In this document: positions 1 to 64,000 of the stretch, in pieces
Position numbering within the stretch: the stretch's first letter is position 1
How the letters are laid out: every line of letters begins with the position of its first letter
DNA from: an uncultured bacterium
Lineage (GTDB): Bacteria; Patescibacteriota; Minisyncoccia; UBA6257; 2-01-FULL-56-20
Reading direction: 5' to 3'
NCBI GenBank assembly: GCA_963705915.1
Contig: OY970126.1
Location: 623,893 to 687,892 of the forward strand
DNA length: 64,000 nt
The notes under the pieces: model-generated
The model's input: the letters and a program-made list of their open reading frames with translations, nothing else
Databases searched by the model: none
Told to the model about the DNA's origin: nothing
Program-made: the position numbers and the translations under genes

Positions 1-344
1 ATTTGCGCATGTTTTTCACTTGATTTCCCCTTCATTATATACTATTATCCACAGCAGATAAACAGCTTTTGCATTATATACTTAAAACAGAGAGGGGTTG
101 AAGGAGACCCTTTTATGATACGTAGCCCGAGCAGCAAACCACATCCCCTGAAACGACGTTGCGCACTTCCGCGCCGCATACCCCGTTGCCATCGATTCAC
201 CTGTCCAACACGGACCAAAGCCAACCGCAACTCCGTCGACTGACACGAAATGGAGGTGGTTCCCTCACTAGTAGAGGGAGTTGGGCTCGATACGGGAAGG
301 TCAGCCTCCTTCCAAGGGCACCTATCTAAGTGCCGATCAAATCA

Positions 345-373
345 GCCCCGTCGTAAAAGGCGGGGCTTTATAT
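345..373 (+). terminator. Rho-independent terminator-like hairpin (GCCCCG-loop-CGGGGC followed by TTTATAT) ending a 5' non-coding stretch
   Basis: 6-bp GC stem at 345-350/361-366 followed by a T-rich run; a second hairpin GGCAC/GTGCC lies at 317-337. Confidence 0.4.
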
Positions 374-390
374 CCTTATCATTGGCATAC

Positions 391-462
391 GCGCGCTTAG
401 CTCAGTGGTAGAGCAACTCCTTTACACGGAGTGGGTCGGGGGTTCAATTCCCTCAGCGCGCA
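391..462 (+). tRNA. tRNA-Val (anticodon UAC)
   Basis: Cloverleaf by eye: acceptor GCGCGCT/AGCGCGC, D-arm GCTC..GAGC, anticodon stem ACTCC/GGAGT with loop TTTACAC, T-arm GGGGG-TTCAATT-CCCTC, discriminator A; no encoded CCA. Confidence 0.85.
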
Positions 463-469
463 CAGTCAC

Positions 470-955
470 TTATGGTCTTGCGATAGCATCTGCCAATTTT
501 ACTTTGAGGTTCGTCTGCCCGACGGGAACAAATGCATTCCTATTTTTGACAAAACTTTTGAACTGATAGCTTCCATCCGCGGTGAACGGGAAAGCGTTGA
601 AATTCACGGTAAATCGGTTACGCTCCTGATGGGCTTCGATCTTTACGGCATATTCGATTTCGTTGAGTACTTTTTCTGCAGGATCAAGAAGTTGCATCTT
701 CACGAATGTTTCGATGGCGCCCATATCAGAACGCTCCCACAGCGTGATCAGCTGAAAAGGAAATGCAATGGGGAGAATGGCGCTCTGCGCGGTTTTCTTT
801 TGGTTCTCAACATCGCCCCTCAACAACGTCAGTTCCTCGATAAGGTTATAGAGGCTGAGGTTATTGGTCTGTTGATCAATCGACGAACCGGCGCACAAAA
901 TCGACCAGACATATTTTATTGGAAGGATTTCTATCTTTTTAATTTCTTTCGGCAT
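470..955 (-). CDS. Hypothetical protein, probable third gene of the TA operon; start chosen at MPKEIKK, 4 nt after the XRE gene stop
   Basis: ORF 470..1027 on the same strand as the neighbouring genes with protein-like composition; the alternative plus-strand ORF 431..1015 starts inside the tRNA and is F/C/R-rich. Confidence 0.35.
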   Translation of the reverse strand: MPKEIKKIEILPIKYVWSILCAGSSIDQQTNNLSLYNLIEELTLLRGDVENQKKTAQSAILPIAFPFQLITLWERSDMGAIETFVKMQLLDPAEKVLNEIEYAVKIEAHQERNRFTVNFNAFPFTADGSYQFKSFVKNRNAFVPVGQTNLKVKLADAIARP

Positions 956-959
956 AAAT

Positions 960-1421
960 TTATTGTGATTTTGTCCTGTCAGAAAAATTTGGCCCCAAAT
1001 ACTCTTGTACCGTGACCTTCTTTTCATTATTGGAGGACAGCGTGTTCATTGTGGTAGCGTCGTAGCCCTGCATAACCCCTCCGATCATATTTGCCATAAC
1101 CTGAATAAAAGCCGTCGACTCATCGAAAAAGACCGATGTCGTACCAATCCGCACCGTAAGGCCGAGGCACCGCGCAATCCGCTGTATCAAATCAAAGCCG
1201 ATGTTAACATCACCGCTTTCGATATTAGAAATTATTCTTTGCGTGGTCTCAGCTTCTTTTGCGAGCCGCACCTGTGTCCACCCCTTTGCAGTTCTCGCAC
1301 GATTTACCTCGAAGGCAAACTTAATCCGGGCATCCGCGGCATCCCGCATTTTCTTATACTCGGGATGTGCCCTCGTATGTTCCAAGCTTTTATTGTTCTT
1401 TTGTTTCTTCATAAGGTTCAT
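960..1421 (-). CDS. HTH XRE-family transcriptional regulator, probable antitoxin (HigA-like)
   Basis: Helix-turn-helix signature GWTQVRLAKEAETTQRIISNIESGD; overlaps the upstream toxin gene by 32 nt, the typical toxin-antitoxin arrangement. Confidence 0.7.
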   Translation of the reverse strand: MNLMKKQKNNKSLEHTRAHPEYKKMRDAADARIKFAFEVNRARTAKGWTQVRLAKEAETTQRIISNIESGDVNIGFDLIQRIARCLGLTVRIGTTSVFFDESTAFIQVMANMIGGVMQGYDATTMNTLSSNNEKKVTVQEYLGPNFSDRTKSQ

Positions 1422-1839
1422 AGCGATCTGGATTTTTTATGAAATCATCGTAATACACTTTTGCTATCCGATGTATAGATTCTATATCATTATCGACTTT
1501 TTTCTTTTTGCCCTTCTCATAACGACGCGGCTTATCGTAGCCATGCAACAAGACCAATCGCTCGCGATGATGGGCGAAATAAAGTAGCCGTACAAGCTCC
1601 TTCCCTTCTTTGATGCGCAACTCCTGAAAATCATAACCAATGAGATGGGCAGAAAGTTCGCCTCCTGCTATCCCATTATTCCCCGCAGCCAAACTAAGCA
1701 CGGCTTCGACCGTTGCCAGCCGTTTCGCTTTACCATTTTTACTCTTTTGGGTATCAGTCGAATCTGAGCCATAACGCGATGTCAGATACTCCTTGGCGGG
1801 CGCGATTCCAGCCGATGTCACATAATAGACGATCTCCAT
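1390..1839 (-). CDS. Type II toxin, Gp49-like/HigB (RelE/ParE superfamily)
   Basis: Motif ...GYDFQELRIKEGKELVRLLYFAHHRERLVLLHGYDKP... resembles phage Gp49/HigB toxins and is followed by the XRE antitoxin. Confidence 0.6.
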   Translation of the reverse strand: MEIVYYVTSAGIAPAKEYLTSRYGSDSTDTQKSKNGKAKRLATVEAVLSLAAGNNGIAGGELSAHLIGYDFQELRIKEGKELVRLLYFAHHRERLVLLHGYDKPRRYEKGKKKKVDNDIESIHRIAKVYYDDFIKNPDRYEPYEETKEQ

Positions 1840-1872
1840 GCTTGGTCATTGTTGCAATAACTATATTGGAAT

Positions 1873-1890
1873 TATACCCTATAGGGTATA
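1873..1890. promoter_or_regulatory. Perfect 18-bp palindrome TATACCCTATAGGGTATA immediately upstream of the toxin-antitoxin operon; candidate operator
   Basis: Exact self-complementarity, located about 35 bp upstream of the higB-like start codon at 1839. Confidence 0.55.
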
Positions 1891-2026
1891 CGCGTCAAGG
1901 GTCGCTTTTGTTTCGAAAATCGGCCTTTTTGCCCTATTTTTTCACGATCCCAAGCTTGACCGCATGCATACGTGTTTGCCTTCGTAGATCAATTTCTTGC
2001 TGCCAATTTTGAATTTCATATTCGTT

Positions 2027-2878
2027 TCACTTCGCGGAATTTATTTTATAAAAATTCTCGAAAAGTTCTGCGACGAGGACAGGTCCTGTGCCGCCGGGGG
2101 TTTTTGTATAATGAATATTTTTCTCTTCGGCGCCCGAGGGGTCAAAATCACCGGAAATGGCATTACCACCTTCCGCGCTCACGGCGTGATTAAAACCAAA
2201 ATCGATCACGAGTGCCCCATCTTTCAGGTCTTTCGCGCTGAACAAATTTGATTGTCCCGCACCGCTCACCACAATGTCCGCATCACCGAGCTTGGCATGG
2301 AGATTCTTCACTGTTGCATCAAGAACGACGAGTTCCGAAACTTTGTTTTGCAACCAGAAACCGACCGGCTTGCCGATGAGAAACCCGGCGCCCACCATGA
2401 CAACTTTGAGATCGCGGAGGTTTTTGACCTGCAACGCTCCGTCGCCTTTCACCGCACGCAAGATTTCTTCCACGGTTGCAACGGAAGGAGGCACGATGGT
2501 TCCACGCTCGGTGTAGAATGCGCCGAGGGCGGCCTCACTCAAACAATCGACATCTTTTTCCTTGGGGATGGCGTTCAGAACATAATGCCGATTGATCTTT
2601 TCGGGCAACGGCAACTGCACAATAAATCCTCCGCAATTTTTCGGCTGAGCTAAACGACCGATCTCGCCTCGCAACTCGTCGGTTGCTATCGATTCAGGCA
2701 ATCGATAGAGACGAAACTCAATGCCGAGATCTTTTGCGATACGCTCTTTCTGTTTCAAAAAATTTACCGACGCCGGATTGTCGCCAACAAGAACGGCACC
2801 GAAAAACTTTTCGGGGCGTGGGAGCGACTTTAATCGCTCCGTGATTTTTTGTGCAATATCTTTCCCGTCGATAATCAT
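2027..2878 (-). CDS. folD: Bifunctional methylenetetrahydrofolate dehydrogenase/cyclohydrolase FolD
   Basis: MIIDGKDIAQKI... start and overall collinearity with FolD; an upstream ATG at 2911 would overlap the alkA-like gene. Confidence 0.85.
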   Translation of the reverse strand: MIIDGKDIAQKITERLKSLPRPEKFFGAVLVGDNPASVNFLKQKERIAKDLGIEFRLYRLPESIATDELRGEIGRLAQPKNCGGFIVQLPLPEKINRHYVLNAIPKEKDVDCLSEAALGAFYTERGTIVPPSVATVEEILRAVKGDGALQVKNLRDLKVVMVGAGFLIGKPVGFWLQNKVSELVVLDATVKNLHAKLGDADIVVSGAGQSNLFSAKDLKDGALVIDFGFNHAVSAEGGNAISGDFDPSGAEEKNIHYTKTPGGTGPVLVAELFENFYKINSAK

Positions 2879-2882
2879 TTCA

Positions 2883-3539
2883 TCATTTTTTAATCTTTTT
2901 GGGTGCGCCAATCTTCTTGGGCGTGGTCTTGGGCGCTATCGGCTCGTTGCTAAGGCTCGCCCAGAGATACCGGCTCGCGAGACTACGATACGGCTTCCAC
3001 GCCTCTGCAATCTTCATCGCTTGCCGCTCCGTTGGATGACCCTTCAGTTTATAGAGCTTTTTGATGGCATTCCGCAAGCCCAAGTCGCCGTAGGAAAAAA
3101 CGTCTTCGCGCCCGAGCGAGAAAATGAGGAACATTTCCGCCGTCCACGGCCCAATCCCCTTCACGGCAACGAGATGGTCCATCACCTCCTGATCCGACCA
3201 TTGATCGATCTTCTTTAAGTCAACGGTCTTATCCAGAACCTTTTTTGCCAAATCTTTTACGAAACTCACTTTCATATTCGACAGTCCAACGGCGCGAATT
3301 TTGCGTGCAGGCATTTTCAGGATATCTTTCGGCGTCGGAAATTTTTTCCGAGGCACAAGCGACGAAAAGCGTTTGAAGATTGTGTCAGCGGCCTTCACGG
3401 AAAGCTGCTGACTCGTAATCGCTTCCACGAGCGCCTCAAAATGCTTTCCACGCAAAGAAAGTTCGCGAAGCTTAATCCCCTCGATGAGTGGCTTCAAGAC
3501 CGGGTCGTTCTTCTTGAGATGAGTGAGCTGTTTGTTCAT
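2883..3539 (-). CDS. HhH-GPD family DNA glycosylase (AlkA/3-methyladenine glycosylase II-like)
   Basis: HhH-GPD core ...VAVKGIGPWTAEMFLIFSLGREDVFSYGDLGLRNA...; start set at MNKQLTHL because the longer ORF overlaps glyA. Confidence 0.7.
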   Translation of the reverse strand: MNKQLTHLKKNDPVLKPLIEGIKLRELSLRGKHFEALVEAITSQQLSVKAADTIFKRFSSLVPRKKFPTPKDILKMPARKIRAVGLSNMKVSFVKDLAKKVLDKTVDLKKIDQWSDQEVMDHLVAVKGIGPWTAEMFLIFSLGREDVFSYGDLGLRNAIKKLYKLKGHPTERQAMKIAEAWKPYRSLASRYLWASLSNEPIAPKTTPKKIGAPKKIKK

Positions 3540-4786
3540 TCGATCCCTGGCACCGGAAATTGCAGCGAAAACTTTTTTACTTTTTCTTTCATCTTCCCCA
3601 GCACAGCCGCGTCTTCCCGATGCGCGAGCGTTTCGTCGATGAGATCCGCGACCGTCTGCATGTCGCTCTCTTTGCACCCACGCGTGGTGAGGGCGGGCGT
3701 ACCCAAGCGGATACCCGAAGGATCAAGCGGTTTTCGCGGGTCGAACGGTATCATGTTTTTATTGATCGAAATGCCAACATGCTCAAGCGCCTTTTCAGCT
3801 TCTTTACCGGTGATAGCCTTGCTGCCGAAGAGATCGACGAGCATGAGATGATTATCCGTGCCACCCGAAATAATGCGATACCCTTTTGATTGCAACGCAC
3901 CGGCAAGCGCGCGGGCATTTGTGATAACTTGCCTTGCATACTCCTCAAACTCCGGTTTCAACGCCTCGCCGTAGGCAATCGCTTTTGCGGCGTTGATGTG
4001 GTCATGCGGACCGCCTTGCACGCCGGGAAATACCGACTTATCAATCGCGGCGGCAAATTTTTCTTTGCACATGATCATCGCGCCGCGCGGGCCGCGCAGC
4101 GTCTTATGCGTTGTGGCGGAAACGACGTCGCAATAGGGCACCGGATTTTCCAACTGCTTGCCGGCGATGAGCCCGGCGATGTGCGCAACATCAGCGAACA
4201 AGAACGCGCCGGATTTATCGGCAATCGCACGGAAGCGCTCCCAATCAAGCGAACGCGAATATGCCGAGAACCCCGCAAGAATCATTTTCGGTTTCTCACG
4301 CATCGCAATTTCCTCTACTTCATCCATGTCGATGAGTTCAGTCTCGCGATTCACAAAGTACGGAATGATTTTATAAAGCTTGCCAGAAAAATTGAGCGGG
4401 TGGCCGTGCGAAAGATGGCCGCCCTGGTCAAGTGAAAATCCGAGCACGGCATCGCCAGGATTCAGAAGCGCCATATAGACCGCGAGATTTGCCGGCGATC
4501 CGGAGAGCGGCTGCACATTCACGTGTTCGGCGCCGAAAAGTTCCGTTGCGCGTTCGATGGCAAGCGTTTCCGCCTGGTCGATAATTTCGTTGCCGCCATA
4601 ATAACGTTTGTTCGGATAGCCTTCGCTGTATTTATTGGTAAGCACTGAACCCATTGCCTCAAGTACGGCGCGGGAAACATAGTTCTCACTCGCGATAAGT
4701 TCAATGCCTTCTTTTTGGCGCTGCTCTTCGCGTTTGATGATTTCGTAGACAGCCCTATCCTCTTTTTCGATCGTCGGGTATTTCAT
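3536..4786 (-). CDS. glyA: Serine hydroxymethyltransferase
   Basis: 416-aa product from MKYPTIEKEDRAVYEII... with PLP-lysine region ...SATTHKTLRGPRGAMI...; the track ORF 3536..5437 has a spurious upstream extension. Confidence 0.9.
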   Translation of the reverse strand: MKYPTIEKEDRAVYEIIKREEQRQKEGIELIASENYVSRAVLEAMGSVLTNKYSEGYPNKRYYGGNEIIDQAETLAIERATELFGAEHVNVQPLSGSPANLAVYMALLNPGDAVLGFSLDQGGHLSHGHPLNFSGKLYKIIPYFVNRETELIDMDEVEEIAMREKPKMILAGFSAYSRSLDWERFRAIADKSGAFLFADVAHIAGLIAGKQLENPVPYCDVVSATTHKTLRGPRGAMIMCKEKFAAAIDKSVFPGVQGGPHDHINAAKAIAYGEALKPEFEEYARQVITNARALAGALQSKGYRIISGGTDNHLMLVDLFGSKAITGKEAEKALEHVGISINKNMIPFDPRKPLDPSGIRLGTPALTTRGCKESDMQTVADLIDETLAHREDAAVLGKMKEKVKKFSLQFPVPGIE

Positions 4787-4849
4787 GGGATACGATAATA
4801 ATATAGAGTGCGAAATGATTGCACAACTACCCTCATGCGCTCTACAATA

Positions 4850-5995
4850 ATGGACGATACCGCCATGCATGACTCTGGGTCGAAAAAAGTCATTGCGGAC
4901 CTTCTTGCCGCCGCCGACATCACAATCAATGGCAGCCGGCCGTGGGATATTAAGGTCCTGAATGAAGATTTCTATGATCGCGTATTTCGCTACGGGACGC
5001 TTGGCGTTGGCGAAGCCTACATGGACGGCTGGTGGGAATGCGAAAAACCCGACGAATTCTTCTTCCGGGCCTTCCGGGGTTCGCTCGAAGAAAAAGTGAA
5101 AAACTGGCGGACCGCCATCCACGTCTTGAAAGCGACCGTTTTTAATTATCAGAAAAAATCTCGCGCGGCCGAAGTCGCCGAACGGCATTACAACCTGAGC
5201 AACGAGCTCTATGAATATATGCTCGGTAAAATGATGGCCTACACGTGCGCGTACTGGCCGCACGCAAAAAATCTCGACGAAGCACAAAACGCCAAGCTTG
5301 ACCTTATCTGTAAAAAAATCGGCCTCAAGCCGGGCATGAAAATCTTGGACCTCGGCTGCGGATTCGGAAGCTTTATGAAATTTGCGGTCGAGCACTACAA
5401 CGTGAGCGCCGTAGGCGTGAACCTCTCCAAAGAACAAGTACGGTTTGGTCGGGAATGGTGCAAGGGCTTACCGATTGAATTCCAACTCATCGATTATCGT
5501 GAAGCAAAGGGGATGTTCGACCGCGTGATCTCAATCGGACTCACTGAGCATGTCGGCTATAAAAATTATCGAAGTCTTTTCGAGGTTGCAAATCGAGCGC
5601 TCGTCGACGACGGGTTATTCTTGCTTCACACGATCGGTAGCAATGAATCGCACGCGGCAACCGACCCGTGGATTACAAAATATATCTTTCCGAACGGCAT
5701 GCTGCCTTCGATACAACAACTTTCAGGTGCCATGGAAAAATCTTTCATCATCGAAGACCTGCACAATTTTGGCGCCGACTATGATAAGACCCTCATGGCG
5801 TGGTTTGAGAACTTTAAAAAGCACTGGCCTGAACTGCAAAAAAACGATCCGACGAATTATGACGAGCGATTTTATCGAATGTGGACGTACTATCTCCTCG
5901 CCTGCGCCGGCATGTTCCGGGCCCGCCGCGGCCAGCTCTGGCAATTCGTCTTGTCGAAAAAAGGCGTGCTCGGCGGATATACGTCCGTCCGATAA
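4850..5995 (+). CDS. cfa: Cyclopropane-fatty-acyl-phospholipid synthase family SAM-dependent methyltransferase (Cfa/BfaB-like)
   Basis: Near-collinear with E. coli Cfa: YMDGWWEC, ILDLGCGFG SAM motif, HTIGS, KYIFPNG, FRMWTYYLLACAG. Confidence 0.85.
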   Translation: MDDTAMHDSGSKKVIADLLAAADITINGSRPWDIKVLNEDFYDRVFRYGTLGVGEAYMDGWWECEKPDEFFFRAFRGSLEEKVKNWRTAIHVLKATVFNYQKKSRAAEVAERHYNLSNELYEYMLGKMMAYTCAYWPHAKNLDEAQNAKLDLICKKIGLKPGMKILDLGCGFGSFMKFAVEHYNVSAVGVNLSKEQVRFGREWCKGLPIEFQLIDYREAKGMFDRVISIGLTEHVGYKNYRSLFEVANRALVDDGLFLLHTIGSNESHAATDPWITKYIFPNGMLPSIQQLSGAMEKSFIIEDLHNFGADYDKTLMAWFENFKKHWPELQKNDPTNYDERFYRMWTYYLLACAGMFRARRGQLWQFVLSKKGVLGGYTSVR

Positions 5996-6025
5996 ATGCG
6001 ATACCATTGCGACTGCGCATAACCT

Positions 6026-7384
6026 ATGCCAAACACTGACTACCCCGCCTACGAGGAACGCAAGGCCCGTCTGAGCGATCAGATGCAAAAGATCCAGCAT
6101 GTTCGTTTGGACAAAGCGACGTCAAATCTTTTTCGAAGTCGAGAAAGGATATCAGGTGCGAAAATAGCACAAAACAAACTAAGCGTTCGGGATTTTAACC
6201 ATGTGCTCTCTGTAAATATCGAAGAGCGCTGGGCCGACATTGAAGGTATGACGACGTATGAAGACTTCGTGGACGAGACGTTGAAACATGGCTTGATGCC
6301 TGCCGTTGTCCCGCAGCTCAAAACGATTACCATCGGTGGCGCGGTGAGCGGCGTGGGCATCGAATCGACATCATTCCGCTACGGGCTTGTCCATGAAACG
6401 GTGATCGAAATGGAAATATTGCTCGCGTCCGGAGAAATAATGTTGTGCAACAAAGATAAAAACGCGGATTTATTTTACGGATTTCCAAACTCCTATGGCA
6501 CGTTCGGCTATGTTCTCCGGCTCAGGGTAAAATTATTGCCCGTGCAACGGTTCGTCAAACTCGAACACAAAAAATTCACTGATCGAATTTTGTATCTCCA
6601 AGATCTTGAGCGCGCGTGCACTTCAAACGCTCCGCGCGTTGATTTTGTTGACGGCACGATCTTCGCCTCGGATGAAATGTACATCACAACGGGAACATTC
6701 ACAAACGATGCGCCCTACACAAGCGACTACACTTATATGAACGTGTATTACCAATCGATCCGCAAGAGAAACGAAGACTATCTCCCCGTCCGCGATTATC
6801 TCTGGCGCTGGGACACCGACTGGTTCTGGTGCTCAAAGGCTATCCACGCACAAAATCCGATCATCCGAAGACTCCTCGGCAAAAAGCGCCTCAACTCCAA
6901 TTTTTATACGAAGGCTATGCGCATGAATGACCGGCTTGGCATAACAACCAAGTTCTCGGCGCTTTTTGGAGGGCGACGCGAATGGATTATCCAAGACGTT
7001 GATATCCCCATCGAAAACGCACCGGCATTTGCCGAATTCTTTTTCCAGAACATCGGCATACGACCGATCTGGATCTGTCCGATCGGATCGTACGATAAAA
7101 CCATCAAATTTCCGCTCTATCCCCTTGACCCCAAAAAACTCTATGTGAATTTTGGCTTCTGGGATTCCGTCCTGACCGATAAAGAACCGGGTCATTACAA
7201 CCGCCTCGTCGAAGCGAAAGTTTCGGAGCTTCATGGCAGAAAAGGATTATATTCCGATTCATTCTATACACCCGAGGAATTCTGGCGTGTTTACGATAAG
7301 GCAGCCTACGACGTATTAAAAGAGCGGTATGACCCGGAACACAAACTAAAAAACCTCTTTGAAAAGAGCATCCAGAAAAAATAG
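6026..7384 (+). CDS. FAD-binding (PCMH-type) oxidoreductase, BfaA-like partner of the cfa-like methyltransferase
   Basis: FAD-binding region ...ITIGGAVSGVGIESTSFRYGLVHE... and its position immediately downstream of cfa on the same strand. Confidence 0.6.
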   Translation: MPNTDYPAYEERKARLSDQMQKIQHVRLDKATSNLFRSRERISGAKIAQNKLSVRDFNHVLSVNIEERWADIEGMTTYEDFVDETLKHGLMPAVVPQLKTITIGGAVSGVGIESTSFRYGLVHETVIEMEILLASGEIMLCNKDKNADLFYGFPNSYGTFGYVLRLRVKLLPVQRFVKLEHKKFTDRILYLQDLERACTSNAPRVDFVDGTIFASDEMYITTGTFTNDAPYTSDYTYMNVYYQSIRKRNEDYLPVRDYLWRWDTDWFWCSKAIHAQNPIIRRLLGKKRLNSNFYTKAMRMNDRLGITTKFSALFGGRREWIIQDVDIPIENAPAFAEFFFQNIGIRPIWICPIGSYDKTIKFPLYPLDPKKLYVNFGFWDSVLTDKEPGHYNRLVEAKVSELHGRKGLYSDSFYTPEEFWRVYDKAAYDVLKERYDPEHKLKNLFEKSIQKK

Positions 7385-7432
7385 GCGCTGAAACTAATGT
7401 GGGTCGCTTAGCCTACGACTTGCGAAATTGTA

Positions 7433-8233
7433 TTACGATTCAGTGAGTTCAGTGTTATGATCGCTAGCGAATTGAGCAAAACGCAGAAGACGCGCAATAG
7501 CCTCATAAGCTTCAAACTCTGAGATTTCAGAAGCTGTTCCGTGTGAGGCATTATCGCGCCAATAGTTGAGCAGATCGGTTAAGTTTCGGAACGTAGCGGC
7601 AAGCGGACTTGTAATTCCTTGAACAATAGTATCTTCCGTACGGCGCCTGCCACTTGCAGAGCGATAGGTTCTCATAACCGCAGCTTCGTCTCCAGTTTTC
7701 TGAATAGCTAGATGTAGTAAAACTGATTCTGCTGCTGCTCCGCACATGACGCAACATGCAAGATAAGCTGTAGAAGAATAGCATTTCACAGCTTCTTGTG
7801 CCCTTTGAAAAAATCCCTCACCAAATCTCGCTCGAAAGCGCCCGAATAGCTCAGCAACACGAGCAGGTTCCACGGGTACGAATACGTTATGTTCCGTATC
7901 AGCTAACCAAGCACGTCCGATAGTGGTTATTGAGTAACCATCTCCACCAGAACCTCCATCTGTAATTTGCTCACCTTGCCGCCTGACACTAGGCCGAAGT
8001 ATCCCGCGCCTACAAAGTTCCCATGCGGCCTCATAAAATACTGACGAGAGGGGCGCAATCCTTACTTCAATATCGTGAGGGTTTTGGATCGGTACATTCT
8101 CCACCTCCTGCGCATAGGCACGACAAACTCTGGGAATATAGACATCGTAGCCATATTCAGCGGCAGCTTGTGGGGTTGCTGGGCGGCGAAGAAAGGAGAT
8201 TAGAAATTGGATAGCATCATCTACTCGTGGCAT
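7433..8233 (-). CDS. Hypothetical protein with a C-terminal R-x4-H motif (possible HEPN-like domain)
   Basis: 266-aa ORF with no recognisable family; contains NYWRDNASHG (R-x4-H). Confidence 0.4.
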   Translation of the reverse strand: MPRVDDAIQFLISFLRRPATPQAAAEYGYDVYIPRVCRAYAQEVENVPIQNPHDIEVRIAPLSSVFYEAAWELCRRGILRPSVRRQGEQITDGGSGGDGYSITTIGRAWLADTEHNVFVPVEPARVAELFGRFRARFGEGFFQRAQEAVKCYSSTAYLACCVMCGAAAESVLLHLAIQKTGDEAAVMRTYRSASGRRRTEDTIVQGITSPLAATFRNLTDLLNYWRDNASHGTASEISEFEAYEAIARLLRFAQFASDHNTELTES

Positions 8234-8314
8234 ATGCTCTGACTTTATCAGAATTTATAGCGAAAACCAATCTGGGTTCGTTAACGCATTAATGGTTGCT
8301 CGCTTAATTTCGTT

Positions 8315-9352
8315 CTATTGGTCGTTCCCGCTAGATGCTTTAGTGTTGAATATCGGAAAGTTTGCGTATGTGCTTATTTGTTGCGGTAGCTCCTTTGTAG
8401 CTGTTGCATAAATGCTCATCCCTTGAGCTTCGCTCCACGTATAAAATTTGTCTTGATCTATGAGAAAAATCGCTTGAGCATTGTATGCCCGTGAATCGTA
8501 AGAACGCTCATACGTTATATCAAAGACATCAAATGATATCCAACCATTACCCCTTGCGCTTGTATCAAATTGACCTTGAGCAATTTCTCCCTTTTCTAAC
8601 TTAGCTTGTGTTATCCAGTTAAGCCCAATGCCTTGGAAAGGCGACGTCTCCTGACCAGCGACTCCCATCCACTGATTTTGCTGTTTATCGTATATAAAAC
8701 TATCGTGAGCGACCGTAAGATTCTGAATTTCAATGTCGCCAAGATTTTCCACTGCGAAAGTGTATGAAGAGGAAGAATTTTGTCTTAGGAGATAAGTTAC
8801 ATTTGGCGCGATGGGGATATTATTCTCTATAAAACTTTCTATTGGCGGTACCGCTCCGGTAGCGACGTATCCACTAATGATAAAACATACTATGAAAAGA
8901 AAAGCCGCAAAAATATATCGTAACCAAACTTTTCCTCCTGGCTCCGCCTGAAACAAACGGTTGAATAAATTAGCTCGTTTTAATGCCCATGATATAAATG
9001 TGAGCAGTATGAGCGTACCTGTAAGTCCTAGTATGATCGTGAGTCCTTGTTCGCCAAAAATATCGTTGAATTCTAAAAGCCAATAGGCAATAAATCCAAG
9101 CCCGCCTAGGAAAATAACATTTTCGAAAAGTGTTAGCCGCATATCACCTCTCTTATTAGGGAAGGTTTCCCAGACTTCGAGCCACAAAATGCCCACCGCC
9201 GTCAGCGACAAAAAAGATAGGCCGACAGAAAATGGCCTTATATTTAAACTCTGAAAGAATATCGTAAGAGCAACAAAAATTGCTAGAACTTCAAGAAGGT
9301 CGTGATTTTTTTCTATATATGTCCTTATCGTTATCTTCGTCTCTTCGTTCAT
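8315..9352 (-). CDS. Hypothetical polytopic membrane protein with a C-terminal extracytoplasmic domain
   Basis: Multiple N-terminal hydrophobic helices; lower GC than the flanking core genes. Confidence 0.5.
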   Translation of the reverse strand: MNEETKITIRTYIEKNHDLLEVLAIFVALTIFFQSLNIRPFSVGLSFLSLTAVGILWLEVWETFPNKRGDMRLTLFENVIFLGGLGFIAYWLLEFNDIFGEQGLTIILGLTGTLILLTFISWALKRANLFNRLFQAEPGGKVWLRYIFAAFLFIVCFIISGYVATGAVPPIESFIENNIPIAPNVTYLLRQNSSSSYTFAVENLGDIEIQNLTVAHDSFIYDKQQNQWMGVAGQETSPFQGIGLNWITQAKLEKGEIAQGQFDTSARGNGWISFDVFDITYERSYDSRAYNAQAIFLIDQDKFYTWSEAQGMSIYATATKELPQQISTYANFPIFNTKASSGNDQ

Positions 9353-9513
9353 GCATTTAGAATATCAAGCATCGGACATAATTACTAACGTGGTTCTTTT
9401 GCTTAAAAACGCTGATTTGAACGCTGATCTCGGCGAAAATTAGCTTGAGTAGCGGACTGCAATTTAAAATGCAAGACACTGCGAACGTCTAAAAGAACCT
9501 TTCATTGAAGAGG

Positions 9514-10287
9514 TCAATGCTTAGAAGCAATTTTTTTAATACCTCTACACTTGGGATAATTCTCACAGCCGAGAAAGAGGCCATAGGGCCCCTTGCGAGG
9601 AAACATCCTGCCACCACATTTATCGCACATCTCTTTTTCGGAGTCGGGTTTTATGATACCAGCTTCAATAAGTGGTTTTTTTGAAAGATCATCGGCTGCT
9701 TGGTTTTGTTCCCGCGGAACCCATTCAATTTCAAATTCCCGCGATTCTAAAAGCTTTAATGCTCGTTCTAGTTGCGCCGCCAAGTGAGGTGCGTCTTTGT
9801 GCGGCATCCAGATCGTTTTCTTTTTATCTTTCCATCCCCATTCCTTGGAAATCATCCTACACACTAAATCACTATCTCCGTGAATCTTAATGCTACCTTC
9901 AAGTTTTAAATCCTTAACTTGCTCTAATGCCTTAATTAATCCAGTATACTCGGCAAAATTATTAGTCATGTATTCGCCCTTGCCAATAAGTTGTGCGTCT
10001 TGGGCGATAACCACCCCGTCTTTTTTAATCAGCCAACCATAACTTGCGGTGCCATTGTTATTGGGTTCACAAGCGCCATCAAAATTAATTTCAATTGCAA
10101 ATTCTTTATTCTCTCTCTTTAAAAATCCTTTAAGCCATTCCTCTGCTTCTTCCTTGGTTTTACAGGCCTTATATCGTGGCCTGCTTTGTCGCTGCACTTT
10201 TGCCTGGCATTCTTCCCAGCTCGTCACAATCCCTTGTTCGTTAGTAGCAGGTAAATAGTAGCCGTAGAATTTTTGCTTCTTTCCCAT
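9514..10287 (-). CDS. rnhA: Ribonuclease H (RNase HI family) with an N-terminal hybrid-binding (caulimovirus VI-like) domain and a C-terminal topoisomerase-type C4 zinc ribbon
   Basis: N-terminal KFYGYYLPATNEQGIVTSWEECQAKV...EEAEEWL; RNase H core EINFDGACEPNNNGTASYGW...FAEYTGLIKAL...IHGDSDLV; C-terminal CDKCGGRM...GCENYPKCRGI. Confidence 0.65.
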   Translation of the reverse strand: MGKKQKFYGYYLPATNEQGIVTSWEECQAKVQRQSRPRYKACKTKEEAEEWLKGFLKRENKEFAIEINFDGACEPNNNGTASYGWLIKKDGVVIAQDAQLIGKGEYMTNNFAEYTGLIKALEQVKDLKLEGSIKIHGDSDLVCRMISKEWGWKDKKKTIWMPHKDAPHLAAQLERALKLLESREFEIEWVPREQNQAADDLSKKPLIEAGIIKPDSEKEMCDKCGGRMFPRKGPYGLFLGCENYPKCRGIKKIASKH

Positions 10288-10387
10288 ATAGCGTTGATTT
10301 TACGCCTACTTAAAGCTAAACTGAAGCCATAATTTAATATAAGATTGTTGGCCTAAACCAAGCATTTGCTTGGCATGGCATTACCTA

Positions 10388-10439
10388 AGTCCCATCGCTG
10401 ATACCAAACGCCACGTTTGGCCTGCTCAGCGATGGGCCA
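10388..10439. repeat. Nested palindrome: 11-bp inverted repeat CCCATCGCTGA/TCAGCGATGGG enclosing an inner hairpin CCAAACG-CCA-CGTTTGG
   Basis: Read directly from the sequence, between divergent genes; the AACGCCACG motif recurs inverted at about 10463. Confidence 0.6.
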
Positions 10440-10532
10440 CACTCGAAAGGGTGCGTAAAGCCAGCGTGGCGTTTTGTGTTTTACAGAAACCCCACATTGG
10501 CCAATTAAAGGCCGATTTTTATTTCTATCAAA

Positions 10533-10976
10533 ATGAAAAAGCAGTCTTCGTTCGGAATTATCGTAACTATTCTCGTGTTCTTAGTAATCGGTGCATTTTG
10601 GTGGAGTATCGGACAAGTGAACCCAAACGTGCAAGCCAACAACACTGCCTCGACCCCAATCGTTGTGACTGCTGCAAAGATTGAAAGCGATTATACGAAC
10701 AACGAGATTTCTGCTGACGACCAGTATAAAGGCCAGTATATTCAGGTATCGGGTTTCCTTAGCTCAATCAGTAAAGGTATCACCGGAAGCCCATATATCG
10801 TGATTGGAACAAATTCACAGGACGTAGGAAGCATTGAATGTTCTTTTAGCGATAGCGATGATGCCGCACTTGCGACCCTTAGCGCAGGGAATCCCATTAC
10901 AGTAGAGGGCATTGGAAACGGATATGTGATGATAAATGATTGTTCTATTGTGTCTGGATCTACGACAATGCAATAG
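10533..10976 (+). CDS. Membrane-anchored protein with an OB-fold (tRNA_anti-like) extracytoplasmic domain
   Basis: N-terminal TM helix followed by a pattern resembling tRNA_anti-like OB-fold proteins (...YKGQYIQVSGFLSSISKG...IVIG...). Confidence 0.45.
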   Translation: MKKQSSFGIIVTILVFLVIGAFWWSIGQVNPNVQANNTASTPIVVTAAKIESDYTNNEISADDQYKGQYIQVSGFLSSISKGITGSPYIVIGTNSQDVGSIECSFSDSDDAALATLSAGNPITVEGIGNGYVMINDCSIVSGSTTMQ

Positions 10977-11675
10977 CTATTTGTTCCAGAAAGTTTCAGG
11001 GTGTATCGCTCGTTTTGAGCAACAATTAGCTCAATCCGTGACCCTGAATTTTTTGGGATTTTAGCTAGTGCTTCAGTTAGAAGATTTATAGGCACAATTA
11101 CTCTTTTTGAGCTGCATTTCCTCAATGAAACTTTTAGAACATTTAGGTCATTTGCAGCTATGTTGAAATTATGCTATAATCGAAGAACCATTAGATACTC
11201 CAGTTCGTCTTGTGTCGGTGGTTCTACAATTGAATAGGCTCCAGATTCTCTGCGGGTGCTCTGTCTTATAGTTTGACAACATCCACCGCATTAACGCGGC
11301 TCTATCGTTGATTTCGTGAAGCCAACCCTAAATTCCTTGGTGAAGTTTTGTCCAGGCATGTTGAACTAGCAGGGCAAGGTCTATAAATAGATAGGGGTTG
11401 GCCGCCGGTAAAAGAGGTTATTAAAATCCATTCGGCAACACAGTAAAAACCTGGTTCTGTCCTATTCATCCATAGCTTTTTTATAATTTCCGCTCGTCGG
11501 ATAGTAAAAACGTATGCCTAATAAAGTGAAAGTGTTTAATTAAGCTGCTATTAAACATAACTTGTTGGCTTTGTTACTAGCGTAGATATATATAAATCCC
11601 GCACGCGCATTTAAGCTTTTTGCAAAAAGTAATTTTTTTGAAAAAACTTTTCTGCGTTTTTTTCTATTCCCAAAA

Positions 11676-12371
11676 TTGCCCATTTTCTCTAGAATGGGTA
11701 TTATGGCTGGAAAAATATCACAGCATACCAGAGGTTTCTGGTTGAAGAAGTTTAAAGAACAAACTGACGAACTAAAGACAAAACTTAAGGCAGACCCTTT
11801 TGAAAGGGCACACTGCCAAGAGATGGCTCTGGCATTTATGTTCCTCTACTTGTTTGTAGAGGCCAGTGTAGATGAGCTGGTCTGGAGAATTTTGCCTCAG
11901 GCGACAATTATTCAATCTGGGGGAACCACACTTACCGAATATGGAAAGTACAAAGAAAAAAAGCTTTCACTAAAAGGTAAACTCGAATTCTTCTTTTCAT
12001 TATTTCCCAAAACAGTTACGTTTAAGGAATTTTTTGACCTAAAGCAAAAATTGGATTCGCTAGTAAAGATTCGTAATAAAGGCTTTCACTTGGAAGAAAT
12101 GTCTTGGAAGACACCGGACGACTTAGAGCATTACGATTCAAAGAAGGAGATTCCGATCAAGTTTGCCAAGGATCTTACAGTTAAGAATTTAAAAGCGCAG
12201 GTTGATGTGACGAGAGAATTTATTGACGAGCTAAAAGAACTTACAAATAAAGGCTTTGATAATTTAGAAATAGATGTTTTGTTTGATGGTGTGAATAAAA
12301 AAATGAAGTTTGCAGATTGGCATTTCGAACAGTTCGAAAAGAACTGGGCTGAATTTATACCAGAACCTTAG
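11676..12371 (+). CDS. Hypothetical protein (island cargo)
   Basis: 231-aa ORF in an AT-rich region; no recognisable motif. Confidence 0.45.
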   Translation: MPIFSRMGIMAGKISQHTRGFWLKKFKEQTDELKTKLKADPFERAHCQEMALAFMFLYLFVEASVDELVWRILPQATIIQSGGTTLTEYGKYKEKKLSLKGKLEFFFSLFPKTVTFKEFFDLKQKLDSLVKIRNKGFHLEEMSWKTPDDLEHYDSKKEIPIKFAKDLTVKNLKAQVDVTREFIDELKELTNKGFDNLEIDVLFDGVNKKMKFADWHFEQFEKNWAEFIPEP

Positions 12372-12495
12372 ACTCATAGTTCCGTTGGTGTTCTATTTAG
12401 GATGAGGTGATAATATAGGGGTACTAATATAAAAGGGCGACGGTTTTAATCAATCTTATGTTTACCGATAACACAATCAATCTTATGGATACCCG

Positions 12496-12657
12496 ATGCT
12501 TTCGGAGCAGGCCTTACAGCGTTTTAAAGAACTCTATCGCAGGCGATTCAATGTGGAACTTAGCGACCAGCAAGTAGCAGAGATAGCCACAAATTTTCTA
12601 GCACTTTTTCAGTTAGTTTATAAAGCGAAAAGTGCGGTTGCTAAAAACGATTCTTAA
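12496..12657 (+). CDS. Small helical protein (53 aa) immediately upstream of the serine recombinase; candidate excision/directionality factor or regulator
   Basis: Hand-translated ORF MLSEQALQRFKELYRRRFNVELSDQQVAEIATNFLALFQLVYKAKSAVAKNDS; absent from the track because it is under 60 aa. Confidence 0.3.
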   Translation: MLSEQALQRFKELYRRRFNVELSDQQVAEIATNFLALFQLVYKAKSAVAKNDS

Positions 12658-12706
12658 CGAACCGGGACTTTTTTATAGGACGGTGTGATAGTAAAACTTA
12701 TTAGCT

Positions 12707-14335
12707 ATGTCAGATATTCCGAAAATAAAGTATTTTCTCTATGCTCGTAAATCTAGCGAGGACGATAGACAGCTCCTATCTATTCCCGCACAAATAGATG
12801 AGCTCAAAGTTCTTGCTGCTCGCGAAGAACTTGAAATTATAGAGATTATTCAAGAGGAGAAATCAGCAAAGGCCCCCGGGCGAGAGCACTTCAACAACAT
12901 GCTTGCGCGAATTCACGCAGGCGAAGCGCAAGGTATCATCGTTTGGAAATTAGACCGTTTAGCCCGTAATCCGATAGATGGCGGCAATATCATGTGGATG
13001 ATGCAAAATAGCGTTATCAAGCACATACGCACATTTGATCGTAGCTGTCTGCCTACGGACAATGTGCTAATGATGGCTTTTGAGTTTGGTATGGCCAATC
13101 AATTCATTAAGGAGTTAAGCGCAGGCACAAGGCGCGGCATGGATAAAAAAGCGCGAATGGGTTGGCTGCCTGGGTTAGTAACGCTTGGCTATTACAACAA
13201 TAAGTACGCAGATAAAGGAGCCAAGGATATTCGCCCCGACCCGGAACAGTTTCCAATTGTTCGTAAGTTATGGGATATGCTCATCTATGAACGCTTTTCA
13301 GTTCAAAGGATATACGAGATTGCTGTAGATGAATTGGGTTTGCGAAAACGCAATGGGCGCAAGCCAAGTAGAAGCAAAATTTATGAGATATTTAAAAACC
13401 CGTTCTATTATGGATATTTCCTTTACAAAGGAGAGCTATATAAGGGCAGTCATGAGCCAATGATAACGAAAGAAGAATTTGATACGGCGCAGGCAATAAT
13501 TGAAGGCAGGAGTGTCCCCAAGCCTCGCATTCATAGTTTTTTCTTTACAGGAACAACGCGATGCGGCGAATGTGGTTCAGCTATTGTTTCAGACCCTAAG
13601 ATCAAACGCCAAAAGAACGGAAACGTTCACGAATATATCTATGCTCGCTGCACCAAGCGCAACAATCCACAATGTAGTCAACGACATACTGCTCAAAAGA
13701 TATTTGAAGAACAAGCAATAGAAATACTTAGTAGCATAGAGATACCGGAGGAATTTCATAACTGGGCTGTAAGCGTATTACGTGAATCAACAGCGGATGA
13801 AGCGGCCAGCAGAGATGCTATCCTTTCGGCGCATCGTAAAAACTATGATGCGTGCGCGCGAAAATTAGATACGTTGATTGATATGCGAGCAAGCAACGAA
13901 ATTAACGAAGATGAGTTTGCAACAAAGAAGGTCGAAGTTACTGCAGAAAAAGATAGAGCAATGGAACTTATGAATGAAGCAGATAATCGCGTGGAGCACT
14001 GGCTAGAATATGCAGAACAGGCACTCACATTCGCGCAAACAGCAAAAGACCGCTTCGAGAATGGCAATAATGATGTACGGCGGGCGATACTCCTTACGCT
14101 TGGTGCGAACCTCACACTAAAAGACAACAAACTAAGTATTTCTTTAGCAAAACCCCTTGTCGTACTTCAAAACGCTGCAAAAGCAATAAGAGAAATACAC
14201 GATGCGTGCGAACCTCAAAAAGCCCAATTAAAAGCTAGTGAGATTGCAAAAGTCTATTCAGAAAATCCCGTATTGGGTGCCTCACGGGAATCGGACCCGT
14301 ATTGCCGCTGCCACAGAGCGGAGCTTTACCATTAA
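12707..14335 (+). CDS. Large serine recombinase (resolvase/invertase N-domain, recombinase domain, zinc ribbon); site-specific integrase
   Basis: N-terminal YARKSSEDDRQLLSIPAQ catalytic region, long recombinase domain and cysteine cluster CGECGS...C..C. Confidence 0.85.
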   Translation: MSDIPKIKYFLYARKSSEDDRQLLSIPAQIDELKVLAAREELEIIEIIQEEKSAKAPGREHFNNMLARIHAGEAQGIIVWKLDRLARNPIDGGNIMWMMQNSVIKHIRTFDRSCLPTDNVLMMAFEFGMANQFIKELSAGTRRGMDKKARMGWLPGLVTLGYYNNKYADKGAKDIRPDPEQFPIVRKLWDMLIYERFSVQRIYEIAVDELGLRKRNGRKPSRSKIYEIFKNPFYYGYFLYKGELYKGSHEPMITKEEFDTAQAIIEGRSVPKPRIHSFFFTGTTRCGECGSAIVSDPKIKRQKNGNVHEYIYARCTKRNNPQCSQRHTAQKIFEEQAIEILSSIEIPEEFHNWAVSVLRESTADEAASRDAILSAHRKNYDACARKLDTLIDMRASNEINEDEFATKKVEVTAEKDRAMELMNEADNRVEHWLEYAEQALTFAQTAKDRFENGNNDVRRAILLTLGANLTLKDNKLSISLAKPLVVLQNAAKAIREIHDACEPQKAQLKASEIAKVYSENPVLGASRESDPYCRCHRAELYH

Positions 14336-14471
14336 GCTAGAGGCACCATATCTCGCAGCTGCGAATCGTCTTTAATCTATACTCATTTGAATATTTTTTC
14401 AACCGCAGCGCATAATCTCGAGCGCAACACCATTTGACCATCCTTCGTATTCTTTATAAAATAATTAAACT

Positions 14472-16301
14472 ATGTCCAACCTCACCAAAAACATCATCTG
14501 GGCGGTCGTCACGCTTATCGTGCTCTCGCTGATTTTTTCTTTTTTCTTAAGCCCCGGAACGCAGCCGACGACCATTAGCCTGAATACGCTCGCGCAAAAA
14601 GTGAACGCAGGGCAGGTAAAGGAGATCATTGTGAACGGCGACCAGTTGAACATCACGTATACCGATGGCACTATGGCGCAATCGCAAAAAGAAGATGAGC
14701 TCGGGATCACGCAGACGCTCGTAAACTATGGCGTCACCACCTCAAGCTTGCAGGCAGTTGAACTCGAGATCCAAAATCAATCCGGATTTGATTTCTGGGC
14801 GGGCATCATTTTGCCGCCACTGCTTTCAATCATCATAATCGGACTTTTCTTTTGGTTCATGTTCCGCCAAGCACGAAGCGGCGTGAACCAAGCGTTTAGT
14901 TTCGGCCGATCGAATCTCCGCCTTTCAACGTTCAAAGACAAAGTGATGTTCCGTGACGTCGCGGGCCTCAAAGAAGCAAAGGATGAGCTTATTGAAGTCG
15001 TCGACTTCTTAAAAAATCCTAAAAAGTTTCTTGACTTGGGCGCGCGCATTCCACGCGGCATTCTTCTCATGGGCCCTCCGGGTACCGGTAAAACCCTCGT
15101 TGCCCGCGCGGTCGCCGGCGAAAGCAACGTCCCCTTCTTCTATATCTCTGCATCAGAATTCGTTGAGATGTTCGTTGGCGTCGGCGCTTCCCGAACCCGC
15201 GACGCCTTCATGACGGCCAAGCGTGCCGCTCCAGCCATCCTCTTTATTGATGAAATCGATGCCGTTGGCCGTCAGCGAGGAGCCGGTTTAGGCGGTGGAA
15301 ACGATGAACGGGAGCAAACGCTCAACCAAATCCTCGTTGAAATGGACGGCTTTGACCGCGACACCCGCGTGATCGTGCTTGCGGCTACAAACCGCCCGGA
15401 CATTCTCGATCCTGCGCTTCTCCGCCCGGGTCGTTTCGATCGCCGCGTGATCCTCGACCTCCCGGATTTGAATGACCGCGAAGCAATCCTCAGGATTCAC
15501 GCGGAGGGAAAGATGATTGATAAGAATGTCGACCTTCGCAAAGTCGCTGTACGAACGCCAGGCTTCTCAGGTGCCGATCTTGCCAACCTCATGAATGAAT
15601 CAGCCATCATCGCCGCCCGACGCGGCAAGAAGATCATCGGTCAAGAAGAACTCTTCGAAGCCGCGGAAAAGGTGATACTCGGACCGGAGCGGCGGAGCCG
15701 CGTGATCTCGGATCGCGAAAAGAAGATCACGGCGTTTCACGAAGGCGGCCATGCGCTCGTCGCCGCCAGCGTGGAAGACGCCGACCCGGTACAAAAAGTT
15801 TCGATTATCAGCCGCGGTTTTGCGGGCGGCTACACCATGAAACTTCCAACGGAGGATCAGCATTTAAAGACACGTCAACAATTCCTCGCCGACCTCGCCA
15901 TGATGATGGGCGGCTACGCTTCGGAAAAATTGACCTTCGGCGACGTCTCAACCGGCGCCTCGAATGATTTGAAGCAAGCCTCGGACCTTGCGCGCAGGAT
16001 GGTCACCAAATATGGCATGAGCAACCTTGGTCCGATGACGTTCGGGAAAACCGAAGATATGATTTTCCTCGGCCGCGAAATTTCTTCCGAAAAAGACTAC
16101 TCAGACGAAGTTGCGGCGAAAATCGATGCGGAAGTGCACGGATTCATTTCTCATTCGTATGACATCGCCGAAAAAATCTTGAAGGCGCACAAAGCCGCCC
16201 TCAAGAAAATCGCCGACACGCTCATCCAGAAGGAAACCCTCGAACAGGAAGAGTTCTACGCACTTTTAAAACCCTACAAGCTGAAACCGATACGGGCCTA
16301 G
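14472..16301 (+). CDS. ftsH: ATP-dependent zinc metalloprotease FtsH
   Basis: N-terminal TM region, AAA+ Walker [18 protein letters not shown], second region of homology, zinc site HEGGHAL. Confidence 0.95.
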
Positions 16302-16407
16302 GCGGGCGTAGGCTCCAAATTCCCGTGTTCTCCGGCGCGACCGGAACGCATCGAAAAGAGTATAATTAAATAAAAGGTCGAAGTATGGTTTTTCTGAAAT
16401 TTCCCCT

Positions 16408-16635
16408 ATGAAAGCACTTCACATTATCGCCTTTATTCTCGTGATTGTTGGGGGTTTGAACTGGCTTCTCTTCGCATTCGGCTGGAATCTCGTAAGCGTG
16501 ATTTTTGGAGCCGGCTCGACCCTTTCGATGATCATTTATATCCTCATCGGCCTCTCAGCGGTCTTTGAGGCATTGACGCATGGCAGCCGCTGCCGCACGT
16601 GCAGTTCGGGTGCCGGCATGCCGATGAACAAATAG
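16408..16635 (+). CDS. DUF378-family small membrane protein
   Basis: MKALHIIAFILVIVGGLNWLLFAFGWNLVSVIFG...IIYILIGLSAV matches the DUF378 two-helix pattern. Confidence 0.6.
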   Translation: MKALHIIAFILVIVGGLNWLLFAFGWNLVSVIFGAGSTLSMIIYILIGLSAVFEALTHGSRCRTCSSGAGMPMNK

Positions 16636-16664
16636 TTCTATTTTGTTCCTTCGGATACAAGAAA

Positions 16665-16690
16665 GGCCCAGCGATGGGTCTTTTTTGTTT
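16665..16690 (+). terminator. Rho-independent terminator (GGCCCA-GCGA-TGGGTC followed by TTTTTTGTTTG)
   Basis: Hairpin plus T-run directly after the DUF378 gene. Confidence 0.6.
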
Positions 16691-16703
16691 GTATGACATC
16701 CTG

Positions 16704-16775
16704 TGGGCGCGGTAGGATTCGAACCTACAACCGATCGTGTATAAGACGATTGCTCTGCCGTTGAGCTACGCGCCC
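16704..16775 (-). tRNA. tRNA, anticodon UAU by inspection (tRNA-Ile2-like)
   Basis: Reverse complement folds as acceptor GGGCGCG/CGCGCCC, D-arm GCTC-AACGGCA-GAGC, anticodon stem ATCGT/ACGAT with loop CTTATAC, T-arm GTAGG-TTCGAAT-CCTAC, discriminator A. Confidence 0.75.
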
Positions 16776-16777
16776 AA

Positions 16778-17386
16778 CTAGTCCTTTACTATCGTATCAA
16801 ATTGACTCATCGCCGTGCTCGCTTGGGCGTTGAAGTTGTTGATCGCATTCACGTCGGTGTTGATCTGGTTTACTAGGCCTTGCACGGTTGCGTTCGACTC
16901 CGGCGTTCCCGAGAATCGGTTCTGTAAAACGGCGAGGAGTTTGTCTAAGTCGCTGCTATAGGTGATGAGTTGATTGATGAGGGCAAGTCGGCTCGAAATC
17001 GATTCAAGGGCTGCTTGTTGTGCTTCGAATGAATTGATCCCGGAAAGCGACTGCGTCATGGTGCCGACTTGATTTGAGAGATCGACGGCCTGATTGCGCA
17101 ACTGTTCGCTCTGATTCACTAAATTGGTCGTGAGCGTGAGCGCATCACTGTAGTCCCCCTGCTGATCGTCTTTATTCACTTGCGCGAGTTCGGCAGTCGA
17201 AGAGTTCGAGATATCGACGATATTCTGCGCGATGAGCGCGCCCTGCAAGCGGGCATTCGTAAACGCGATGGGTACCTGATTGCGGCTGCCCCAGTAGACG
17301 GCGATCCCGTATCCGGCAACCACAAGGATAACAAACACCACAATAATCTTGGTGCGACGCGAAATCTTGGCCATTTGAATTATCAT
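16778..17386 (-). CDS. Membrane-anchored N/Q/S-rich coiled-coil protein (hypothetical)
   Basis: Start set at MIIQMAKISRRTK; the longer ORF would overlap the tRNA at 17467. One TM helix, then low-complexity helical sequence. Confidence 0.5.
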   Translation of the reverse strand: MIIQMAKISRRTKIIVVFVILVVAGYGIAVYWGSRNQVPIAFTNARLQGALIAQNIVDISNSSTAELAQVNKDDQQGDYSDALTLTTNLVNQSEQLRNQAVDLSNQVGTMTQSLSGINSFEAQQAALESISSRLALINQLITYSSDLDKLLAVLQNRFSGTPESNATVQGLVNQINTDVNAINNFNAQASTAMSQFDTIVKD

Positions 17387-17466
17387 AGTTTTAGCAAAAT
17401 CGGGCGCAAAAAGCAACTTGACATCGCTTGAGTGCCGAACGTAAAGCATATACAATAGAAACCATC

Positions 17467-17537
17467 GCGGGTATCGTATAACGGCATTACCACAGGTTTC
17501 CAACCTGTTGACAGGGGTCCGACTCCCCTTACCCGCT
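17467..17537 (+). tRNA. tRNA-Gly (anticodon UCC), atypical T-loop (TCCGACT, C at position 55)
   Basis: Perfect 7-bp acceptor GCGGGTA/TACCCGC, anticodon stem ACAGG/CCTGT with loop TTTCCAA, T-stem AGGGG/CCCCT; D-stem has one mismatch. Confidence 0.55.
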
Positions 17538-17718
17538 CATAAAATGAGTCCTATAAAAGTGGGCCTTCCCGAAGGAGGGGTAAGTGAAAATAGAGCCGTT
17601 AGTTGGAAAATTTAAATAAATAGAGATAGAATATCGAGACGCGGACCTATTATACAAGGCAATAAGCATTTGTGACGCTTTTCCTTGTTGCGGCTCCCGT
17701 CCTCAAGGAGGGACTAAC

Positions 17719-18057
17719 ATGTTTCTCTCTCGCCTTGGCCAGGACCTCGGCTCCGTATTTTGGGAGGATATTCTGCGTCACTTTGATATTCCTTTCAAGC
17801 GCCGGAGTAGCGGGGTCCTCGTAATTCTTTGCCAAGTTCATAGTGAAAAAACTCCTTCACTGCATTGCTGGCCCGACCGAAAACGTTTTTGGTGCTTCGG
17901 ATGTGGCTGGGGAGGAGACATGTTCGAGTTCGTGTATCGGAAAATGTTCGACACACGGTGCCATCCCAAAGCTCGTGATGCGAATACGCTCCAAGAACTC
18001 GAATCTGTCGAACTATTTTTTGAGCGCATAGCTCGAAAACAAACCCCCGCTCGCTGA
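17719..18057 (+). CDS. Standalone CHC2 zinc-finger protein (DnaG primase N-terminal zinc-binding domain only)
   Basis: ...CQVHSEKTPSLHCWPDRKRFWCFGCGWGGDMFEFV... matches the primase CHC2 zinc-finger pattern; RBS AAGGAGGG precedes the ATG. Confidence 0.6.
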   Translation: MFLSRLGQDLGSVFWEDILRHFDIPFKRRSSGVLVILCQVHSEKTPSLHCWPDRKRFWCFGCGWGGDMFEFVYRKMFDTRCHPKARDANTLQELESVELFFERIARKQTPAR

Positions 18058-18071
18058 GTGGGGTTCTTTTT
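18043..18071 (+). terminator. Rho-independent terminator (ACCCC...GGGGT followed by TCTTTTT)
   Basis: Hairpin spanning the stop codon of the CHC2 gene, then a T-run. Confidence 0.5.
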
Positions 18072-18221
18072 AAAAAAAGGTTCTCATATCATCTACTTAC
18101 CCGCTCCGAAATCAAGGGCTATGCGGTGGAGAGATTGTTGAGAAAAAGATATGCACGGCTAGAATTGAATCACTTTAAATAAAAGCGGCGTTGATGTGAT
18201 CGCGACCGCTTGACACGCTTT

Positions 18222-18398
18222 TCAGCATGCTGGAAATTTTTGGTTAAGCCATGTCATTCGCCGCTCATAGTTCTTTCCGGCGGCAATCGCACCGGTAATG
18301 CAGTCCGGATAAAGACAGAACATAGCGTTCAGCCTTGCTAGAACCTGGATAATTTCGATTCCAGCTCTCAAGGGGAACCGAATAACTCGTCTTTTCAT
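18222..18398 (-). CDS. Small hypothetical protein (58 aa) with a strong RBS
   Basis: Hand-translated MKRRVIRFPLRAGIEIIQVLARLNAMFCLYPDCITGAIAAGKNYERRMTWLNQKFPAC; GGAGGA lies 6 nt upstream of the ATG. Confidence 0.3.
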   Translation of the reverse strand: MKRRVIRFPLRAGIEIIQVLARLNAMFCLYPDCITGAIAAGKNYERRMTWLNQKFPAC

Positions 18399-18491
18399 AA
18401 TCCTCCTCGAACAACTGCCCCCATTCTACGCATTGACGGAATAATTGTCAAAGGATATAATCTTCAACAGATTTTACCAAGGAGAAAGAGT

Positions 18492-18842
18492 ATGCGAGAG
18501 GGATTACTTGTTTACTTCATGAAGTCAACCATCTCCCTTGACCAAAAAATGCGGACGGCGCTCCAAGAAGCCGCCGTTAAAGCAGCACTCGAAGGCGTGG
18601 ATAAGCTCTCTTTGAAAACGGCCTCTATTGAAGGCGTGGTTCGCAAAGAAAAGGAGTATCTTGCCTTCATGGGCGATGGCGGACCGCTTTTTTCGGCTGA
18701 GATCGAAACCGATCGCGGCAGAGGACGGGCGAGTTTTATCCTCACTGATCGCTATCTAAGAGATCGGGCAAGCGGCGTCAATCGAGAAACTTTTAGCTTT
18801 GAGCTGAACGAGGATCGGGCTGCGAAAGCATCCTGGAATTAA
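18492..18842 (+). CDS. Hypothetical protein
   Basis: 116-aa ORF (an alternative start at MKSTISL is possible); no recognisable motif. Confidence 0.4.
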   Translation: MREGLLVYFMKSTISLDQKMRTALQEAAVKAALEGVDKLSLKTASIEGVVRKEKEYLAFMGDGGPLFSAEIETDRGRGRASFILTDRYLRDRASGVNRETFSFELNEDRAAKASWN

Positions 18843-18984
18843 CCGCTCCACTCAACAACATCCGGCACCCAAGGTGCCGGCTTTTTATAAAACAGGCCCC
18901 CAAACCATCTACTATCCCACTCACCAAAAAAAGAAAAAGCCGACCCATGAAGAGTCGGCTATACCACGGCAAAAGCGTGGAACA

Positions 18985-19590
18985 CTAGAGAAACCCCAAA
19001 ACCGCACAAAGTCTGACGACCGGAATGGTAAGCAGCGATCCCACCAATCCGACTGCGTACATCTTCCCTGAAATTTCCCAATTCAATCCCATGTTTCGGA
19101 AGAAGAGAAGGCTCAAGCTGAGTTGTGTGCACGTCACCAGATAGATCATCAGGTTTACGCGCATTGAACGGTTCGGCCAAAGTTCCGTCACTTGAGGAGC
19201 GAGCGTGGAACTGCTCGGCGTAATAATCGACGCCCCAAGCGCTCCAGCGACGCCGTACTTCCCAGCAACCATAGTCTCGATCTGAGATTTATAATACTTC
19301 GTTATCGCCGCACTCGCTCCCATCACAAGAAAAAGTGCGATGATAGTCGGCAGGAATTTTGAGGTTGTCGCGAGGGCGTTGTCGAACCCCAATCGCAATG
19401 CATGTAGGCCATCGGTCAAGAAAAGACCGACTGCCATCAACGCAAGAACGACCAGCAAAGGCGTTACCTGATAAAAGAGTTTACTGGCGTCGACGTTTTT
19501 CTGTGTCCGGTATAGACCGGTCATAAAAATAATCGTCCCCAGAACGATCAGCAGATAATTCGTTTTCATGCGCATCCTCACTTTTCCCAC
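18985..19590 (-). CDS. Hypothetical polytopic membrane protein
   Basis: About six hydrophobic helices; a start at MRMKTNY or MKTNY is possible. Confidence 0.5.
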   Translation of the reverse strand: MGKVRMRMKTNYLLIVLGTIIFMTGLYRTQKNVDASKLFYQVTPLLVVLALMAVGLFLTDGLHALRLGFDNALATTSKFLPTIIALFLVMGASAAITKYYKSQIETMVAGKYGVAGALGASIITPSSSTLAPQVTELWPNRSMRVNLMIYLVTCTQLSLSLLFFRNMGLNWEISGKMYAVGLVGSLLTIPVVRLCAVLGFL

Positions 19591-19660
19591 GAGATTTAGA
19601 TTTTAATAGCTAGTAATATTATAACTCTTAAATAGATAAGTGTCAAGCTTGGCTCGGTTT

Positions 19661-19690
19661 GAAATAAAAGGGCGCTCTTTCGAACGCCCG
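19661..19690 (-). terminator. Rho-independent terminator on the minus strand (GGGCG...CGCCC with a U-run)
   Basis: Hairpin plus a plus-strand A-run directly downstream of the 19698..20300 gene. Confidence 0.5.
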
Positions 19691-19697
19691 ATCGTCC

Positions 19698-20300
19698 CTA
19701 GGACGCATCTCTCCATCTTTCGGCCACAGCCTTAGCCCGCGGCGGCAAACCATAGTCCCATTCTCTCCAGAATGGTTCCTTATTCCCTCGGGGCGCGCCA
19801 TGAAAGCAAGCCCAAAAGGTTCCGCCGTTATCTTTCACAAAAATCGACATAGGTCCGCCGCACATATCGCAGACCGGTCGATGCCGAATTTTCCACTGGG
19901 CGATCCACGCGCGCCTGGTCAAAGTGTCCACAAAATTCTTCGTTCGGTGCGAGGATCGAGCTAAATATTCCACCTTATCCTGCAAGTCTGTAACAACCAC
20001 CCGGCCGGCGTCTTCACTCGGAGGTCGACCTACAATGATATCTTGCGAGAAGAGCGATGCCTTGCGACATTGCACAATCTCACGGCGAAGGCAGCTCGTC
20101 CAAACTTTAATGGCGTAGCCGTTTTCCTCGTACTTAAAGCCGACTTCACCACGGAGAAAGAACCCCCTGAGAGATACGAGGCCGCGTATGCTGGTGAAGT
20201 TGCAGGTCTCGTATGCAGAAATCTCTTCGAATCCTAGCGACTTCAACCTTTGCTCGATGGTCAGAAAATCGCTGTAAGTAACGAGAATCGCTTCAGGCAT
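19698..20300 (-). CDS. Hypothetical protein with a zinc-ribbon-like CxxC...C motif
   Basis: 200-aa ORF; CDMCGGPM...WAC cysteine cluster. Confidence 0.45.
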   Translation of the reverse strand: MPEAILVTYSDFLTIEQRLKSLGFEEISAYETCNFTSIRGLVSLRGFFLRGEVGFKYEENGYAIKVWTSCLRREIVQCRKASLFSQDIIVGRPPSEDAGRVVVTDLQDKVEYLARSSHRTKNFVDTLTRRAWIAQWKIRHRPVCDMCGGPMSIFVKDNGGTFWACFHGAPRGNKEPFWREWDYGLPPRAKAVAERWRDAS

Positions 20301-20371
20301 CCAGAGCCTCCTGTCATTGAATTGGTTTAGAACTGCCTACCTTTATACTACAACCGAGCCATAAAAACAAG

Positions 20372-20403
20372 ATAAAAAAAGGCCCATCGCAAGCGACGGG
20401 CCG
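20372..20403 (-). terminator. Rho-independent terminator downstream of tyrS (GGCCC-loop-GGGCC plus a U-run on the minus strand)
   Basis: Hairpin plus a plus-strand A-run at 20374-20380. Confidence 0.55.
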
Positions 20404-20560
20404 AGCCAGGAAGAATGAATCTACGAGAAACAATAGAAATATTATTTCGGTACCGCTCAAATTGAGCAGTTAAACTACTTATGAAGTTGTTCGTGTTCTG
20501 ATATAACTATACCAACTGAGCATCAGCGTGCAACGCGGTGCTGTGGATAACTTCTTTTGC

Positions 20561-21745
20561 TTAGATCTTCACCCGATAAAACCGCTTTTTCCCAATTTTT
20601 ACGACATCCCCATTTTTAAGCGAAACGCTTGCCGTGGGATTCCTCTCGGTTTTCCCGTTCACATCGAATGCTCCCTGCTCAATGAGGCGACGCGCTTCGC
20701 TTTTGCTCGCGGCTCCTGCCGCAAGAACGATGTCGAGCGCGGACACTGTCCCCTTCTTAAACATCAAATCAGGGATATCGCTTGGGATTTCTTTTTTTGA
20801 AAACAGTTTTTCAAAATGTTCCTTGGCTTCCCGCGCAGCGCTTGCACCGTGATATAACGTTACGACCTCGAGCCCGAGCCGTTCCTTTTGGACTTTTGGA
20901 TTCTTCTCTTTCTTGATCGCCTTGATCTCTTCTTCTGAAAGATCGGTGGCAAGGTTTAAATATTTTTCGATAAGGGCATCCGGGATGGACATTATCTTGC
21001 CAAACATATCGTCTGGCGCGTCATCGAGCGATATATAGTTGCCAACGCTTTTGCTCATCTTTTTCACGCCATCCAGGCCTTCGAGAAGCGGCAACGTCAT
21101 CACGTCCTGCTCAGGAATACCGAAATGTCGCTGAATACGACGACCCATGAGCAGATTGAATTTCTGATCGGTGCCGCCAAGTTCAAGGTCAGCCTTCACC
21201 TTCACGGAGTCGTAGCCCTGGAATAAAGGATATAAGAGTTCAAGGAATGTAATATCGAGGCCGGCATCGATTCGCTTTTTGAAATCGGCTCGGCGAAGAA
21301 TTTGCTGGAAGGACGTTGCGCCGGCGAGCTTCACGAATTCTTCGATCCCCTCTTTGTCGAACCACTGGCTGTTGTAGGCGACTTCCACTTTCTTGATATT
21401 CAAAATTTTTCCGGCTTGATCAAGATAGTGTTTCATATTATTCTTGATCTCCTTTTCCGTGAGGGGCTTACGCGCTTCGGTGCGGCCTGAAGGATCGCCG
21501 ATGCGACCGGTGAAGTCACCAACAATGAGCACAATGGTGTGTCCGGCTTTTTGAAAATCGCGGAGTTTGCGGAGTGCGATTGCGTGGCCCAAATGAAGAT
21601 CGGGCGACGTCGGATCGATGCCTAATTTTATCCGCAATTTTTTCCCCGACGCGAGCGCTGCGCGAAGATGTTCTTCCTCGATAATCTCTTCGACGTTCCT
21701 CGTGAGAAGGTCACTCACATTTTCTTGTTTGCTTGCCATTAGCAT
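20561..21745 (-). CDS. tyrS: Tyrosine--tRNA ligase
   Basis: HIGH-type motif DLHLGH, KMSKS motif, C-terminal S4-like domain; start set at MLMASKQ. Confidence 0.9.
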   Translation of the reverse strand: MLMASKQENVSDLLTRNVEEIIEEEHLRAALASGKKLRIKLGIDPTSPDLHLGHAIALRKLRDFQKAGHTIVLIVGDFTGRIGDPSGRTEARKPLTEKEIKNNMKHYLDQAGKILNIKKVEVAYNSQWFDKEGIEEFVKLAGATSFQQILRRADFKKRIDAGLDITFLELLYPLFQGYDSVKVKADLELGGTDQKFNLLMGRRIQRHFGIPEQDVMTLPLLEGLDGVKKMSKSVGNYISLDDAPDDMFGKIMSIPDALIEKYLNLATDLSEEEIKAIKKEKNPKVQKERLGLEVVTLYHGASAAREAKEHFEKLFSKKEIPSDIPDLMFKKGTVSALDIVLAAGAASKSEARRLIEQGAFDVNGKTERNPTASVSLKNGDVVKIGKKRFYRVKI

Positions 21746-21839
21746 GATTTTAGCACGAAGCCGCTTTGTGCACATTTTCCAAAAAGGATGCTGGCGTTAT
21801 GATGAAAGAAGATCGACTACTTCAACGCAAGGAGGGGCT

Positions 21840-22163
21840 ATGGTAACGGAACTCACCGTCGTTCATGAACCGACAGAGAAGCAGACGAACAGCACGGAAG
21901 ATTCCTTTGGACCTCTGAGCAACGGGGAGATTGTTATGGTGACCGAGATCAAGGGTCTCGACCAAGATCCATACGATCCTTTTCGAGCGTTTCTTGCATG
22001 TCCAGGATGCGGGGTCGTTGGAATCGTAAGCCAAAGACAGCTCCTGGGGCTCATCCCCGTCACGTGCTGCGGTAAAGAATGTTCGACCCAGTTTGTCATT
22101 CACAAATCCCGCGCCTTCCCCTTGGAATCGTTCATTAGCATCTCACCCCTTCCCGTCTTTTGA
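21840..22163 (+). CDS. Small Cys-rich hypothetical protein (107 aa)
   Basis: RBS AAGGAGGG precedes the ATG; motif CPGCG...CCGKEC; the longer track ORF overlaps tyrS. Confidence 0.4.
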   Translation: MVTELTVVHEPTEKQTNSTEDSFGPLSNGEIVMVTEIKGLDQDPYDPFRAFLACPGCGVVGIVSQRQLLGLIPVTCCGKECSTQFVIHKSRAFPLESFISISPLPVF

Positions 22164-22213
22164 CGATCGAACATTAAAAGCCCCGACATGTGCCGGGGCT
22201 TCCTTTTATCGAT

Positions 22214-22816
22214 TTATAAAGGCTTTTTTATGATTTCGTCCACAACGCCATAGGCTTTCGCCTCATCGGCTGAGAGCCAGAAGTCGCGCTCGGTGTCGCG
22301 CTCGATTTTTGCGAGTGTTTGTCCCGTATGCTTTGCAAGAATCTGATTCATCCGTTGCTTTGTCTTCAAGATTTGGCGCGCAGAGATTTCGATTTCCGTC
22401 GCCTGGCCACCGATCGATTCCACGGCAACCTGGTGGAGAAGAATTTCTGCGTTCGGAAGTGCAAACCGTTTACCTTTTTTGCCGGAGGCAAGAAGGAATG
22501 CACCCATCGAAGCGGCGACGCCGATCGAAACGGTCGAAACGTCTGCCTTCACGAATTGCATCGTGTCATAGATCGCCATACCGGCCGTGACCGAGCCGCC
22601 TGGGCTGTTAATATAGAGGCGGATGTCTTTTTTCTGATCCTCATGGTCGAGGAACAAAAGCTGGGCGATGACTGTGTTTGCCACGCCATCGTTTACCGGA
22701 CCGCCGAGAAAGATAATGCGCTCTTTGAGAAGGCGCGAATAGATGTCATACGCGCGTTCGCCGTATTGTGATTTCTCGATGACCGTTGGTATTAAGTATT
22801 GGTTTTCGTAGTCCAT
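22214..22816 (-). CDS. clpP: ATP-dependent Clp protease proteolytic subunit
   Basis: ...[20 protein letters not shown]...[12 protein letters not shown]... ClpP active-site serine context. Confidence 0.9.
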
Positions 22817-22847
22817 TGGTTTTTATTTTTATTTAATGAAATCTTAC

Positions 22848-23393
22848 TTATTCTTCCTTTGCATAGACCGCCTGAGCTTTCTTAATTTCAGCGTGGGCGG
22901 CATCGATGCCATCCCATCCTTGAATCTCAACTTTTTTACCTTGAAGGTCTTTGTACGTTGCAAAAAAATGTGCAACCTCTTTTAAAAGATGTGGTTCAAA
23001 ATTTTCAATATCCTTGATGTTCTTTATTTTTTCGAACCGCGGATTTTTTTCCTGCACCGCAAGAATTTTCGCATCCGGTTCGCCTGAGTCGATCATCTTG
23101 AGCATGCCGATCGGCCGCACCGAAACAACGCACCCAACGGGCAACGGACTGCTGCCGATGACAAGTGCGTCGAGATGGTCACCGTCTTCCGAACGCGTTT
23201 GCGGAATGAAGCCGTAATCAAGCGGGTAGAAAAACGGTGAGTAGAGAACTCGATCGAGTTTGATCACGCCGAGCTTCTCATCAAACTCATACTTATTGTT
23301 GCTCCCCTTGGGAATCTCAACCACAACGTTTATCACATCCGGCGACTTGTCGCCCAACGGAATATTTTCCCAAATGCTGGTTGTTTTGCTCAT
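22848..23393 (-). CDS. ppa: Inorganic pyrophosphatase
   Basis: Family I PPase pattern (EIPKGS.NKYE...DGD.LD.LV). Confidence 0.85.
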   Translation of the reverse strand: MSKTTSIWENIPLGDKSPDVINVVVEIPKGSNNKYEFDEKLGVIKLDRVLYSPFFYPLDYGFIPQTRSEDGDHLDALVIGSSPLPVGCVVSVRPIGMLKMIDSGEPDAKILAVQEKNPRFEKIKNIKDIENFEPHLLKEVAHFFATYKDLQGKKVEIQGWDGIDAAHAEIKKAQAVYAKEE

Positions 23394-23456
23394 AGGTATT
23401 TTTCGTTATTTTGCTCTTATGTATACGCCTTTATCGACATAATAGTTCTCTGATTG

Positions 23457-24767
23457 CTAGAACGCAACGTCTTCGTGCCCTTCTTCTTCCGGTGCCGCAA
23501 TCTGGTCATTCGCGCCGTCGTCATCGACAAGACCGGCAACGCCGCCTTCCTGCACTTCGTCTGGCGCGGTCTGCGAACGGACATCGATCTTCCAACCGGT
23601 GAGCTTCGCGGCGAGACGGACGTTTTGTCCACCCTTGCCGATTGCCAAGCTCAACTGATTTTCAGGAACAAACGCGCGAGCTTCACGACGTGGCAGGATT
23701 TCAACTTTTTCAACCTTTGCCGGTGAGAGGGCGTTCGCAATAAATTTTTCGGGGTCTTCCGACCATTCGGCGATATCAATTTTTTCGTTGCCGAGTTCGT
23801 TATTCACGGCCATCACACGAGTTCCACGCTGGCCCACGAGTGCGCCAACCGGATCAACACCGTCGACCTTCGACGATGCAGCAACCTTCGTACGATTGCC
23901 CGGTTCTCGCGCAATCGATTTGATCTCGATGGAATCTTCGGCGAGTTCCGGCACTTCCATGCGGAAAAGTTCGGTAACAAATTTCGGATGTGAACGAGAA
24001 AGAATGATGCCTGGCAAGCGCGTATCCTCTTGCACCGCGAGCACGAGGAAGCGAAGCCGCTCACCGGTGCGATAGTGTTCGCCTGGAATCGATTCGTTTG
24101 CGAACATCACACCAATCGTGCGGCCGAGATCGATGAAAATATTTCCTCGCTCAAAGCGCTGCACAACGCCGCTCACAATCTGCCCTTCCCTGCCGCGCCA
24201 TTCATTCAATATAGAATCGCGTTCGGACTCGCGAAGCTTTTGGAGAATTACCTGCTTTGCGGTTTGCGCTGCAATGCGTCCAAAGTCTTCGTGCGTTTCG
24301 AGCGGAAATGAAAGTTCATCGCCGAGCTCAGCGCCTTTCTTTATTTTCTTTGCTTCTTCGAGCGTGATGTCGCGCTCCGGATTGAATCGCGGGAGTTTAT
24401 GTTCGTCGTTTTCCGCTTCTGCAACAGCCGTTGCCGTCGCGACCGGCTTTGTGTGTTTGCCACGATCGTGCTTCCCTGCCGCAGCGGCTTGCCGCTCAGC
24501 TTCTTCGCGTTCAGCTTCAGCTTGAAGTTCGGCTTCGTCAACAAAACGAACCGTCGTTTCATCAACAACTTTTTTGATCTGCCAGAATTTCAGCTCGCCA
24601 GTCTTCTGATCAACGTTGCACTTCACCACCTCCCCCCTTTCGCCATATTCTTTTTTGTATGCAGCGGCGATCGATGATTCGATCACTTCTAAAACTTTAT
24701 CCGGCTCAAGGCCTTTCTCTTCAGCAACTTGCTTGAGCGCTTTTGTGAGTTCTTTTATGTTTAACAT
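23457..24767 (-). CDS. nusA: Transcription termination/antitermination factor NusA
   Basis: N-terminal domain, S1 domain (GQIVSGVVQRFERGNIFIDLG) and two KH domains (GQRGTRV..., GKGGQNVRLAAKLTGWKIDV). Confidence 0.9.
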   Translation of the reverse strand: MLNIKELTKALKQVAEEKGLEPDKVLEVIESSIAAAYKKEYGERGEVVKCNVDQKTGELKFWQIKKVVDETTVRFVDEAELQAEAEREEAERQAAAAGKHDRGKHTKPVATATAVAEAENDEHKLPRFNPERDITLEEAKKIKKGAELGDELSFPLETHEDFGRIAAQTAKQVILQKLRESERDSILNEWRGREGQIVSGVVQRFERGNIFIDLGRTIGVMFANESIPGEHYRTGERLRFLVLAVQEDTRLPGIILSRSHPKFVTELFRMEVPELAEDSIEIKSIAREPGNRTKVAASSKVDGVDPVGALVGQRGTRVMAVNNELGNEKIDIAEWSEDPEKFIANALSPAKVEKVEILPRREARAFVPENQLSLAIGKGGQNVRLAAKLTGWKIDVRSQTAPDEVQEGGVAGLVDDDGANDQIAAPEEEGHEDVAF

Positions 24768-24869
24768 TTTTTATGAAATTGTTATTAAGTTTTTATTAAA
24801 TTTTCGACTTCTTGTCCCCGTTTTGGTTTCTGCCACCACGACTTTTTTGCCGCTGCAGCTCCACTTAAA

Positions 24870-24893
24870 CGAAAAACCGCTCAGGAAGCGGCT
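24870..24893 (-). terminator. Rho-independent terminator downstream of yraN (CCGCT-TCCTG-AGCGG plus a U-run on the minus strand)
   Basis: Hairpin plus a plus-strand A-run at 24872-24876. Confidence 0.5.
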
Positions 24894-24951
24894 TAAACTC
24901 CAGTATATGTCATTGTTTATTGCGATGTCAAATGTTTATCAGGCGTGTTTA

Positions 24952-25341
24952 TCAGGCGCAATTTTCATAGTGTTTGATCCGGCGGATTATTGTTTCATTA
25001 CTCGAAAGTACTATCGCGAGAAGATCAATGCGCCATCCTTTGTCTTCGCGAATCAGATCTTGATTTTTCGCAGCAAAAAATTGAGCCACTCGCCTCATCT
25101 TTCTCAGCTTGTGCGCCGTTGCATTATCCTCCGGCGCGATCCAGTCGAATGGATTGCCCATCTCTCTTATCGTCTTCACCTCGCAGAAAACGAGCGTCCC
25201 CTCTTTTGATTTAGCAATCACATCGATCTCGCCAAATTTTCTCTTATAATTTCTATCCACAATTTTATAGCCTTTTTTAACAAGATATCCACAAGCTATC
25301 TTTTCGCCCAGTTTCCCAATCTTTTCATTGTTATTAAACAT
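24952..25341 (-). CDS. yraN: YraN-family (UPF0102) endonuclease
   Basis: ...GEKIACGYLVKKGYKIVDRNYKRKFGEIDVIA...LVFCEVKTIR... typical of YraN. Confidence 0.8.
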   Translation of the reverse strand: MFNNNEKIGKLGEKIACGYLVKKGYKIVDRNYKRKFGEIDVIAKSKEGTLVFCEVKTIREMGNPFDWIAPEDNATAHKLRKMRRVAQFFAAKNQDLIREDKGWRIDLLAIVLSSNETIIRRIKHYENCA

Positions 25342-25359
25342 TGATAAACATTTTTAATT

Positions 25360-25570
25360 TGTTTAGCGGATTACATGATTTACAATTTCTTATTAATTTA
25401 TAAAATCTCATTTACAATCCTGTTTAGCGCTTTACACGATTTATAATTATTTATTGATTTACAACAATGTTTAGCGCGACACATCAATTAAAATTCAAAT
25501 CATAAGAAATTGAGCTATTATGAGATATTATTGGTACTCGAATTTTAAATGATGTAAAGCGATAAACATT
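25360..25570. repeat. Array of three direct copies and one inverted copy of a 20-27 nt motif, TGTTTAGCG(N)TTTACA(Y)GATTTA(Y)AAT
   Basis: Copies at 25360-25386, 25421-25447 and 25468-25490; inverted copy at 25551-25570. A related tandem TGTTTATCAGGCG x2 sits at 24933-24958. Confidence 0.7.
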
Positions 25571-25600
25571 CCGGCAAACATTTTTTAATCTTTCTTTAAT

Positions 25601-25684
25601 CTTTGCCGCTTTGCCGGATTATTTTGCCGGATTTCACGCGGATTTGAATCCGGCAAAATTTAATGAAATTTTTATTGCCGGATT
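25601..25684. repeat. Cluster of 10-bp TTGCCGGATT repeats (three direct, one inverted, plus partial copies)
   Basis: Direct copies at 25611-25620, 25624-25633 and 25675-25684; inverted copy at 25647-25656; partials at 25571-25578 and 25601-25608. Confidence 0.7.
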
Positions 25685-25745
25685 CTGAGTCATCATTTCC
25701 CACTTTAGATTGACTCCTAAGGACTAACCGCGTATCGTTGTCATT

Positions 25746-26078
25746 ATGACTCCTGACACATTAAAAGAATATAAAAATAAACTTGAGAAAGAACGGGCGC
25801 TTTTAAATCAAGAAATTAAGCGAACCGAGAAGCCTGTCGACCTCGGCATTGATGTTCCTCGTTTCGAAGAAGAATCTGATGCTTCTGAAGAAGTTGGGAA
25901 CCAAATGGCAATCGCTGACGATCTCAAAGTCCGACTTGAAGATATTGAAGACGCCCTCCAAAAGATTTCAAATGGCACCTATGGAATTTGCGAGAAGTGT
26001 GATCGCCCAATCGAAAAAGAAATTTTGGATATAGACCCAGAATCTCGCTTTTGCAAGAAAGATAAAGCGAATAAATAA
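25746..26078 (+). CDS. DksA/TraR-family C4-type zinc-finger protein
   Basis: Coiled-coil N-terminus and C-terminal ...GTYGICEKCDRPIEKEIL...C..C zinc finger. Confidence 0.8.
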   Translation: MTPDTLKEYKNKLEKERALLNQEIKRTEKPVDLGIDVPRFEEESDASEEVGNQMAIADDLKVRLEDIEDALQKISNGTYGICEKCDRPIEKEILDIDPESRFCKKDKANK

Positions 26079-26102
26079 TATTTAATGAGAATTTAATGCC
26101 TC

Positions 26103-27662
26103 TTGTGGTATTCCTTAGGAATGCCAAAAAATCCTGCACGTCTTTATTCGGCTGAACTTGAAGGTATTGAGGCGAAAATTATAGAAGTCGAGGCGGATAT
26201 TAACGTTGGCCTTCATGATTTTTCTATTGTTGGCCTCGGTGATCGATCGCTTACCGAAGCCAAAGAACGCGTTAATTCGGCATTAAAAAATTGCGGTGTA
26301 AAACCTCCGAATCGAGAAAATCGAAGAATAACCATAAATCTGGCCCCGGCAGATATTAAAAAGACTGGCTCGCAATATGATTTAGCCATTGCCCTTGGAT
26401 ATTTAACGGCAACAGGGCAGATTAAAATATCAAATCCTGAAAAGGTTTTATTTCTTGGCGAATTAGCTTTGGACGGAAGACTTCGACCAATTGTCGGTGC
26501 GCTAAACATAGCCCAAAAAGCGGGCGAGCTAGGTTTTACTTATATTTTTCTGCCGAAGGCCAATGCAAATGAGGCTGTCTTGATTAAAAATATAAAAATA
26601 ATAGCCGTTGAAAGCCTACAAGAGGTGATAAACATTTTTGTTGGTCAAAGGGCTTTTTTGCCATATATTGCGAACGATAATGCGCTAAACAAAATAGCCG
26701 GTACTGATTTTTCGGAAATTAAGGGCCAAGACAATGCCAAACGGGCATTAATGATCGCGGCGGGCGGGGGACACAATGTGCTCTTGACCGGTCCGCCCGG
26801 CGTCGGCAAAAGTTTCCTCGCCCGAGCATTCGCCGGTATTTTGCCGAAGCTCACACCCGAAGAGGGAATCGAGGTGACGAAAATTTGGAGCGCTGCGGGA
26901 TTGCACCCGAATGGATTGATGAGCGACAGACCTTTTCGCGCTCCGCACCACACCATTTCAACCATGGCGCTCATCGGCGGCGGCGCGGATCCGAAACCGG
27001 GAGAAATAAGTTTGGCGCATCGCGGCGTTTTGTTTCTCGACGAGCTTCCAGAATTTCAGAAGGGGACCATCGAGGCGCTCCGTCAGCCGATCGAATCGGG
27101 ATTCGTGAACATTGCACGGACGAGAGATCGAGTCACGTTCCCTTCGAGATTTATTTTTATCGCAGCAATGAATCCATGTCCGTGCGGGTACTATGGCGAT
27201 GCCGAACGCGAATGTACGTGCACGGCATACGAAGTGATTAAATATCAGAAGAAAATTTCTGGGCCGTTGCTTGACCGGATCGATTTGTATGTTCGCATTG
27301 GCCGCGTGACTATCCAGGAATTGAGAAAAGATATCCAAAAAGATAGCGAGGCGGCCGAAACTACTTTGGTGAATGAAAAACTGCGAGCTGAGATCGAAAA
27401 AGTTCGCGGTGGACAACAGAGACGCTTTGGCGCGGCGAAAACAAATGCCGAAATGACCTCGCGCGAGGTCCATGCAACGATACGGATGACGTCAGGCGCA
27501 GAAAAGTTTGTGGACACTTTCGACAATGCCCGAATCTCGCCGCGAAGTTACTATCGATTATTAAAAGTGGCCCAGACCATTGCCGACTTGGAAGGAAGTG
27601 ATGTCACGAAAGAAGAACATCTCGCCGAAGCGTTCAGTTATCGCATCCGCGAATCCCAGTGA
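26103..27662 (+). CDS. comM: Mg-chelatase-like AAA+ protein YifB/ComM
   Basis: Lon-like N-terminal domain, Walker A LLTGPPGVGKS, ...LFLDELPEF..., ...VAAMNPCPCG...; start may be 26121. Confidence 0.9.
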   Translation: MWYSLGMPKNPARLYSAELEGIEAKIIEVEADINVGLHDFSIVGLGDRSLTEAKERVNSALKNCGVKPPNRENRRITINLAPADIKKTGSQYDLAIALGYLTATGQIKISNPEKVLFLGELALDGRLRPIVGALNIAQKAGELGFTYIFLPKANANEAVLIKNIKIIAVESLQEVINIFVGQRAFLPYIANDNALNKIAGTDFSEIKGQDNAKRALMIAAGGGHNVLLTGPPGVGKSFLARAFAGILPKLTPEEGIEVTKIWSAAGLHPNGLMSDRPFRAPHHTISTMALIGGGADPKPGEISLAHRGVLFLDELPEFQKGTIEALRQPIESGFVNIARTRDRVTFPSRFIFIAAMNPCPCGYYGDAERECTCTAYEVIKYQKKISGPLLDRIDLYVRIGRVTIQELRKDIQKDSEAAETTLVNEKLRAEIEKVRGGQQRRFGAAKTNAEMTSREVHATIRMTSGAEKFVDTFDNARISPRSYYRLLKVAQTIADLEGSDVTKEEHLAEAFSYRIRESQ

Positions 27663-27735
27663 GTGAGTGGTCGCGCGAGCATGCGTGAACCACATGCTTC
27701 AAATGCAAAAGAATATGTCCGAGCCGCTTGTTCCT

Positions 27736-28926
27736 TTATGCCTTCGCAAACGGATTCTGTGCGCCAATCACTTCAAAGTGAACTTGGCAGCCGCTTGCGT
27801 CGCCGGTCTGGCCCATGAGGCCGATCTCTTGGCCTTGATTTACATAGTCTCCAGGCTGAACAAGTACTTGCTCAAGATGTGCATATCGCGTCTCAACGTT
27901 GTTGCCAAATGCATGCTCGATGAGGACAAAATTGCCGTAGCCACCGTTCCAACCTCCCGGCGCGTCGGAGATATTCGGATCGGGGATCACGACGCCAGCC
28001 GCAGCGGCGACAACCGGCGTACCGCACGAGTTCGCAATGTCAACGGCGTTGTTATCGTTAAGAATGCCCCAGTCGTATCCTTTAGCAGGCATAATGAAGT
28101 CGTTATTAAAATTTGGCAACGTGCTGCCGGTTTGTGTGGCGAGGGGATTCGTCGCAACGTCGGTCCCTCCTGGAATCACGATCGGCTGACCGGCAGAGAG
28201 TGTGCTAAAATTTACACCTTGGTTGAATTGCGTTATTTTATCTTGAGGAACTCCAAAAGCGCTCGCAATTGATGACAACGTGTCGCCAGCTTTCGCGCTA
28301 TAGATGACGCCGGACGTTGGGAGAATCTCCAGTGTCTGTCCGACCTGCAAGTTTGCCGCCTTCACGCCGGGGTTTGCGTCGAGAATAGTTTGGACTGAGA
28401 TACCGAAATAGGTAGCGATGCGCGAAAGGTTGTCTCCCGATTGCACCGTGTAGGAGATAAGTCCCGAACGATCGATGGCGGGGCCGATCGGCTGACCAGG
28501 ATCCTGCAGGGCGGCGTTGTCTAACATATCGTCCGAGGGTGTGGTTGCCGGCGATCCATTTTGAGCGTCGCTATTAACGTCCGACGTGAGAAGGGCGAGC
28601 CCCGGATCTTGCAAAGCGCCGGCACCGACGACGGCTGCAGCATCAAGCTCGGCGCCTTGAGCGGTTGGCACAAGTGAATTCGCCGTGGAAGCCGCAGCTT
28701 CGTCTGGGCCACTAAGAACTCCCTTTTCTACCGCGGTTCCGGTCTGAGGAAGATAGACGAAGCGGAATGTTAGGACCACCCCTACCAAAAAAGCGACCAC
28801 GGATAGTGGTTTATATTTACTCTTAAGATTTCCGACGATAATACTAATAGACTTATAGTAGCATAGATGACCCAAAACGATCAAAAAACTCAAAAAAGTG
28901 GCATTTTCCCTATGAATCCAGCCCAA
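27736..28926 (-). CDS. LysM-domain M23-family metallopeptidase (cell-wall hydrolase)
   Basis: N-terminal TM anchor, two LysM motifs (...GDNLSRIATYFGISVQTILDANP..., ...GDTLSSIASAFGV...), C-terminal M23 ...YAHLEQVLVQPGDYVNQGQEIGLMGQTG... Confidence 0.8.
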   Translation of the reverse strand: MGWIHRENATFLSFLIVLGHLCYYKSISIIVGNLKSKYKPLSVVAFLVGVVLTFRFVYLPQTGTAVEKGVLSGPDEAAASTANSLVPTAQGAELDAAAVVGAGALQDPGLALLTSDVNSDAQNGSPATTPSDDMLDNAALQDPGQPIGPAIDRSGLISYTVQSGDNLSRIATYFGISVQTILDANPGVKAANLQVGQTLEILPTSGVIYSAKAGDTLSSIASAFGVPQDKITQFNQGVNFSTLSAGQPIVIPGGTDVATNPLATQTGSTLPNFNNDFIMPAKGYDWGILNDNNAVDIANSCGTPVVAAAAGVVIPDPNISDAPGGWNGGYGNFVLIEHAFGNNVETRYAHLEQVLVQPGDYVNQGQEIGLMGQTGDASGCQVHFEVIGAQNPFAKA

Positions 28927-30855
28927 AAGGAGGCTGCGGAGGCCAAAAATGGGCCACTTTTAATAGTAGCAGGGGCTGGAACCGGTAAAACAAGGACTTT
29001 AACCGGCAGGATCCTCTATTTAATTAACTCGGGGATGGCTCCAGGGCGCATTTTAGCTATCACCTTCACCAATAAAGCCGCCAAGGAAATGGCGAGCAGG
29101 GTTAACGTTCCAGGACCGCTTCTCAGTACATTTCATAGTCTTGGGGCTCGAATCCTCAGAAAAGAGTGTCGGCATCTTGGCAGAACGCCGAACTTTGTGA
29201 TTTTCGATGACCACGATTCTTTTGACTTAATCAAAAAAACGGTGAAAAGTGTTTTGCCGAAGCCGCCGAAAGACGACGAAGGCATGCTCGGGCGGGCGGC
29301 GAGAGAAAAGTTGAACAGAAAAGAATCGCCGGCATTTTTTGCCCAGAAAATTTCTGAGATAAAAAATCGGGATGGGATGCTCGAGGAGCTGAAATCGCCC
29401 GAGGCAAGCGCGCGAGCCGACTTGCGAACGGCAAAAAATATTGTTTCTGTTTTTGAAAAATATGAAGCAGCGCTCGTGCGGAACAACGCGTTTGACTTTG
29501 ATGACCTCATAGAAAAAGTTGTGGAGCTCTTTAAAAAGAATCCGAGCGTACTCGAAAAATATCAATCGATGTTCGACATTGTTCTTGTCGACGAATATCA
29601 AGATATCAATCCAAAACAATGTGAACTCATCACGCTCCTTGCCCAAGGCCATCGCAACCTGAGCGTGGTGGGGGATGACGAGCAAACCATTTACAGCTGG
29701 CGTTATGCTGACATCAAAACATTTTTGGATTTTGACAAACAATGGAAAGGCGCGCAGGTCTATTTTCTCGAAGAAAATTATCGCTCGACGGGAAACATCA
29801 TCCGTGCGGCTGCGGGTGTCGTGAAGAATAATTCATTCCGCACGCCAAAGAATTTATTCACGCAAAATCCCGACGGCGACCGGATCACGCTCTTTGAGGC
29901 GTGGGGCGAGAACGAAGAAGCGGAATGGATCGCACAAGAAATCGGCAAGCGGCGTGGACGAAGCGATGCGGAAGACGCAGCCCGCGCTGGAAATTCAAGT
30001 AAAGGCTCCCAAGAGGAAATAGCCATTTTATATAGGACAAATGCGCAATCCCGGGCGATCGAACAAGGTCTTATTCGCCGCAATATTCCTTATAAAATCT
30101 ATGGTGGATTGAAATTTTATGAACGCCGCGAAGTGAAAGATGCGATCGCCGCATTACGCTATGCATCGAACGACAAAGACGAACTTGCACGTGAACGGCT
30201 CGAAAAAAATCTCACAAAACGAAAGTTTGCGGAGTTTCAATTGAAGCTGCGAGTGCTTGCTGCGAAGAGCGATGGATCAGTGCAAACGATGCGGCCAACC
30301 GATATGCTGAAGCTTTTCCTTGAAACGTTCGACTATATGGCCTATCTCGAAGAAAATTTTATAAATTCCGATGAGCGCGAAGAAAATATTGCCGAGCTCG
30401 TGACGTTCGCGGCCGAGTTCCAATCGTTGCCTGAATTTCTCGAACGCCTGAGCTTGCTGCAATCCACTGATGATGCAAATGCAAATGGAAACGAGAAAAA
30501 GAATCGCGGCAAGGAAGTTTCTATGATGACCATCCACCTTGCCAAGGGCCTGGAGTTCGACACCGTTTTCATCGCGGGCGCAGCGGAAGGCCTGCTGCCG
30601 CATGGGCGGTCGCTCGATGACGAGGCATCGCTCGAAGAAGAACGGCGGTTGATGTATGTTGCAATGACGCGCGCGCGGGAACGGCTCTCGATAAGTTTTT
30701 ACGGGATCCCTTCGCGATTCATCTCAGAAATTCCCGAGGACTGCATCACGTTTGCGGGCGGGGGGGGCGGAACTGGAAATTACAGTGACGGCGCGGACGA
30801 CTCCCTCGACCAAGACGCAGACTCATGGGATGATCCAACCATATCCCTGACGTAA
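28912..30855 (+). CDS. uvrD: ATP-dependent DNA helicase UvrD/PcrA family
   Basis: Motif I AGAGTGKTRTLT and the UvrD-family helicase motifs through the C-terminus; start set at MNPAQKEA so as not to overlap the M23 gene. Confidence 0.9.
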   Translation: MNPAQKEAAEAKNGPLLIVAGAGTGKTRTLTGRILYLINSGMAPGRILAITFTNKAAKEMASRVNVPGPLLSTFHSLGARILRKECRHLGRTPNFVIFDDHDSFDLIKKTVKSVLPKPPKDDEGMLGRAAREKLNRKESPAFFAQKISEIKNRDGMLEELKSPEASARADLRTAKNIVSVFEKYEAALVRNNAFDFDDLIEKVVELFKKNPSVLEKYQSMFDIVLVDEYQDINPKQCELITLLAQGHRNLSVVGDDEQTIYSWRYADIKTFLDFDKQWKGAQVYFLEENYRSTGNIIRAAAGVVKNNSFRTPKNLFTQNPDGDRITLFEAWGENEEAEWIAQEIGKRRGRSDAEDAARAGNSSKGSQEEIAILYRTNAQSRAIEQGLIRRNIPYKIYGGLKFYERREVKDAIAALRYASNDKDELARERLEKNLTKRKFAEFQLKLRVLAAKSDGSVQTMRPTDMLKLFLETFDYMAYLEENFINSDEREENIAELVTFAAEFQSLPEFLERLSLLQSTDDANANGNEKKNRGKEVSMMTIHLAKGLEFDTVFIAGAAEGLLPHGRSLDDEASLEEERRLMYVAMTRARERLSISFYGIPSRFISEIPEDCITFAGGGGGTGNYSDGADDSLDQDADSWDDPTISLT

Positions 30856-30856
30856 C

Positions 30857-31648
30857 ATGCCTAAACTTGGACAACATTTCTTAAAAAATAAATCTTCCCT
30901 CGAGAAGATTGTCGCATCGCTTGAACTTACCAATGGAGACTTTGTGGTTGAGGTTGGTCCAGGACACGGCGAACTCACTGAACTATTCCTCGCCAATCTA
31001 TCAGCCGATAAAGAAATCGAGATAGTTGCCATTGAAAAGGACCCGATGCTCGCGAACGCGCTCCGCAAAAAATTCGACACCGCTCGCAATCTGGAAATAA
31101 TAGAAGGCGACGTCCTCAAAATTTTGAAGCCGCTCACAGAAAATGTGCGATTTCTAGACAAAAAATGGAAATTGGCCGGTAATATTCCTTATTACATCAC
31201 CGGGAAGCTCCTCCGTGTTGTTGGGGAACTGGAGAAGAAACCGGAGCGATCGACAGTGATGGTCCAACGGGAGGTTGCCGATCGGATTTGCTCCGCCCCA
31301 CCGAACATGAATCGTCTTGCGGCAAGCGTGCAGTTTTGGTCTTCGGCTACCATAGTCGCGCAGGTTCGGAGGGAGCATTTTTCCCCGGCGCCAAACGTTG
31401 ATTCCGCTGTTGTTTTGCTCAAGACGAGGATGGGGGAACTCAATATTGAACCGAGACGATATTATAAGGCTGTTCAAGCACTTTTCTCTCAGCCGCGAAA
31501 AACCATTCTGAATAACTTGGCCGATGGGGCGAAAATCGATAAGGAGGAAGCTCAGAATGGGCTTAAAAAGCTAATTATTGCCCCGTCTGCAAGGCCGCAA
31601 AACCTCAGTATTGAGCAAATAGAAAAAGTTGCTGAGTTGTTTTTCTAA
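30857..31648 (+). CDS. rsmA: 16S rRNA (adenine1518/1519-N6)-dimethyltransferase RsmA/KsgA
   Basis: LGQHFL...VVEVGPGHGELT... signature. Confidence 0.9.
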   Translation: MPKLGQHFLKNKSSLEKIVASLELTNGDFVVEVGPGHGELTELFLANLSADKEIEIVAIEKDPMLANALRKKFDTARNLEIIEGDVLKILKPLTENVRFLDKKWKLAGNIPYYITGKLLRVVGELEKKPERSTVMVQREVADRICSAPPNMNRLAASVQFWSSATIVAQVRREHFSPAPNVDSAVVLLKTRMGELNIEPRRYYKAVQALFSQPRKTILNNLADGAKIDKEEAQNGLKKLIIAPSARPQNLSIEQIEKVAELFF

Positions 31649-31734
31649 ACCGTGCACGGCGAGGGCATTTTTCCGGCATTCCGTGGGGATAACGGCGACA
31701 TATATTGTAAAATCAGGGGTTATAATAAAGGTAA

Positions 31735-33837
31735 ATGATCGATGTCAAGAAATTGATCACCGGTTTTCTGATTTTGGCTGCGTCGGCAGGCTTATCTGCG
31801 ATTGTCGTGACAAACATCAACACGCAACCGGCTACCCAAATTTCATCAAGCACGCCGGCGATTGCTATCAGCCAAACTTCAACGGCGCAAAGCAACGTCT
31901 TTATACCCGAATCTCCAATAACCGACTCCGTCACCCCCGTCATTCAAACCGAAGGTACGATTCCTACGTCCTCAGACCCAAATAATCTTACCGACAATCT
32001 TGCAAATTCATTTTTGAATAGTGTTGTAAGCGCGAACCCGAACGGCCCCCAAGAAGATGCGTCGGGGAATCCCGTTTTCGTTCAACCCGATGTAAATTCA
32101 ATCGCAATGGAAGTCGCGGATGCGACCGCGACCCAAGCTCTTCAAATTCCCAACTGGGATACGGAGGTCAACAACGAGCCACTCCACACCATTCAGAATC
32201 CCACCGCCGAAGATATGACGGATTATGAAAATAACGTTAACTATATCCTCGGAGAGTACGTAGTGAAGCCAAATCTACAGCAGACCATCAATAATCCCGC
32301 AGCAAGCGTGGACGATCTTGCTTCCGTAGAAAATAATCTATCGGGAGCGCTCACGGATCTTACCGCGATCAACACCCCGGCATCTCTCGTCCCTCTTCAA
32401 AAAAGCATGATCGCAATGCTTGTTTATGAAAGCAATGAAGTTCAGGTTGCCGAAGGGGCGAGCGGCGATCCGCTGAAAGCATCCCTCATAATCCAAGGGG
32501 AACAAGAAAAATACGATGCTGCAGCCCAGGCTCTGGAATCACAGATTGAACAAGTCTCAGCGGCCAATGCACCAAGCAACAGCATCGCCATGAACGCACC
32601 TCTCGGATTTCTCCAGGGCATGTTCGGCATCCAAACCGCCCATGCCCAATTCGGAGGAACAGTATTCGTTGCGGGCGGTTATATAGCAACCGATGATCCT
32701 GGCCTTTTCGCTCAAGGGGTTGAAAATCTCGTAAACAACATCATTTTGCAAATCCTTAAAAACGTCCTCATTGCCCTCATACAACAACATGTCCTCTCAT
32801 GGATCCAGGGCAGCGGCGCGCCCCGATTCCTTACTGATTGGGCGACAACGCTCACTCAAGCATATACACAAACCGCCCTCAATATATTGAGCAGCCAAAT
32901 GTCGTGCGCGGTCGGGCCGGAATTCATGGCCCAGGTTCGGACGACCCTTAGTGTCTACTATCAAACGCCCGGCACGAGCGGTAATGTTTGTGCGGATATT
33001 TTCCAAGAATCGCTCGGCGGCAATACGCTTGGGCAGTTTTATAATAATTTTTCGAACGGTGGATGGATGGCATACGGCGTAACGGCACTTCCGGCAGGAA
33101 ATTATTACCAAAGTGCTTTCTTCCAAGCGCAGGCAACCGATCTCGCCGCTCAACAAAATCAACAGGCGACGCAAGCACAATCCATCGCCAGCCAGGGGTT
33201 TACCGGAGATTTGGTCTGCGATGACGGAAGCCAGCCGAACGGAACTCACCTCGAATGTATCGACAAAAATAATGTCCCCTACCATCCGAATTCGAATGGA
33301 ACATGCGACCCTGGATATTTTCCCGTCACCGTGGCGAATAATGGAAAATGCGCAGACGGTACAAACCCGCAAACCGTCACCCCGGGAGCGGCCACGGGCT
33401 TTAGTTTGAACTCCGCCCTCAATTCACCTCAACAGTTAATTACAGCCGCAAATAGCATCCAGGGAATCTTAAACGCGATGGTTACATCACTCCTTAATTC
33501 GCTCGTGAGTGCTGCGGTGAACGCAGGAACCAATGGGCTCTTGGGTATCAGCCCAGGAAGCATCCAAGGTGGTGGTACTCCACCTGCTCCGCTCCCGCTC
33601 ACCTGCAATCCCCCGCTCCAATCTGCGTCAACGACATATCCGATTACGATCAGTGCAAGCGGCGGGAAGACGGATTCTCAAGGCAATCAGCCAAGCTACA
33701 GCTGGTCTTCTTCTGACGGTTTCAATACAACTGGCTATGTATTCTCCCACGCTTATAACCTTGCTGGCACCTACACTATAACCTTGAGCGATAATACCGG
33801 CGACACACCCGCAACGTGCCGAGCGACCGTACAATGA
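31735..33837 (+). CDS. Large secreted Q/N/S/T-rich protein with a C-terminal PKD-like domain; first gene of the T4SS-like operon
   Basis: N-terminal TM/signal sequence, long low-complexity region, C-terminal ...YSWSSSDGFNTTGYVFSHAYNLAGTYTITLS... (PKD-like); a 2-nt gap to the next gene. Confidence 0.55.
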   Translation: MIDVKKLITGFLILAASAGLSAIVVTNINTQPATQISSSTPAIAISQTSTAQSNVFIPESPITDSVTPVIQTEGTIPTSSDPNNLTDNLANSFLNSVVSANPNGPQEDASGNPVFVQPDVNSIAMEVADATATQALQIPNWDTEVNNEPLHTIQNPTAEDMTDYENNVNYILGEYVVKPNLQQTINNPAASVDDLASVENNLSGALTDLTAINTPASLVPLQKSMIAMLVYESNEVQVAEGASGDPLKASLIIQGEQEKYDAAAQALESQIEQVSAANAPSNSIAMNAPLGFLQGMFGIQTAHAQFGGTVFVAGGYIATDDPGLFAQGVENLVNNIILQILKNVLIALIQQHVLSWIQGSGAPRFLTDWATTLTQAYTQTALNILSSQMSCAVGPEFMAQVRTTLSVYYQTPGTSGNVCADIFQESLGGNTLGQFYNNFSNGGWMAYGVTALPAGNYYQSAFFQAQATDLAAQQNQQATQAQSIASQGFTGDLVCDDGSQPNGTHLECIDKNNVPYHPNSNGTCDPGYFPVTVANNGKCADGTNPQTVTPGAATGFSLNSALNSPQQLITAANSIQGILNAMVTSLLNSLVSAAVNAGTNGLLGISPGSIQGGGTPPAPLPLTCNPPLQSASTTYPITISASGGKTDSQGNQPSYSWSSSDGFNTTGYVFSHAYNLAGTYTITLSDNTGDTPATCRATVQ

Positions 33838-33838
33838 T

Positions 33839-36202
33839 ATGAAATGGCTATCGCCTAAAAAAATTTTGGGTTTTGCCCTCGCTGGGATGTTCCTTACGGT
33901 GCTTGGATTTACGTTGAGTACTGGCGTTGCACATGCGGCAGGTGGATCGATACCAGACCTTCTGAGTTGCGGCGCAAATGCTTTCACTTGTGCCGTCTAC
34001 GGAATCAGCTTTGTCGTCAATGCTATCCTAGGACTTTTCATCAGCCTTGGAGCTTACATCATCACCTTCGCGCTGAATCTCGATGGCAATGTGTTCAATT
34101 CTCCCACCGTACAAACTGGATTCTCAATCGCGCTTTCGGTAGCAAATCTTGGATTTGTGCTCGGCATAATTGTTATCGCTATCGCAACAATCCTTCGAAG
34201 CGAAGCCTATGGCGTCAAACAAATGCTTTGGAAGCTAGTTGTGATGGCCATCCTTGTGAACTTTGGGCTTGTGATTACAGCTCCCATTGTTGGGTTTGCC
34301 GACAACTTGAGCAACTACTTTGTTAACGCCGAAGGCGGCACAATAAGTTTCGCCACAAATCTCACAAACGCTTTTGCGCCGCAAAATCTTATGCAACCGC
34401 CTCCTGCAGCGACAGGAGGCCAAACGGCTTGCAACGTTGCCGGCGGACTCCTTGGCGGACCTGTCGGAGCTGCCCTCTGCAATACCGCTCGCCAATATTT
34501 AAATGGCGACACCTCTGGCGCAAGCGCGTTTATGGTCCAGGTGCTTTCGCTCATTTTCTCGGCGGTATTTTCGTTTATAGTCATGATCACATTTTTCGCA
34601 ATCGGAATTATGCTTTTTATTAGATACATTTATCTAGCCCTCCTTTTAGTCCTTCTGCCACTCGCATGGCTCACCTGGGTTCTACCTAAACTCAGCCATC
34701 ATTTTGAACGATGGCTGAGCGAGTTTTTCAAATGGACGTTCTTTCCTGTTATTTCGCTGTTCTTCATTTATATTGCCTTCCAGTCGGTGACCAACATAAA
34801 CGGGGCGGTCGGTTTGCAAGCGGCATCAATCGCATCGAGCAACCCAAACGGTCCGCTCGCAAGCATGGCAACACAGACCGGCGGTAACGTGAACCTCATC
34901 CAAACTGCTCTCGATGAATTGCTCATGGCGGGTCTTTGCCTCGGCGGACTCTTTGCAGCAAATGCAATGTCTATTAAAGGAGCGGATACGGCGATGAGTA
35001 TCGTGAAGGGTGCTGGGAAAGGTGTGAAGAATTGGACAACGAGACAGACTAAGAAAGCTGGGCGGGCTACGTATCAAAGATTAGGAGGCAATACGTTGAA
35101 CAAAAAGATGCAGGCTGCCAGAGTGCCTATCATACCAACAATCGGCAGGCAGTTTGCAAGCTGGACCGAGGCTGGAGGAAAAGATCTCGTAGGCAAGCGA
35201 GCAGCCGATCTGAAATTGAGCGGCATGAGCGACGAACGTCTTGTTGAAGTTACGAAGGGCCTCCGAGAGAAGCCTGATCAATTTGCAGCTCTGGCTGAAT
35301 GGCAGAAGCGCAACAAACTTTACAAAGTTGAGCAAATCGGCGGCACTGATCTTAATACATTCCTCGATAAAAACGAGTCATTGGCAAAGAGCGGCTACGA
35401 CCAAGGCAAGCTTATGAGTGATATTAATAAAAACTTTGGCAACGACGCCGACGGAAGAAGGATCAGCAGGGCACGTGCGGCTGAGATGGAAAAAGTTGAC
35501 GTCGTTGATTCACGGGGAATCGTTGCCGCTCCGGGAACAAAAGTTAGCGCCGCCGATCTTGCTGGTGGCGCAAAGGTTGTAATAGAAAATGCAAAAGAGG
35601 CCATAAAAGAATTTGGCCTCGACACCACGGTCAATCATAACGGTAGGATTGTTCGCGCAGACACGCTGATCGAAGACGCGCATAAATCTATCGCCGACGC
35701 TGACGACGCCGCCGACAAGGTTGAAGTGAAAGACGAAAAGGGACTGCTTGGTCCCGCTGGGAAAATGCAAAGAGCCGGAGAGCTGCTTCAGGCCGCATCA
35801 GATAAATTTGTTAAAGGATTGGATAAGGGAGATTTTGCAAAAACTCACCCAGACTATCTTTTTGAAGGAGAAGGAAAATTCGGTTTGGATGAAAATACTG
35901 TACGCGGCTTGGGACGAGCATTCGCTCAATCCATCGTTTCAACCAATCCTTTGCTTATCAGCTCGGCCGTTGGAAAGCTTGACAAAGAGGATGAAATAAA
36001 ATCATTTATGCGTGAGATTACAAAGGCCATCGATAATGCTGTAGCTACCAATCACTTAACTAAGAAGGATGCCAATAGACTACAAAACCAATATCTTGGT
36101 AGAAGTATCGAGAAGAGGATTTCCAATATCGCAACCGGCGGAGGTGGAGGTGGCGCAGCTCCCGCAGCTCCATCCGGTGGCGGAGGTGGTGGTGGACATT
36201 AA
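33839..36202 (+). CDS. Polytopic inner-membrane protein, VirB6/TrbL-like T4SS channel-component candidate, with a long cytoplasmic tail
   Basis: Signal sequence, at least six TM helices in the first 330 aa, then a charged domain ending in Gly runs; operon context with PrgI and VirB4. Confidence 0.5.
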   Translation: MKWLSPKKILGFALAGMFLTVLGFTLSTGVAHAAGGSIPDLLSCGANAFTCAVYGISFVVNAILGLFISLGAYIITFALNLDGNVFNSPTVQTGFSIALSVANLGFVLGIIVIAIATILRSEAYGVKQMLWKLVVMAILVNFGLVITAPIVGFADNLSNYFVNAEGGTISFATNLTNAFAPQNLMQPPPAATGGQTACNVAGGLLGGPVGAALCNTARQYLNGDTSGASAFMVQVLSLIFSAVFSFIVMITFFAIGIMLFIRYIYLALLLVLLPLAWLTWVLPKLSHHFERWLSEFFKWTFFPVISLFFIYIAFQSVTNINGAVGLQAASIASSNPNGPLASMATQTGGNVNLIQTALDELLMAGLCLGGLFAANAMSIKGADTAMSIVKGAGKGVKNWTTRQTKKAGRATYQRLGGNTLNKKMQAARVPIIPTIGRQFASWTEAGGKDLVGKRAADLKLSGMSDERLVEVTKGLREKPDQFAALAEWQKRNKLYKVEQIGGTDLNTFLDKNESLAKSGYDQGKLMSDINKNFGNDADGRRISRARAAEMEKVDVVDSRGIVAAPGTKVSAADLAGGAKVVIENAKEAIKEFGLDTTVNHNGRIVRADTLIEDAHKSIADADDAADKVEVKDEKGLLGPAGKMQRAGELLQAASDKFVKGLDKGDFAKTHPDYLFEGEGKFGLDENTVRGLGRAFAQSIVSTNPLLISSAVGKLDKEDEIKSFMREITKAIDNAVATNHLTKKDANRLQNQYLGRSIEKRISNIATGGGGGGAAPAAPSGGGGGGGH

Positions 36203-36211
36203 TAAATATAC

Positions 36212-37279
36212 ATGCTCACTCTTTCAGATCAACAAGTTTTCAGTCGTTGGCCTTCCTTAAGCCCGGCACTTCGAGAAGCGCTCTTTTCGCAACCGAACGC
36301 TGATTTCGTTTGGAATTTATGCACCGACGAACACCTACCCGAAGAAAAACGATATGACGTGGCAGAAATTTCCGGATATGTGCTTATGGGCTTTCTCCAC
36401 CCAGAAGATCTGGCGGGGGAACTGGCTGCAACACTTGCTCTTGATCCAAAAATAACAAAAACTATCGCCGACGAAATCAACAAAAGAATTTTTGTCCCGC
36501 TCCGAGCCGATATCGATAAGGTTTACGAACCCGTGAGCAAACTCGCGCCATCCCCGATGCCGATCCGGGACATTAGCTCCGGCCAGGCACAAGCTATGAC
36601 ACCCAAACCTGTCCCGCTCTCGCCTGCGCCCTCAGCGCCGTCTTCCTTCACGAAAATTCCGCCGGCTTCCGAAGGAAAATTCGCGCCGATGAGCGGCGCG
36701 CCGTGGCCCACAAAGCCTGCGCCTGAACCATCAAAGATTGCACCCGGGAACTGGACCACGCAAAAGTCCGCGGTTGTAACACCTGCTGCATCATCATCGG
36801 ATCCGGCCCCGATCATGCTTCATGAAGATGCTAAATTTTCTGCAAGCGATAAAAATACCGACTTCCATCTTTCGCGGCCGGGAGGAGGCGCAGAAGTTTC
36901 GCTTGAAGGCGTGAAGCCAGAAAAAGCAGTGAAACCTGCGGTGCTCGAGCTCGGGACGCTCACAAACACTCCTGCCGCACAAAATGTAGGACCGAAGTTC
37001 ACACACTACACACAGTTCTCGTCGTCTCCCACGCCGAACTCGGAAGCGTCAGCGGTGTCGGCAAACACAGCCCCGAGAAACGTCACGGAGGTTACGGGCG
37101 CGCCGAATGTTACAGCGGCCCCCGTCGTGAGACCGGAGTCGACGCCGATCAAACCGATGTCGTCATCGAAACCGCCCGTCGCTCAAACGCCAATCCCGCA
37201 ACCGCCAAAACCGCCAGCACCAAAGCCAGTCCAAGCGCCACGGCCCGGGCAACCGCCGATTCAGAAAAATTATCCATAA
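36212..37279 (+). CDS. Proline-rich hypothetical protein of the T4SS-like operon
   Basis: The C-terminal half is a P/A/S/T-rich linker; no TM segment. Confidence 0.45.
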   Translation: MLTLSDQQVFSRWPSLSPALREALFSQPNADFVWNLCTDEHLPEEKRYDVAEISGYVLMGFLHPEDLAGELAATLALDPKITKTIADEINKRIFVPLRADIDKVYEPVSKLAPSPMPIRDISSGQAQAMTPKPVPLSPAPSAPSSFTKIPPASEGKFAPMSGAPWPTKPAPEPSKIAPGNWTTQKSAVVTPAASSSDPAPIMLHEDAKFSASDKNTDFHLSRPGGGAEVSLEGVKPEKAVKPAVLELGTLTNTPAAQNVGPKFTHYTQFSSSPTPNSEASAVSANTAPRNVTEVTGAPNVTAAPVVRPESTPIKPMSSSKPPVAQTPIPQPPKPPAPKPVQAPRPGQPPIQKNYP

Positions 37280-37296
37280 TATAATAGAGCAAACCA

Positions 37297-37854
37297 ATGC
37301 AGTTCCAAGTTCCACAATTTATCGAGACTGAAGACAAAGTGGTGGGCCCGTTCTCGATCCGCCAGTTTGCCTATGTTGGCATTGCCTGCTTCATAAGTGC
37401 CATCGCATATTTTATGCTTGCGACATGGCTATTCTTTCTTGTCGCAATCATTTTTATCGGCGGTGCGCTCGCCATATCGTTTGTAAAGGTTGAGGGCCGC
37501 CCCCTCATTAATATTCTTATTTCCGCAGCCAATTTTTATTGGAAACCGCAAACCTACGTCTGGCAACCGGAGCAGACAGCAATTGCCGCGCCCGGCAAGA
37601 TCAAAAGTGAAGCAAAATCGGGCGGTTTTTCGCTTGAAGATATCCTCGCAAACGCTCTCCGGAAAAAATCGGTTGATACGGCAAAAGTTGCCGATGGCAA
37701 CGCTCTCCATAAAAGCTGGCAAAATGTGCAAACGGGGGAGACCCAAAAAACCTCTGACCGGCAATTCATCGAACGCAAGATGAATGAGCGCTATCAGATT
37801 TTCCAGAAGCTTGCGGGCGACCGGGACGCTGCGCGGCGGGTGGACTATCGATAG
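37297..37854 (+). CDS. PrgI-family protein (VirB3-like component of Gram-positive-type T4SS)
   Basis: MQFQVPQFIETEDKVVGPFSIRQFAYVGIACFISAIAYFML... matches the PrgI N-terminal pattern with two TM helices. Confidence 0.6.
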   Translation: MQFQVPQFIETEDKVVGPFSIRQFAYVGIACFISAIAYFMLATWLFFLVAIIFIGGALAISFVKVEGRPLINILISAANFYWKPQTYVWQPEQTAIAAPGKIKSEAKSGGFSLEDILANALRKKSVDTAKVADGNALHKSWQNVQTGETQKTSDRQFIERKMNERYQIFQKLAGDRDAARRVDYR

Positions 37855-37872
37855 TTGGATTATCGATACTAA

Positions 37873-38592
37873 TTGTGGGAAAATAATACCATGGCGCTTC
37901 CTGCAAAGCAGGATCTGGGCAATTCGCTCGATCTTGTAGACATAAAAGAGATTCGCGACAACGTCGCCATTCTCAAAGACAATAGCTTACGACAAGTCGT
38001 TATGGTCGGTGGGGTGAATTTTGCGTTGAAATCGGACACCGAGCAGAACATCATCACGCAAGGCTATCAGACATTTTTAAACACCGTCGAATTTCCGCTT
38101 CAGATTCTCATCCATTCGCGCAAAGTAAACATCGACAAATATATAGAGAGCCTTTTGCGCCGGAAAGAAGTGGAAACATCGCCGATCCTCCAGAACCAAA
38201 TTGACGAATACACCGAGTTCGTAAAAGGGTTCGTGTCTAAAAATGCGATTATGGAAAAAACATTTCTCATTGTCGTGCCTTTTTTCCCGTTGGGCGCGGC
38301 GATGTCGGGGGCGAAAAAGGGATTGATGGATAGCATTCCGTTTTTGGGTAACAGGAAAAAGCCCGACGCCGCGGCAACGGCAAAATCAAAAGAAGAAGCC
38401 GACCACTCATTTAATGAAAATGTTGGCCAGCTCACCCAGCGCACAAGCCAGATTGTGAACGGCATTTTGGGCGTAGGCCTCGAAGCCACCGTGCTCGGCA
38501 ACCAGGAACTCATCGAGCTTTTCTATAATTTTTATAACCCGCAAACCGTTGAGCGGGGGACGAACCTTGGAGCGGGGACTGATACCGCATGA
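37873..38592 (+). CDS. VirB4/TrbE-family protein, N-terminal domain, encoded as a separate ORF
   Basis: ...QVVMVGGVNFALKSDTEQNIITQGYQTFLNTVEFPLQILIHSRKVN... resembles the VirB4 N-terminal domain; in the same frame as the downstream ATPase ORF, separated by TGA and TAA stops. Confidence 0.55.
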   Translation: MWENNTMALPAKQDLGNSLDLVDIKEIRDNVAILKDNSLRQVVMVGGVNFALKSDTEQNIITQGYQTFLNTVEFPLQILIHSRKVNIDKYIESLLRRKEVETSPILQNQIDEYTEFVKGFVSKNAIMEKTFLIVVPFFPLGAAMSGAKKGLMDSIPFLGNRKKPDAAATAKSKEEADHSFNENVGQLTQRTSQIVNGILGVGLEATVLGNQELIELFYNFYNPQTVERGTNLGAGTDTA

Positions 38593-38616
38593 TTTCATTA
38601 ACCTTTCATTAAAACG

Positions 38617-40353
38617 ATGCCCGACCAAACCCCACAAAACTTCAAAGATATCAAAAAGATCATCGCACCGGCAGGCGTGCAGATCTCGCCGAATTTTTTG
38701 AAGATCGGCGACAAGCTCGCAAAAACGTTTTTTGTTTTTTCATATCCCCGCTACCTCGCGACGGGTTGGTTCGAACCGCTCATCAACCTGCCGAATCTTT
38801 TTGATATTTCCATTTATGTGAACCCGATAGACACGGGCGTCGCGCTCAAAAACCTCCGCAAGAAAGCCGGCCAGCTCGAATCCCAAATAGCCGACGAACA
38901 GGAAAAGGGGCTCGTGCGAAATCCCGTGCTTGAAACCGCCGTGCAAGACGTTGAAAATCTCCGCGACTCACTCCAGCAGTCGGAAGAAAAACTTTTCGAT
39001 ACCGGCGTATACATTACGATCTACGGCGACAACGAAGACGACCTCGCAAAGCTTGAAAGTAAACTCGTGAGCATGATGGAGGCGAAGCTCATCTATCTCA
39101 AACCCGCGCTCTTCAATCAGCTCGAAGGGCTATTCACCGTGCTCCCGCTCGATGCCGATAAATTGCAGGTGTATACGCCAATGAACACGGGCCCGATTTC
39201 ATCCTTCTTCCCGTTTGTTTCGGAAGATCTCTCTTCTAATGAGGGAATCATGTACGGTATTAATTTGCACAATAATAATCTTGTGATCTTCGATCGATTC
39301 TCGCTTGAGAATGCAAACCAAGTCGTCTTTGCAAAATCCGGCTCGGGAAAGTCATATACAACAAAGCTCGAAATCATCCGATCTCTCATGGCGGGTGTCG
39401 ACATGGTGCTCGTGATCGATCCGGAAAACGAATACGACCGGCTTGCAAAAACCTTTGGCGGCAGCATGTTCAATATCTCGCTCTCGGGGCACGAACACAT
39501 CAATCCGTTCGATTTGCCGCTCGTGCCGGAAGGGGAAACACCGTCGGATGTTTTGCGGTCGCACATCGTGACGCTCGCAAGTTTGCTCAAGCTCATGCTC
39601 GGCAAGATCACGCCGGAAGAAGACGCCTTGCTTGATCGCGCAATCACCGAGACCTATGCGTCGCGGGATATCGTGGCCGGCACAGACTTCGCCGGAAAAG
39701 AACCGCCGCTTTTGGGCGACCTCGAAACGGTCCTCCGCGATATAGAAGGAGGAAAAGATTTGGCCGAAAAGCTCTATAAATACACCAAGGGCAGCTTTGC
39801 GGGGTTCTTGAACCAGCCAACAAACATCGATATCAGTAACCGGCTCATCGTGTTTTCAATCCGCGACCTCGAAGAAGAATTGCGCCCGGTCGGCATGTTC
39901 GTTGTTTTGAATTTCATCTGGTCGCTCATCCGCGCGAAGCTCGCGAAGCGATTGCTCTTCATCGATGAAGCCTGGATCATGATGAAAAACGAAGACAGCG
40001 CGACGTTCCTCTTCGGCCTCGTGAAACGCGCGCGCAAATATTATCTCGGCGTATCGACGATCACCCAAGACGTTGAAGATTTCTTGCGATCGCCCTATGG
40101 CCGCCCAATCATCACAAACTCGTCGATCCAATTACTTTTGAAACAGGCGCCGGCAACAATTGATATCGTGGCAAAGGCATTCGATCTCACGGAAGCCGAG
40201 AAAAGTTTTCTCCTGGGCGCGGAAGTCGGCACCGGTATCTTCTTTGCTGGCAAACGACACGTTGCAATTCAAATCGTGCCGTCATACTTTGAAGATCAGA
40301 TCATCACAACGAATCCCGAACAGCTTCTCGAGGAGAAAGATCAGGTTTTGTAG
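38617..40353 (+). CDS. VirB4/TrbE/PrgJ-family T4SS ATPase (C-terminal ATPase portion)
   Basis: Walker A FAKSGSGKSYTT, Walker B LLFIDEAWIMM, VirB4 C-terminal motifs ...GVSTITQDVEDF..., ...GIFFAGKRHVAIQIV... Confidence 0.85.
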   Translation: MPDQTPQNFKDIKKIIAPAGVQISPNFLKIGDKLAKTFFVFSYPRYLATGWFEPLINLPNLFDISIYVNPIDTGVALKNLRKKAGQLESQIADEQEKGLVRNPVLETAVQDVENLRDSLQQSEEKLFDTGVYITIYGDNEDDLAKLESKLVSMMEAKLIYLKPALFNQLEGLFTVLPLDADKLQVYTPMNTGPISSFFPFVSEDLSSNEGIMYGINLHNNNLVIFDRFSLENANQVVFAKSGSGKSYTTKLEIIRSLMAGVDMVLVIDPENEYDRLAKTFGGSMFNISLSGHEHINPFDLPLVPEGETPSDVLRSHIVTLASLLKLMLGKITPEEDALLDRAITETYASRDIVAGTDFAGKEPPLLGDLETVLRDIEGGKDLAEKLYKYTKGSFAGFLNQPTNIDISNRLIVFSIRDLEEELRPVGMFVVLNFIWSLIRAKLAKRLLFIDEAWIMMKNEDSATFLFGLVKRARKYYLGVSTITQDVEDFLRSPYGRPIITNSSIQLLLKQAPATIDIVAKAFDLTEAEKSFLLGAEVGTGIFFAGKRHVAIQIVPSYFEDQIITTNPEQLLEEKDQVL

Positions 40354-40362
40354 CGCACTACG

Positions 40363-41235
40363 ATGAATGCGAAACGATTCAGCACTGCAGAAGAAGTAGT
40401 CGCCGCACTTCTCGTCCTTTCAGAAGTTGCGGTGAAAGCCATCGCCGACCTTTCTCTTGGCATACCCGTCATCGGAGAAATCGGCTTTGCCGGTGCAGAA
40501 CTTTACACCGTTGCGATCTACGCCGTCTTTATTCTTTGGTTCGTCTTTAAGCTTGGCGGCTTTGGAACCGTCGGCATGTATCTCACCGTTGGCGGCCTTG
40601 CCGACGCGATAGGCATCCCTGTTGGCCTTGCCTTCGCTGTTGGCGCAGGCATGTATTTGACGAACCATCCAAAAGTAAAAGCTGTGGCCGGGGTTGTTGG
40701 AGGATTTGAAGGGGGCGCGGAAGCGGGGGCAGCCGAAGCTGGCGAAGCCGCGGAGGGTGTGACTGAGGTAGAAGAGGCCGCAACGGCGGCGGAGGGAACA
40801 GCGCAAGGAGCTGAGGCAGCCCAAGGCGCCGAAGGGGTTGAGGCTGGAACGGAAACTGGAAAAGCCGGCGCAGGTACGTCCGCCGAAGAAGCCGGGGCAC
40901 AGGAAGCTGGAGCTGAAACCAATGAGTCCGAGAAGACCGAAGGCGAGCGTAAAGCCGAAGAGGAGCTCACGCCGGAAGCCGAGAAAAACCCGATGGACAT
41001 TGAGCAGAAAAATCTTTTTCAAGAAACACCGGAATCTGAGTTTGAAGGCAAGGAGAGCGGCACTGAGGCAGGCGACGAGAACGGTTCCGCCCAAGACAAG
41101 CCGCTTAACAAAGAGCAAAAGTTCGGGCAGAAGGTGCAAGACATCACTTCCGGACGCGGTCAGAACCTTAAAGATTATCAAGCAGACGAAGACAAGGAAG
41201 ATTTCGGCGACGAAGAATCCGAGAAGGCCGCGTAG
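40363..41235 (+). CDS. Membrane protein with an acidic low-complexity C-terminal tail (T4SS operon)
   Basis: Three to four TM helices, then a Gly/Ala/Glu-rich tail. Confidence 0.5.
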   Translation: MNAKRFSTAEEVVAALLVLSEVAVKAIADLSLGIPVIGEIGFAGAELYTVAIYAVFILWFVFKLGGFGTVGMYLTVGGLADAIGIPVGLAFAVGAGMYLTNHPKVKAVAGVVGGFEGGAEAGAAEAGEAAEGVTEVEEAATAAEGTAQGAEAAQGAEGVEAGTETGKAGAGTSAEEAGAQEAGAETNESEKTEGERKAEEELTPEAEKNPMDIEQKNLFQETPESEFEGKESGTEAGDENGSAQDKPLNKEQKFGQKVQDITSGRGQNLKDYQADEDKEDFGDEESEKAA

Positions 41236-41268
41236 CGTCGTTCCGTTTGCTACAATAATAAAGAGTAT

Positions 41269-41958
41269 ATGGCGAACCGAACCGCAAAGACCGCACTCGG
41301 CATAATGGCCGTGCTTTTCATACTTGGCATCGCCCGGGCCAATGCTGCAGGTCCTCAATTTTTGATCACGTGGAAAACCACGGGAAGTTATATTCCGTCG
41401 AATTACGCCGGGAAAATGTTGCCGACCTATGGATCGGAGATAACCGCATCGCTTGAGATATTTTCCGGCGGCTCTTCGGTCAACTTGGCGAACCAAACCA
41501 TCTATTGGTATTTAAACGACACGCTTCTCGGCGGTGGCGTGGGTGCTCGAACGATTACATTCCCGCCCTTTGGCCAAGCGCCAAACGATATGACACTCAA
41601 AGTTGAGTTGCCAAGTTACGACGGACAATTTCTCATCCATACCATCACCATCCCGATGGCTCAGCCACAGGTTGTAATCGTTGCACCCTATCCCGGCGGA
41701 GCTTTTTCATTAAACCCAGTCACCGTGACGGCTGTGCCTTATTTTTTCAACACAGCGTCACAGGATAATCTTTCGTATTCGTGGACGGTAAACGGCCAAA
41801 CAAGTGCAAACGAAGAGGATCCTGAAGAAGCACAGATTACGCTCCCGGGAGGAACGGCAGCCGGAACGTCGTTCGGTGTTGACGTGACGGTACAAAATCC
41901 GAGCGATTCAACGCAGGCGACGGCGTCAGAAAATCTCACCTACCAGCCACCACTTTAA
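41269..41958 (+). CDS. Secreted hypothetical protein (signal peptide) of the T4SS operon
   Basis: N-terminal signal sequence MANRTAKTALGIMAVLFILGIARANA. Confidence 0.5.
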   Translation: MANRTAKTALGIMAVLFILGIARANAAGPQFLITWKTTGSYIPSNYAGKMLPTYGSEITASLEIFSGGSSVNLANQTIYWYLNDTLLGGGVGARTITFPPFGQAPNDMTLKVELPSYDGQFLIHTITIPMAQPQVVIVAPYPGGAFSLNPVTVTAVPYFFNTASQDNLSYSWTVNGQTSANEEDPEEAQITLPGGTAAGTSFGVDVTVQNPSDSTQATASENLTYQPPL

Positions 41959-41974
41959 CTATGTTCCATTTCTC

Positions 41975-42451
41975 ATGAGCAAATCCATTGTAAAAAAAGT
42001 TGCTTTTATCTTTATTGCGAGCCTCGCTCTCTCGTTTGTTTCTGTGACGCACGCGGTGAACATTTCGCTTTCGTTTCCCGGCGTAAATTATTCAACGAGC
42101 ACGCCGCCCGGAACGATTGTAAATGGCTTCTATCAGTTTGCGCTCCTTATCGGAGGAATCCTTGCGTTCGGCGCCATCGTCTATGGAGGCGTGAGATATA
42201 TGACCTCGGCAGGTAATCCTTCGGGGCAGCACGAAGCGAAGGAGTGGATTCTGAGTGCACTCATCGGCATCATACTTCTCGTCGGCGCGTACCTCATCTT
42301 GAATACTGTGAATCCAAATCTAACGCACCTCGATCTGCCAACACTCCAGCCCGTAAATATTAGTAACAACGGTTATACCGGCAACGGGGGCTCGAATGGG
42401 CAAGGTACGAGCGGATCGGGCTCAAATGGCGGCGGTGGCAGCGCCTTCTAA
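41975..42451 (+). CDS. T4SS pilin-like protein (TrbC/VirB2-family candidate)
   Basis: Signal peptide plus two hydrophobic helices with a G/A-rich pattern (...GFYQFALLIGGILAFGAIVYGGVRYMTSAG...AKEWILSALIGIILLVGAYLIL...), then a Gly/Ser-rich tail. Confidence 0.45.
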   Translation: MSKSIVKKVAFIFIASLALSFVSVTHAVNISLSFPGVNYSTSTPPGTIVNGFYQFALLIGGILAFGAIVYGGVRYMTSAGNPSGQHEAKEWILSALIGIILLVGAYLILNTVNPNLTHLDLPTLQPVNISNNGYTGNGGSNGQGTSGSGSNGGGGSAF

Positions 42452-42455
42452 ATCT

Positions 42456-43784
42456 ATGAAACGCTATATAACCATAATTGCCGTAGTGATCATTGTAGCC
42501 GTCCTTGTGGTGGTCGGCCTCTATATTTGGAAGCAATACGGATCGTCGGGAGCGTCGGGCACCACCTCGAGCGGAACCGCCGGCACGTTGCCGAACGCTG
42601 GAACGCAAGGAACGAGTGGCAGCAGCACAAGCGGGACAACGGGAACAACCGGCGCGACTGGCGGCAACACGGGTTCAAGCTCGAGTGGCAGTACCGGCCT
42701 TGTTGCGGGCACCTTCGGGCCGCTCTCAAATGATCCTGTCCTCAATTATTTTGTGGAGCCGAATAATACCGTGCTTGCCCTTGAGCCGAATGGCGTTGTT
42801 GCACAGATCTCCGCAGGCCAAACTTCTTACCTCAGTTCGTCAACGGCGAGTAACGTGATCAGGGGCTCATTCTCGCTTGACGGTAAATTGGCGCTCATAA
42901 ACTTTGGTGCCGCGGGCACCGCGCCACAAACGAGTATCTTTGCTGTCGCTTCTTCAAAATGGACGGCGCTTCCGCAGGGCATGCAATCGCCCGTCTGGTC
43001 GCCGGTGCCTGGCGACGAACGCATTGCGTACCTTGCAAACGCAGCGACGGGGACGGAAACGCTCGCGACGATCAACGCGGCGAATCCAAAGGCTGGCCCG
43101 GTTGGTCTGCTTACCCTCCACGCGAACGATCTCACCGTGCAGTGGATCGGCAAAACACAGTTTATCCTCTCGAGTAAGCCGAGCGACTACGCCCCTGGTT
43201 CGATGTTCCTGTTCAATAGCGCGGCACAAGCCCTCACACTGCTCGACATCGACCTGCCAGGGCTCGAAAGCGTCTGGAGCGGTCCCTTTGGCACAAGCTC
43301 ACCCGAAGGACTCGTATTCTCCACTAATATTGGCTCGACGGGCGGCAATCTGCAATTTCAAGACTTGAGCGGAAATATTCTTGAGAATGTGGCCTTGGGA
43401 ACATTGCCGACGAAATGCACCTTCGGCACGGGAACGTCAATCGTAACAGCTTCGCCTTCGAACGGCACGTCGACCGCAAGTACGTCGACCGTCGGCGCAC
43501 CAGGCACAACGACAACCACGAGCTATCTTGCCCTCTACTGCGGCGTCCCGCGCGACCAAAACGCATTTTCGTCAGCATACTTACCCGACGATTACAACCA
43601 AATGGCGCTCTTCACCTCCGACGATATTTATCAAATCAACGCCGAGAACGGATCAGTGAATGTCCTTTGGGATGATGCGAGTCAAAACATGGACGTGAGC
43701 AATCTCACGGTTGTGAGCAGCTCGATCTTCTTCGTCAATCGTTACGATCAGAAATTATACACGCTCTCAATCAGCGCAAACTAA
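42456..43784 (+). CDS. Membrane-anchored protein with an S/T/G-rich linker and a beta-propeller-like extracytoplasmic domain (last gene of the T4SS operon)
   Basis: Start set at MKRYITIIAVVIIVAV (TM helix); the C-terminal region has TolB/PD40-like repeats (...SPVWSPVPGDERIAYL...). Confidence 0.5.
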   Translation: MKRYITIIAVVIIVAVLVVVGLYIWKQYGSSGASGTTSSGTAGTLPNAGTQGTSGSSTSGTTGTTGATGGNTGSSSSGSTGLVAGTFGPLSNDPVLNYFVEPNNTVLALEPNGVVAQISAGQTSYLSSSTASNVIRGSFSLDGKLALINFGAAGTAPQTSIFAVASSKWTALPQGMQSPVWSPVPGDERIAYLANAATGTETLATINAANPKAGPVGLLTLHANDLTVQWIGKTQFILSSKPSDYAPGSMFLFNSAAQALTLLDIDLPGLESVWSGPFGTSSPEGLVFSTNIGSTGGNLQFQDLSGNILENVALGTLPTKCTFGTGTSIVTASPSNGTSTASTSTVGAPGTTTTTSYLALYCGVPRDQNAFSSAYLPDDYNQMALFTSDDIYQINAENGSVNVLWDDASQNMDVSNLTVVSSSIFFVNRYDQKLYTLSISAN

Positions 43785-43810
43785 AAAAGAGTCTTCGCTC
43801 TTTTTTATTC

Positions 43811-44269
43811 TTAGCTGTCGGGATTGGTTTTTGTTTCTTCTCCAATCGGCTTGATGATCACGTATCGTTCTTTTCCGTTGCCGGCGCTTTCGGTGCGGAC
43901 CTCGGGATGGATCGCAAGTTCAACGTGCACGAGCCGGCGCTCATAGGAGTTCATCGCGGGCAATGAGACTTCTGCTTTTGTTGCGAGCGCTTTTTTAGCG
44001 GCGGCGCGGGCGAGTTCGGCGATCAAATTTTCGCGCTCCTGGCGATAATTGTTCACGTCGAGGAAAATGGTTTCGGCGGAATTCTTTTTTGCAACCATTT
44101 GGATGAGATGATTGATGCTCTCGACAATCGCAGGAAGGTTGTCTCGGATAAGATTTTGATCTTCATAAATGAAAAGTGCCGCATGCTTTTCGGCAGGCTT
44201 CACCTCGAGGCGATAGTCTTTAAAACCGAGGAGGTCGAATGTTTTTTTAATAAAAATCTCCCAATCCAT
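43811..44269 (-). CDS. jag: Jag/KhpB-like RNA-binding protein (R3H domain)
   Basis: R3H motif ...LPAMNSYERRLVHVEL...; conserved position next to yidC. Confidence 0.75.
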   Translation of the reverse strand: MDWEIFIKKTFDLLGFKDYRLEVKPAEKHAALFIYEDQNLIRDNLPAIVESINHLIQMVAKKNSAETIFLDVNNYRQERENLIAELARAAAKKALATKAEVSLPAMNSYERRLVHVELAIHPEVRTESAGNGKERYVIIKPIGEETKTNPDS

Positions 44270-44362
44270 AATGGAGCTACTATTTCATATTTTGTTAATA
44301 AAATCAAATGCCGCCGCGAGCCGTCGCTGCGGCGAAATGGCTAAGGCGATCTCCTGAAGGAT

Positions 44363-45070
44363 CTAATTTCCGTACTTCTCCCGCAAGTGTCGATTCACAA
44401 AGAATTGCTGGATCGCCGAGAAGAGCGATGAAAAGAGCCAATAGAGCGCCACGGCCGAAGGCAGACTGTAGAAGATGACGAGGGTCATGATAGGACCGAT
44501 GAAGGCCATCTGGCGTGCGATCTTCTCTACCGGAGAGAGCTGGTGCCCTTCGGGTTGCTTGTAGATCGCAAGCCTCGCCTGAAGATATTGTGAAAGCGCC
44601 GCAAGGACAAGCAGGGTAAAGCTCGGCACGGCGAGATTTACGAAACCGAGGAACATCGTATTGATAACTGCCGGCGCCGGGACAAACGAATAAAGGCCGG
44701 CGATCTGTCCGGTGCCGAGACCAGAACGCACTGCCCAGTAGAGCGCGATTAACACCGGTAACTGGATGAGTAATAAAAGAAAACTGGAGAATGGATTGAT
44801 GCCGTGTTCTTTATAAAGCGCCATGAGCGCTTCGGATTGCTTTTGCATATCCTTTTTATGCGTCTCCTGGATTTTTTTTACCTGCGGCTGAATCCGCTGC
44901 ATGAGCATCTGCTGCTTTGCGCCTTTGTGAAAAAACGGATAGAGGATTAGGCGGAGCAATAAGGTGACGAGAATGATCGCAAGCCCCAGATTATGAAAAG
45001 CGATCGTGTCATAAAAATAAATGAGAACGTTCAGAATCGGCTGATAAAAAATAATTTGCCACCAACTCAT
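44363..45070 (-). CDS. yidC: Membrane protein insertase YidC (short Oxa1-like form)
   Basis: Five TM helices, ...ILYPFF..., conserved position in the rpmH-rnpA-yidC-jag cluster. Confidence 0.85.
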   Translation of the reverse strand: MSWWQIIFYQPILNVLIYFYDTIAFHNLGLAIILVTLLLRLILYPFFHKGAKQQMLMQRIQPQVKKIQETHKKDMQKQSEALMALYKEHGINPFSSFLLLLIQLPVLIALYWAVRSGLGTGQIAGLYSFVPAPAVINTMFLGFVNLAVPSFTLLVLAALSQYLQARLAIYKQPEGHQLSPVEKIARQMAFIGPIMTLVIFYSLPSAVALYWLFSSLFSAIQQFFVNRHLREKYGN

Positions 45071-45091
45071 AAAAATAAAATGTTGTGGGTG

Positions 45092-45403
45092 TTATGCCGT
45101 TTGATGAATCGCGCGGACGAGCGCTTCGCGAAACTGCGACTTCGTAAGTTCGTTGACGCGTGATTGCATGATCAGGATAGCATCGCGGTTGCCTTGCACG
45201 GAACTTTCGAGTGTGGCTCGCGCTTGTCGTTTCCAAAAATTTCTTGTGACGGCGGCTTTGTGTACGCTTTTCCCAACCACAATACCAACCCGCGGGCCCT
45301 TAGTTTCGTTCGATTTCATTTTTAATGAAAAAAATGGTGTGCGTGTGAGCCGATATCCATACGCCCGGAACTCCGCGCGGGGCAGGCGCTTCACACGAGA
45401 CAT
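45092..45403 (-). CDS. rnpA: Ribonuclease P protein component
   Basis: Basic 103-aa protein with ...VGIVVGKSVHKAAVTRNFWKRQ... and its position between rpmH and yidC. Confidence 0.85.
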   Translation of the reverse strand: MSRVKRLPRAEFRAYGYRLTRTPFFSLKMKSNETKGPRVGIVVGKSVHKAAVTRNFWKRQARATLESSVQGNRDAILIMQSRVNELTKSQFREALVRAIHQTA

Positions 45404-45406
45404 ACG

Positions 45407-45541
45407 CTAGACCGTAAGCTTCTTCCGGCCCTTCGCACGACGCCGGGAAAGGACCTGACGGCCGGTGGCCGTGCGCTGTCTTTTCAAAAATCCATGCGTG
45501 CGACGCCGCTTTTTCTTCTTTGGGTTGTACGTAAACGACAT
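45407..45541 (-). CDS. rpmH: 50S ribosomal protein L34
   Basis: [44 protein letters not shown]; the longer track ORF is a spurious upstream extension. Confidence 0.9.
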
Positions 45542-45706
45542 GCCTATGATTGTATCATAAATTTTTCGAAAATCAACCCTCGACAAACTCCACGACTCGG
45601 CTCTAGAATACCTTATGCACATGAAATCCCCAAAACGTATCCCTGCGGCACTTTGACAAAGAACGTTCGTCTGATAAATAATTAACCCAACGTAAACTAT
45701 TTCACC
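45542..45706. promoter_or_regulatory. rpmH-dnaA intergenic region with one DnaA-box-like site (TTATGCACA at 45613-45621); dnaA promoter region, possible oriC part
   Basis: Conserved origin-proximal gene order; 8/9 match to TTATCCACA. Confidence 0.45.
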
Positions 45707-47056
45707 ATGGATCTTGATCAAATTTGGCAATCGACGCTTGGTGAGATGGAAGTTCAAATTTCCAAAGCCCATTATGTTGCTTGGGTGAAAGATAGTCGCC
45801 TTATCGATCGCAAAGATGGCACGCTCTATGTGGCTGTTGCGAATAGTTTCACGAAAGAATGGATCGAGGGGAAGTACCAGAAGAATTTATTGGGCATTTT
45901 GCGCAATATGGACAGCTCCGTGAAGAAAATTGAGTTCGTGGTGGGCCCCAAGGCAGCTGCTATCGCTCGGCAAACCCCTCAAGCACAACTCGCGAAAGCC
46001 GAAATTATGGACTTGGACTTCAAAACCGATCCGGAAACCGGCCTTAACCCAAAATATACGATGGCATCGTTCGTTGTCGGACCATCGAATGAACTCGCAT
46101 TCGCCGCAGCGTCGGCTATTGTCGAAGAAATTGGGAGAAAATACAATCCGTTCTTCGTGTATGGCGGCGTTGGCCTCGGCAAGACTCATCTCATCCAAGC
46201 TGTCGGCAATGAAATCGCGCGAAAATATCAGGGTCGTGTGAAACCGAAGTATGTTCCCTCGGAACAATACACTCGCGACATTGTTTGGGGCATTCGAAAC
46301 GATCGGATTGAGAGCATTAAGAAAAAATATCGCGACGTCGACGTTCTTATCATCGATGATATTCAATTTATCGGCGGGAAGGACAAAACAGAGGAAGAAT
46401 TTTTCCATACGTTCAATGCCCTCTACGAAAATAACAAGCAAATCATCATTTCTTCCGATCGACCACCACAATCGATCCCAACACTCGAAGAACGCCTCCG
46501 CTCCCGGTTTGAGGGGGGCTTGATTGCAGACATCGCCTACCCCGAATTTGAGACCAGGGTGGCCATCATAAAGGCAAAGTTACAGGACATGAATCGGCAA
46601 CTTTCCGACCCTGTCGTTGATATGATCGCGAAAAAACTGAGAAAGAATATTCGCGAGCTTGAGGGCGTTTTGAAGAAGATTTTGTTCTACGAAGAGCGGA
46701 AGCAGGCCGAAGTGACCGAAGACATCGCCGCCGACATCATCGATAAAGCCACGCAAAACCTTGCCAAGCGCGTGAGTGACGTTCAAATCCTCAAAGCGGT
46801 CGCCGAGTTCTTCAATCTGTCCGTTGAAGACCTCATGAGTCACAACCGGCGCAAAGAAGTTGTCGAGCCGCGACAGATTGCGATCTATCTTCTTCGGGAT
46901 ATCTCCGAACTTTCATACCCATATATTGGTGAAAAGTTGGGGAGAGATCACACCACTGCAATACATTCTTACGAAAAGATCAATCAAGAGATTAGTAGAA
47001 ATCAACAGCTTAACCAGAAGGTGTTAATGATTAAAGACTTAATTTTTAAGAGTTAA
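45707..47056 (+). CDS. dnaA: Chromosomal replication initiator DnaA
   Basis: AAA+ Walker [11 protein letters not shown], ...IIDDIQF..., C-terminal DNA-binding domain ...[15 protein letters not shown]... Confidence 0.95.
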
Positions 47057-47193
47057 TCCACAACTTCTACGGAAAAAAATCAGATCTGAATCCCGCGCTT
47101 ATTACAAAAATTATTTTTATCCCCACAACGCAGCCCGTAATAGTCTTAATAAAAATAATTTTCTTATATACATAATTAATTATAATTACTAAT
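47054..47193. promoter_or_regulatory. Candidate oriC element in the dnaA-dnaN spacer: DnaA-box-like TAATCCACA (47054-47062) and TTATCCCCACA (47117-47127) followed by an AT-rich unwinding-element-like tract (47140-47193)
   Basis: Near-consensus boxes read from the sequence plus about 50 nt at over 85% AT immediately upstream of dnaN. Confidence 0.5.
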
Positions 47194-48306
47194 ATGAAGT
47201 TTATTGCTATTCGATCGAACATTAAAGAAGCGATTTCTATAATTGAAAAAGCGACCGGAGAAAATCAAAATCTTCCCATTTTAAAAAATATCCTTATCGA
47301 AACCGATAAAGACGGAATTATTTTCCACACCACAAACCTTGAAATCGCTATTAGTTATAAAGTTGCCGGTAAAGTTATTGAACACGGGAAGATAACCATT
47401 CCCCTCGGACTCCTTTCGAGCCTTATCGGCACGATTTCAACCGACCGGCTGAATTTCGAGAAAAAAGGGAGTGACGTACAGGTCGCAACGGACAACTACA
47501 ACGCCACGATCCACGGGTTGGCCGCCGATGATTTCCCGATAACGCCGAAAATTAAGGACGGCGAAGGGTACATCGAAATCAAGGGCGCGTTTTTAAGGGA
47601 AGCGATCCAGCAAGTGACGGCCGCTTCGCAATATTCGGACCTCCGGCCGGAATTAAACAGCGTTTTATTCAATTTTTCACTTGAAAAACTGACGCTTGCC
47701 TCAACCGACGGTTTCCGGCTTGCGGAAAAATCCCTGCCGGCGAACCTTTTCACCGCAAAAAGCCTCGAACCATTCAAAATGCTGGTGCCGCTCCGGACGT
47801 CGCTCGAATTAGCCCGCATTTTGCGCGACGACGAGATGGTCCGCATGACGATGGATGAGAATCAGGTGCTTTTCAAAACCGAGAAGGCTGAGCTGATCTC
47901 GCGCCTTACTGAAGGCTCATTTCCGGACTATGCGGCCATTGTTCCGCATGAATTCCAGGCGGAGGTTGCCGTCGATCGCGAGGAATTCGCGAACGCCGTG
48001 AAGCTCTCCAGCATCTTCGGCCAGAAAAACAGCGAAGTAAAGATAAAAATCCACCAAAACAAGAAGGCGATCGAAATGAGTTCGGCCGACCAGGCGCTCG
48101 GCGAGAACGTTTCAACACTCGCCGCGAAGGTCAAAGGCGACCTCGCCGAAGTATATTTCAACTGGCGCTACCTTGCGGATCCCTTGAAAGCGATTAAAAC
48201 CGACGATATTTTCATTGGATTACAGGAAGAAGCCGGTCCGGCGCTCATCCGCTCCACGAGCGATACCTCGTACTACTACGTTTTGAAACCGATTTTGAAA
48301 TCGTAA
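47194..48306 (+). CDS. dnaN: DNA polymerase III beta sliding clamp
   Basis: 370 aa in three-domain arrangement, immediately after dnaA. Confidence 0.9.
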   Translation: MKFIAIRSNIKEAISIIEKATGENQNLPILKNILIETDKDGIIFHTTNLEIAISYKVAGKVIEHGKITIPLGLLSSLIGTISTDRLNFEKKGSDVQVATDNYNATIHGLAADDFPITPKIKDGEGYIEIKGAFLREAIQQVTAASQYSDLRPELNSVLFNFSLEKLTLASTDGFRLAEKSLPANLFTAKSLEPFKMLVPLRTSLELARILRDDEMVRMTMDENQVLFKTEKAELISRLTEGSFPDYAAIVPHEFQAEVAVDREEFANAVKLSSIFGQKNSEVKIKIHQNKKAIEMSSADQALGENVSTLAAKVKGDLAEVYFNWRYLADPLKAIKTDDIFIGLQEEAGPALIRSTSDTSYYYVLKPILKS

Positions 48307-48319
48307 ATCATAAAAAGAA

Positions 48320-48346
48320 AAGGCCGACCTGGGGGTCAGCCTTTGA
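48320..48346. terminator. Hairpin between convergent dnaN and a minus-strand gene (possible bidirectional terminator)
   Basis: AAGGCCGAC...GTCAGCCTT stem with one mismatch, short T-run. Confidence 0.4.
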
Positions 48347-48396
48347 GATTTTGCACATTACCTACCGAGAACCCGGGACATGATGGTTGCTGCGGG

Positions 48397-48621
48397 TCAG
48401 TTTTCTGATGCAAGTTGGCTGCGCTGTTTACGGAATCGTTTCCAAAGGATTACGACTACGATAAAGAAAGCGCCTATCCAACCCACGATCTTATTGTCCG
48501 GGACGAAGAACAACCTCGTGGCGATCAATAAGAGGAGCGTGATGGAACAGAGTACAAGCCCCCATTTAACAGAGAACATTTTCCACCATCCTGATTTTGT
48601 TTTAGACTCAGTCAAGACCAC
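48397..48621 (-). CDS. Small hypothetical membrane protein (74 aa)
   Basis: Two hydrophobic helices; an overlapping plus-strand ORF is less protein-like. Confidence 0.35.
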   Translation of the reverse strand: MVLTESKTKSGWWKMFSVKWGLVLCSITLLLLIATRLFFVPDNKIVGWIGAFFIVVVILWKRFRKQRSQLASEN

Positions 48622-48637
48622 CTCCGTTGTAGCTACC

Positions 48638-49426
48638 TCAGTTGCCGTAATCGCCGGACAGAATCATAGTGCCGCCGACAATGCCGCATACCCCGCCGAC
48701 AATTTCCAATCCGGGCACCATTGCGAAGATCATGCCCATAAGAAGGAGGCCGTCGGCAACTTTCGTGTAGGTGTCGACATCGCGGTAGACGAAGCGCAGG
48801 CGGCCAGTCGATGCGATTCTCATCAACGCGCCCGACGTATTATTGTTGTACTGATACGCCGCGTACTTCGCCTTGTTATTCGGAGCATTTGGCCCCTGCA
48901 GCTCTGCTTCGTTTGCGAGTTGCTGGATATAGGCGACCATCTGAAGGATGGTACCCTTAACGCCATATTGCTGGATGAACGCGACAGCTTGCTGCCTGTT
49001 CGCCGCGCCCATACCGGGAAGCATTGTCCCGTTGAGGTAACTTGTCGGGATTACACTTCCGAAGCTTAGTGCTTGTTCGTTTTCCGCCGTAGCGTCGTCA
49101 GCGTTTTGTATTTGGGACACGTGACTGTTGAAATACGTTTGGGCTTGAGTGAGGACCGAGGCGTTGGCCGGGTCATTAACCCAAGCTTGGAGTTCGTTCG
49201 CGGCAACGGTAAGTTCCGCCTTTGTTGGGGCTTGGCCGTTGTAGGCTGGATTGCCGACGCTGACGTGCGCGAGCATAGTGGGTTGATAGTATATGCCGCC
49301 GCCAGGGCCGTTACACGTCGGTGGACAACCGTCTTTTCCCTCCTCCGCCAGTGCGATATTGGCGTTAAACGTCACAAAGAGGATTGACCACACACAAACT
49401 ACAGGCAATACCTTTTTGAACATCAT
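48638..49426 (-). CDS. Secreted hypothetical protein (signal peptide) with a C-terminal hydrophobic segment
   Basis: N-terminal signal MMFKKVLPVVCVWSILFVTFNANIALA; protein-like composition, unlike the overlapping plus-strand ORF 48380..49069. Confidence 0.5.
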   Translation of the reverse strand: MMFKKVLPVVCVWSILFVTFNANIALAEEGKDGCPPTCNGPGGGIYYQPTMLAHVSVGNPAYNGQAPTKAELTVAANELQAWVNDPANASVLTQAQTYFNSHVSQIQNADDATAENEQALSFGSVIPTSYLNGTMLPGMGAANRQQAVAFIQQYGVKGTILQMVAYIQQLANEAELQGPNAPNNKAKYAAYQYNNNTSGALMRIASTGRLRFVYRDVDTYTKVADGLLLMGMIFAMVPGLEIVGGVCGIVGGTMILSGDYGN

Positions 49427-49528
49427 TGGTGTCTCCGTTTCTGCTTCGATATTACGAAGCCGTACGTATTAAATTGGAGTACTCAAACTGGCCTTCTTAT
49501 ACCAAGCCCCGTCCGTAAAGTCAATGAG

Positions 49529-51727
49529 CTACTCAGTAGGGCTGCTCGAAGTCGTTATGCTCCCGGTGTTTTCGTTGGATTGGCTCGTTAGAATCCATGG
49601 GTTATTTGAAACCCAATTCTGTACGTCGGCTTCCCAGTCGCGGAATTGCGGGTCGTTGTTCGGATCGACCGGCGGCGCGCCCGCTGGGTCGTTTTTTACG
49701 ACGTAATAGAGCGTCGAATGGATTTGCCCATCGATAAGGTATTGCCCGGCGAGGATCGGCTTCGGTTCAGAAGGCGGATTCGGCGCGGTGAACGTTGTGT
49801 TCGGCACCATGGGTAGCGCTTGTGTCATGAACGCGCTCCACATCGGGACGGCGGCCAAAATGCTCGAGCCCTGCGCTATCATCGGCGTGTTGTCGTTGTT
49901 GCCCGCCCATACCCCGACGACGATCGAGGGCGTGTAGCCCATAGACCAGGCGTCCCGATAATCGTTTGACGTTCCTGTTTTGAGCGCCACGTCGTAACCC
50001 GGGAATACGGTGAGGTTCTGGCTCGCGCCGAAAAGCGGCGCGCGGGCGTTCGGATCGGAAAGGATATCGTTCACGAGTTCAACGGACTGCTCGTCGGCAA
50101 CGGTGCTTGTTTGGTCTTGATACGACTCAAGGACATCGCCATTGCTGTCGGTCACGGAAAGCACCATCGATTGCTGATGCTTCACGCCGTTGTCCGCGAG
50201 GACCGAGTAGGCCTCGGTGAGGTCGATGAGGTGCACGGCACCGCCCCCGAGTACGAGCGACAAGCCGTACTGACTTGGGTTGGTGAGCGTCGTTACGCCG
50301 AAATTGGTGATGTTTTGGATGGCGTTTTGTTCGCCGACGAGATAGAGCATCTGTACGGCGGGCACATTCACCGATTGTGCGAGCGCATCGCGCACCGTGA
50401 TTGGGCCGGTGAACGTACTTTCAAAATTTTGCGGGTGATAGCAGTTCGAATTTATCACATTAAAATTCGGAACCGCTGGACAGGCTGGGTTCGTGCTGAA
50501 TTCCGTCGGAACATTGTAGAGAATCGTATCCGGCGTATAGCCCATTTGGAAGCCCGTGAGATACACAAATGGCTTGAGCGATGATCCCGGTTGGCGCAAG
50601 CCCTGTGTTGCAACGTCGAAATTGCCATCGTTCGCGGTGTCGAAATAATTTACGGAGCCGACGAGCGCAAGGATTTGCCCCGTCGTCGGGTCTTGCGCGA
50701 CGAGCGCGCCGTTCGTCGAGTCATAGAGCTGTTTATCGCGTGCAACGCCGGCGGTAACGGCCGCTTCGGCAGCTTGCTGCATCGGCCAGTTGAGCGTCGT
50801 GATCACGCTCAGTCCGCCGCGATCAACCATATTCTCGCCGTATTTGTCGTCAAGATATTGTTCGACGGCCATCACGAAGTGTGGTGCTTTAATGCCGCCG
50901 CCGATACCGCTCGCGGATTCTGGCTGGAAGGTAATTTTATAATTCAAAGCATCGGTGAGTTGCTGTTGAGTGATTTCACCCGCAGAATACATTTTTTCGA
51001 GCGTGAATCTTTGGCGGGCAAAAAGCTCGTCAGTATTACTGCCCCACGGCGAATAATACGAAGGCGCCTGCGGCAATGACGCGAGGAGCGCTGCCTCTGC
51101 GAGATTGATTTGCGTAACCGGAATGCCGAAGTAGGCCTCACTCGCCGTTTCAACGCCCGAAATATTCGGGCCATAGGGAACCTCGTTTAGATATAGGCCA
51201 AGAATTTGATCTTTTGAATAATAATTATTAAGGCGTACTGCGAGTATGAATTCTTTGAGTTTGCGGGTGAGCGTCTGGTCGAGCGTGAGGAATGCCGTGC
51301 GGGCGAGCTGCTGCGTGATTGTCGAACCGCCTTCTACAAAACTGTGATGGATAATATCTTCGTAGAATGCGCGAAGGATTCCTTTCCAGTCGAACGCCGG
51401 TTCGTTATAAAAATTTTCATCTTCGAGTTCCACGGTGGCGTCTTTGAGCGATTGGGGGATTTGGTCGAATGGCACAACGGTGCGGGTTGGTCCGTTGCTG
51501 ATTTGATACAGCAATACCGTGCCGGTGCGATCATAGATTTTTGTTGATTGGCTGATTTGCTGGCTTGAGATTTGCTGGATCGAGGGAACCGTTGCGGCGA
51601 AGTAGAGCGTTACGAGAAGGAGGACGCCAATCAGGGCGCCGAGAACTATGCCCGCGATGGTGAATATGCGGCCCCACATGCCCCGCTTGGGCTTTTCAGA
51701 TGGATAGGTGAAAGGCATACGTGCCAA
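49529..51727 (-). CDS. Penicillin-binding protein 1A (bifunctional glycosyltransferase/transpeptidase)
   Basis: N-terminal TM, GT51 motifs (...EDENFY..., ...GGSTITQQL...), transpeptidase SSLKPF, SVN and KTGTS motifs. Confidence 0.9.
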   Translation of the reverse strand: MARMPFTYPSEKPKRGMWGRIFTIAGIVLGALIGVLLLVTLYFAATVPSIQQISSQQISQSTKIYDRTGTVLLYQISNGPTRTVVPFDQIPQSLKDATVELEDENFYNEPAFDWKGILRAFYEDIIHHSFVEGGSTITQQLARTAFLTLDQTLTRKLKEFILAVRLNNYYSKDQILGLYLNEVPYGPNISGVETASEAYFGIPVTQINLAEAALLASLPQAPSYYSPWGSNTDELFARQRFTLEKMYSAGEITQQQLTDALNYKITFQPESASGIGGGIKAPHFVMAVEQYLDDKYGENMVDRGGLSVITTLNWPMQQAAEAAVTAGVARDKQLYDSTNGALVAQDPTTGQILALVGSVNYFDTANDGNFDVATQGLRQPGSSLKPFVYLTGFQMGYTPDTILYNVPTEFSTNPACPAVPNFNVINSNCYHPQNFESTFTGPITVRDALAQSVNVPAVQMLYLVGEQNAIQNITNFGVTTLTNPSQYGLSLVLGGGAVHLIDLTEAYSVLADNGVKHQQSMVLSVTDSNGDVLESYQDQTSTVADEQSVELVNDILSDPNARAPLFGASQNLTVFPGYDVALKTGTSNDYRDAWSMGYTPSIVVGVWAGNNDNTPMIAQGSSILAAVPMWSAFMTQALPMVPNTTFTAPNPPSEPKPILAGQYLIDGQIHSTLYYVVKNDPAGAPPVDPNNDPQFRDWEADVQNWVSNNPWILTSQSNENTGSITTSSSPTE

Positions 51728-51819
51728 ACATCATTTTACAATACTACGAAGGGTCTGGCGAAAAAGATTAAAAAAACTCCGCAGATGATGTGCGGAGTTT
51801 TTTGAGGAAACGAGCGTCG

Positions 51820-52008
51820 CTATTCTTCGAGCGCCGGTTCGTCGTCATCGTCACCGGCATCGCTCGCACCTGCGGAACCGCCGTCAACCTCGAGGTCATC
51901 ATCGTCATCTTCCTCGATGGTGTCGGGGTTATCAATACCCGCGTCCTCTTCGTCTTCGTCGCTCAAGCCACGAAAGGCGAGCGTGAGTTTGAATAATTCG
52001 GTTGTCAT
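51820..52008 (-). CDS. Small highly acidic hypothetical protein (62 aa, D/E-rich)
   Basis: ORF between ruvC and the PBP gene on the same strand; no clear RBS. Confidence 0.25.
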   Translation of the reverse strand: MTTELFKLTLAFRGLSDEDEEDAGIDNPDTIEEDDDDDLEVDGGSAGASDAGDDDDEPALEE

Positions 52009-52074
52009 TATTACGAGTAAACCAACGACCTTTCAATAATTTTTAGAATCAGTATAGAGAAGTGAGCGAACGTG

Positions 52075-52560
52075 TCAATTGCCTGCAGATGTGGATAACC
52101 TATCGTTCGCCGCCATAATCGCGAGGGCAAGGGCGTCGCTTGCGTCGTCGATCACTTTCAAGTCCGGTTTTTTCAGGATGAAACGCACCATTTTGAGTAC
52201 GGCCTTTTTGTCAGCGCTGCCATAGCCTGTCACGCCGCTCTTTACCTCGTTCGGCGCATATTCGCGAATCCGGAGACCTTGTTCTTCTGCGGTAAGGAGA
52301 ATGACGCCCCGCGCCTGCGCAACGGCAAGCGCCGTTTTCTGGTTTTTTGCGAAGAATAACTTTTCAACCGCAATCACATCGGGCTTATGTTTGGCGATGA
52401 GCTTATCGAGCGACTGCTTGATTTCAAGGAGTGCGCCCGGTTCGTCGGTTCTCGTGATAGACATGATGCCCGCCTCAACAAAAATCGCCTCGTGCGCCTC
52501 TTGGAGGATGACGCCATAGCCAACCCGCCGGGTTCCGGGATCAATGCCGAGAGCGATCAT
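52075..52560 (-). CDS. ruvC: Crossover junction endodeoxyribonuclease RuvC
   Basis: MIALGIDPGTRRVGYGVI... RNase H-fold resolvase with conserved acidic residues. Confidence 0.9.
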   Translation of the reverse strand: MIALGIDPGTRRVGYGVILQEAHEAIFVEAGIMSITRTDEPGALLEIKQSLDKLIAKHKPDVIAVEKLFFAKNQKTALAVAQARGVILLTAEEQGLRIREYAPNEVKSGVTGYGSADKKAVLKMVRFILKKPDLKVIDDASDALALAIMAANDRLSTSAGN

Positions 52561-52601
52561 GGATAATATACAAAACTTACCATTAAATATTTCTAAAAAT
52601 A

Positions 52602-53129
52602 TTAAAAGGTGGCATTCGTATGAACTTCCTGTACGTCATCATTGTCTTCAAGAGCTTCGAGAAGTCTTACAAGCTGATTTTTGTCCGCTTCTGGCAGATC
52701 CTGTGGAAATTTGGGATGCCACCCTGCGGAGGTTTTCTCGAAGGCCCATTGGACGCTGCCCGACTCGGCCCATTTGCCGTTGTGTTCTTTTAATATGGTT
52801 TTAATCTCTTGCACGGCGCGATTGCGATTGTCCGAAAGCGACTCGATCAAGATTGCAGAACCGCCGGGGCCGTACGCCTCGAAGAGCAGTTCGTCGAGAT
52901 TTTTACTGTCCGCCGCTTTTTTGATCGCGCGTTCGATATTTTCCGCAGGAACGCTCGCCTCTTTTGCTTTTGTGACGGCGGTCCGAAGCCGAGGATTAAA
53001 ATCGGGATTCGTTTCCGTCTTTGCAGCGGCGGAAATCGCGGCAAGAAGCTTCGAAAAAACCTTCGCGCGCTTCTGGTCTGTTATTTCTTTTTTATGTTTG
53101 ATTCCCGCCCAGTGGGAGTGTCCGGACAT
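52602..53129 (-). CDS. YebC/PmpR-family transcriptional regulator, short variant
   Basis: MSGHSHWAGIKHKKE...FEAYGPGGSAILIESLSDNRNR...DDVQEVHTN matches the YebC N- and C-terminal blocks, but at 175 aa lacks part of the middle domain. Confidence 0.7.
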   Translation of the reverse strand: MSGHSHWAGIKHKKEITDQKRAKVFSKLLAAISAAAKTETNPDFNPRLRTAVTKAKEASVPAENIERAIKKAADSKNLDELLFEAYGPGGSAILIESLSDNRNRAVQEIKTILKEHNGKWAESGSVQWAFEKTSAGWHPKFPQDLPEADKNQLVRLLEALEDNDDVQEVHTNATF

Positions 53130-53158
53130 GCTCGCATTATACGTTTTTCAGCGATACA

Positions 53159-54844
53159 ATGAAAGCAATGCACGACTTGCGGCCGAATGAACTTCAGGAA
53201 CGATTAAAGCAGCTCCACCGGGATGGCGAAGAGCGCGCGGCCCAACGGCTTGCTGCGCAGCTCAGCTTGACCTATGCCGACCTTTCAAAGACGCCGCTTT
53301 CGCTCGATGCGGTTCGTGTGATCCCCGAAGAGGATGCCCGGAATGCAAAAGCGATTGCAATCGAAATCAAAGGCAACCGCCTTGCGGTTGGAGCGGTGAA
53401 TCCAGCGCTCGCTGCAACGAAGGCTCTCATAAACGGGCTGACGGCCAAAAAATACGATGTGAAAGTCGCCGTAATATCCCCGGCGAGCCTTGAATCGGCC
53501 TGGCACTTTTATCAATTTATAAAACCGGAAGCCGACGTGATCACGGGCACGGTGAAGATTGCAAAGGATCGCCTCGAAACCCTTCGGGAACGACTCACTT
53601 CGATCGACGCGGTTCGCAACGAGATCGTGAAGAGCGATGTCCAAAAGATTTCCCCCGTAACGCTCATCGAGATCATTCTTGCCGGCGCGATGGGCATGCG
53701 GGCATCGGATATCCACACCGAAGCCGAAGATAAAAAAGCCAAAATCCGTTTTCGTATCGACGGACTACTCCATGACATTTTTGACGATCTACCACTGGCA
53801 ACGTACACGGCGCTTGTCCAGCGAATAAAATTGCTCTCCGGCATGAAGCTCAACGTCCGTGACCTCGCGCAAGACGGACGGTTTACGATTTCTCTTGGAG
53901 AAAAAGAAATTGAAATGCGTGTGTCGGTTATTCCAGCAGAATTTGGCGAGACGATCGTGATGAGGATTCTCGATCCCTCGGCCACCATGGTCGGTCTCGG
54001 CGATTTGGGATTGCGCGCCGACAACCTCGTGCTTGTCAAAAAAGAACTCGCGCGGCCGAACGGCCTCATTTTAAACACCGGCCCGACGGGCTCCGGAAAG
54101 ACGACAACCCTCTATGCGTTTTTGCGCACCATAAACGATCCTGAAATAAAAGTTATCACGCTTGAGGACCCGATCGAATATCGGATTGAGGGAATTGAAC
54201 AGACGCAAGTCGATGAAGAATCCGGATATACATTTGCGAACGGTCTGCGTGCGATCGTGCGACAGGATCCCGACGTGATTCTCGTGGGCGAAGTCCGCGA
54301 TTTGGAAACCGCCGACATCGCGATGCAAGCGGCTTTGACTGGCCACCTCGTTTTTTCGACGCTCCACACGAACGACGCCGTGGGCGCCGTGCCCCGCCTC
54401 ATCAATTTGGGCGTGAAAGTTGAGAGCATCGGCCCGGCGTTATCGCTCGTGATCGCCCAACGGCTTGTTAGGGTTTTGTGCGCGGATTGTAAAAAGAAAA
54501 AAGCGCCCGATGCGACGCTCGCAGCAAAAATTAAAAATTTCTTAAGCCATTTGCCAGCCAAAGTGGACAAAACGCCGTATCAGGCGTATGAAATGTATGA
54601 GGCCGTCGGGTGTCCAAAGTGCAACGGCATTGGCTACCGCGGTCGCATCGGCATATTTGAATTTTTGGAAGGCGGCCCGGACCTCGAAAAGACGATTTTG
54701 AAGGAGGCCTCCGAAGTCGCCTTGCGCGAAGTGGCTCAAAAGCAGGAGATGGTCACCATGCAACAGGACGGGATCTTAAAAGTTCTACAGGGCCAGACGA
54801 CGCTCAGCGAAGTGGAGAGCGTGACAGGGGAGGTGGAGTGGTAG
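53159..54844 (+). CDS. GspE/PilB-family secretion ATPase (type IV pilus assembly ATPase-like)
   Basis: N-terminal GSPII-like domain, Walker A TGPTGSGKTTT, Asp box, His box, tetracysteine CPKCNGIGYRGRIG. Confidence 0.85.
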   Translation: MKAMHDLRPNELQERLKQLHRDGEERAAQRLAAQLSLTYADLSKTPLSLDAVRVIPEEDARNAKAIAIEIKGNRLAVGAVNPALAATKALINGLTAKKYDVKVAVISPASLESAWHFYQFIKPEADVITGTVKIAKDRLETLRERLTSIDAVRNEIVKSDVQKISPVTLIEIILAGAMGMRASDIHTEAEDKKAKIRFRIDGLLHDIFDDLPLATYTALVQRIKLLSGMKLNVRDLAQDGRFTISLGEKEIEMRVSVIPAEFGETIVMRILDPSATMVGLGDLGLRADNLVLVKKELARPNGLILNTGPTGSGKTTTLYAFLRTINDPEIKVITLEDPIEYRIEGIEQTQVDEESGYTFANGLRAIVRQDPDVILVGEVRDLETADIAMQAALTGHLVFSTLHTNDAVGAVPRLINLGVKVESIGPALSLVIAQRLVRVLCADCKKKKAPDATLAAKIKNFLSHLPAKVDKTPYQAYEMYEAVGCPKCNGIGYRGRIGIFEFLEGGPDLEKTILKEASEVALREVAQKQEMVTMQQDGILKVLQGQTTLSEVESVTGEVEW

Positions 54845-54845
54845 T

Positions 54846-54996
54846 GGATTTAAACCTGGGGGCAATTCCTCGTGAAAGGATAAAAAACCCTTCTATCGAA
54901 AGATAAAAGGGACTAGAATTACTCAAAGGATAGAACCAGCCGGAACCGGTTCGTCCTGAAAGATTTAGAAATAATTCCCGCCCCCAGATTTAAATC
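54846..54996. other. 151-bp element bounded by 24-bp terminal inverted repeats (GGATTTAAACCTGGGGGCAATTCC ... GAATTCCCGCCCCCAGATTTAAATC) with internal hairpins; MITE-like or structured RNA
   Basis: 17/17 bp with one mismatch plus a 6-bp extension across a GG bulge; inside are a TATC-GAAA-GATA hairpin and the 10-bp palindrome GAACCGGTTC. Confidence 0.55.
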
Positions 54997-55036
54997 AGCT
55001 ACTTTCTAAAGGAAATGATAGCATACATTATTTATC

Positions 55037-56056
55037 TTGTCAAGTAGACAAAAAATGAAGAAATCAGCAGAACATTCGAACCCCGACGACCGCGCTATAG
55101 ACCTCACATTAAGGCCGGCCGAGTGGGATGACTACATCGGCCAGGAAAAGATTAAAAATAACCTAAAAGTCATCCTTGAGGCAGCTAAAAAACGGAAAGA
55201 AGCTGCCGATCATCTTTTGTTTTCCGGTCCTGCAGGGCTTGGCAAAACGACGCTCGCGTATTTGGTTGCGCATGAACTTGGCGGGATGATTCGCACAACG
55301 TCCGGTCCGGCCCTCGAGAAAACCGGTGACCTCGCCGCGATCCTCACCAACCTCAGCCCAGGAGAAATTCTTTTTATCGACGAAGCGCATCGAGTGAACC
55401 CGATGATCGAAGAAGTGTTATATCCTGCGATGGAATCTCGGAAGTTGCACTTGGTGGTCGGCAAAGGGCCATCGGCACGGACGCTCACGCTCGACTTGCC
55501 GCCGTTCACGCTCATCGCCGCAACGACCCGGGAAAATTTGCTTTCGACGCCGCTCCGTTCGCGGTTCGGCGCGACACTGCGCCTCAATTATTACGACGTC
55601 GATGACATCAAAAAAATTGTGGAACGTTCGGCGAAGATTTTGAATGTCCACGCCTCCCCGGAAGCGATTGAAATTTTGGCGCGTGCTTCACGCGGAACGC
55701 CTCGCGTTGCAAACCGGTTGCTCCGCCGCGCCCGCGATTTTGCCGAAGTGCACGGCGCGAGCATCATCGATGAAGAAGCTGCGCGAAAGACACTTGAGAT
55801 GCTTGAAGTCGACGAAGCTGGCCTTGAACCGCAGGATCGGCGGCTTCTTTTGACGATCGTCGAAAAGTTCCACGGCGGCCCGGTCGGCATCAAGACGCTG
55901 GCCGCTGCATTATCCGAAGATCAAGGCGTGATAGAAGATATCTACGAACCATTCCTCATGACGCTCGGCTTTCTCCAGCGCTCCTCTGCCGGCAGGATCG
56001 TCCTCCCTGCCGCCTACAAGCATTTGAAGATCAAAGACGACGGCGAGCTTTTATAA
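55037..56056 (+). CDS. ruvB: Holliday junction branch-migration helicase RuvB
   Basis: Walker A GPAGLGKTTLA, ...ILFIDEAHR..., sensor motifs and the C-terminal winged helix. Confidence 0.95.
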   Translation: MSSRQKMKKSAEHSNPDDRAIDLTLRPAEWDDYIGQEKIKNNLKVILEAAKKRKEAADHLLFSGPAGLGKTTLAYLVAHELGGMIRTTSGPALEKTGDLAAILTNLSPGEILFIDEAHRVNPMIEEVLYPAMESRKLHLVVGKGPSARTLTLDLPPFTLIAATTRENLLSTPLRSRFGATLRLNYYDVDDIKKIVERSAKILNVHASPEAIEILARASRGTPRVANRLLRRARDFAEVHGASIIDEEAARKTLEMLEVDEAGLEPQDRRLLLTIVEKFHGGPVGIKTLAAALSEDQGVIEDIYEPFLMTLGFLQRSSAGRIVLPAAYKHLKIKDDGELL

Positions 56057-56083
56057 AAATTTAATGTGCGATGAGTAAAATCA

Positions 56084-56671
56084 TTGTTAAAAACAGTGAT
56101 CTATATAAACGAATGGTTTCCGAATCCGGTCGGGAGTGACGCGAGCGGCGAGTTCGTGGAACTATTTAACGCAGGAAATGCGCGCATAAATTTAGATGGC
56201 TGGTCGCTATGGACAGGCGGCAAAAGTAAGAAAGCGTCGCTCGACCACGAGGCGATTTCTGCGCGTGGCTATCTCGTCCTCAAAAAACCGCAGGTAAAAA
56301 TCTCTTTGAAAAACGCGAGCGGTGGATTATGGTTATATGGCCCAGCGGGCGCGCTCATCGATCACGCGGCGTTTGCGGGAGATGCGCCCGAAGGTAAAAG
56401 TTTTTCGCGCGTCGATTATAGTGCGGCGAACATCCAACATTTTGCATTTGTGGATCCCACGCCCGGCGCGCCGAATGAAACTATTAACAACGAGGTGAGC
56501 GTGCGAGCTTATCCGCAGGGCGTCCCGATCAATGTCCAGGTGAGCAGGGCGTCGCTCTTTGGCTTGATCCTCGGCGTTGCAGTTGTCATGCTTGCCGCAT
56601 GGGCCATCATTATTTATAAAAATGAAAACCTATCGAAGTTTATCTTCAAAAGAAACTCAGGCGCTCGGTAA
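56084..56671 (+). CDS. Lamin-tail-domain (LTD) protein with a C-terminal TM anchor
   Basis: INEWFPNPVGSDASGEFVELFNAG...DGWSL matches the LTD signature; hydrophobic C-terminus. Confidence 0.65.
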   Translation: MLKTVIYINEWFPNPVGSDASGEFVELFNAGNARINLDGWSLWTGGKSKKASLDHEAISARGYLVLKKPQVKISLKNASGGLWLYGPAGALIDHAAFAGDAPEGKSFSRVDYSAANIQHFAFVDPTPGAPNETINNEVSVRAYPQGVPINVQVSRASLFGLILGVAVVMLAAWAIIIYKNENLSKFIFKRNSGAR

Positions 56672-56687
56672 AAAAACTGCGAAGGAT

Positions 56688-57185
56688 ATGCTTCGCAGCG
56701 AGAAAAACAATCTCCGGAAAAAAAGTTCTCCAAAAAACGAACATGGCGCGGGCGCTGCGACATTCGCCCTCCAGGGAGATCTCGGCGCGGGGAAAACAAC
56801 CTTCGTTCAGGGATTTCTCGGCGGGCTGGGCCTCAAGAAGCACGCACAAAGCCCGACGTTTATTATCATGCGCCGACATGCGCTTGGAGACCGCGGGCGC
56901 CGCGGGTTCAAGCAGCGCACGGGACTGGCCCAAAGCGAGCTTAAAAATGTATTCCACGTTGACGCCTATCGATTGAGCAGCGCAAAGCATATGGAAATGT
57001 TGGATTTCAAAAATATCATGAGCGATCCGGAGAATGTTATTCTTATCGAATGGCCAGAACGGATCCGGAACATTTTGCCGAAAGATATTCAATGGATTAC
57101 ATTTCGCCATGGCAAAAAACCGAATGAGCGAACCATCGTTTTCCGGTCCGCGCCGCGCTCGTCACTAAGAAAGATTAAAAAATAA
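56688..57185 (+). CDS. tsaE: tRNA threonylcarbamoyladenosine biosynthesis protein TsaE
   Basis: ALQGDLGAGKTTFVQG...SPTF...HVDAYRL...LIEWPE; start set at MLRSEK after the LTD stop, although the track ORF starts earlier. Confidence 0.75.
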   Translation: MLRSEKNNLRKKSSPKNEHGAGAATFALQGDLGAGKTTFVQGFLGGLGLKKHAQSPTFIIMRRHALGDRGRRGFKQRTGLAQSELKNVFHVDAYRLSSAKHMEMLDFKNIMSDPENVILIEWPERIRNILPKDIQWITFRHGKKPNERTIVFRSAPRSSLRKIKK

Positions 57186-58135
57186 TGAAGCATCTGCTCC
57201 TCATCGACGCCAATTCATTAATTCATCGTTCGTTTCACGCACTACCCCCCTTCACAACGCCGGAAGGCAAACCCTCAGGCGCGATTTACGGCATCGCGAG
57301 CATCTTGATAAAACTGTGGCGGGAAGAGAAACCGGATTACGTCGCCTCACTCTACGATCGGCCCGAGCCCACATTCCGCGACAAGAAATACAAAGAGTAC
57401 AAAGCTCAGCGCCCGCCGGCCGCGGACGATCTCATTGCACAGATCATCGAAGCGCACAATCTTTTTCACTCGTTCGGGATAAAAACGTTCGAGAAGCCGG
57501 GATACGAGGCCGACGATCTCATCGCCACGTTTTCGGAAAAATTTAAAGGAGCAGAAAATCTTCAAGTTGTTATATTGACTGGCGACCGCGACACATTGCA
57601 ACTCGTGGAAGACGATCGCGTCGTGATAAAAACGTTCAACAAAGGCGTGAGCGATACCACGATCTATAACGAGCAAGCAGTGGAAGCAAAATATGGACTC
57701 AAACCTTCACAACTCATTGATTACAAAGCGCTCGTCGGCGATCCGTCGGACAACATCAAAGGGGTTCCCGGCGTCGGTCCCAAGACGGCAACCGATCTCA
57801 TTAAAAAATTTGGCACCGTAAAAAATATGTTCGCGAGACTGCACGAAGATCCGAAGCTTGAGGCAAAATACGGCGGATTCAAAAAAGAGGCCGAGCTTTC
57901 GGAAGAGCTTGTGACGCTCGAACGACACGTTCCGATCGAAATGCCAATGCTCGATGACCTCGCGCCAGGCGAAGCCTCGGATGCGATAACGAGCTATTTC
58001 CAATCGATGGGATTCGTGACGCTCCTTAAGCGATTCTTGACGAACGGCGACGCAGAGCAGGGTGCAGAGACTGCGAAGTCCAAGAAAACACCCAAAAATC
58101 CAAAGCCAAAACCCCCGCAAAACCCGCTTTTTTAG
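57185..58135 (+). CDS. Standalone 5'-3' exonuclease (Pol I N-terminal/FEN-like domain)
   Basis: ...LLIDANSLIHRSFHA..., ...EADDLIAT..., ...GDRDTLQLV..., H3TH ...GVPGVGPKTA... Confidence 0.85.
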   Translation: MKHLLLIDANSLIHRSFHALPPFTTPEGKPSGAIYGIASILIKLWREEKPDYVASLYDRPEPTFRDKKYKEYKAQRPPAADDLIAQIIEAHNLFHSFGIKTFEKPGYEADDLIATFSEKFKGAENLQVVILTGDRDTLQLVEDDRVVIKTFNKGVSDTTIYNEQAVEAKYGLKPSQLIDYKALVGDPSDNIKGVPGVGPKTATDLIKKFGTVKNMFARLHEDPKLEAKYGGFKKEAELSEELVTLERHVPIEMPMLDDLAPGEASDAITSYFQSMGFVTLLKRFLTNGDAEQGAETAKSKKTPKNPKPKPPQNPLF

Positions 58136-58156
58136 TGCTATTATTAAGGAAAGGGC

Positions 58157-59479
58157 ATGCGACAGTTCAAAAACATCATCACGTGGCCGGAGTTTCGGGT
58201 TGCATGGATTTTGGCCGCACTCATCATTGCGGCGGGAGCGATGGCTTTTGCATTTTTGGTGCCGCCTATCTCATGGGTGGAATTCGGATTGCTTGCCATC
58301 GTGCTCATCCTCACGTTCACGAGCGTTTATCAGTCTGCAAAAATTGATCGCGATACGAACGTTGAACGGAACGAACTGAAAAGCATCCTCGCGAGCGTGA
58401 ACGATGCGCTCATTGTGTACGAACGAGATTTCCACGCGATTTTTTTCAATCCAGCGGCGGAGCGCATGTTCAAATTGCAGTCAAAGCAAGTACTCGGGCA
58501 TATTTTTTCACCACAAGACGTTGAAAAAGAGGGATGGCGCGTGCTCACGCAGGTGATGTTTCCGTCGCTTGCGCCGCGTGTCATTGCGCGTTCGAAAGAA
58601 GGGGACATCCCGCAAGTTGTGGATGTTTCGTTCACCGATCCACAACTCGAGTTCCGCGTGTCAACGGCGCCGGTTGCCGACGACAGCGGCACAACGCTCG
58701 CATTTTTGAAAATCATCCGCGACCGCACCGCGCAAATCACAGCCATCCGCTCGCGGAGCGAGTTCATCACCGTCGCATCGCACCAGTTGCGAGGTCCCGT
58801 GACTGACATCAACTGGGCACTTCAGTCGCTCGCGAGCGCGACCGACGTCGGCGAGTCGAGTAAGTCAATCATCGAGAACGCCGGCGCGGCATCGCAAAAT
58901 TTATTGCGGCGCATCGAAGATCTTTTGAACATTGCCAAGATGGAAGACGGGCAATTCGGCTACCAGTACGCCGACGCCGACATCGAAGATTTCATCGGCA
59001 AGATTTTGAACGATGTTTTGCCCGCCGCAAAGAAGACCGGCGTGAAAATTTATTTCGACCGGCCCACGGCGCCCCTGCCGCACGTGATGATCGATGCAAA
59101 GCGCCTCTCGCTCGCGCTTGTGAATCTCCTCGAGAACGCCATCCGCTATAACGTTGAGAACGGTGAGGTGATCGTGAAGGCCGATCTCATGCCCGGCAAG
59201 CCCTTTATCGTGGTGAGTGTGAAAGACACCGGCATCGGCATCCCGCCGGAGGCCGTGCAAAAACTGTTCACAAAATTCTACCGGGCTGATAACGCCCTGA
59301 AAGTCCAAACTGAAGGATCCGGCCTTGGTCTCTACATCGCGAAAAGCATTATCACTGCCCACGGCGGGGAAATTTGGGTAGAATCCGAGCTCAACCGGGG
59401 CACGACCATCTCTTTTGCCCTGCCGACCGACCCGAATCTCATCCCGAAACACGAGATGGGCCTCGAAGACCTTTTTTAG
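58157..59479 (+). CDS. Sensor histidine kinase (TM, PAS-like, HisKA, HATPase_c)
   Basis: H-box ...VASHQLRGPV..., N box ...NLLENAIRYN..., G boxes ...DTGIGIP..., ...GSGLGLYIAK... Confidence 0.85.
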   Translation: MRQFKNIITWPEFRVAWILAALIIAAGAMAFAFLVPPISWVEFGLLAIVLILTFTSVYQSAKIDRDTNVERNELKSILASVNDALIVYERDFHAIFFNPAAERMFKLQSKQVLGHIFSPQDVEKEGWRVLTQVMFPSLAPRVIARSKEGDIPQVVDVSFTDPQLEFRVSTAPVADDSGTTLAFLKIIRDRTAQITAIRSRSEFITVASHQLRGPVTDINWALQSLASATDVGESSKSIIENAGAASQNLLRRIEDLLNIAKMEDGQFGYQYADADIEDFIGKILNDVLPAAKKTGVKIYFDRPTAPLPHVMIDAKRLSLALVNLLENAIRYNVENGEVIVKADLMPGKPFIVVSVKDTGIGIPPEAVQKLFTKFYRADNALKVQTEGSGLGLYIAKSIITAHGGEIWVESELNRGTTISFALPTDPNLIPKHEMGLEDLF

Positions 59480-59541
59480 CCCTTCCAGCCGGCACAGGTT
59501 TGGAGTACACTGAGAAAGATAAATTTCTCCCCACTCCTTCC

Positions 59542-61269
59542 ATGCCCGCGCGTTCAAAAAATTCACGAAAAAGGAAAAAAGTTGCGTCTCGCAAATATAT
59601 TTTTATCGTCGGCGGCGTAATGAGCGGCGTCGGCAAAGGCATCGCATCGGCTTCGATCGGAAAAATTTTACAATCGCGCGGATTTGAAGTGACGGCACTC
59701 AAAATCGACCCATATGTGAACGTGGACGCCGGCACCATGAACCCCACCGAGCACGGCGAGGTGTTTGTTTTGAATGACGGCACCGAATGTGATCAAGACA
59801 TGGGCAACTACGAACGGTTTTTGGATCGCGATTTGACCGGGGCGAACTACATGACAACCGGCAGCATCTATAAAACGGTGATTGAACGCGAGCGGAGCAT
59901 GGGGTACGGCGGAAAATCGGTGAGTGTCGTGCCATACATCCCGCTCGAAGTGATCCGCCGCATCGAAAATGCCGCCGCGATGGTAAAAGCGGATATCACA
60001 ATCACGGAAGTCGGCGGTACCGCTGGCGAGTACGAAAATATTTTGTTCCTCGAAGCGATTCGTATGATGAAGATCAAACATTCGGATGATGTCGCGCTGA
60101 TTCTCGTGAGCCACTTGCCGATTGTGAGCGATGATAACGAACTCAAAACAAAACCGACCCAGCACGCGGTGCGCGCGTTAAATTCTGTTGGATTACAGCC
60201 GGACATCATTCTCGCTCGTGCAAAATATCCGCTCGATGAAAAGCGAAAAGAAAAAATTGCATTCAATTGCAACGTGCGCGAGAAAGACGTGATCTCGGCG
60301 CCTGATGTGAATAGTTTATACGACGTGCCGGTGAATTTTGAAAAAGATAATCTCGGCAATTCCATTTTGGAAAAACTCGGCATGCGTCCGCCGAAAAAAG
60401 ACATGAAGGAGTGGCGCGCGCTTGCGGATCGCATCCGTCATGCGCACGAACCGGTGAAGATCGGCATCGTCGGGAAATATTTTTCAACCGGAAAATTCAT
60501 TTTGGCGGATTCGTATATTTCGGTCATCGAAGCCGTGAAGCACGCTTCGTCGTATTGGGGCGTTCGCCCGCAGATAAAATGGCTCGATTCCGAGGCCTTT
60601 GAGCATGGGGAAGCTGCTCTCCGCGAGCTAGAACAGTATGACGGCATCATCGTTCCGGGCGGTTTTGGCGGGCGTGGCGTGGAGGGCAAATTAAACGCCA
60701 TCCGCTATTGCCGGGAGAATAAAATCCCGTATTTGGGGCTTTGCTACGGTATGCAGCTCGCCGTCATCGAGTTTTCCCGCAACATATTAAAGATGAAGGG
60801 CGCAAATACGACCGAAGTCGATTCGAAGACAAAATTCCCGGTGATCGATATTTTGCCCGAACAAAAGAAACTGATGGAGACAAGCAATTACGGCGGCACG
60901 ATGCGTCTTGGTGCGTACCCCGCGATTCTCAAAAAGGGCAGCATGGCCGAACGCGCCTACGGCGAAACAAAAATTTCCGAGCGGCATCGCCATCGCTACG
61001 AGGTGAACCCGGCGTTTATCAAAAAAATTGAAAAAGCCGGTATGGTGTTTTCCGGACAGTCACCGGATCGCCGCCTCATGGAAGTGATGGAGCTTCCGCG
61101 CGAGCAACATCCGTTTTTCATGGGCTCGCAATTTCATCCGGAGCTCACGTCGCGTCCGTTGCGACCAAATCCCTTGTTCCGCGAATTCATCAAAGCTGCT
61201 TCAGCCCGCGCATCGGTTCCCGCAAAAGCCGCCGTGGCCATTTTTGGCAAAGCGTTTGCGCGAAAATAG
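59542..61269 (+). CDS. pyrG: CTP synthase
   Basis: KYIFIVGGVMSGVGKG synthase domain and C-terminal glutamine amidotransferase ...GLCYGMQLAV...; the track ORF has a spurious 5' extension. Confidence 0.9.
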   Translation: MPARSKNSRKRKKVASRKYIFIVGGVMSGVGKGIASASIGKILQSRGFEVTALKIDPYVNVDAGTMNPTEHGEVFVLNDGTECDQDMGNYERFLDRDLTGANYMTTGSIYKTVIERERSMGYGGKSVSVVPYIPLEVIRRIENAAAMVKADITITEVGGTAGEYENILFLEAIRMMKIKHSDDVALILVSHLPIVSDDNELKTKPTQHAVRALNSVGLQPDIILARAKYPLDEKRKEKIAFNCNVREKDVISAPDVNSLYDVPVNFEKDNLGNSILEKLGMRPPKKDMKEWRALADRIRHAHEPVKIGIVGKYFSTGKFILADSYISVIEAVKHASSYWGVRPQIKWLDSEAFEHGEAALRELEQYDGIIVPGGFGGRGVEGKLNAIRYCRENKIPYLGLCYGMQLAVIEFSRNILKMKGANTTEVDSKTKFPVIDILPEQKKLMETSNYGGTMRLGAYPAILKKGSMAERAYGETKISERHRHRYEVNPAFIKKIEKAGMVFSGQSPDRRLMEVMELPREQHPFFMGSQFHPELTSRPLRPNPLFREFIKAASARASVPAKAAVAIFGKAFARK

Positions 61270-61283
61270 TTTTCGACGCAAAA

Positions 61284-62111
61284 TTGAGAAAAGTAGCACG
61301 CCTTATCTCTATGATTATTTTTCTCTACGGTCCGGACGACTATCGCCGGACGCAAAAAAAGAACGACATCATCGCCGAGTTTTCGAAGAAGCGCTCCGAG
61401 TTCGGTCTCGGATTCTTTGATCTTGAAGAAAAAGGCGCCCTCGATGCGCTCGGCGGGTTTTTGCGCAATCAGCCGATGTTCGAAAACGCACGCCTCGCTG
61501 TTTTGGAAAACGCTTTTGAGATTGAAGCAGGAAAACTCGCCGCAGTACTTAGGCCGATTGTGAGTGAAAAAGGGGTGCAAGTTTTGATCGCCGAAAAAGA
61601 TAAGCCGCTCAAAGCACTCGCGCTCCTTCTTGAAAAGCCCGTACTCTCGCAAAAATTTGAAAATCTTACCGAAGCCGAGCTCACGCACTTTATAAAAGCG
61701 GAAGGCAAAAAGCGCGGCGTCATCTTGGCTGATTCGGCCGCGCAGTTCCTCGCACCGGTCTATGCCGGGCAGACGTGGGCCGCGATGACCGAGCTCGACA
61801 AGCTTGTATCACTCAAGCCATCGGACCGGGATGGGAATACAACAATCGATAAGCGCGACCTCGACGTCCTCGACCTCGAAGTTACACCGAACTACTGGGC
61901 CCTTTTGAACGGCATGAAAAGCTTTGATATTCGCAATCGCCTGGCAGCACTCGAAAAATTATTCTCGATCAACGACCCTCCGGCGAAGATTTTTAATATC
62001 ATTTCCGCTCAAGCCGGCGAGAAAATCGCTCGCATGGCCGCATACGATCTCGCGGTGAAGTCAGGAAAACTCGAATACGAAGAAGCGTTGCTTGATTTTG
62101 TCTTAGGATAG
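61284..62111 (+). CDS. holA: DNA polymerase III delta subunit (HolA-like)
   Basis: N-terminal ...MIIFLYGPDDYRR... typical of HolA; about 270 aa and helical; start may be 61311. Confidence 0.6.
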   Translation: MRKVARLISMIIFLYGPDDYRRTQKKNDIIAEFSKKRSEFGLGFFDLEEKGALDALGGFLRNQPMFENARLAVLENAFEIEAGKLAAVLRPIVSEKGVQVLIAEKDKPLKALALLLEKPVLSQKFENLTEAELTHFIKAEGKKRGVILADSAAQFLAPVYAGQTWAAMTELDKLVSLKPSDRDGNTTIDKRDLDVLDLEVTPNYWALLNGMKSFDIRNRLAALEKLFSINDPPAKIFNIISAQAGEKIARMAAYDLAVKSGKLEYEEALLDFVLG

Positions 62112-62157
62112 GCATCCTTGCCCGCCCTTCTGCGCTTTTCGCTAAAACAAAAACGGC

Positions 62158-62421
62158 CTAGGCGGCCGTTTTGAGTAACTTGGAGAGTCGCGATTTCATC
62201 CGCGACGCTTTGTTCTTTTCTATAACCTTGGTCTTCGCCGCTTTGTCGAGCGCTTTGAAAACGAGCGGCAGTATCTTTGCGGCTTCCGCCGTGCTCTTCG
62301 CGATGATAAGTTTGCGGTATTTCACGACAAGCTTTTTATACGCCTCGCGCTTCTTGGTGTTTCGCGCGCGATTGGTTTGATTTTGCCGGAGCGCTTTCTT
62401 TGCAGATGATGTGATTGGCAT
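62158..62421 (-). CDS. rpsT: 30S ribosomal protein S20
   Basis: MPITSSAKKALRQNQTNRARN... basic, helical, 87 aa. Confidence 0.85.
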   Translation of the reverse strand: MPITSSAKKALRQNQTNRARNTKKREAYKKLVVKYRKLIIAKSTAEAAKILPLVFKALDKAAKTKVIEKNKASRMKSRLSKLLKTAA

Positions 62422-62507
62422 AGGGGTAAGGATACCGAAACGACCGGAAAATTACAAGAGCCGCACGGCACCCATGCTTGCTCGCGCAATAGCAGTATAA
62501 TAGAGAT

Positions 62508-63107
62508 ATGCTCTACAGCGTTTCAGGGAAACTCGCCATGAAGTCGGATCATTTTGTCGTCGTCGAGGCGGGGGGATTGGGGATCAAACTTTTTGTGAGC
62601 AAGGAAACGTTAAAAGCGCTGCCGGCCATCGGTGCCTCGGGCGCGAGTGCGGGTACCGTGAAGTTTTTTACCCACCTCTACGTTCGCGAGGATATTTTTG
62701 ATTTGTACGGCTTTGCAACGGAAGAAGAATTGCAATTTTTTCAGATGCTCATCGCCATTTCCGGCGTCGGGCCAAAGTCGGCGCTTGCAATTCTCGACGT
62801 CGCCCCGCTTGCGGAACTTTCGGCGGCCATCAAAGAAGGGCGTCCGGACTTGCTCACCCGCGCATCGGGCATCGGACGAAAAACTGCAGAGCGAGTGATT
62901 GTTGAGCTGCGGGGAAAGGTTGAATCCGCAAAATCAGGCCTTGTCGTCGAAAAAATGCAGACCGATGTTGATCTTGTGGAAGCGCTTGTCGGTCTCGGCT
63001 ATCGGCGTGACGAAGCGCGCGTGGCGCTTGGAAAAGTTGATGGGAAAATGAGCGGTACCGAGGAGCGCTTGAAAGCTGCGCTCGCAATATTGAGCAAGAA
63101 AGCATGA
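62508..63107 (+). CDS. ruvA: Holliday junction DNA helicase RuvA
   Basis: OB domain, HhH pairs (...LIAISGVGPKSALAIL..., ...ASGIGRKTAERVIVEL...), C-terminal domain III. Confidence 0.85.
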   Translation: MLYSVSGKLAMKSDHFVVVEAGGLGIKLFVSKETLKALPAIGASGASAGTVKFFTHLYVREDIFDLYGFATEEELQFFQMLIAISGVGPKSALAILDVAPLAELSAAIKEGRPDLLTRASGIGRKTAERVIVELRGKVESAKSGLVVEKMQTDVDLVEALVGLGYRRDEARVALGKVDGKMSGTEERLKAALAILSKKA

Positions 63108-64000
63108 GCGTCAAAAATTCACCCGTCGTACAATTTTTTTATAATCTGCCGGGCGCGGCGCGCACGTATCATTTCCTTTGGGCGTGGGCGTCGGCGAAAG
63201 TGCATAAGTATCCGAGCCAAAAAGTTTTTGTGATCGGGGTCACAGGGACAAAAGGGAAAACGACAACCCTCGAACTCATCAATGCAATCCTCGAAGCCGC
63301 CGGCAAACGCACCGCGCTTCTCTCGTCGCTCAGGATAAAAATCGGGGATGATAAAAAGAAAAACGACACCGGCAATTCCATGCCTGGGCACGGTTTTATC
63401 CAAAAGTTTTTACGCGAAGCGCGCGAAAACCAATGCGCGTATGCGCTTGTGGAGGTGACATCGCAGGGTGTCTCGCTCCATCGCCACCGGTTTATTGAGT
63501 GGAATATGGGCGTCATCACCAACCTTGCGCCGGAGCACATCGACTGGCACGGTTCGTATGAAAATTATCGCAAGGCGAAACTCGATTTTTTGCAGTACGT
63601 GCTCAAGTCCGGCGGCAAAGTTTTTCTGAATCGCGACGACAAAGAATACACGTTTTTTGCAGACGCCCTGAACGGCAATCCTGCAAAGCATGATGCGGGG
63701 CCGAATGTCGCTGCCTATTCGCGGAGCGATGAGTGGCTCAAAAATAATCTTGCGAAGGCTCGCCTTGCGCAGTCGCTCAAAGATGCGAACGCGCCGAAGT
63801 TTTTATTCAGTAAATTTAACGAAGAAAATATTGCGGTGGCCGTTGCTATCGCGAAAGATCTTGGCATTTCAGACCGGGTTATCGAAGAAGCGATCACGAA
63901 TTTTGAAGGAATCCCGGGCCGGATGGAATTTGTGCGGAAAGGCAACTACACGGCGATCATCGATTACGCGCACACGCCCGATTCACTCGAAGCCGCCTAT
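63104..64000 (+). CDS. Mur ligase family protein, MurE-like (UDP-MurNAc-tripeptide synthetase), truncated at the window end
   Basis: ATGA overlap with the ruvA stop; ATP-binding IGVTGTKGKTTT and ...NLAPEHIDWHGSYENYRKAKLDF... (MurE-type); the ORF is open to the end of the window. Confidence 0.6.
   Translation, partial: MSVKNSPVVQFFYNLPGAARTYHFLWAWASAKVHKYPSQKVFVIGVTGTKGKTTTLELINAILEAAGKRTALLSSLRIKIGDDKKKNDTGNSMPGHGFIQKFLREARENQCAYALVEVTSQGVSLHRHRFIEWNMGVITNLAPEHIDWHGSYENYRKAKLDFLQYVLKSGGKVFLNRDDKEYTFFADALNGNPAKHDAGPNVAAYSRSDEWLKNNLAKARLAQSLKDANAPKFLFSKFNEENIAVAVAIAKDLGISDRVIEEAITNFEGIPGRMEFVRKGNYTAIIDYAHTPDSLEAAY

Follow-up and report, generated by a model that had tools for sequence, protein, structure and literature searches.

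In the actinomycetes M. chlorophenolicum, T. curvata, M. smegmatis (MSMEG_6283/6284), and M. tuberculosis (Rv3719/Rv3720), a methyltransferase of the CMAS family, BfaB, is encoded adjacent to a flavoprotein of the PF01565 family, BfaA (PMC5660069, PMC7791843). Co-expression of both proteins in E. coli converts oleate to 10-methylene stearate and further to 10-methylstearate (PMC5660069, PMC7791843). The actinomycete gene order is bfaA followed by bfaB, with an overlap of 4 bp (PMC5660069). In the tmpBA pair of Desulfobacter and Desulfobacula, the methyltransferase gene comes first and the reductase gene second, and TmpA is a geranylgeranyl-reductase-like flavoprotein that is not homologous to BfaA (PMC7791843). 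TmpB of the Desulfobacter type makes 10-methylene palmitate in E. coli, where the tested enzyme was that of D. postgatei, and TmpB-type enzymes take C14-C20 chains with delta-9, -10, or -11 bonds (PMC7791843). We analyzed a 64-kb stretch of DNA (the window), which carries a CMAS methyltransferase gene next to a gene for a PF01565 flavoprotein. This pair is likely to be a two-step module that would convert the double bonds of phospholipid acyl chains to saturated mid-chain methyl branches, by which the cell would retune acquired lipids. The pathway itself is already known, but the methyltransferase partner differs and the kind of organism is unexpected. As judged by homology, the combination of a TmpB-type methyltransferase with a BfaA-type reductase merges elements of two published pathways, bfa and tmp.

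Both genes are intact and located on the + strand (open reading frame coordinates as in the earlier note). The first gene, at positions 4850-5995, encodes a CMAS-family SAM-dependent acyl-chain methyltransferase of 381 aa (Pfam, NCBIfam, alignment to E. coli Cfa) of the Cfa/TmpB clade. The second gene, at 6026-7384, encodes a BfaA-type FAD-binding oxidoreductase of the PCMH/VAO fold (452 aa; Pfam, BfaA identity, AF2 model), which is a predicted exocyclic-methylene reductase. The methyltransferase open reading frame runs from a GTG at 4808 to position 5995, with an ATG at 4850. Translation could alternatively start at the ATG at 4865, because an identical public protein, P0121, comprises only 376 aa. 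The two genes are separated by 30 nt (5996-6025, + strand), and a terminator scan detected no terminator-like site in this spacer, which is consistent with the presumed co-transcription of both genes. The intergenic region between the methyltransferase gene and the divergent glyA gene (3536-4786, - strand) comprises 63 nt (4787-4849), with a single promoter-like site on the + strand (TGCACA-17-TACAAT, 4820-4848). This site is a candidate promoter only, because neither the promoter scan nor the terminator scan gave more sites than expected from shuffled sequence. On the other side of the pair, an open reading frame at 7433-8233 (- strand) is convergent. With glyA divergent on one side and this open reading frame convergent on the other, the pair is therefore a self-contained two-gene unit. 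The one-carbon genes glyA and folD adjoin the pair, which is suggestive, but a functional link was set aside, since this linkage is not kept in relatives. Also next to the pair is a low-GC island that encodes a large serine recombinase; it is not flanked by att-like direct repeats of ≥15 nt.

The order of the two genes corresponds to tmpBA and is the reverse of bfaAB, with a short spacer in place of the overlap. In contrast, the flavoprotein is of the BfaA type and not of the TmpA type. No TmpA homolog was found in the 64-kb window by tblastn with two TmpA queries (E ≤ 0.01), nor does the window encode a second CMAS or BfaA paralog. The flavoprotein matched Pfam FAD_binding_4 (PF01565) with 49.7 bits (cutoff 26.4; 4e-13). 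Its AlphaFold (AF2) model (pLDDT 82.5) matched VAO/PCMH-fold enzymes, namely cytokinin dehydrogenases and DprE1, in a Foldseek search (TM 0.55-0.64, probability 1.00). Together with the short spacer, these matches bear out the earlier description of a co-directional, downstream PCMH-type FAD oxidoreductase. Over its full length, the protein is 43-50% identical to six published BfaA proteins (reference sequences from PMC7791843). The identity was 49.5% over 434 columns for T. curvata BfaA (E = 2e-151), 46% for M. smegmatis BfaA, and 43% for Rv3719; the mycobacterial, Rhodococcus, and Corynebacterium proteins range from 43 to 46%. The earlier note had named UfaA1 and Rv0449c for comparison, but the relevant M. 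tuberculosis proteins are Rv3720/Rv3719 (PMC7791843). The motifs TSNLFR, PNSYGT(L/F)GY, and WRWDTDWFWCS are invariant in the family alignment (A1) and also present in the published BfaA sequences. A place among the D-lactate/glycolate-type oxidases (the earlier note had named D-lactate dehydrogenases) was rejected, since the GlcD-type models TIGR00387 and PRK11230 scored only 27.1 and 17.6 bits (cutoffs 567.9 and 897). The flavoprotein is a full-length homolog of the experimentally validated BfaA methylene reductases, and its reductase activity is predicted on this basis.

The methyltransferase matched Pfam CMAS (PF02353) with 276.6 bits (cutoff 27; 2.6e-82). As the earlier note had stated, it is near-collinear with E. 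coli Cfa: its residues 4-376 align to residues 10-378 of this enzyme (PDB 6bqc) with 49% identity (E = 1.7e-127), and the N-terminal lipid-binding domains are likewise collinear. The Pfam, E. coli Cfa, and VAO-fold matches of both proteins are far above chance. The glycine-rich SAM-binding motif ILDLGCGFG is present, and the bicarbonate ligands, which are C139, E239, H266, I268, and Y317 in E. coli Cfa (PMC11387697, PMC7791843), are kept as C133, E233, H260, I262, and Y311. The identity to the collinear Desulfobacter TmpB proteins is 53-55%, compared to 34-35% for BfaB. A crude NJ tree (no bootstrap) places the methyltransferase in a clade with E. coli Cfa and TmpB, apart from the BfaB clade. 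Based on these comparisons, it is not a BfaB ortholog and is assigned to the Cfa/TmpB clade. The BfaB/BfaA-like module proposed by the earlier note therefore holds for the flavoprotein, but not for the methyltransferase, which lies outside the BfaB clade, nor for the gene order.

The same data bear on the public annotation, which makes the methyltransferase an ordinary synthase of cyclopropane fatty-acyl phospholipids; the flavoprotein would then have an unrelated or unknown redox role. In agreement with this annotation, the protein scores 579.5 bits (cutoff 400) against the NCBIfam equivalog NF008686 ("cyclopropane fatty acyl phospholipid synthase"), is collinear with E. coli Cfa, and has all bicarbonate ligands. 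Moreover, the true cyclopropane synthase Cfa of E. coli is nested within its clade in the crude NJ tree without bootstrap, and a solo Cfa homolog (P0207) with a Ser before the ligand Cys occurs in another member of the Paceibacterota. However, D. curvatus TmpB, which is 90% identical to D. postgatei TmpB, reaches 596.5 bits against NF008686 and is thus also above the cutoff. Because this score is higher than that of the window methyltransferase, NF008686 cannot tell the products apart, and annotation by this model names such methyltransferases cyclopropane synthases regardless of product. The adjacent gene for a clear BfaA homolog also argues against an ordinary Cfa. No BfaA gene is known next to cfa in E. 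coli. The likely substrate is shared by both enzymes, namely unsaturated acyl chains of intact phospholipids, but E. coli Cfa forms a cyclopropane, whereas a methylene or methyl branch is the predicted product in the window.

The two enzymes also differ in the residue directly before the ligand Cys: E. coli Cfa has Ser138, the window methyltransferase Thr132. A Ser at this position is found in 6/6 structurally characterized cyclopropane synthases (those of E. coli and A. aeolicus, L. acidophilus CFAS, CmaA1, PcaA, and MmaA2), which speaks against an ordinary Cfa in the window. All published BfaB and TmpB proteins have a Thr, as do the reductase-linked methyltransferases of three clades (20/20, 15/15, and 34/35, respectively). 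A BfaA neighbor was absent beside all three close Ser-type homologs that we looked up. The relation between this signature and the product type is a correlation only: a Ser also occurs in MmaA4, although this enzyme is no cyclopropane synthase. Nor does the Thr type always have a reductase next door, since P0201, P0216, and P0186 are Thr-type proteins without BfaA or TmpA within 4 kb. F127Y and F347W (E. coli numbering) were rejected as markers of reductase-linked enzymes, because Y and W stand at these positions in the cyclopropane synthases of A. aeolicus and L. acidophilus as well. The Ser/Thr position is a cheap candidate marker of the CMAS product type.

We subsequently consider the genomic context of BfaA homologs in other genomes. 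Of the BfaA homologs at 80 species-representative loci, 67 have a CMAS methyltransferase next to them, and 64 of these pairs are co-directional. The partner methyltransferases fall in three different CMAS clades, and the NJ trees of methyltransferase and flavoprotein have the same major clades. Therefore, functional coupling is favored over chance adjacency. Close homologs of both window proteins occur together on at least 24 contigs, and the pair is also adjacent in three other Paceibacterota contigs (L082, L084, and L091), of which L084 has syntenic flanks as well (FtsH, TyrRS, ClpP, PPase). The co-conservation on which the earlier note had made its proposal depend was thus observed. Such pairs occur in Nitrospira, Acidobacteria, Beta- and Gammaproteobacteria, Verrucomicrobia, and CPR. 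In actinomycete loci (L012, L033, L043, L063, and others), the FAD gene precedes the methyltransferase gene. No methyltransferase gene was found near seven gammaproteobacterial BfaA homologs, and these loci have no common partner either (gamma-glutamyltranspeptidase, ammonium transporter, FMN reductase, ABC ATPase). The search for a third conserved gene, comparable to bfaC, gave none, since the neighbors differ among the window, L082, and L084. The adjacency of BfaA and CMAS genes across phyla and three methyltransferase clades is hardly expected of an ordinary Cfa next to an unrelated redox enzyme, and we consider this explanation unlikely.

Some features of the locus could point to a remnant of horizontal acquisition, decaying or not expressed and without a role in its host, namely the recombinase-bearing island next door and the orientation of the pair, which is inverted relative to the syntenic L084. 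But both open reading frames are intact and of full length with their invariant residues kept, the GC content of the pair (~0.48-0.51) is like that of the rest of the window and not like that of the island (0.41), and related Paceibacterota retain the pair. A remnant is therefore highly improbable.

Taken together, these data support the methyl-branching interpretation of the pair, with the products of both enzymes predicted from homology. In the proposed first step, the methyltransferase would bind the membrane via its lipid-binding domain at the N terminus and methylate, with SAM as the donor, a cis double bond (delta-9 to delta-11) in an acyl chain bound to a phospholipid. By homology, the resulting carbocation would lose a proton and leave an exocyclic methylene instead of closing to a cyclopropane. 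In the second step, the FAD-binding PCMH-fold reductase would turn the methylene into a methyl group, as expected for a BfaA homolog, with NAD(P)H as the probable reductant. The product would be an acyl chain that is saturated and carries a mid-chain methyl branch (10- or 11-methyl). This predicted chemistry, from olefin via exocyclic methylene to methyl branch, is that of actinomycete bfaAB. A similar logic is known from the plant sterol side chain, where the methyltransferase SMT is followed by the FAD_binding_4 enzyme DWF1/DHCR24. There, too, SAM methylation of an olefin gives an exocyclic methylene, and a PCMH-type flavoenzyme then removes the double bond; the substrates are sterols instead of acyl chains, and the likeness is offered as an analogy.

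The two proteins could also act as methyltransferase and reductase on another substrate, or with another end point, than 10-methyl acyl chains of phospholipids. Examples are free or lysolipid acyl chains, glycolipids, other double-bond positions, or a halt at the methylene due to a weak reductase, as for TmpA. The range of chain lengths and bond positions of TmpB-type enzymes (PMC7791843) and the reported enrichment of lysolipids in CPR (PMC7242380) would fit such a deviation, as would the Nitrospira isomer, which is 11-methyl and not 10-methyl, and the CPR relative L091, in which the FAD gene is shortened to 309 aa. The window reductase, however, is of full length and has all family-invariant motifs. 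Overall, we assign a low probability to this explanation and retain saturated mid-chain methyl-branched phospholipid acyl chains as the probable product.

Judging from DnaA homologs, the organism belongs to Candidatus Paceibacterota (CPR). In contrast to the bfaAB hosts, which are fatty-acid-synthesizing actinomycetes, it is a tiny, reduced-genome bacterium that probably depends on a host. No fatty-acid synthesis genes were found in the 64-kb window (64 of ~827 kb), lipid synthesis is reported to be missing from CPR (PMC7242380, PMC12455944), and the source and composition of their membrane lipids are an open question (PMC7242380). Because the host is a member of the Paceibacterota and CPR are reported without lipid synthesis, tailoring of acquired lipids by the pair is plausible. 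Cfa, BfaB, and TmpB act on lipid-borne acyl chains, and the pair would therefore be a rare means for such a cell to tune its membrane. Since both steps would take place on pre-assembled lipids, the module would let a CPR cell, in which fatty-acid synthesis is probably missing, adjust how fluid and how resistant to oxidation lipids of foreign origin are. More tentatively, and with less than even confidence, we suggest that a fatty-acid-auxotrophic CPR cell converts acquired unsaturated phospholipids to saturated mid-chain methyl-branched ones by a TmpB/BfaA hybrid, that these would chemically mark the membrane autonomy of CPR, and that the Ser-to-Thr exchange marks, and perhaps helps to cause, the switch from cyclopropane to methylene across bacteria. 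If the module works as proposed, 10/11-methyl-branched acyl chains are predicted in CPR-enriched cell fractions. An incomplete literature search found no paper that connects CPR with BfaA or with 10-methyl fatty acids.

BfaA-type reductases thus extend beyond actinomycetes and are paired with three CMAS clades. The same type of pair is present in the Nitrospira loci L030, L064, and L070, and Nitrospira is known for 11-methyl-hexadecanoic acid (PMC5516240), which favors the methyl-branching reading of the pair. BfaA-CMAS pairs are therefore a possible genetic basis of biomarkers with mid-chain methyl branches, among them 11-methyl-C16:0 in Nitrospira.

The two co-directional ORFs that the earlier note had placed at 4850-7384 were found at exactly these positions. 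The methyltransferase gene (4850-5995, + strand) encodes 381 amino acids from an ATG at 4850, in an ORF that opens with a GTG at 4808; an identical public protein (P0121) of 376 amino acids implies a start at the ATG at 4865. After a spacer of 30 nt, in which a terminator scan detected no terminator-like site, it is followed by the flavoprotein gene (6026-7384, + strand, 452 amino acids). Since the pair is flanked by the divergent glyA gene, encoding serine hydroxymethyltransferase (3536-4786, - strand; 63 nt upstream), and by a convergent downstream ORF without family matches (7433-8233, - strand), it represents a self-contained unit. The expected PCMH-type FAD-binding oxidoreductase was recovered as well: FAD_binding_4 is the sole Pfam match of the flavoprotein, and its AlphaFold model (pLDDT 82.5) shows a VAO/PCMH fold. 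Among PDB sequences, the flavoprotein matched cytokinin dehydrogenases and DprE1, and these in their FAD domain only. A search of NCBIfam, in which no model for BfaA exists, gave nothing near any cutoff.

Both proteins were compared by BLASTP to experimentally studied BfaA, BfaB, TmpA, and TmpB proteins (supplementary file 3 of PMC7791843). With BfaA of T. curvata, the flavoprotein has 49.5% of residues in common (434 columns, 2e-151), and with BfaA of M. smegmatis, M. phlei, R. opacus, M. tuberculosis (Rv3719), and C. glyciniphilum 43-46%. It also shares the motifs TSNLFR, PNSYGTxGY, and WRWDTDWFWCS with the published BfaA proteins. The methyltransferase matches Pfam CMAS (2.6e-82) and retains the SAM motif; all five residues of the bicarbonate site (C133, E233, H260, I262, and Y311) are conserved as well. 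It is only 34-35% identical to BfaB, but 53-55% to TmpB of Desulfobacter/Desulfobacula and 49% to E. coli Cfa, which falls inside its clade in a crude neighbor-joining (NJ) tree without bootstrap. Thus, the proposal of a BfaB/BfaA-like module holds for the reductase (43-49.5% identity), whereas the methyltransferase is closer to TmpB/Cfa, and the gene order is reversed relative to bfaA-bfaB of actinomycetes (PMC5660069; surveyed actinomycete loci). The tmp pathway in turn has the same type of methyltransferase, but no homolog of its TmpA partner is encoded in the 64-kb window. Based on these identities and the lack of TmpA in the window, the module therefore combines a tmp-type methyltransferase with a bfa-type reductase.

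An alignment of flavoprotein family members was used to search GTDB genomes, one for each species; this gave at least 600 matches, from which we retained 80 loci. The pair is co-conserved across genomes: a CMAS methyltransferase adjoins the BfaA homolog in 67 of the 80 loci (co-directionally in 64 of these), and direct inspection confirmed adjacency in L082/L083, L084/L085, and L091, loci on related Paceibacterota contigs. Close homologs of both proteins, assigned to the same contig by its length, occur together on at least 24 contigs. Three types of pairing were observed: BfaA followed by a BfaB-type methyltransferase in actinomycetes, a separate methyltransferase clade followed by BfaA in Beta- and Gammaproteobacteria, and a Cfa/TmpB-type methyltransferase followed by BfaA in Acidobacteria, Nitrospira, Verrucomicrobia, and CPR (Patescibacteria), including the window. 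The same major groups appear in NJ trees of both proteins (crude, no bootstrap). The 13 loci without an adjacent methyltransferase comprise six contigs that end close to the gene and seven gammaproteobacterial homologs (L005, L006, L008, L010, L026, L035, and L044, from Acidiferrobacteraceae, Ectothiorhodospiraceae, Thiotrichales, and others), which have neither a CMAS methyltransferase within 3.9-6 kb nor a common neighbor. Their partner may be encoded elsewhere, or they may act on a different substrate. The presence of the third pair type in Nitrospira is consistent with 11-methyl-C16:0 known from this genus (PMC5516240).

Individual CPR loci deviate from these arrangements. L013 (Saccharibacteria) has a methyltransferase on either side of the flavoprotein gene; L023 (Patescibacteria) shows the actinomycete-like order with a 4-nt overlap and a Cfa-type methyltransferase; in L091 a shortened FAD gene (309 amino acids) follows the methyltransferase. 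L084 also shares FtsH, TyrRS, ClpP, and pyrophosphatase with the window; its pair is inverted relative to FtsH, and in the window an island of low GC lies between the pair and FtsH. L011, a contig of 1.86 kb from a bin labelled 'Nanoarchaeota archaeon', encodes at 393-1721 a BfaA homolog (51% identity) that clusters with a sequence from Saccharibacteria in the NJ tree; the contig probably belongs to CPR and was mis-binned.

Overall similarity cannot decide between a cyclopropane and a methylene product, because E. coli Cfa lies in the same clade and the NF008686 model ('cyclopropane fatty acyl phospholipid synthase' equivalog, cutoff 400) scores TmpB of D. curvatus (596.5 bits) above the window protein (579.5 bits). 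The former is 90% identical to TmpB of D. postgatei, which produces 10-methylene palmitate in E. coli (PMC7791843). Annotation with this model thus systematically labels methyltransferases that form methylene products as Cfa. In a column comparison, the groups could be told apart at one position, which directly precedes the bicarbonate-ligand Cys (S138 in E. coli). Thr is found there in 20 of 20, 15 of 15, and 34 of 35 reductase-linked methyltransferases of the three clades, in all published BfaB and TmpB proteins, in the window protein (T132), and in MmaA1 and UmaA. Ser is found in CFAS of E. coli, A. aeolicus, and L. acidophilus and in CmaA1, PcaA, and MmaA2, all cyclopropane-forming according to the mycolic-acid literature; the hydroxymycolate synthase MmaA4 carries Ser too. 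Among the best 120 homologs of the methyltransferase, ∼82 are Thr-type and 38 Ser-type, and it is Thr-type on all 24 contigs carrying both proteins. Three inspected Ser-type homologs (one from another Paceibacterota, flanked by MsrA/MsrB) have no BfaA neighbor, but three inspected Thr-type homologs have no nearby reductase either. Pairing thus seems to require Thr, although Thr by itself is not enough. It may serve as supporting evidence and a hypothesis for the product type, but not as proof. In L088, the Ser-type Cfa homolog P0239 is followed by a DUF1295/steroid-reductase/ERG4-like membrane protein of 215 amino acids (6224-6871), so CMAS methyltransferases may have reductase partners of yet a third kind, unrelated to the other two.

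Enzymes of the CFAS type associate peripherally with membranes and act on unsaturated acyl chains of phospholipid bilayers; the reaction passes through a carbocation, and the bicarbonate site is where this loses its proton (PMC11387697). In the bfa/tmp pathways, this chemistry yields a 10-methylene chain as its end product, and BfaA reduces that chain (PMC5660069, PMC7791843). Homology, intact catalytic residues, adjacency, and co-conservation are observed features of our pair. By analogy, the methyltransferase would form a methylene product on an acyl chain, which the flavoprotein would then reduce, with a presumed electron donor and branch position. The substrate would be scavenged lipids. 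No genes for fatty-acid or phospholipid synthesis were found among the ∼59 ORFs scanned in the window. Since the window is only 8% of the genome, a lack of fatty-acid synthesis in the organism is presumed from reports on CPR (PMC7242380, PMC12455944). DnaA (45707-47056) matches three proteins named Candidatus Paceibacterota, at identities of 92%, 87%, and 78%; further hits carry the names Pacebacteria, Liptonbacteria, and Patescibacteria. Proteins identical to the pair are encoded on an 827,485-bp contig. The chemistry and the two protein families are established, and the predicted function of the pair holds no mechanistic surprise. In the searchable literature, the hybrid combination of a BfaA reductase with a methyltransferase of the Cfa/TmpB clade, its breadth outside actinomycetes, and its presence in CPR appear undescribed. 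The pair opens the membrane lipids of CPR, and the prediction of products within the CMAS family, to testing.

Besides housekeeping genes (FtsH, TyrRS, ClpP, NusA, DnaA, DnaN, YidC, PBP1, RuvABC, CTP synthase), the window encodes a type IV pilus ATPase and a conjugation-like type IV secretion cluster (33839-43784, + strand) with a PrgI-family protein, a VirB4/TraG P-loop ATPase, and a T4SS pilin, along with several large ORFs that match no family; it resembles the Patescibacteria T4SS reportedly discussed in a bioRxiv preprint (10.1101/2025.01.22.634366). Between the lipid pair and FtsH, the stretch 8000-14350 has a GC content of 0.41 compared to ∼0.50 elsewhere and has a large serine recombinase at its end (12707-14335; Resolvase, Recombinase, Zn_ribbon_recom); the recombinase gene overlaps with tRNA-His (14275-14346, - strand) at its 3' end. 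This stretch probably represents an integrated element; a search for direct repeats of 15 nt or more on its flanks gave none. It contains an RNase H1-type protein fused to a topoisomerase-type C4 zinc ribbon (9514-10287, - strand; Cauli_VI, RNase_H, Zn_ribbon_Top1) and a match to the Rfam LOOT RNA just above the gathering score (10350-10473, + strand; 49.8 versus 46.4 bits), directly followed by a tRNA_anti-like OB-fold ORF (10533-10976). A tRNA-Ile with the anticodon UAU is located at 16703-16775 (- strand); in most bacteria, AUA is read by a tRNA with a CAU anticodon carrying lysidine rather than by UAU. Finally, overlapping HTH_3 (XRE; 960-1421, - strand) and Gp49/HigB-like (1390-1839, - strand) ORFs probably constitute a toxin-antitoxin module beside tRNA-Val.

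Follow-up and report, generated by a model that had tools for sequence, protein, structure and literature searches.

Between a FAD oxidoreductase gene and ftsH, the genome of a Patescibacteria bacterium contains a block of low GC content, which raises the question of whether this block is a mobile element and, if so, what placed it there and where it begins and ends. The first-pass annotation had proposed an integrative island from 8234 to 14400, bounded by a large serine recombinase (LSR) next to ftsH. We analysed the entire 64-kb stretch of DNA that surrounds it (the window). The block is an integrated mobile element in a bacterium with a tiny genome, ordinary in its kind and unusual in its design. 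With a probability of roughly 80%, judging from sequence comparisons, it is a 6874-bp element at the 3' end of a tRNA-His gene, placed there by its own LSR with the attP site inside the LSR gene.

Composition and genomic context

The GC content of positions 7405-14278 was 0.417, compared with a mean of 0.501 (s.d. 0.017, minimum 0.463) in 6.9-kb segments of the window that do not overlap this interval, and the lowest-GC 6.9-kb segment of all 64 kb started at 7601. Hence, the composition profile is not uniform, and the low-GC block reported earlier is real. GC content was 0.36-0.43 between ~8250 and 14250 and ~0.49-0.50 in the flanks, with the sharpest drop at ~8250. The AT-rich stretch noted previously was recovered as well (GC 0.35-0.38 at 11250-12750). 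GC at third codon positions (GC3) separated host genes (SHMT 0.60, CMAS 0.62, FAD 0.57, FtsH 0.64) from island genes (0.35-0.45), and a 266-aa ORF (h266) with a GC3 of 0.35 is therefore island-like. The gene content matched the earlier description, including a membrane protein, an RNase H, the 542-aa LSR and a 53-aa ORF that ends 49 nt before it. The coordinates of all features are listed in Table 1.

Table 1. Mapped features of the island, its junctions and its target gene.
Feature	Position	Strand	Evidence or remarks
attL (B-core-P')	7375-7446	+	tail HMM, DNA matches
h266, 266-aa putative cargo ORF, Rx4H motif (RDNASH)	7433-8233	-	inside mapped junctions; GC3 0.35
Weak second P'-like relic at GC break	8177-8234	+	frame ..VAG RRRKEIRNWIASS..; generic tail HMM E=0.04-0.07
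345-aa multi-pass membrane protein, putative cargo	8315-9352	-	ORF
257-aa RNase H fusion, putative cargo	9514-10287	-	hybrid-binding N-terminal domain of RNase H1, RNase H, Top1-type C4 zinc ribbon
LOOT RNA (Rfam RF03000), full-length model	10350-10473	+	49.8 bits vs gathering score 46.4
147-aa membrane-anchored OB-fold protein (tRNA_anti-like; PHROG 'Sie-like'), putative cargo	10533-10976	+	Pfam PF12869 2.7e-22; PHROG 8545 1.5e-11
AT-rich stretch, ~700 nt, without convincing ORF	10977-11675	.	composition and ORF list
231-aa putative cargo ORF, all-helical, Rx4H motif (RNKGFH)	11676-12371	+	no family match
Two 19-nt direct repeats, 27 nt apart	12448-12493	+	just upstream of 53-aa ORF
53-aa two-helix protein	12496-12657	+	conserved partner of recombinase family
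Large serine recombinase, 542 aa	12707-14335	+	Resolvase 5e-19, Recombinase 3e-12, Zn_ribbon_recom 5e-7 (Pfam)
attR (P-core-B')	14250-14300	+	P arm = recombinase codons ..VYSENPVL
Host tRNA-His(GTG), intact, integration target	14275-14346	-	ARAGORN and Rfam, 60.4 bits

The tRNA-His gene, which the first-pass annotation had missed, shares 61 nt, in antisense, with the end of the recombinase ORF. It is identical at 76 of 76 positions to that of relative L005, and it likewise adjoins ftsH in L005, L009, L011 and L013, all of which lack the recombinase. The order tRNA-His, ftsH, DUF378, tRNA-Ile, tRNA-Gly is kept in relatives. The spacer at 14336-14471, previously considered as an attachment site, is host DNA comprising the tRNA-His 5' end and the ftsH promoter region. 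In the genomes with the most similar FtsH (87-88% identity), SHMT, tRNA-His and ftsH are found together within 1-4 kb, and all of the island genes are missing from this locus. Only 147 nt separate SHMT from the tRNA-His 3' end in L011; at this position, L009 and L013 have different inserts. An empty FAD/tRNA-His site was not seen among the relatives, in which the nearest FAD homologue was 68-69% identical. A second scar of the same design occurs at tRNA-Gly within the window.

Cargo and the LOOT RNA

The cargo would consist of the LOOT RNA, the RNase H fusion, the OB-fold membrane protein, a further membrane protein and two possibly HEPN-like proteins. The 345-aa membrane protein matched none of the families in Pfam, PADLOC, PHROGs or NCBIfam. 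The RNase H fusion matched Cauli_VI (2e-8), RNase_H (7e-10), RVT_3 (5e-14) and Zn_ribbon_Top1 (4.5e-11) in Pfam, and the RNase H of PHROG 531 (6e-19). Their Rx4H motifs suggest that h266 and the 231-aa protein may be HEPN-like; the only matches were subthreshold, to Pfam DUF4145 (E=0.012) for h266 and to HEPN_Apea (E=0.099) for the 231-aa protein.

A nested palindrome at 10388-10439, the other attachment site suggested earlier, forms part of the LOOT RNA match, by which this candidate is ruled out. The match is full-length and above the curated threshold, and is followed by a terminator-like hairpin (10496-10516). LOOT RNA was present in 8 of the 24 recombinase loci scanned, scoring 70-96 bits in 7 of the 23 other loci, where it recurs inside islands far from their ends. 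The literature searched gave no function or genetic context for this RNA, which is here tied to one kind of mobile element.

Junctions and the recombinase family

Codons 1-524 of the recombinase (to 14278) belong to the element, and codons 525-542 are antisense read-through of tRNA-His. The attR core TGGGT lies at 14274-14278, at the tRNA-His 3' end, and the B' arm consists of the acceptor stem and T arm. Homology to related recombinase modules stops at the tRNA, and alignments of homologues end ~20 aa short of the recombinase C-terminus. The recombinase is intact: the catalytic residues R14, S16, Q22, R84, L85 and R87 do not vary across an alignment of 40 sequences, and the nearest solved structure is the A118 integrase C-terminal domain. 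Its identity to any recombinase was at most 28% among 50,697 phage and 72,556 plasmid records.

At the left junction, the host arm of attL is the 3' end of the FAD gene plus 15 nt, and the core TGGGT recurs at 7400-7404. In the P' arm (7405-7446), the native recombinase C-terminus, RLAYDLRNCITIQ, can still be read in its displaced position, with a stop codon at the place where L001b and L020 have theirs. A tail HMM from which the window's own sequence had been excluded matched this relic (7402-7434) with E=0.0013, the best six-frame match of the whole window; the next best had E of at least 0.27. At the DNA level, 7401-7418 was identical at 15 of 18 nt to the remnant at the left end of a second tRNA-His island (L020, 1490-1507), and, with three mismatches to the common pattern, it also matched the intact 3' end of a recombinase gene (L001, 925-942). 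A generic P' DNA model placed attL second among its matches (E=0.15). The left junction is thus supported by a similarity of 11 residues or 18 nt and by codon usage. The T-loop-like motif is degenerate in this P' arm (TGCGAAAT). No repeat of a tRNA fragment was present at the junctions, which share a core of only 5-11 nt, and a search for a circular or attP-junction sequence of the element found none.

Since both junctions carry the same core, the island comprises 7405-14278, including h266. Its left edge thus lies ~830 bp further left than the 8234 of the first-pass annotation, which had left h266 outside. The integrative nature of the island stands, supported by the family-wide tRNA association described below, as does its mobilisation by the LSR; its right edge is the tRNA-His 3' end, with a probable crossover inside the recombinase ORF, rather than the recombinase gene beside ftsH. 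An island of ~8234-14400, with attachment sites at the palindrome and/or the spacer, would agree with the sharp GC drop at ~8250 and with the weak relic at 8177-8234. It is nevertheless very improbable, given the LOOT RNA match, the spacer's position beyond an intact tRNA-His gene that adjoins ftsH in island-free relatives, the end of recombinase homology at the tRNA, the island-type GC3 of h266 and the well-supported tail relic at 7400-7446.

The relic at 8177-8234 may have been left as a scar by a nested or an earlier insertion, or may have arisen by chance. Because the sharpest GC drop is found at the same place, the island may be a composite one: an older element would have left h266 and the outer attL, and a younger low-GC element of ~6.1 kb, with its own P' at ~8180, would lie beside the tRNA. 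Tandem P' relics occur elsewhere (three in L081, two in L085), and in L001 a recombinase with a native tail is directly followed by a second element ending at tRNA-His. The relic itself (E ~0.05) contains a TTAGAA motif whose spacing is close to that expected, and bulk GC steps from 0.48 to 0.41 there. We nevertheless consider this arrangement unlikely. The DNA P' model gave no support for 8193-8213 (E=12), the spacing is 4 bp instead of 5 bp, and no recombinase 3'-end remnant precedes the relic. Moreover, it lies antisense within the h266 ORF, whose GC3 is island-like, and the outer relic most resembles the P' beside the 84%-identical recombinase module of L001.

The recombinase belongs to a large, undescribed family that targets tRNA genes. 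We compared 83 related loci (L016-L098), in addition to the window, L001 and L006. About 47 of the 83 abut antisense tRNA genes, and 19 keep the native tail. At 41 loci the recombinase stop codon coincides with an antisense tRNA (Asn 19, His 11, Ala 3, Trp 3, Ser 2, Gln 2, Met 1); a further class with intron-bearing tRNAs comprises six loci, four of which have an Rfam group I intron just past the stop. Accordingly, the C-termini of 120 homologues were mostly antisense-tRNA read-through (..LGGRGDSNSP, ..LRGWDSNPRP, ..GASRESDPYCRCHRAELYH), and the remainder shared the tail R.LDDVRT[WC][IL]M. The recombinases P0053 (tRNA-His tail) and P0120 (native tail) were 81% identical up to ..LYAQNSTRG and diverged exactly there. 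Other islands also carried displaced tails, located 7-11 kb upstream and on the strand expected (L034, E=1e-4; L040, E=3e-5; L050, E=2e-4; L069, E=2e-4; three copies in L081 and two in L085). The distance from a conserved Tyr codon to the T-loop-like motif was 35 nt in all correctly anchored tRNA-state loci and 40 nt in correctly anchored native-state loci, except for L053, which reads 39 nt owing to the way the motif was matched. Hence, relative to tRNA sites, the motif in native sites is displaced outward by exactly 5 bp, matching the 5-bp shift of the zinc-ribbon motif between attB and attP reported for serine integrases (PMC3783163).

These family data bear on whether the block could be AT-rich, variable chromosomal DNA in which a recombinase has been domesticated or is decaying and overlaps the tRNA by coincidence. 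The interval from SHMT to tRNA-His does vary, with different content in each relative, and mobility is read here from sequence. Such coincidence is hardly credible, however. Seven types of tRNA show the antisense overlap, the codon at which sequences diverge is the same in native and integrated pairs, and other islands have displaced tails at their far ends. The T-loop-like motif is shifted by exactly 5 bp, and the recombinase is intact and conserved family-wide. The element may still be mobile today.

Homologues of the 53-aa protein lie upstream of the recombinase on the same strand in ~60 of the 83 loci. In a set of 1.84 billion proteins, this family counted 74 cluster representatives (E<=1e-3), almost all of them 43-100 aa long, and it had no relative in Pfam or PDB. 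The conserved pairing fits an accessory or directionality role, and the protein is a candidate directionality factor or regulator. Homology with the L001 module begins at the 19-nt direct repeats, a candidate operator or promoter element.

Proposed mechanism and related systems

We propose that attP lies within the last codons of the LSR gene. Its P arm would be the ..VYSENPVL coding sequence, the crossover, with its exact dinucleotide, would fall in TGGGT at Gly524, and the P' arm would encode the native tail. One half of attB would comprise the last acceptor-stem nucleotides and the T arm, and the other half the sequence downstream of the tRNA, with ..GCGCTGAAACTAATG-TGGGT-GCCTCACGGGAATCGG.. 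as the predicted empty-site junction. Because attP is inside the integrase ORF, integration would swap the last 13 codons for antisense tRNA, into which the LSR ORF would then run on. Recombination would keep the tRNA intact and place the 13-codon tail at the opposite, left end of the island. For excision, an accessory factor would be needed in addition to the LSR, and the obvious candidate is the 53-aa protein encoded immediately upstream.

Large serine integrases of phages and ICEs (A118/LI, Bxb1, phiC31, SPbeta SprA, TP901-1) share with this recombinase the resolvase catalytic, recombinase and zinc-ribbon domains, with catalytic residues present. They also share short att sites with few common bases at the crossover, an outer half-site motif that in attB is 5 bp closer to the centre than it is in attP, and an expected small accessory protein for excision. 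In contrast, the target here is the 3' end of a tRNA gene, where those enzymes use a protein-coding gene; attP is located within the recombinase's own ORF, such that the C-terminal tail would change upon integration; and the small partner protein has no known relatives.

Mycobacteriophages with integration-dependent immunity have attP in the 3' end of the repressor gene, and integration by a tyrosine integrase alters the C-terminus of the product, with loss of a degradation tag as the demonstrated consequence. The location of attP in the 3' end of a coding gene and the altered C-terminus are alike, but there the repressor is affected and here the recombinase would be. Islands of tyrosine integrases (P4-like, ICE, prophage) likewise insert at tRNA 3' ends, leave the tRNA intact, keep the integrase tRNA-proximal, have accessory or defence-type genes as cargo, and can occur in tandem arrays or leave scars. 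They are flanked by 15-50-nt direct repeats of the tRNA 3' part, whereas the present element has a serine recombinase, a 5-11-nt core and no repeated tRNA fragment. SSV-type ('suicidal') tyrosine integrases, encoded by viruses and plasmids of archaea, form a compact integrase-plus-att module that targets tRNA genes, with the site inside the integrase gene, which is split by integration (PMC8371274). The att site within the integrase gene and the tRNA target are common to both. However, those archaeal tyrosine recombinases are cut into two inactive parts, whereas this bacterial serine recombinase would lose only its last 13-35 codons and keep all of its catalytic and DNA-binding domains.

By analogy with serine integrases, the zinc-ribbon domain would read the T-loop-like motif (TTCGAACC or a variant), located 5 bp farther from the crossover in attP than in attB. 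Reading such a motif would enable members of this family to use many different tRNA genes.

Composition and boundaries of the integrated element

The lower GC content noted in the first-pass annotation was confirmed: it fell from ~0.49–0.50 to 0.36–0.43 over approximately positions 8250–14250 of the window. The element mapped here had a GC content of 0.417, compared with a mean of 0.501 (sd 0.017, minimum 0.463) for non-overlapping 6.9-kb windows, and the lowest-GC 6.9-kb window of the entire 64 kb begins at 7601. The gene content likewise agreed with the earlier description, comprising hypothetical and membrane proteins, an RNase H, a large serine recombinase (LSR) and a 53-aa ORF ending 49 nt upstream of the LSR. 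GC3 was 0.35 in the 266-aa ORF h266 and 0.37–0.45 in the remaining island genes, against 0.57–0.64 in the CMAS, FAD, SHMT and FtsH genes. The island-like GC3 of h266 is independent support for its position inside the element. Rather than uniform composition with conserved synteny, we found a compositional break and relatives without the island genes. The block is a genuine integrated mobile element and, as an island, an ordinary one. This part of the earlier interpretation stood, whereas its boundaries and attachment sites did not, and the tRNA target had been overlooked.

A second low-GC patch, at window positions 24500–26750 with GC content down to 0.31, contains housekeeping genes and showed no island signs. 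It comprises the 5′ end of nusA, a YraN-like gene, a 400-nt AT-rich spacer, a DksA/TraR-type zinc-finger gene and the start of a ComM-like gene.

The final 61 nt of the LSR ORF are overlapped by an intact tRNA-His(GTG) gene on the opposite strand, identified by both ARAGORN and Rfam. The right junction reads ..GAAAATCCCGTAT-TGGGT-GCCTCACGGG.., with the core at 14274–14278 and Gly524 of the LSR at 14276–14278. The left junction was located with an HMM of the tails of tRNA-His-type relatives (L001b, L020, three copies in L081, P0113, P0120 and L053), from which the window was left out. Its best six-frame match in the whole window was on the plus strand at 7402–7434 (GRLAYDLRNCI, E = 0.0013), with the next best at E of at least 0.27. 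The DNA at 7401–7418 (GGGTCGCTTAGCCTACGA) resembles GGGTCGCCTGGCCTATGA, the left end of the tRNA-His island of locus L020, and also the intact 3′ end of the second LSR gene of locus L001, which encodes ..GRIAYDLRMCIVA and a stop. The tail frame stops at 7444–7446, in the same place as in L001 and L020. The left core TGGGT maps to 7400–7404, 15 nt past the FAD stop codon, and not to the previously proposed edge at 8234. The T-loop-like motif in the P′ (element-side) arm of the window is degenerate, with a spacing that fits.

In a minor alternative, the island would be composite, with a second P′ arm near 8177–8234. The P′-like sequence there coincides with the bulk GC step and was matched by the generic tail HMM (E ~0.05), but the DNA-level P′ model did not support it (E = 12), and a full-length recombinase HMM detected no recombinase remnant near 8150–8400. 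The element as delimited by both mapped junctions spans 6874 bp. Its reconstructed native LSR has 537 aa and ends in ..VYSENPVLGRLAYDLRNCITIQ and a stop, such that integration displaces just the last 13 LSR codons in the window. The predicted attP of the circular form is GCTAGTGAGATTGCAAAAGTCTATTCAGAAAATCCCGTAT-TGGGT-CGCTTAGCCTACGACTTGCGAAATTGTATTACGATTCAGTGA, and the predicted attB of the empty site is TGAAAAGAGCATCCAGAAAAAATAGGCGCTGAAACTAATG-TGGGT-GCCTCACGGGAATCGGACCCGTATTGCCGCTGCCACAGAG.

No meaningful direct or inverted repeats were found at the island ends, and the 3′ 18–22 nt of the tRNA are not repeated anywhere in the window. A 22-nt similarity at 60717–60744, inside pyrG, was dismissed as chance. 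The nested palindrome at 10388–10439, formerly a candidate attachment site, belongs to a LOOT RNA that was matched in Rfam above the curated threshold.

Coordinates of features in the window and in related loci (L-numbers)
Feature	Locus	Positions (strand)	Details
Element	window	7405–14278
attL	window	7375–7446
attR	window	14250–14300
h266	window	7433–8233 (−)	266 aa
Membrane protein	window		345 aa
RNase H	window		257 aa; N-terminal RNase H1 hybrid-binding domain, C-terminal Top1-type zinc ribbon
OB-fold protein	window		147 aa; tRNA_anti-like
h231	window	11676–12371 (+)	231 aa; no family match
LSR	window	12707–14335 (+)	542 aa; Resolvase, Recombinase, Zn_ribbon_recom domains
tRNA-His(GTG)	window	14275–14346 (−)
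SHMT gene	window	3536–4789
CMAS–FAD pair	window	4808–7384
CMAS–FAD pair	L013	19448–21830
Scar at tRNA-Gly(TCC)	window	17467–18106
Core at tRNA-Gly 3′ end	window	17528–17538	11 nt
Repeated core	window	18096–18106	11 nt
CHC2 zinc-finger-like ORF	window	17719–18057
Region with repeat of tRNA-His 3′ end	L005	7167–7560	imperfect, direct, 25 nt
Tandem recombinases	L001	1–11709
Native (attP-type) end	L001	925–967	intact
Group I intron in target tRNA	L054	3119–3381
Group I intron in target tRNA	L056	11606–11876
Group I intron in target tRNA	L058	2255–2517
Group I intron in target tRNA	L064	11609–11894
Displaced tail	L034		E = 1e-4
Displaced tail	L040		E = 3e-5
Displaced tail	L050		E = 2e-4
Displaced tail	L069		E = 2e-4
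Displaced tails, multiple	L081	3074–4200	three copies
Displaced tails, multiple	L085	5626–6900	two copies
LOOT RNA	window	10350–10473
LOOT RNA	L001	5959–6085
LOOT RNA	L020	7618–7734
LOOT RNA	L034	6279–6397
LOOT RNA	L052	7352–7473
LOOT RNA	L063	7113–7230
LOOT RNA	L082	6890–7021
LOOT RNA	L097	3627–3753

The recombinase family and its attachment sites

The LSR has an N-terminal catalytic domain (PF00239, 5e-19), and R14, S16, Q22, R84, L85 and R87 are invariant across 40 family members, the window included. The C-terminal part matched PF07508 (3e-12), the zinc ribbon PF13408 (5e-7) and the A118 integrase C-terminal domain (1e-4); with regard to the coiled coil that is inserted in the zinc-ribbon domain of serine integrases and governs directionality, a helical region (~100 residues) was seen after the zinc ribbon, with a weak SHOCT-like match at residues 386–408. 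By its domains, catalytic residues and attachment-site logic, the enzyme is a large serine recombinase. Leaving aside the window's own record and one homologue at 84%, the closest of the 3581 homologues retrieved at E ≤ 1e-3 were ~50% identical. Identity to any recombinase among 50,697 phage and 72,556 plasmid records was at most 28%, and a search of viral contigs with the LSR returned distant relatives only (22–35% identical).

Homologue alignments end ~20 residues short of the LSR C-terminus, because most C-termini are antisense-tRNA read-through. Among the best 120 hits, such endings predominated (e.g. ..LGGRGDSNSP, ..LRGWDSNPRPAG, ..GERGDSNPQPSHPQCETLTS and ..GASRESDPYCRCHRAELYH), the last being the type seen in the window LSR. 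We analysed three viral-contig and 80 metagenome loci from a family-alignment search, plus the window, L001 and L006. An antisense tRNA overlapped or abutted the LSR stop at 41 loci (Asn 19, His 11, Ala 3, Trp 3, Ser 2, Gln 2, Met 1). A further six were classed as having an intron-containing tRNA, not callable by ARAGORN, and in four of these Rfam placed a group I intron directly after the stop. At 19 loci without a tRNA, the ORF runs on for 13–35 codons into a tail, R.LDDVRT[WC][IL]M..N...F.IP.F, that is conserved at the protein level. The remaining loci are interrupted by contig ends or not assignable to a class.

The two kinds of LSR end mark states, not clades. The homologues P0053, with a tRNA-His tail, and P0120, with a native tail, are 81% identical over residues 1–530 and split exactly after ..LYAQNSTRG. 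This split and the two tail states place attP within the 3′ part of the LSR ORF. On integration at the tRNA 3′ end, antisense-tRNA coding sequence would then take the place of the native tail, and the displaced tail would come to lie, on the same strand, at the opposite end of the island. In other islands, a tail HMM detected displaced tails 7–11 kb upstream of the LSR. Tail relics occur in series upstream of a single recombinase in L081 and L085, a sign that elements have inserted and decayed more than once at one and the same tRNA.

Cores from paired junctions are 5–7 nt long and match the terminal nucleotides of the acceptor stem (TGCTCCG for tRNA-Asn, TGGGT for tRNA-His). Sites of serine integrases have just a small core in common, placed around a 2-bp crossover, and attL and attR combine attP with attB; here the overall core range is 5–11 nt, including GAGCGGGTAAG at tRNA-Gly, and outside the core the arms bear no relation to each other. 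On the tRNA side, 9 nt beyond the core, lies the T-loop sequence (TTCGAACC or a variant), and a like motif lies 14 nt out on the displaced-tail side. Measured from the Tyr codon of ..YSxNP.., the motif is 35 nt away in all tRNA-state loci that were anchored correctly. The distance is 40 nt in 14 of the 15 anchored native-state loci, the value of 39 nt in L053 reflecting the way the motif match was made there. An inward shift of the zinc-ribbon motif by 5 bp in attB versus attP is established for A118/LI and has been proposed for serine integrases generally (Rutherford et al. 2013, PMC3783163). The 5-nt shift agrees with this rule, which identifies native ends as attP and tRNA ends as attR-type hybrids.

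Native-state loci neighbour genes for an HTH_36 protein, a RuvC-like nuclease, CBASS, an ImmA-like protease, a methylase, a HEPN protein and a TraG/TrwB-like coupling protein. This setting among mobile-element and defence genes is compatible with attP-bearing elements. No circular contigs were found among the native-state loci, and the predicted attP junction and P′ pattern had no matches in viral contigs.

The tRNA-His locus and elements of the same design

FtsH homologues place the host in the Patescibacteria (Paceibacterota/Minisyncoccia). The three closest available genomes (L009/L010, L011 and L013; FtsH 87–88% identical) share the order FolD, (HhH-GPD), SHMT, tRNA-His on the minus strand, a VTT-domain gene, ftsH, DUF378, tRNA-Ile, a 198-aa gene and tRNA-Gly, and the island genes are absent from these loci. 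The interval from SHMT to the tRNA-His 3′ end measures 147 nt in L011 and ~2.9 kb in L013, and in L009 it holds one 290-aa gene. The tRNA-His genes of L011 and of L005, a relative with FtsH 80% identical, are identical to that of the window and have the same position and orientation beside ftsH. Hence, the tRNA is a host gene, and its 3′ side is an insertion hot spot.

Several other arrangements were considered. Carriage of tRNA-His as cargo was ruled out by its identity and position in relatives without the recombinase. An inversion of 4800–14350 relative to L001 and L006 was dropped, since tRNA-His has the same orientation beside ftsH in L009, L011 and L013. The CMAS and FAD genes were rejected as cargo on their host-like GC3 and because L013 has the pair elsewhere on the chromosome. 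A search for an empty site via FAD homologues yielded nearest sequences of 68–69% identity.

In the window, SHMT and tRNA-His flank the CMAS–FAD pair, which in L013 lies ~8 kb downstream of ftsH, after an Nramp gene. The VTT-domain gene found between tRNA-His and ftsH in relatives is missing there in the window. Beyond the island insertion, the locus has been rearranged. Furthermore, the window SHMT shares 86% identity with its counterpart in L006, a Parcubacteria MAG with FtsH only 79% identical, and just ~50% with those of L009, L011 and L013, a pattern not seen for the neighbouring FolD and HhH-GPD genes. This suggests that a foreign copy replaced the original. One FtsH homologue of 1040 aa, P0199, contains intein/LAGLIDADG domains (PF14528, PF14890) and is an intein-containing FtsH of a related lineage. 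In L005, the 3′ end of tRNA-His is repeated ~260 nt beyond the tRNA, ahead of a Fic-like gene. The repeat is the scar of a different, tyrosine-integrase-typical element at the same tRNA.

Within the window, the core CTTACCCGCTC at the tRNA-Gly 3′ end recurs with the minus-strand reading GAGCGGGTAAG. The repeated core is followed by a P′-like arm, in which a T-loop-like motif lies 5 nt farther outwards than its counterpart in the tRNA. Directly adjoining tRNA-Gly, a minus-strand ORF ends in ..AHFYRTHFMSG, like a recombinase C-end, and the CHC2 zinc-finger-like ORF lies between tRNA-Gly and the repeated core. We interpret this region as a scar left by another island with the same layout.

Locus L001 contains two family recombinases in tandem. 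The ~10 kb after its native end carry a Shedu-type gene (SduA_C), a trypsin-like protease gene, a LOOT RNA and an AAA_25 ATPase gene, and the stretch closes with a homologue of the 53-aa protein and the 84%-identical recombinase ending at tRNA-His. This suggests that one element was inserted beside another.

Accessory components, known systems and implications

Homologues of the 53-aa protein (consensus M.LS.EAI.EFKEIY...FG..LSD.EA.E....L..L....Y.P) were found upstream of the LSR on the same strand at ~60 of the 83 loci. A library of 1.84 billion proteins contained 74 cluster representatives of the family, which has no Pfam or PDB relative. Homology to the 84%-identical module of L001 is limited to the stretch from 12458, just upstream of the 53-aa ORF, to the tRNA 5′ end, which places the protein within the conserved core module. 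An accessory or directionality role is plausible for this candidate.

The LOOT RNA (RF03000) of the window scored 49.8 bits against a gathering threshold of 46.4 and covered model positions 1–121. It was also found at 70–96 bits in 7 of the 23 other family loci scanned (8/24 with the window), 2.5–6.4 kb upstream of the LSR and usually in the divergent region upstream of the recombinase-ending operon. It lies within the mapped island in L020 and L034, where the tail was located, and between both recombinase genes in L001. The RNA is antisense to the LSR in the seven other loci; the window copy shares the LSR strand and has a terminator-like hairpin after it. No consistent gene was found downstream of or near it across islands, and no described function or context in the literature searched.

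The cargo includes no replication, transfer or virion genes, and PADLOC defence-system models gave no island match. PHROGs matches were restricted to the integrase, the RNase H and the Sie-like OB-fold protein. Both h266 and h231 contain Rx4H motifs (RDNASH, RNKGFH) and gave subthreshold HEPN-type matches; their AF2 single-sequence models had pLDDT of 37–41. They may be RNase toxin or defence cargo.

The att site lies inside the integrase ORF, as in SSV-type suicidal integrases. Those have a tyrosine fold, an archaeal host and a gene split into dead halves, whereas here serine domains, Patescibacteria and 13 moved codons are involved. A review of archaeal integrases regards recombinases with a site in their own gene as exclusive to archaea (PMC8371274); these are tyrosine enzymes whose gene is inactivated on integration, whereas here only a short tail is exchanged. 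Classical tRNA islands have a tyrosine integrase and a distal repeat of the tRNA 3′ end, neither of which is present here (no tyrosine integrase in 7400–14350). Unlike prophages, the 6.9-kb element has no virion structural, packaging or lysis genes (PHROGs). In our incomplete coverage of the literature, we came across no serine integrase described as targeting tRNA 3′ ends or as having attP in its own ORF, and the largest published survey of LSR targets does not mention tRNA. The family-wide sequence evidence argues for a recombination module that varies a known design.

Large DNA is inserted mainly with serine integrases, and to our knowledge the natural targets of these enzymes have been described almost entirely as protein-coding genes. 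The family described here is large, comes from uncultured lineages and is aimed at a conserved tRNA end. It is a source of natural attP/attB pairs that cover many tRNAs, and it bears out the 5-bp attP/attB rule cleanly in nature. Moreover, it exemplifies an integrase-embedded att site outside archaea and outside tyrosine recombinases, places the orphan LOOT RNA in a genetic context, and picks out one kind of mobile element of the Patescibacteria. We assign a probability of roughly one in four to an interpretation in which the tail swap is a built-in state sensor, combined with a LOOT RNA that has a regulatory or replication role in elements of this class and with a tRNA-reading integrase toolkit. 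The free element would then produce a native-tailed recombinase and the integrated element a tail-less or randomly tailed enzyme, and the tail, with the 53-aa partner, would tune integration versus excision or the stability of the protein. Integrases with an att site in their own gene would then gain a first bacterial, serine-type counterpart, and reading the near-universal tRNA T-loop and acceptor end would offer ready-made landing sites in almost any genome.

Follow-up and report, generated by a model that had tools for sequence, protein, structure and literature searches.

A chromosomal, relaxase-less and pilin-bearing gene cluster next to the origin region of a Paceibacteria genome: a probable example of the Patescibacteria-type type IV secretion system

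Chromosomal type IV secretion systems (T4SSs) that carry a pilin and no relaxase were described in the Patescibacteria in 2023 and 2025. Their component set consists of VirB4, TrsD, PrgI/VirB3, VirB6 and a VirB2-like pilin, with no relaxase; in Paceibacteria the neighbourhood comprises dnaA, dnaN, ksgA/rsmA, rnpA and rpmH, and in many Patescibacteria VirD4-like genes are distant from virB4 (Quinonero-Coronel et al. 2025, Microb Genom, PMC12102498). The T4SS of Southlakia epibionticum ML1, encoded by SEML1_0005-0019 near dnaA, is the only one for which essentiality has been reported, by Tn-seq and in this single Saccharibacterium (Wang et al. 2023, Cell, PMC10633639). What these machines transport matters for understanding the way in which a quarter of bacterial diversity lives at the expense of other cells. 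To our knowledge, no other T4SS is at present known to be essential to its own bacterium.

The ten-gene cluster analyzed here lies in a 64-kb window (the whole stretch of DNA that was analyzed, part of an 827-kb genome) and corresponds to this already known system; it is not a discovery. As judged from its sequence, and with a probability of about 0.85, it is a chromosomal T4SS of the Patescibacteria type, descended from the monoderm conjugation systems of class MPF_FATA, inherited vertically and situated beside oriC in a Paceibacteria/Parcubacteria genome. It combines VirB4, a TrsD-like gene, PrgI, a VirB6-like protein and a pilin with a near-oriC position and with no relaxase or coupling protein in the window, and shows no essential difference from the systems of PMC12102498 in component set or neighbourhood. 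What is added to the known system is structural support for VirB6, the recognition of g1, g3, g7, g8 and g10 as conserved clade-specific members, and a figure for the conservation of VirB4 relative to DnaA. Once a Paceibacteria-host pair has been brought into culture, these five partners could direct structural or co-culture studies.

The cluster shares with Southlakia ML1 its location near dnaA, the order VirB6-like, PrgI, TrsD-like, VirB4 and, further on, an exported Ig-like protein, a VirB6-like protein with a large helical-repeat (ARM-like) C-terminal domain, a PF18895 pilin, and the lack of a relaxase or coupling protein within the cluster. The Southlakia locus alone has a second VirB6-like gene, an array of six tandem pilins, lysozyme/CHAP and DD-peptidase proteins that are essential, and a VirB8-like (NTF2-like) protein. 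The window, in contrast, is a clean and complete Paceibacteria example with one VirB6 and one pilin, no recognisable hydrolase or NTF2-like protein, and g1, g3, g7 and g10 instead.

Table 1. Features of the ten-gene cluster and of its downstream boundary (positions in the window)
Feature	Coordinates	Strand	Description	Basis
g1	31735..33837	+	PKD-tailed protein, 700 aa	PF18911
g2	33839..36202	+	extended VirB6-like protein, 787 aa	structure; TrbL_4 under cut-off
g3	36212..37279	+	Pro-rich protein, 355 aa, no TM segment	position conserved
g4	37297..37854	+	PrgI/VirB3-like protein, 185 aa, two TM helices	PF12666
g5	37873..38592	+	TrsD-like, separate VirB4 N-terminal domain, 239 aa	NCBIfam TrsD, VirB4_plasma, TIGR00929
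g6	38617..40353	+	VirB4 ATPase body, CD1110 / MPF_FATA type, 578 aa	NF045971, P-loop_TraG, Walker motifs
g7	40363..41235	+	small acidic membrane protein, 290 aa	position conserved
g8	41269..41958	+	exported protein with signal peptide, 229 aa	sub-threshold BiPBP_C / PKD
g9	41975..42451	+	VirB2-like T4SS pilin, 158 aa	PF18895
g10	42456..43784 (ORF opens 42396)	+	membrane-anchored TolB/PD40-like beta-propeller, 442 aa	ortholog profile
hairpin	43785..43807	.	possible bidirectional terminator hairpin	AT-rich AAAAGAG-TCTTCG-CTCTTTT, then T's; read from sequence

The region 31735-43784 is filled by ten intact ORFs with intergenic gaps, from g1 to g10, of 1, 9, 17, 18, 24, 9, 33, 16 and 4 nt, and 86 nt precede g1. 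The upstream flank consists of uvrD and rsmA and the downstream flank of jag, yidC, rnpA, rpmH, dnaA and dnaN; the GC content of the cluster (0.49-0.54) is the same as that of the flanks. The tight packing of ten co-oriented genes and their setting in the chromosomal core, near rsmA and the origin, had both been proposed by the sequence-only reading and are borne out. Of its component list, the nine named proteins stand: the PrgI-family protein, the pilin candidate and the PKD tail score above curated cut-offs, the VirB4 ATPase exceeds the CD1110 cut-off with its Walker A/B motifs intact, the Pro-rich protein is so by composition, and the VirB6-like call is sustained by structure though its sequence score is sub-threshold. 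The tenth gene (g5), which had been left unnamed, is the TrsD-like N-terminal domain of VirB4. The same reading had reported no VirD4, relaxase, VirB1 or VirB11 in the window, in agreement with family scans of the window ORFs, and its concept of a chromosomal, non-conjugative, Gram-positive-type T4SS-like machine is supported by synteny, by the flank-like GC and by the lack of an adjacent integrase, relaxase or coupling protein, and agrees with what has been published (PMC10633639; PMC12102498). The function that it suggested, DNA uptake or host-cell interaction, is a guess.

A hairpin located between the convergent g10 and jag, which was not scored by the terminator scan, may close the operon. 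Promoter and terminator scans performed no better than on shuffled sequence, the Rfam scan returned no RNA family within the cluster, and no paralog of any of the ten genes was found in the window. Besides VirB4, the window encodes a single secretion ATPase, a T2SSE of the PilB type that carries an MshEN domain (53159-54844). The gene comM and the recombination genes ruvABC are also present, and a serine-recombinase island is located 17 kb upstream of the cluster, from which it is separated by ftsH, tyrS, clpP, ppa, nusA, comM and uvrD.

The ATPase body g6 matches the NCBIfam CD1110 family (NF045971) with 391.7 bits for a cut-off of 325, over profile positions 182-734, and Pfam P-loop_TraG with 88.4 bits. 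Its Walker A (AKSGSGKS) and Walker B (LLFIDE) motifs are both intact, as they are in the orthologs (78/78 and 77/78). The preceding gene, g5, begins with a TTG codon, an alternative ATG being available at 37891, and matches NCBIfam TrsD (E 2.9e-7), VirB4_plasma (profile positions 103-219, E 1.5e-8) and TIGR00929 (positions 19-180), with scores that are all under the curated whole-protein cut-offs. Taken together, g5 and g6 give a colinear coverage of a full VirB4; they adjoin each other in 77 of the 80 loci and are fused in a single ORF of 873 aa in locus L034. By these profile matches, VirB4 is split into a TrsD-like N-domain and an ATPase body. The PrgI-family protein g4 scores 37.5 bits against PF12666 (cut-off 27) and is present in 72 of the 80 loci.

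The VirB6-like protein g2 is made of a signal/TM segment, a polytopic membrane domain (residues ~40-390) and a large helical-repeat C-terminal domain (~400-770). Its score against TrbL_4 is 20.3 bits, under the cut-off of 27; the comparison of its ortholog profile with R388 TrwI/VirB6 using hhalign was not significant and a PDB sequence-profile search yielded nothing useful, but the VirB6 fold is backed by structure. The Sec-exported pilin g9, single copy in the window, carries a signal peptide (..VTHA|V) and two TM helices and ends in a tail rich in Gly, Ser and Asn. It reaches 47.7 bits against PF18895 T4SS_pilin (cut-off 26.6) and 16 bits against TrbC, with weak NCBIfam matches to pilin-like proteins of a Mycoplasma ICE and of pLS20 and no significant BLASTP match to TrwL. 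The presence of this gene suggests that a pilus or conduit may be formed.

The affinities of the cluster lie with the MPF_FATA systems (CTn2/CD1110 type, pCF10, pIP501, pGO1), with which it shares a CD1110-family VirB4 and a PrgI directly upstream of VirB4; the split of TrsD and VirB4 is as in pGO1. The nearest plasmid VirB4s to g6 are of the monoderm CD1110 type (29-36% identity). The Clostridium perfringens plasmid pSXP-169_2 carries the arrangement MobC-relaxase-VirD4-...-PrgI-VirB4-SLT, whereas the cluster is devoid of MobC, relaxase, VirD4 and SLT, includes a VirB2-like pilin and occupies a fixed chromosomal position. VirB8-like and VirB1-like components are usual in monoderm T4SSs. Among the ten proteins, in contrast with conjugative MPF_FATA systems, neither VirB1 nor VirB8 was recognised from sequence, no profile of the SLT, CHAP, lysozyme or VirB8 families gave a match, and the scanned ORFs of the window contain no relaxase, VirD4/TcpA coupling protein, VirB11 or wall hydrolase and no mobile context. 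Since no relaxase or coupling protein accompanies the cluster in the 64-kb window, a role in conjugative DNA export is unlikely. Compared with the MPF_T system of R388, the VirB7/9/10 outer-membrane core, VirB11 and VirD4 are missing and sequence identity is negligible. Helicobacter pylori ComB and archaeal Ced are, like the cluster, chromosomal T4SS-derived systems without relaxase or coupling protein; ComB, however, is a diderm system with VirB7-10, and the membrane parts of Ced differ, the similarity being limited to a generic P-loop.

Synteny across Patescibacteria, a check suggested by the sequence-only reading, reveals the order uvrD-rsmA-[10 genes]-jag-yidC-rnpA-dnaA-dnaN, flanks included, in dozens of species-level Paceibacteria/Parcubacteria MAGs, and HMMs detect the same order in relatives whose VirB4 is just 55-58% identical. 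Over 24 complete loci, the median identity is 85% for VirB4 and 70% for DnaA, VirB4 being the more conserved in all 24; the identity of g1, g2, g3 and g10 is 29-37%. This recurrent arrangement and the higher conservation of VirB4 indicate, from sequence comparison, a vertically inherited core machine and not a mobile element. A decayed and no longer functional integrated conjugative element, from which relaxase and coupling protein have disappeared, would account for the derivation of VirB4, PrgI and TrsD from monoderm conjugation systems and for the upstream recombinase island. Conservation and synteny make this explanation extremely improbable, and it was rejected: the ten ORFs are intact, the catalytic motifs are kept in the orthologs, the GC equals that of the flanks and the island is set off by the genes listed above. 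The identical rsmA/jag placement in dozens of species also argues against a mobile element, and no adjacent integrase, atypical GC or variable placement was found.

Two other explanations concern what a functional machine would carry. ComB and Ced take up DNA by means of VirB2/3/4/6-type parts, without coupling protein or relaxase. A dedicated DNA-import machine, as a monoderm analogue of these systems providing DNA as a nucleotide source to an organism that does not make nucleotides, is consistent with the same parts being present in the window and VirD4, relaxase and VirB11 absent from it, with the occurrence of comM and ruvABC, and with the uptake of DNA or other macromolecules proposed in 2025 (PMC12102498). 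It is nevertheless unlikely. The weak match of g6 to NCBIfam CedB (E 4e-9), which could be cited in its favor, is far under the family cut-off (35.6 versus 700 bits) and reflects the shared P-loop only, and no protein of the cluster is predicted to bind DNA. Moreover, Southlakia without comEC is viable but untransformable whereas its T4SS is essential, which implies that the essential role is not ComEC-coupled transformation. A protein exporter independent of a coupling protein, like Bordetella Ptl or Brucella VirB, would pass effectors or toxins to the host bacterium, either to its surface or to its interior. Such exporters exist, this alternative was suggested by Wang et al. 2023 (PMC10633639), and an arms race at the host interface would fit the rapid evolution of the surface proteins g1 and g10. 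Against it, neither the cluster nor its surroundings show effector candidates, chaperones or toxin-immunity pairs, and the flanks are all housekeeping genes; this explanation is also unlikely.

The Patescibacteria-type T4SS would most likely serve an epibiont for both contact and transfer, carrying macromolecules between it and its host. Its g4, g5+g6, g2 and g9 products constitute the VirB2/3/4/6 module, which in R388 draws pilin out of the membrane and polymerises it on the VirB6 platform. By analogy, hexamers of VirB4 would dock on g4 and g2 and drive the building of a pilus, or of a short conduit, from g9 across the thin monoderm wall. The proteins g1, through its variable C-terminal binding module, g8 and g10 would make up the rapidly evolving portion outside the cell, in contact with the host, and g3 and g7 would be clade-specific accessory parts; the roles of these five proteins are guesses based on domain content and position. 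Import of host material is a reasonable possibility, though short of even odds, export of proteins or effectors a more tentative one, and a function restricted to adhesion or to the pilus is improbable. The strong conservation suggests that the cluster may be needed for host-dependent (epibiotic) growth.

The protein g1 is a member of a large family and, apart from its PKD domain (residues 620-700; 32.4 bits against PF18911, cut-off 27), is without a structural relative of solved structure. An N-terminal TM helix, a disordered linker and a helical domain (80-280) are followed by a helical and Cys-rich central domain (~290-610) that opens at a relic signal-peptide site (..TAHA|Q). In its relatives the C-terminal module differs, a discoidin-like or GH5-like module being found in place of PKD. 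The protein is predicted to be surface-exposed or secreted and is a candidate adhesin or pilus-associated protein. Its membership of the VirB5/TrbJ family (PF07996) was rejected, since hhalign gave a probability of 0.2% against R388 TrwJ and PF07996 was undetected. A word-indexed homologue search with the central-domain alignment returned nine short fragments only, and the best 150 matches of an exhaustive HMM search all had the same architecture and thus offered no bridge to VirB5. DUF4141 (PF13605), a family encoded in the tra operons of Bacteroidetes conjugative transposons, matches eleven g1 relatives under its cut-off of 30 (22.4-29.5 bits, E 5e-7 to 8e-5), over the signal-peptide-like site and the subsequent xVFDP motif; the g1 of the window has no match. 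It is conceivable, but not probable, that g1 fills the role of VirB5, as a secreted protein of the pilus tip or stalk whose C-terminal binding modules can be exchanged, and forms with g8 and g10 an undescribed extracellular assembly. Under this same long-shot proposal, taken as a whole, g1 would be fused to a membrane-anchored helical domain in most Paceibacteria, and the assembly would replace VirB8 and VirB1 and set the host cell engaged by the pilus; if true, it would be a host-range determinant of Paceibacteria.

The exported protein g8, found in 67 loci, probably consists of two beta-sandwich (Ig-like) domains, as suggested by sub-threshold matches to BiPBP_C (23.1 bits) and PKD; a PDB sequence search gave no match. 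Its position is comparable to that of the exported Ig-like SEML1_0005 of Southlakia. It was also considered as a VirB8 and rejected, hhalign against R388 TrwG giving a probability of 0.2% and no similarity. In g10, an N-terminal TM anchor and a Ser/Thr/Gly-rich linker precede the beta-propeller, which is recognized by the match of the ortholog profile to TolB chains of the PDB (E 1.7e-7) and by scattered weak Pfam matches of the orthologs, almost all to beta-propeller families. Its start is most likely 42456 (MKRYITII...) rather than 42396, since the ortholog consensus begins there, and this start leaves no overlap with the pilin gene.

About half of the components had been regarded at first as without family. 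This holds for g3 and g7, which alone have no relative beyond the clade, and no longer for g5 (TrsD/VirB4 N-domain), g10 (beta-propeller) or g2, whose VirB6 fold was confirmed. The presumably cytoplasmic g3, with no match in Pfam, NCBIfam or, using its ortholog profile, the PDB, combines a conserved N-terminal domain of ~105 aa with a Pro-rich tail (16% P) that is probably disordered, and its position is conserved in 51 loci. The fast-evolving g7, with no family match in Pfam or NCBIfam, has 2-3 TM segments and a long acidic tail rich in Ala, Gly and Glu. In about 50 examined loci, the longest ORF between VirB4 and g8 likewise encodes a protein that begins with hydrophobic stretches resembling TM segments and has an acidic tail.

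The plus strand carries, at 31735-43784, ten ORFs (g1-g10) separated by gaps of 1-33 nt, and 86 nt precede g1. These gaps take the start of g10 at 42456, a correction made because its ortholog consensus opens with MKRxxYII. The uvrD/pcrA and rsmA/ksgA genes lie upstream, and jag (R3H), yidC, rnpA and rpmH are found downstream on the opposite strand, followed by dnaA and dnaN. ORFs and flanking genes agree with the co-oriented ten-gene cluster that the sequence-only reading had placed beside rsmA and the origin region. A TATAAT hexamer ends 8 nt 5' of the first ATG, and an AT-rich hairpin with a T-run lies 3' of the last stop codon; generic promoter and terminator scans performed no better than on shuffled sequence, and Rfam returned no RNA family within the cluster.

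The cluster is real and well delimited, and it belongs to a known system, of which it is a complete example from Paceibacteria. The overall finding of the sequence-only reading was correct and already published, since two papers and a 2025 review, which counts the Patescibacteria systems as a recognised T4SS type, describe such machines. Southlakia epibionticum has an essential T4SS adjoining dnaA, resembling Gram-positive conjugation systems, with pilins and without coupling protein or relaxase (Wang et al. 2023, PMC10633639). Its gene order is VirB6-like, PrgI, an unannotated 293-aa protein, VirB4 and, further on, an exported Ig-like protein (PMC10633639 tables); the 293-aa protein is a TrsD homologue according to Quinonero-Coronel et al. 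2025 (PMC12102498). In that phylum survey, the VirB4 proteins of Patescibacteria make up a clade next to MPF_FATA; TrsD, PrgI/VirB3, VirB6 and VirB2-like pilins are located near virB4, relaxases are nearly absent, and the Paceibacteria cluster is close to dnaA, dnaN, ksgA, rnpA and rpmH. The additions made here are incremental: support for the VirB6 fold, the identification of TrsD, a beta-propeller, a modular g1 family and a contrast in conservation.

Curated cut-offs were exceeded by g4, g6, g9 and the PKD tail of g1, which upholds the PrgI, VirB4 and pilin assignments: g4 matches PrgI/VirB3 (37.5 bits, cut-off 27), g6 the VirB4 family CD1110 of NCBIfam (391.7 bits, cut-off 325) as well as P-loop_TraG in Pfam (88.4 bits), and g9 the T4SS pilin family PF18895 (47.7 bits, cut-off 26.6). 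Walker A (AKSGSGKS) and Walker B (LLFIDE) are intact in g6 and retained in 78 and 77 of 78 orthologs, respectively. The g5 product, left unnamed before, resembles TrsD and also covers the N-terminal ~200 positions of several VirB4 profiles, which g6 matches from about position 182 on; VirB4 is therefore split in two genes, like TrsD/TrsE of pGO1. A natural fusion of both parts into a single 873-aa ORF in a Liptonbacteria MAG (L034) confirms the identity of g5 as the N-terminal domain of VirB4. In four more distant loci (L074, L076, L077, L078), the ORF matching the pilin HMM reaches ~500 aa versus the usual ~160 aa, which points to a pilin domain carrying a long fused extension.

In the predicted model of g1 (pLDDT 73.7), a TM helix and a disordered linker lead into a helical domain modelled with confidence (80-280), followed by a second helical and Cys-rich domain (322-600) and the PKD domain; structure searches returned PKD/Ig matches only. 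A relic signal-peptide site (..AHA|Q) marks the start of the second domain; in most relatives xVFDP comes next. In L067 and L069 the homologue consists of two genes, divided exactly at this internal site, and the second of them opens with a normal signal peptide (L069: ..KAHA|QYVVIDP); the g1 of the window is therefore built from two fused modules. At the relic site, 11 relatives match DUF4141 below threshold (22-29.5 bits, cut-off 30; E-values 5e-7 to 8e-5), a family whose members are encoded next to traG and traJ in the tra operons of conjugative transposons from Bacteroidetes (PMC10434189). Membership in the VirB5 family was rejected: PF07996 was not matched and hhalign against TrwJ, the VirB5 of R388, was null. 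The central domain belongs to a large family (1542 clusters at 50% identity), whose divergent members end in discoidin-like or weakly GH5-like modules, all below cut-off. This modular pattern would suit a surface-binding protein.

In g10, a Ser/Thr/Gly linker joins a TM anchor to a beta-propeller; the profile of the orthologs matches TolB chains (E 1.7e-7), and nearly all weak Pfam matches of the orthologs are propeller families. The g8 product is exported and probably a beta-sandwich protein, its BiPBP_C and PKD matches being only sub-threshold; no similarity to VirB8 was found. The small membrane protein g7 has an acidic tail and drifts fast in sequence, and a g7-like protein occupies the slot between virB4 and g8 in ~50 loci. 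A conserved N-terminal domain of ~105 aa precedes the Pro-rich tail of g3, which has no relatives in Pfam, NCBIfam or PDB.

Features of the window and of relatives' loci (L numbers, own coordinates), with the median identity of each protein to its window counterpart in 24 loci with all main genes (g7, uvrD and rnpA not required)
Feature	Position	Strand	Median identity
ORF without family match	7433-8233	-	
ORF without family match	8315-9352	-	
RNase H + Top1 zinc-ribbon protein	9514-10287	-	
LOOT RNA (RF03000)	10350-10473	+	
tRNA_anti-like protein			
Large serine recombinase	12707-14335		
tRNA-His	14275-14346	-	
tRNA-Ile (UAU)	16703-16775	-	
comM	26103-27662	+	
uvrD/pcrA	28867-30855		61%
rsmA/ksgA	30857-31648		
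g1		+	29%
g2 (VirB6-like)		+	33%
g3		+	34%
g4 (PrgI/VirB3)		+	52%
g5 (TrsD-like)		+	58%
g6 (VirB4)	38617-40353	+	85%
g8		+	41%
g9 (pilin)		+	50%
g10		+	37%
dnaA	45707-47056		70%
dnaN			60%
ruvC	52075-52560	-	
PilB-type ATPase	53159-54844	+	
ruvB	55037-56056	+	
Lamin-tail-domain protein	56084-56671	+	
ruvA	62508-63107	+	
L034 TrsD-VirB4 fusion	9077-11698		
L067 split g1 homologue	3268-5582		
L069 split g1 homologue	4063-6216		
L077 pilin-slot ORF	12530-14032		

When one genome per species was scanned, 119 g6 relatives emerged. The best 80 of them were retained; without exception they belong to Paceibacteria, Parcubacteria or 'Saccharibacteria'-labelled MAGs, closed chromosomes of ~0.9 Mb included. 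The order uvrD-rsmA-g1...g10-jag-yidC-rnpA-dnaA-dnaN recurs in these loci and, with profile HMMs, g2-g3-g4-g5-g6-g8-g9-g10 persists at a VirB4 identity of only 55-58%. The conservation of VirB4 exceeds that of DnaA in all 24 complete loci (L001-L071), a contrast somewhat inflated by the choice of loci on VirB4 similarity, which is insufficient to account for it; DnaN, UvrD and YidC are likewise less conserved than VirB4. An extremely constrained motor is combined with fast-evolving envelope and surface parts. This pattern fits a core host-facing machine and does not suit a mobile or decaying element; the recurrent order and a GC content (0.49-0.54) similar to the flanks likewise bear out the proposed location in the chromosomal core.

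In R388, VirB4, VirB3 and VirB6 extract the VirB2 pilin, which is polymerised on the VirB6 platform. What the analysis establishes is the set of parts and how well each is conserved; by analogy with VirB systems, and R388 especially, g5/g6, g4 and g2 would assemble a g9 pilus or conduit, and g1, g8 and g10 may constitute the external part. Conjugative export is unlikely, as neither relaxase nor T4CP was found in the window, 64 kb of an 827-kb genome: a Pfam scan of the other window ORFs of at least 250 aa and most of those of 145-250 aa found only housekeeping genes and no relaxase, VirD4, VirB11 or lytic hydrolase, in agreement with the absences noted from the sequence (VirB1 included), and HMMs of the ten proteins found no paralog in the window. 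A plasmid of C. perfringens whose VirB4 is related differs in this respect, with consecutive genes for MobC, relaxase, VirD4, PrgI, a VirB4 of full length and an SLT hydrolase. The machine may import host material, export proteins independently of a T4CP or act purely as an adhesive pilus; the essential role of the Southlakia T4SS is not ComEC-coupled transformation (2025 literature).

The sole other secretion ATPase in the scanned ORFs is PilB-type (T2SSE and MshEN domains), ~10 kb downstream of the cluster together with a lamin-tail-domain protein; it was rejected as a VirB11, being a type IV pilus ATPase, and the lamin-tail protein is an unrelated neighbour. The comM, ruvC, ruvB and ruvA genes share the origin-proximal region with the T4SS; in ABY1, another class, competence and recombination genes lie near virB4 (PMC12102498).

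Between 8000 and 14400, GC falls to ~0.41, compared with ~0.50 elsewhere. This stretch, which holds the two ORFs without family match, the RNase H and tRNA_anti-like proteins and the serine recombinase, resembles a small integrated element; it contains no conjugation genes, and housekeeping genes separate it from the T4SS. The 3' end of the recombinase gene overlaps tRNA-His, and a LOOT RNA (49.8 bits, gathering score 46.4) lies within the island. The tRNA-Ile gene has a UAU anticodon, a minority decoding solution, since AUA is read in most bacteria by a lysidine-modified CAU tRNA.

Follow-up and report, generated by a model that had tools for sequence, protein, structure and literature searches.

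The window, i.e. the whole 64,000-nucleotide stretch of DNA analysed here, contains a cluster of genes for a putative T4SS, the coordinates of which are collected in Table 1. Two neighbouring members, designated ORF-N and ORF-C, together would correspond to a single VirB4 protein. The PrgI gene lies directly 5' of ORF-N, a position which it also occupies in four relatives (L001, L003, L004 and L005), and in these the order PrgI, ORF-N, ORF-C, ..., pilin is identical. ORF-C is set in a T4SS cluster, in which the PrgI and T4SS_pilin matches exceed their Pfam cut-offs and the TrbL_4 match is weak. In the long contigs examined the flanks are kept as well: a PKD-domain protein, a VirB6-like protein, a protein of no assigned family, PrgI, ORF-N, ORF-C, two further proteins of no assigned family, the pilin, another protein of no assigned family and then jag-yidC on the other strand. 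The jag-yidC-rnpA-rpmH and dnaA-dnaN genes start 27 nt 3' of the cluster.

Table 1. Features of the putative T4SS cluster (positions are those of the window)
Feature	Position	Strand	Description
PKD-domain protein	31735-33837	+	Pfam PKD_4
VirB6/TrbL-like protein	33839-36202	+	Weak TrbL_4 match (E 3.9e-04, below cut-off)
Protein of no assigned family	36212-37279	+	355 aa; upstream cluster gene, order kept in L001, L003 and L005
PrgI-family gene	37297-37854	+	VirB3-like membrane protein; Pfam PF12666 PrgI (E 3.6e-09, 37.5 bits, cut-off 27)
ORF-N	37891-38592	+	Predicted TrsD-like stand-alone N-terminal VirB4 domain, 233 aa; TGA stop at 38590-38592
Intergenic spacer	38593-38616	+	24 nt; in-frame TAA at 38599-38601
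ORF-C	38617-40353	+	Predicted VirB4 ATPase subunit, 578 aa; rest of the N-terminal domain plus P-loop C-terminal domain
Protein of no assigned family	40363-41235	+	Downstream cluster gene
Protein of no assigned family	41269-41958	+	Downstream cluster gene
T4SS pilin	41975-42451	+	Pfam PF18895 T4SS_pilin (E 1.6e-12)
ORF of no assigned family	42396-43784	+	462 aa; downstream cluster gene

ORF-N and ORF-C share a reading frame, the distance from the TTG at 37873 to the ATG at 38617 being 744 nt or 248 codons. A first-pass annotation of this DNA had described an N-terminal ORF closed by a TGA, a TAA six nt further on in the same frame, and an ATPase part which restarts in frame at the ATG that opens ORF-C; direct reading of the sequence confirmed all three. 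The length of 239 aa which it gave for the N-terminal ORF is obtained only if translation is counted from the upstream TTG. In the family alignment the homologues open with 'MA....QD.GNSLDLVDIKEI', which corresponds to the ATG at 37891, and a product of 233 aa is most likely. The spacer contains a 9-mer direct repeat (TTTCATTAA) with copies at 38593-38601 and 38604-38612.

TGA is an ordinary stop codon in this genome, since it terminates five of the 35 confident genes in the window, and since the housekeeping genes dnaA, dnaN, uvrD and yidC are uninterrupted under table 11. The same observations rule out a code-4 or code-25 reassignment of TGA; the earlier statement that UGA serves as a stop elsewhere in the organism, and the dismissal of code-25 recoding that went with it, were both correct. 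No Shine-Dalgarno motif was found in the spacer ahead of ORF-C, and because only two of the 35 window genes have one this says nothing about initiation.

By its profile matches ORF-C is a VirB4-family T4SS ATPase. It scores 391.7 bits (cut-off 325) against NCBIfam NF045971, described as 'VirB4-like conjugal transfer ATPase, CD1110 family', and spans positions 182-734 of the 752 in this model; the polypeptide has no counterpart of the N-terminal ~180. The Pfam matches are to P-loop_TraG, AAA_10 and DUF87, with TraC_F_IV falling below its cut-off, and residues 220-564 match the VirB4 C-terminal domain of PDB 4AG5 (E 1.3e-40). The translation contains a Walker A ('KSGSGKS') and a Walker B ('LLFIDEAW') motif.

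The affiliation of ORF-N is more distant. A precomputed match to PF26593 ('TraC-like') exists for P0001, a protein identical to ORF-N, and for all of its best 120 homologues, while our own hmmscan against a local Pfam copy gave no match at E ≤ 0.01. At E ≤ 1 the same local copy returned TraC_F_IV alone (E 0.15), a profile matched by 44 of the 81 members of the ORF-N family (best E 6.8e-06). The NCBIfam matches are all weak and all lie in the N-terminal parts of the models: positions 23-141 of 201 in TrsD/TraD (NF041427; E 3.2e-07), 19-180 of 792 in VirB4_CagE, 12-114 of 752 in the CD1110 model and 103-219 of 894 in the mycoplasma ICE VirB4 model. Comparison of a profile built from the 81-sequence ORF-N family with pSK41 TrsD using hhalign gave a probability of 85% (E 6e-06, 167 columns), which is moderate support. 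Because ORF-N scores 30.4 bits against NF041427, for which the curated cut-off is 200 bits, these matches place it as a remote homologue of TrsD that lies outside this narrow NCBIfam subfamily. The first-pass annotation had recognized neither the TrsD-like nature of this gene (Pfam PF26593, 'TraC-like') nor the fact that the arrangement had been published (PMC12102498).

A sequence-profile search of the PDB with the ORF-N family returned no match even at E ≤ 10. The AlphaFold2 model of ORF-N (pLDDT 86, with tail residues 225-233 below 50) was compared to the PDB using Foldseek, and the best 14 matches are all to TrwK/VirB4 chains of R388; these are weak (E about 8e-3, TM 0.34-0.44). Within the PDB, ORF-N is linked to TrwK/VirB4 by fold comparison alone.

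ORF-N aligns with positions ~12-180 of full-length VirB4 models, and ORF-C takes over at position 182. In the TraC_F_IV alignment, likewise, residues 179-220 of ORF-N correspond to profile positions 134-175 and residues 80-178 of ORF-C to positions 275-373. Because ORF-N matches the N-terminal parts of the models and ORF-C the remainder, the two are complementary and colinear on full-length VirB4, and are not to be taken for paralogous copies of each other. In a protein alignment of the junction in split and fused relatives, conserved blocks ('...FYNFYNPQTVER' and '...FKDIKKIIAPAG...') flank a variable stretch; the split genomes place the stop and the start between '...ELFYNFYNPQTVER' and 'FKDIKKIIAPAG...', and most of the listed junctions have a conserved ATG with 'MP..' opening ORF-C. 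P0272 and P0273, which are fused, have 12-13 residues in the variable stretch ('EKLNLPGEVSPTS'). The first-pass annotation had proposed an alignment against intact VirB4 homologues as a check for residues missing at the junction. No conserved block is missing there in the alignment of split and fused relatives.

The predicted structures locate the break in a variable, disordered or flexible linker, because pLDDT is below 50 both at residues 225-233 of ORF-N and at the junction residues 215-225 in the model of the fused protein P0272. The latter model is of moderate quality (pLDDT 68.8, pTM 0.54). It aligns with full-length TrwK/VirB4 over about 800 columns (E 2e-27, TM 0.58), and on this modelled evidence ORF-N and ORF-C together make up a complete VirB4 fold.

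The best 120 matches to ORF-N (62-82% identity) are, every one, stand-alone proteins of 222-257 aa. Among representatives of clusters at 50% identity, 1,844 match ORF-N at E ≤ 0.001; 101 of the best 150 of these are 200-270 aa long and two exceed 600 aa. The other comparison which had been suggested at the outset, that of orthologous loci in related genomes, was made with 80 loci from different GTDB species (representatives, related Paceibacteria), relatives being sought with a 16-sequence alignment and both parts placed by tblastn. Both parts were found in 79 loci, and in 78 of these they are split and adjacent; the exception, L073, is fused. Amino acid identity to the relatives is 47-79% for the N part and 68-96% for the C part, and none of the split loci has a disrupted ORF.

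The geometry of the junction is not conserved among the 78 split loci. The two genes are separated by a median of 7.5 nt, within a range of -8 to 163 nt (over 30 nt in 15 loci), and no spacer sequence is common to the relatives, the lengths varying too. The second gene is in frame 0 relative to the first in 17 loci, in +1 in 33 and in +2 in 28. The stop codons, counted over all 79 loci, are TAA (56), TGA (12) and TAG (11). Since the relatives use all three frames, the shared frame and double stop in the window are a coincidence without function. The weight which the first-pass annotation had placed upon these two features was therefore misleading.

When the fused L073 protein was used as a query, many full-length proteins of ~780-800 aa (~60% identity) were retrieved, some of which carry the source names Colwellbacteria, Harrisonbacteria or Parcubacteria. 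By score they interleave with C-only proteins of 571-588 aa (~80% identity). Judged from these matches, sister lineages commonly have fused forms, and both architectures, split and fused, are frequent. With its ORFs in the same frame and separated by a short spacer, the window is in a state in which loss of stop codons alone would yield a fusion.

Neighbour joining on the N domain, without support values and with pSK41 TrsD as the root, gave a tree which has fused forms at no fewer than three positions amid deep stand-alone diversity. The fused proteins P0272 and P0273 adjoin the clade of the window; there is one large fused clade of the Colwellbacteria/Harrisonbacteria type, with the stand-alone protein P0128 inside it; and fused P0249, which has a Pro/Ala-rich linker of ~100 aa, is far off. 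Because fused forms occupy at least three positions, the tree suggests repeated fusion, or fission, at the linker, in either direction. A more specific proposal is that the linker acts as an evolutionary toggle in the Paceibacteria, with an ancestral split, a detachable N-subunit and at least three independent re-fusions (P0272/P0273, the Colwellbacteria/Harrisonbacteria-type clade, and P0249). We offer this tentatively and consider it rather doubtful.

We consider it highly probable that the locus encodes a normal VirB4, made as two polypeptides and belonging to a chromosomal T4SS of monoderm type (MPF-FATA-like) in the Paceibacteria (Patescibacteria/CPR). The TrsD-like ORF-N would correspond to the initial ~200 residues of full-length VirB4, and ORF-C would contribute what remains of the N-terminal domain together with the P-loop ATPase domain. 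From the conserved split, the colinearity and the VirB4-like fold of the natural fusions we infer that both chains join, with no covalent bond between them, to form a VirB4-like protomer. The structure from R388 has the N-terminal domain of VirB4 wrapped by VirB3 (PMC9259494); by analogy, PrgI, the VirB3-like product of the gene directly 5', probably wraps around a surface given by ORF-N. The tight spacing of the two genes probably favours co-translation and matched amounts of both chains.

The first-pass annotation had left it undecided whether VirB4 is genuinely made as two polypeptides, was recently interrupted by a nonsense mutation or only looks divided through a sequencing artefact; the split is shared by 78 of 79 related species, which decides in favour of the first. 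That a recent nonsense mutation broke a single virB4, leaving a pseudogene or a gene on its way to becoming one, might be supposed from two ORFs in one frame only 24 nt apart and from the existence of fused relatives of ~790 aa. However, both ORFs are intact in all 78 split species, the two genes are out of frame in most relatives, and ORF-C has a conserved start of its own ('MP..'), which makes this explanation hardly credible. For a sequencing or assembly artefact nothing specific can be cited; the window is part of an 827-kb contig derived from a metagenome. An artefact would require an error at each of the two stops. A 233-aa protein identical to ORF-N is on record both at NCBI/ENA and in Logan assemblies made from public runs, and the same architecture occurs in dozens of independent assemblies; we accord an artefact next to no probability. 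The hundreds of stand-alone homologues of 222-257 aa, together with the conserved split, refute both options.

Two other explanations were considered. Programmed stop-codon readthrough or recoding might yield a fused VirB4 besides the two separate proteins, given that the ORFs are in one frame in this genome and that UGA is the leakiest of the stop codons. It is made very improbable by the TAA two codons after the TGA, by the genes being out of frame in 61 of 78 relatives, and by spacers which are unconserved and contain no element that recurs in relatives. The comparison of related loci argues against readthrough as it does against mutation and artefact. Alternatively, ORF-C could work by itself as a 'short' VirB4, and ORF-N would then be an accessory paralogue with a role of its own instead of the N-terminal piece which ORF-C lacks. 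TrsD is without an assigned function, and ~600 of the 2,272 homologues reported for Patescibacteria lie away from virB4, notably in Gracilibacteria (PMC12102498); some stand-alone N proteins, moreover, bear long low-complexity tails. But ORF-C, when matched to a VirB4 model of 752 positions, begins at 182, without the segment which ORF-N supplies, and the natural fusions are exactly colinear and are predicted to fold as full-length VirB4, and we regard an accessory role as improbable.

The closest precedent for a two-polypeptide VirB4 is found in the Patescibacteria themselves. Quinonero-Coronel et al. (2025, Microb Genom, PMC12102498) described pairs of TrsD-like and VirB4 proteins from the same phylum and in the same type of chromosomal cluster (PrgI/VirB3, TrsD-like, VirB4, VirB6-like, VirB2-like pilin). 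As in the window, the TrsD homologue lies directly 5' of virB4 and dnaA is close by, T4SS clusters in this phylum being often near dnaA. TrsD is the commonest T4SS component in Patescibacteria, 1,664 of its homologues being associated with VirB4, and in Ca. Southlakia epibionticum ML1 the homologue is given among the essential genes (PMC12102498). There is no essential difference between these pairs and ours, and the window is one more instance. What is added here is the position of the break, which coincides with that of pSK41 on the VirB4 model, the randomness of frames and spacers, and the occurrence of fused forms in at least three places of an unsupported tree.

The staphylococcal plasmids pSK41 and pGO1 (TrsD/TraD and TrsE/TraE) resemble the window in having a ~227-aa protein encoded directly 5' of a VirB4 which is without the first ~180 model positions. 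The start of pSK41 TrsE falls at position 183 of the CD1110 model, versus 182 for ORF-C. The pSK41 TrsD protein (227 aa) is only remotely related to ORF-N (22% identity), and TrsE is longer than ORF-C (672 versus 578 aa). Furthermore, the pSK41 genes are on a conjugative plasmid that also encodes a relaxase and a coupling protein, whereas the locus in the window is chromosomal and lies near the origin. By comparison with full-length VirB4 (TrwK of R388, PDB 7O42/8RTD; the CD1110 family; TIGR00929), ORF-N and ORF-C span the whole protein in the same order, but as two polypeptides rather than one chain and with an identity to TrwK of ~14%. The gene order PrgI, ORF-N, ORF-C is also colinear with VirB3-VirB4 fusions, e.g. 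those of the CagE type, which represent the opposite direction, fusion and not fission. Such proteins indicate that the boundaries between VirB3, the VirB4 N-part and the VirB4 ATPase are evolutionarily labile. VirB3-VirB4 fusions were not found in Patescibacteria (PMC12102498).

A two-gene VirB4 is, then, a normal, conserved and already published arrangement in Patescibacteria/CPR, and current understanding is unchanged by this locus. For annotation it has a practical consequence, in that such a locus may be flagged as a broken virB4, by an automated pipeline or by a human reader, and a pseudogene label would be wrong. In the single patescibacterial strain tested, the T4SS is reported to be indispensable for epibiotic growth (PMC12102498). 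A two-chain motor for which natural fused variants can serve as controls is useful in the planning of structural and biochemical work. Should the linker prove to be an evolutionary toggle, a detachable N-subunit would permit regulated or exchangeable docking of the ATPase on the VirB3/VirB6 membrane platform.

The two parts of the split VirB4 differ in their conservation. Among the loci of related species (L006-L085), identity to the window proteins is 68-96% for the ATPase part (ORF-C) versus 47-79% for the TrsD-like N-terminal part (ORF-N), which is thus much the less conserved of the two in the same genomes. With the starts of the C genes as placed here, 15 of 78 relatives (L019, L023, L032, L040, L052 and L058 among them) have more than 30 nt between the two genes, N and C, with a maximum of 163 nt.

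Some stand-alone TrsD-like proteins of relatives end in a C-terminal tail of ~200 aa with a high content of Pro, Gln, Ala and Thr. In P0249, a fused VirB4 of 898 aa, the N and C parts are joined at this point by a Pro/Ala-rich linker of ~100 aa. The proteins concerned (P0182, P0224, P0234 and P0249) are from relatives and lie outside the window. The N/C junction therefore tolerates long disordered insertions. In the window the 24-nt spacer between ORF-N and ORF-C contains a direct 9-mer repeat, TTTCATTAA (38593-38612; spacing 11 nt), which has the appearance of a small tandem duplication. The relatives do not share this repeat, and it is probably without function.

A GGAG, GAGG or AGGA motif was found 4-22 nt before the start in only two of the 35 confident genes of the whole window. 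The rarity of this motif, together with the A/T-rich gene leaders, suggests that initiation in this genome is largely independent of Shine-Dalgarno pairing.

Features at the end of the T4SS cluster and in the adjoining region
Feature	Location	Strand	Remarks
T4SS pilin	41975-42451		
ORF downstream of pilin	42396-43784		462 aa, without family
jag	43811-44269	minus	R3H
yidC	44363-45070		follows jag
rnpA	45092-45403		follows yidC
rpmH	within 45407-45772		follows rnpA
dnaA	45707-47056	plus	follows rpmH
dnaN	47194-48306		follows dnaA

As listed, the pilin ORF and the next ORF overlap by 56 nt, and the real start of the latter is probably further inside. A single pilin gene is seen in the cluster, whereas arrays of 2-11 have been described for other classes (PMC12102498).

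Only 27 nt separate the end of the cluster from jag. With jag-yidC-rnpA-rpmH and then dnaA-dnaN beside it (43811-48306), it thus lies next to the likely origin of replication, and in this it resembles the clusters of some Patescibacteria, for which the same placement has been reported (PMC12102498).
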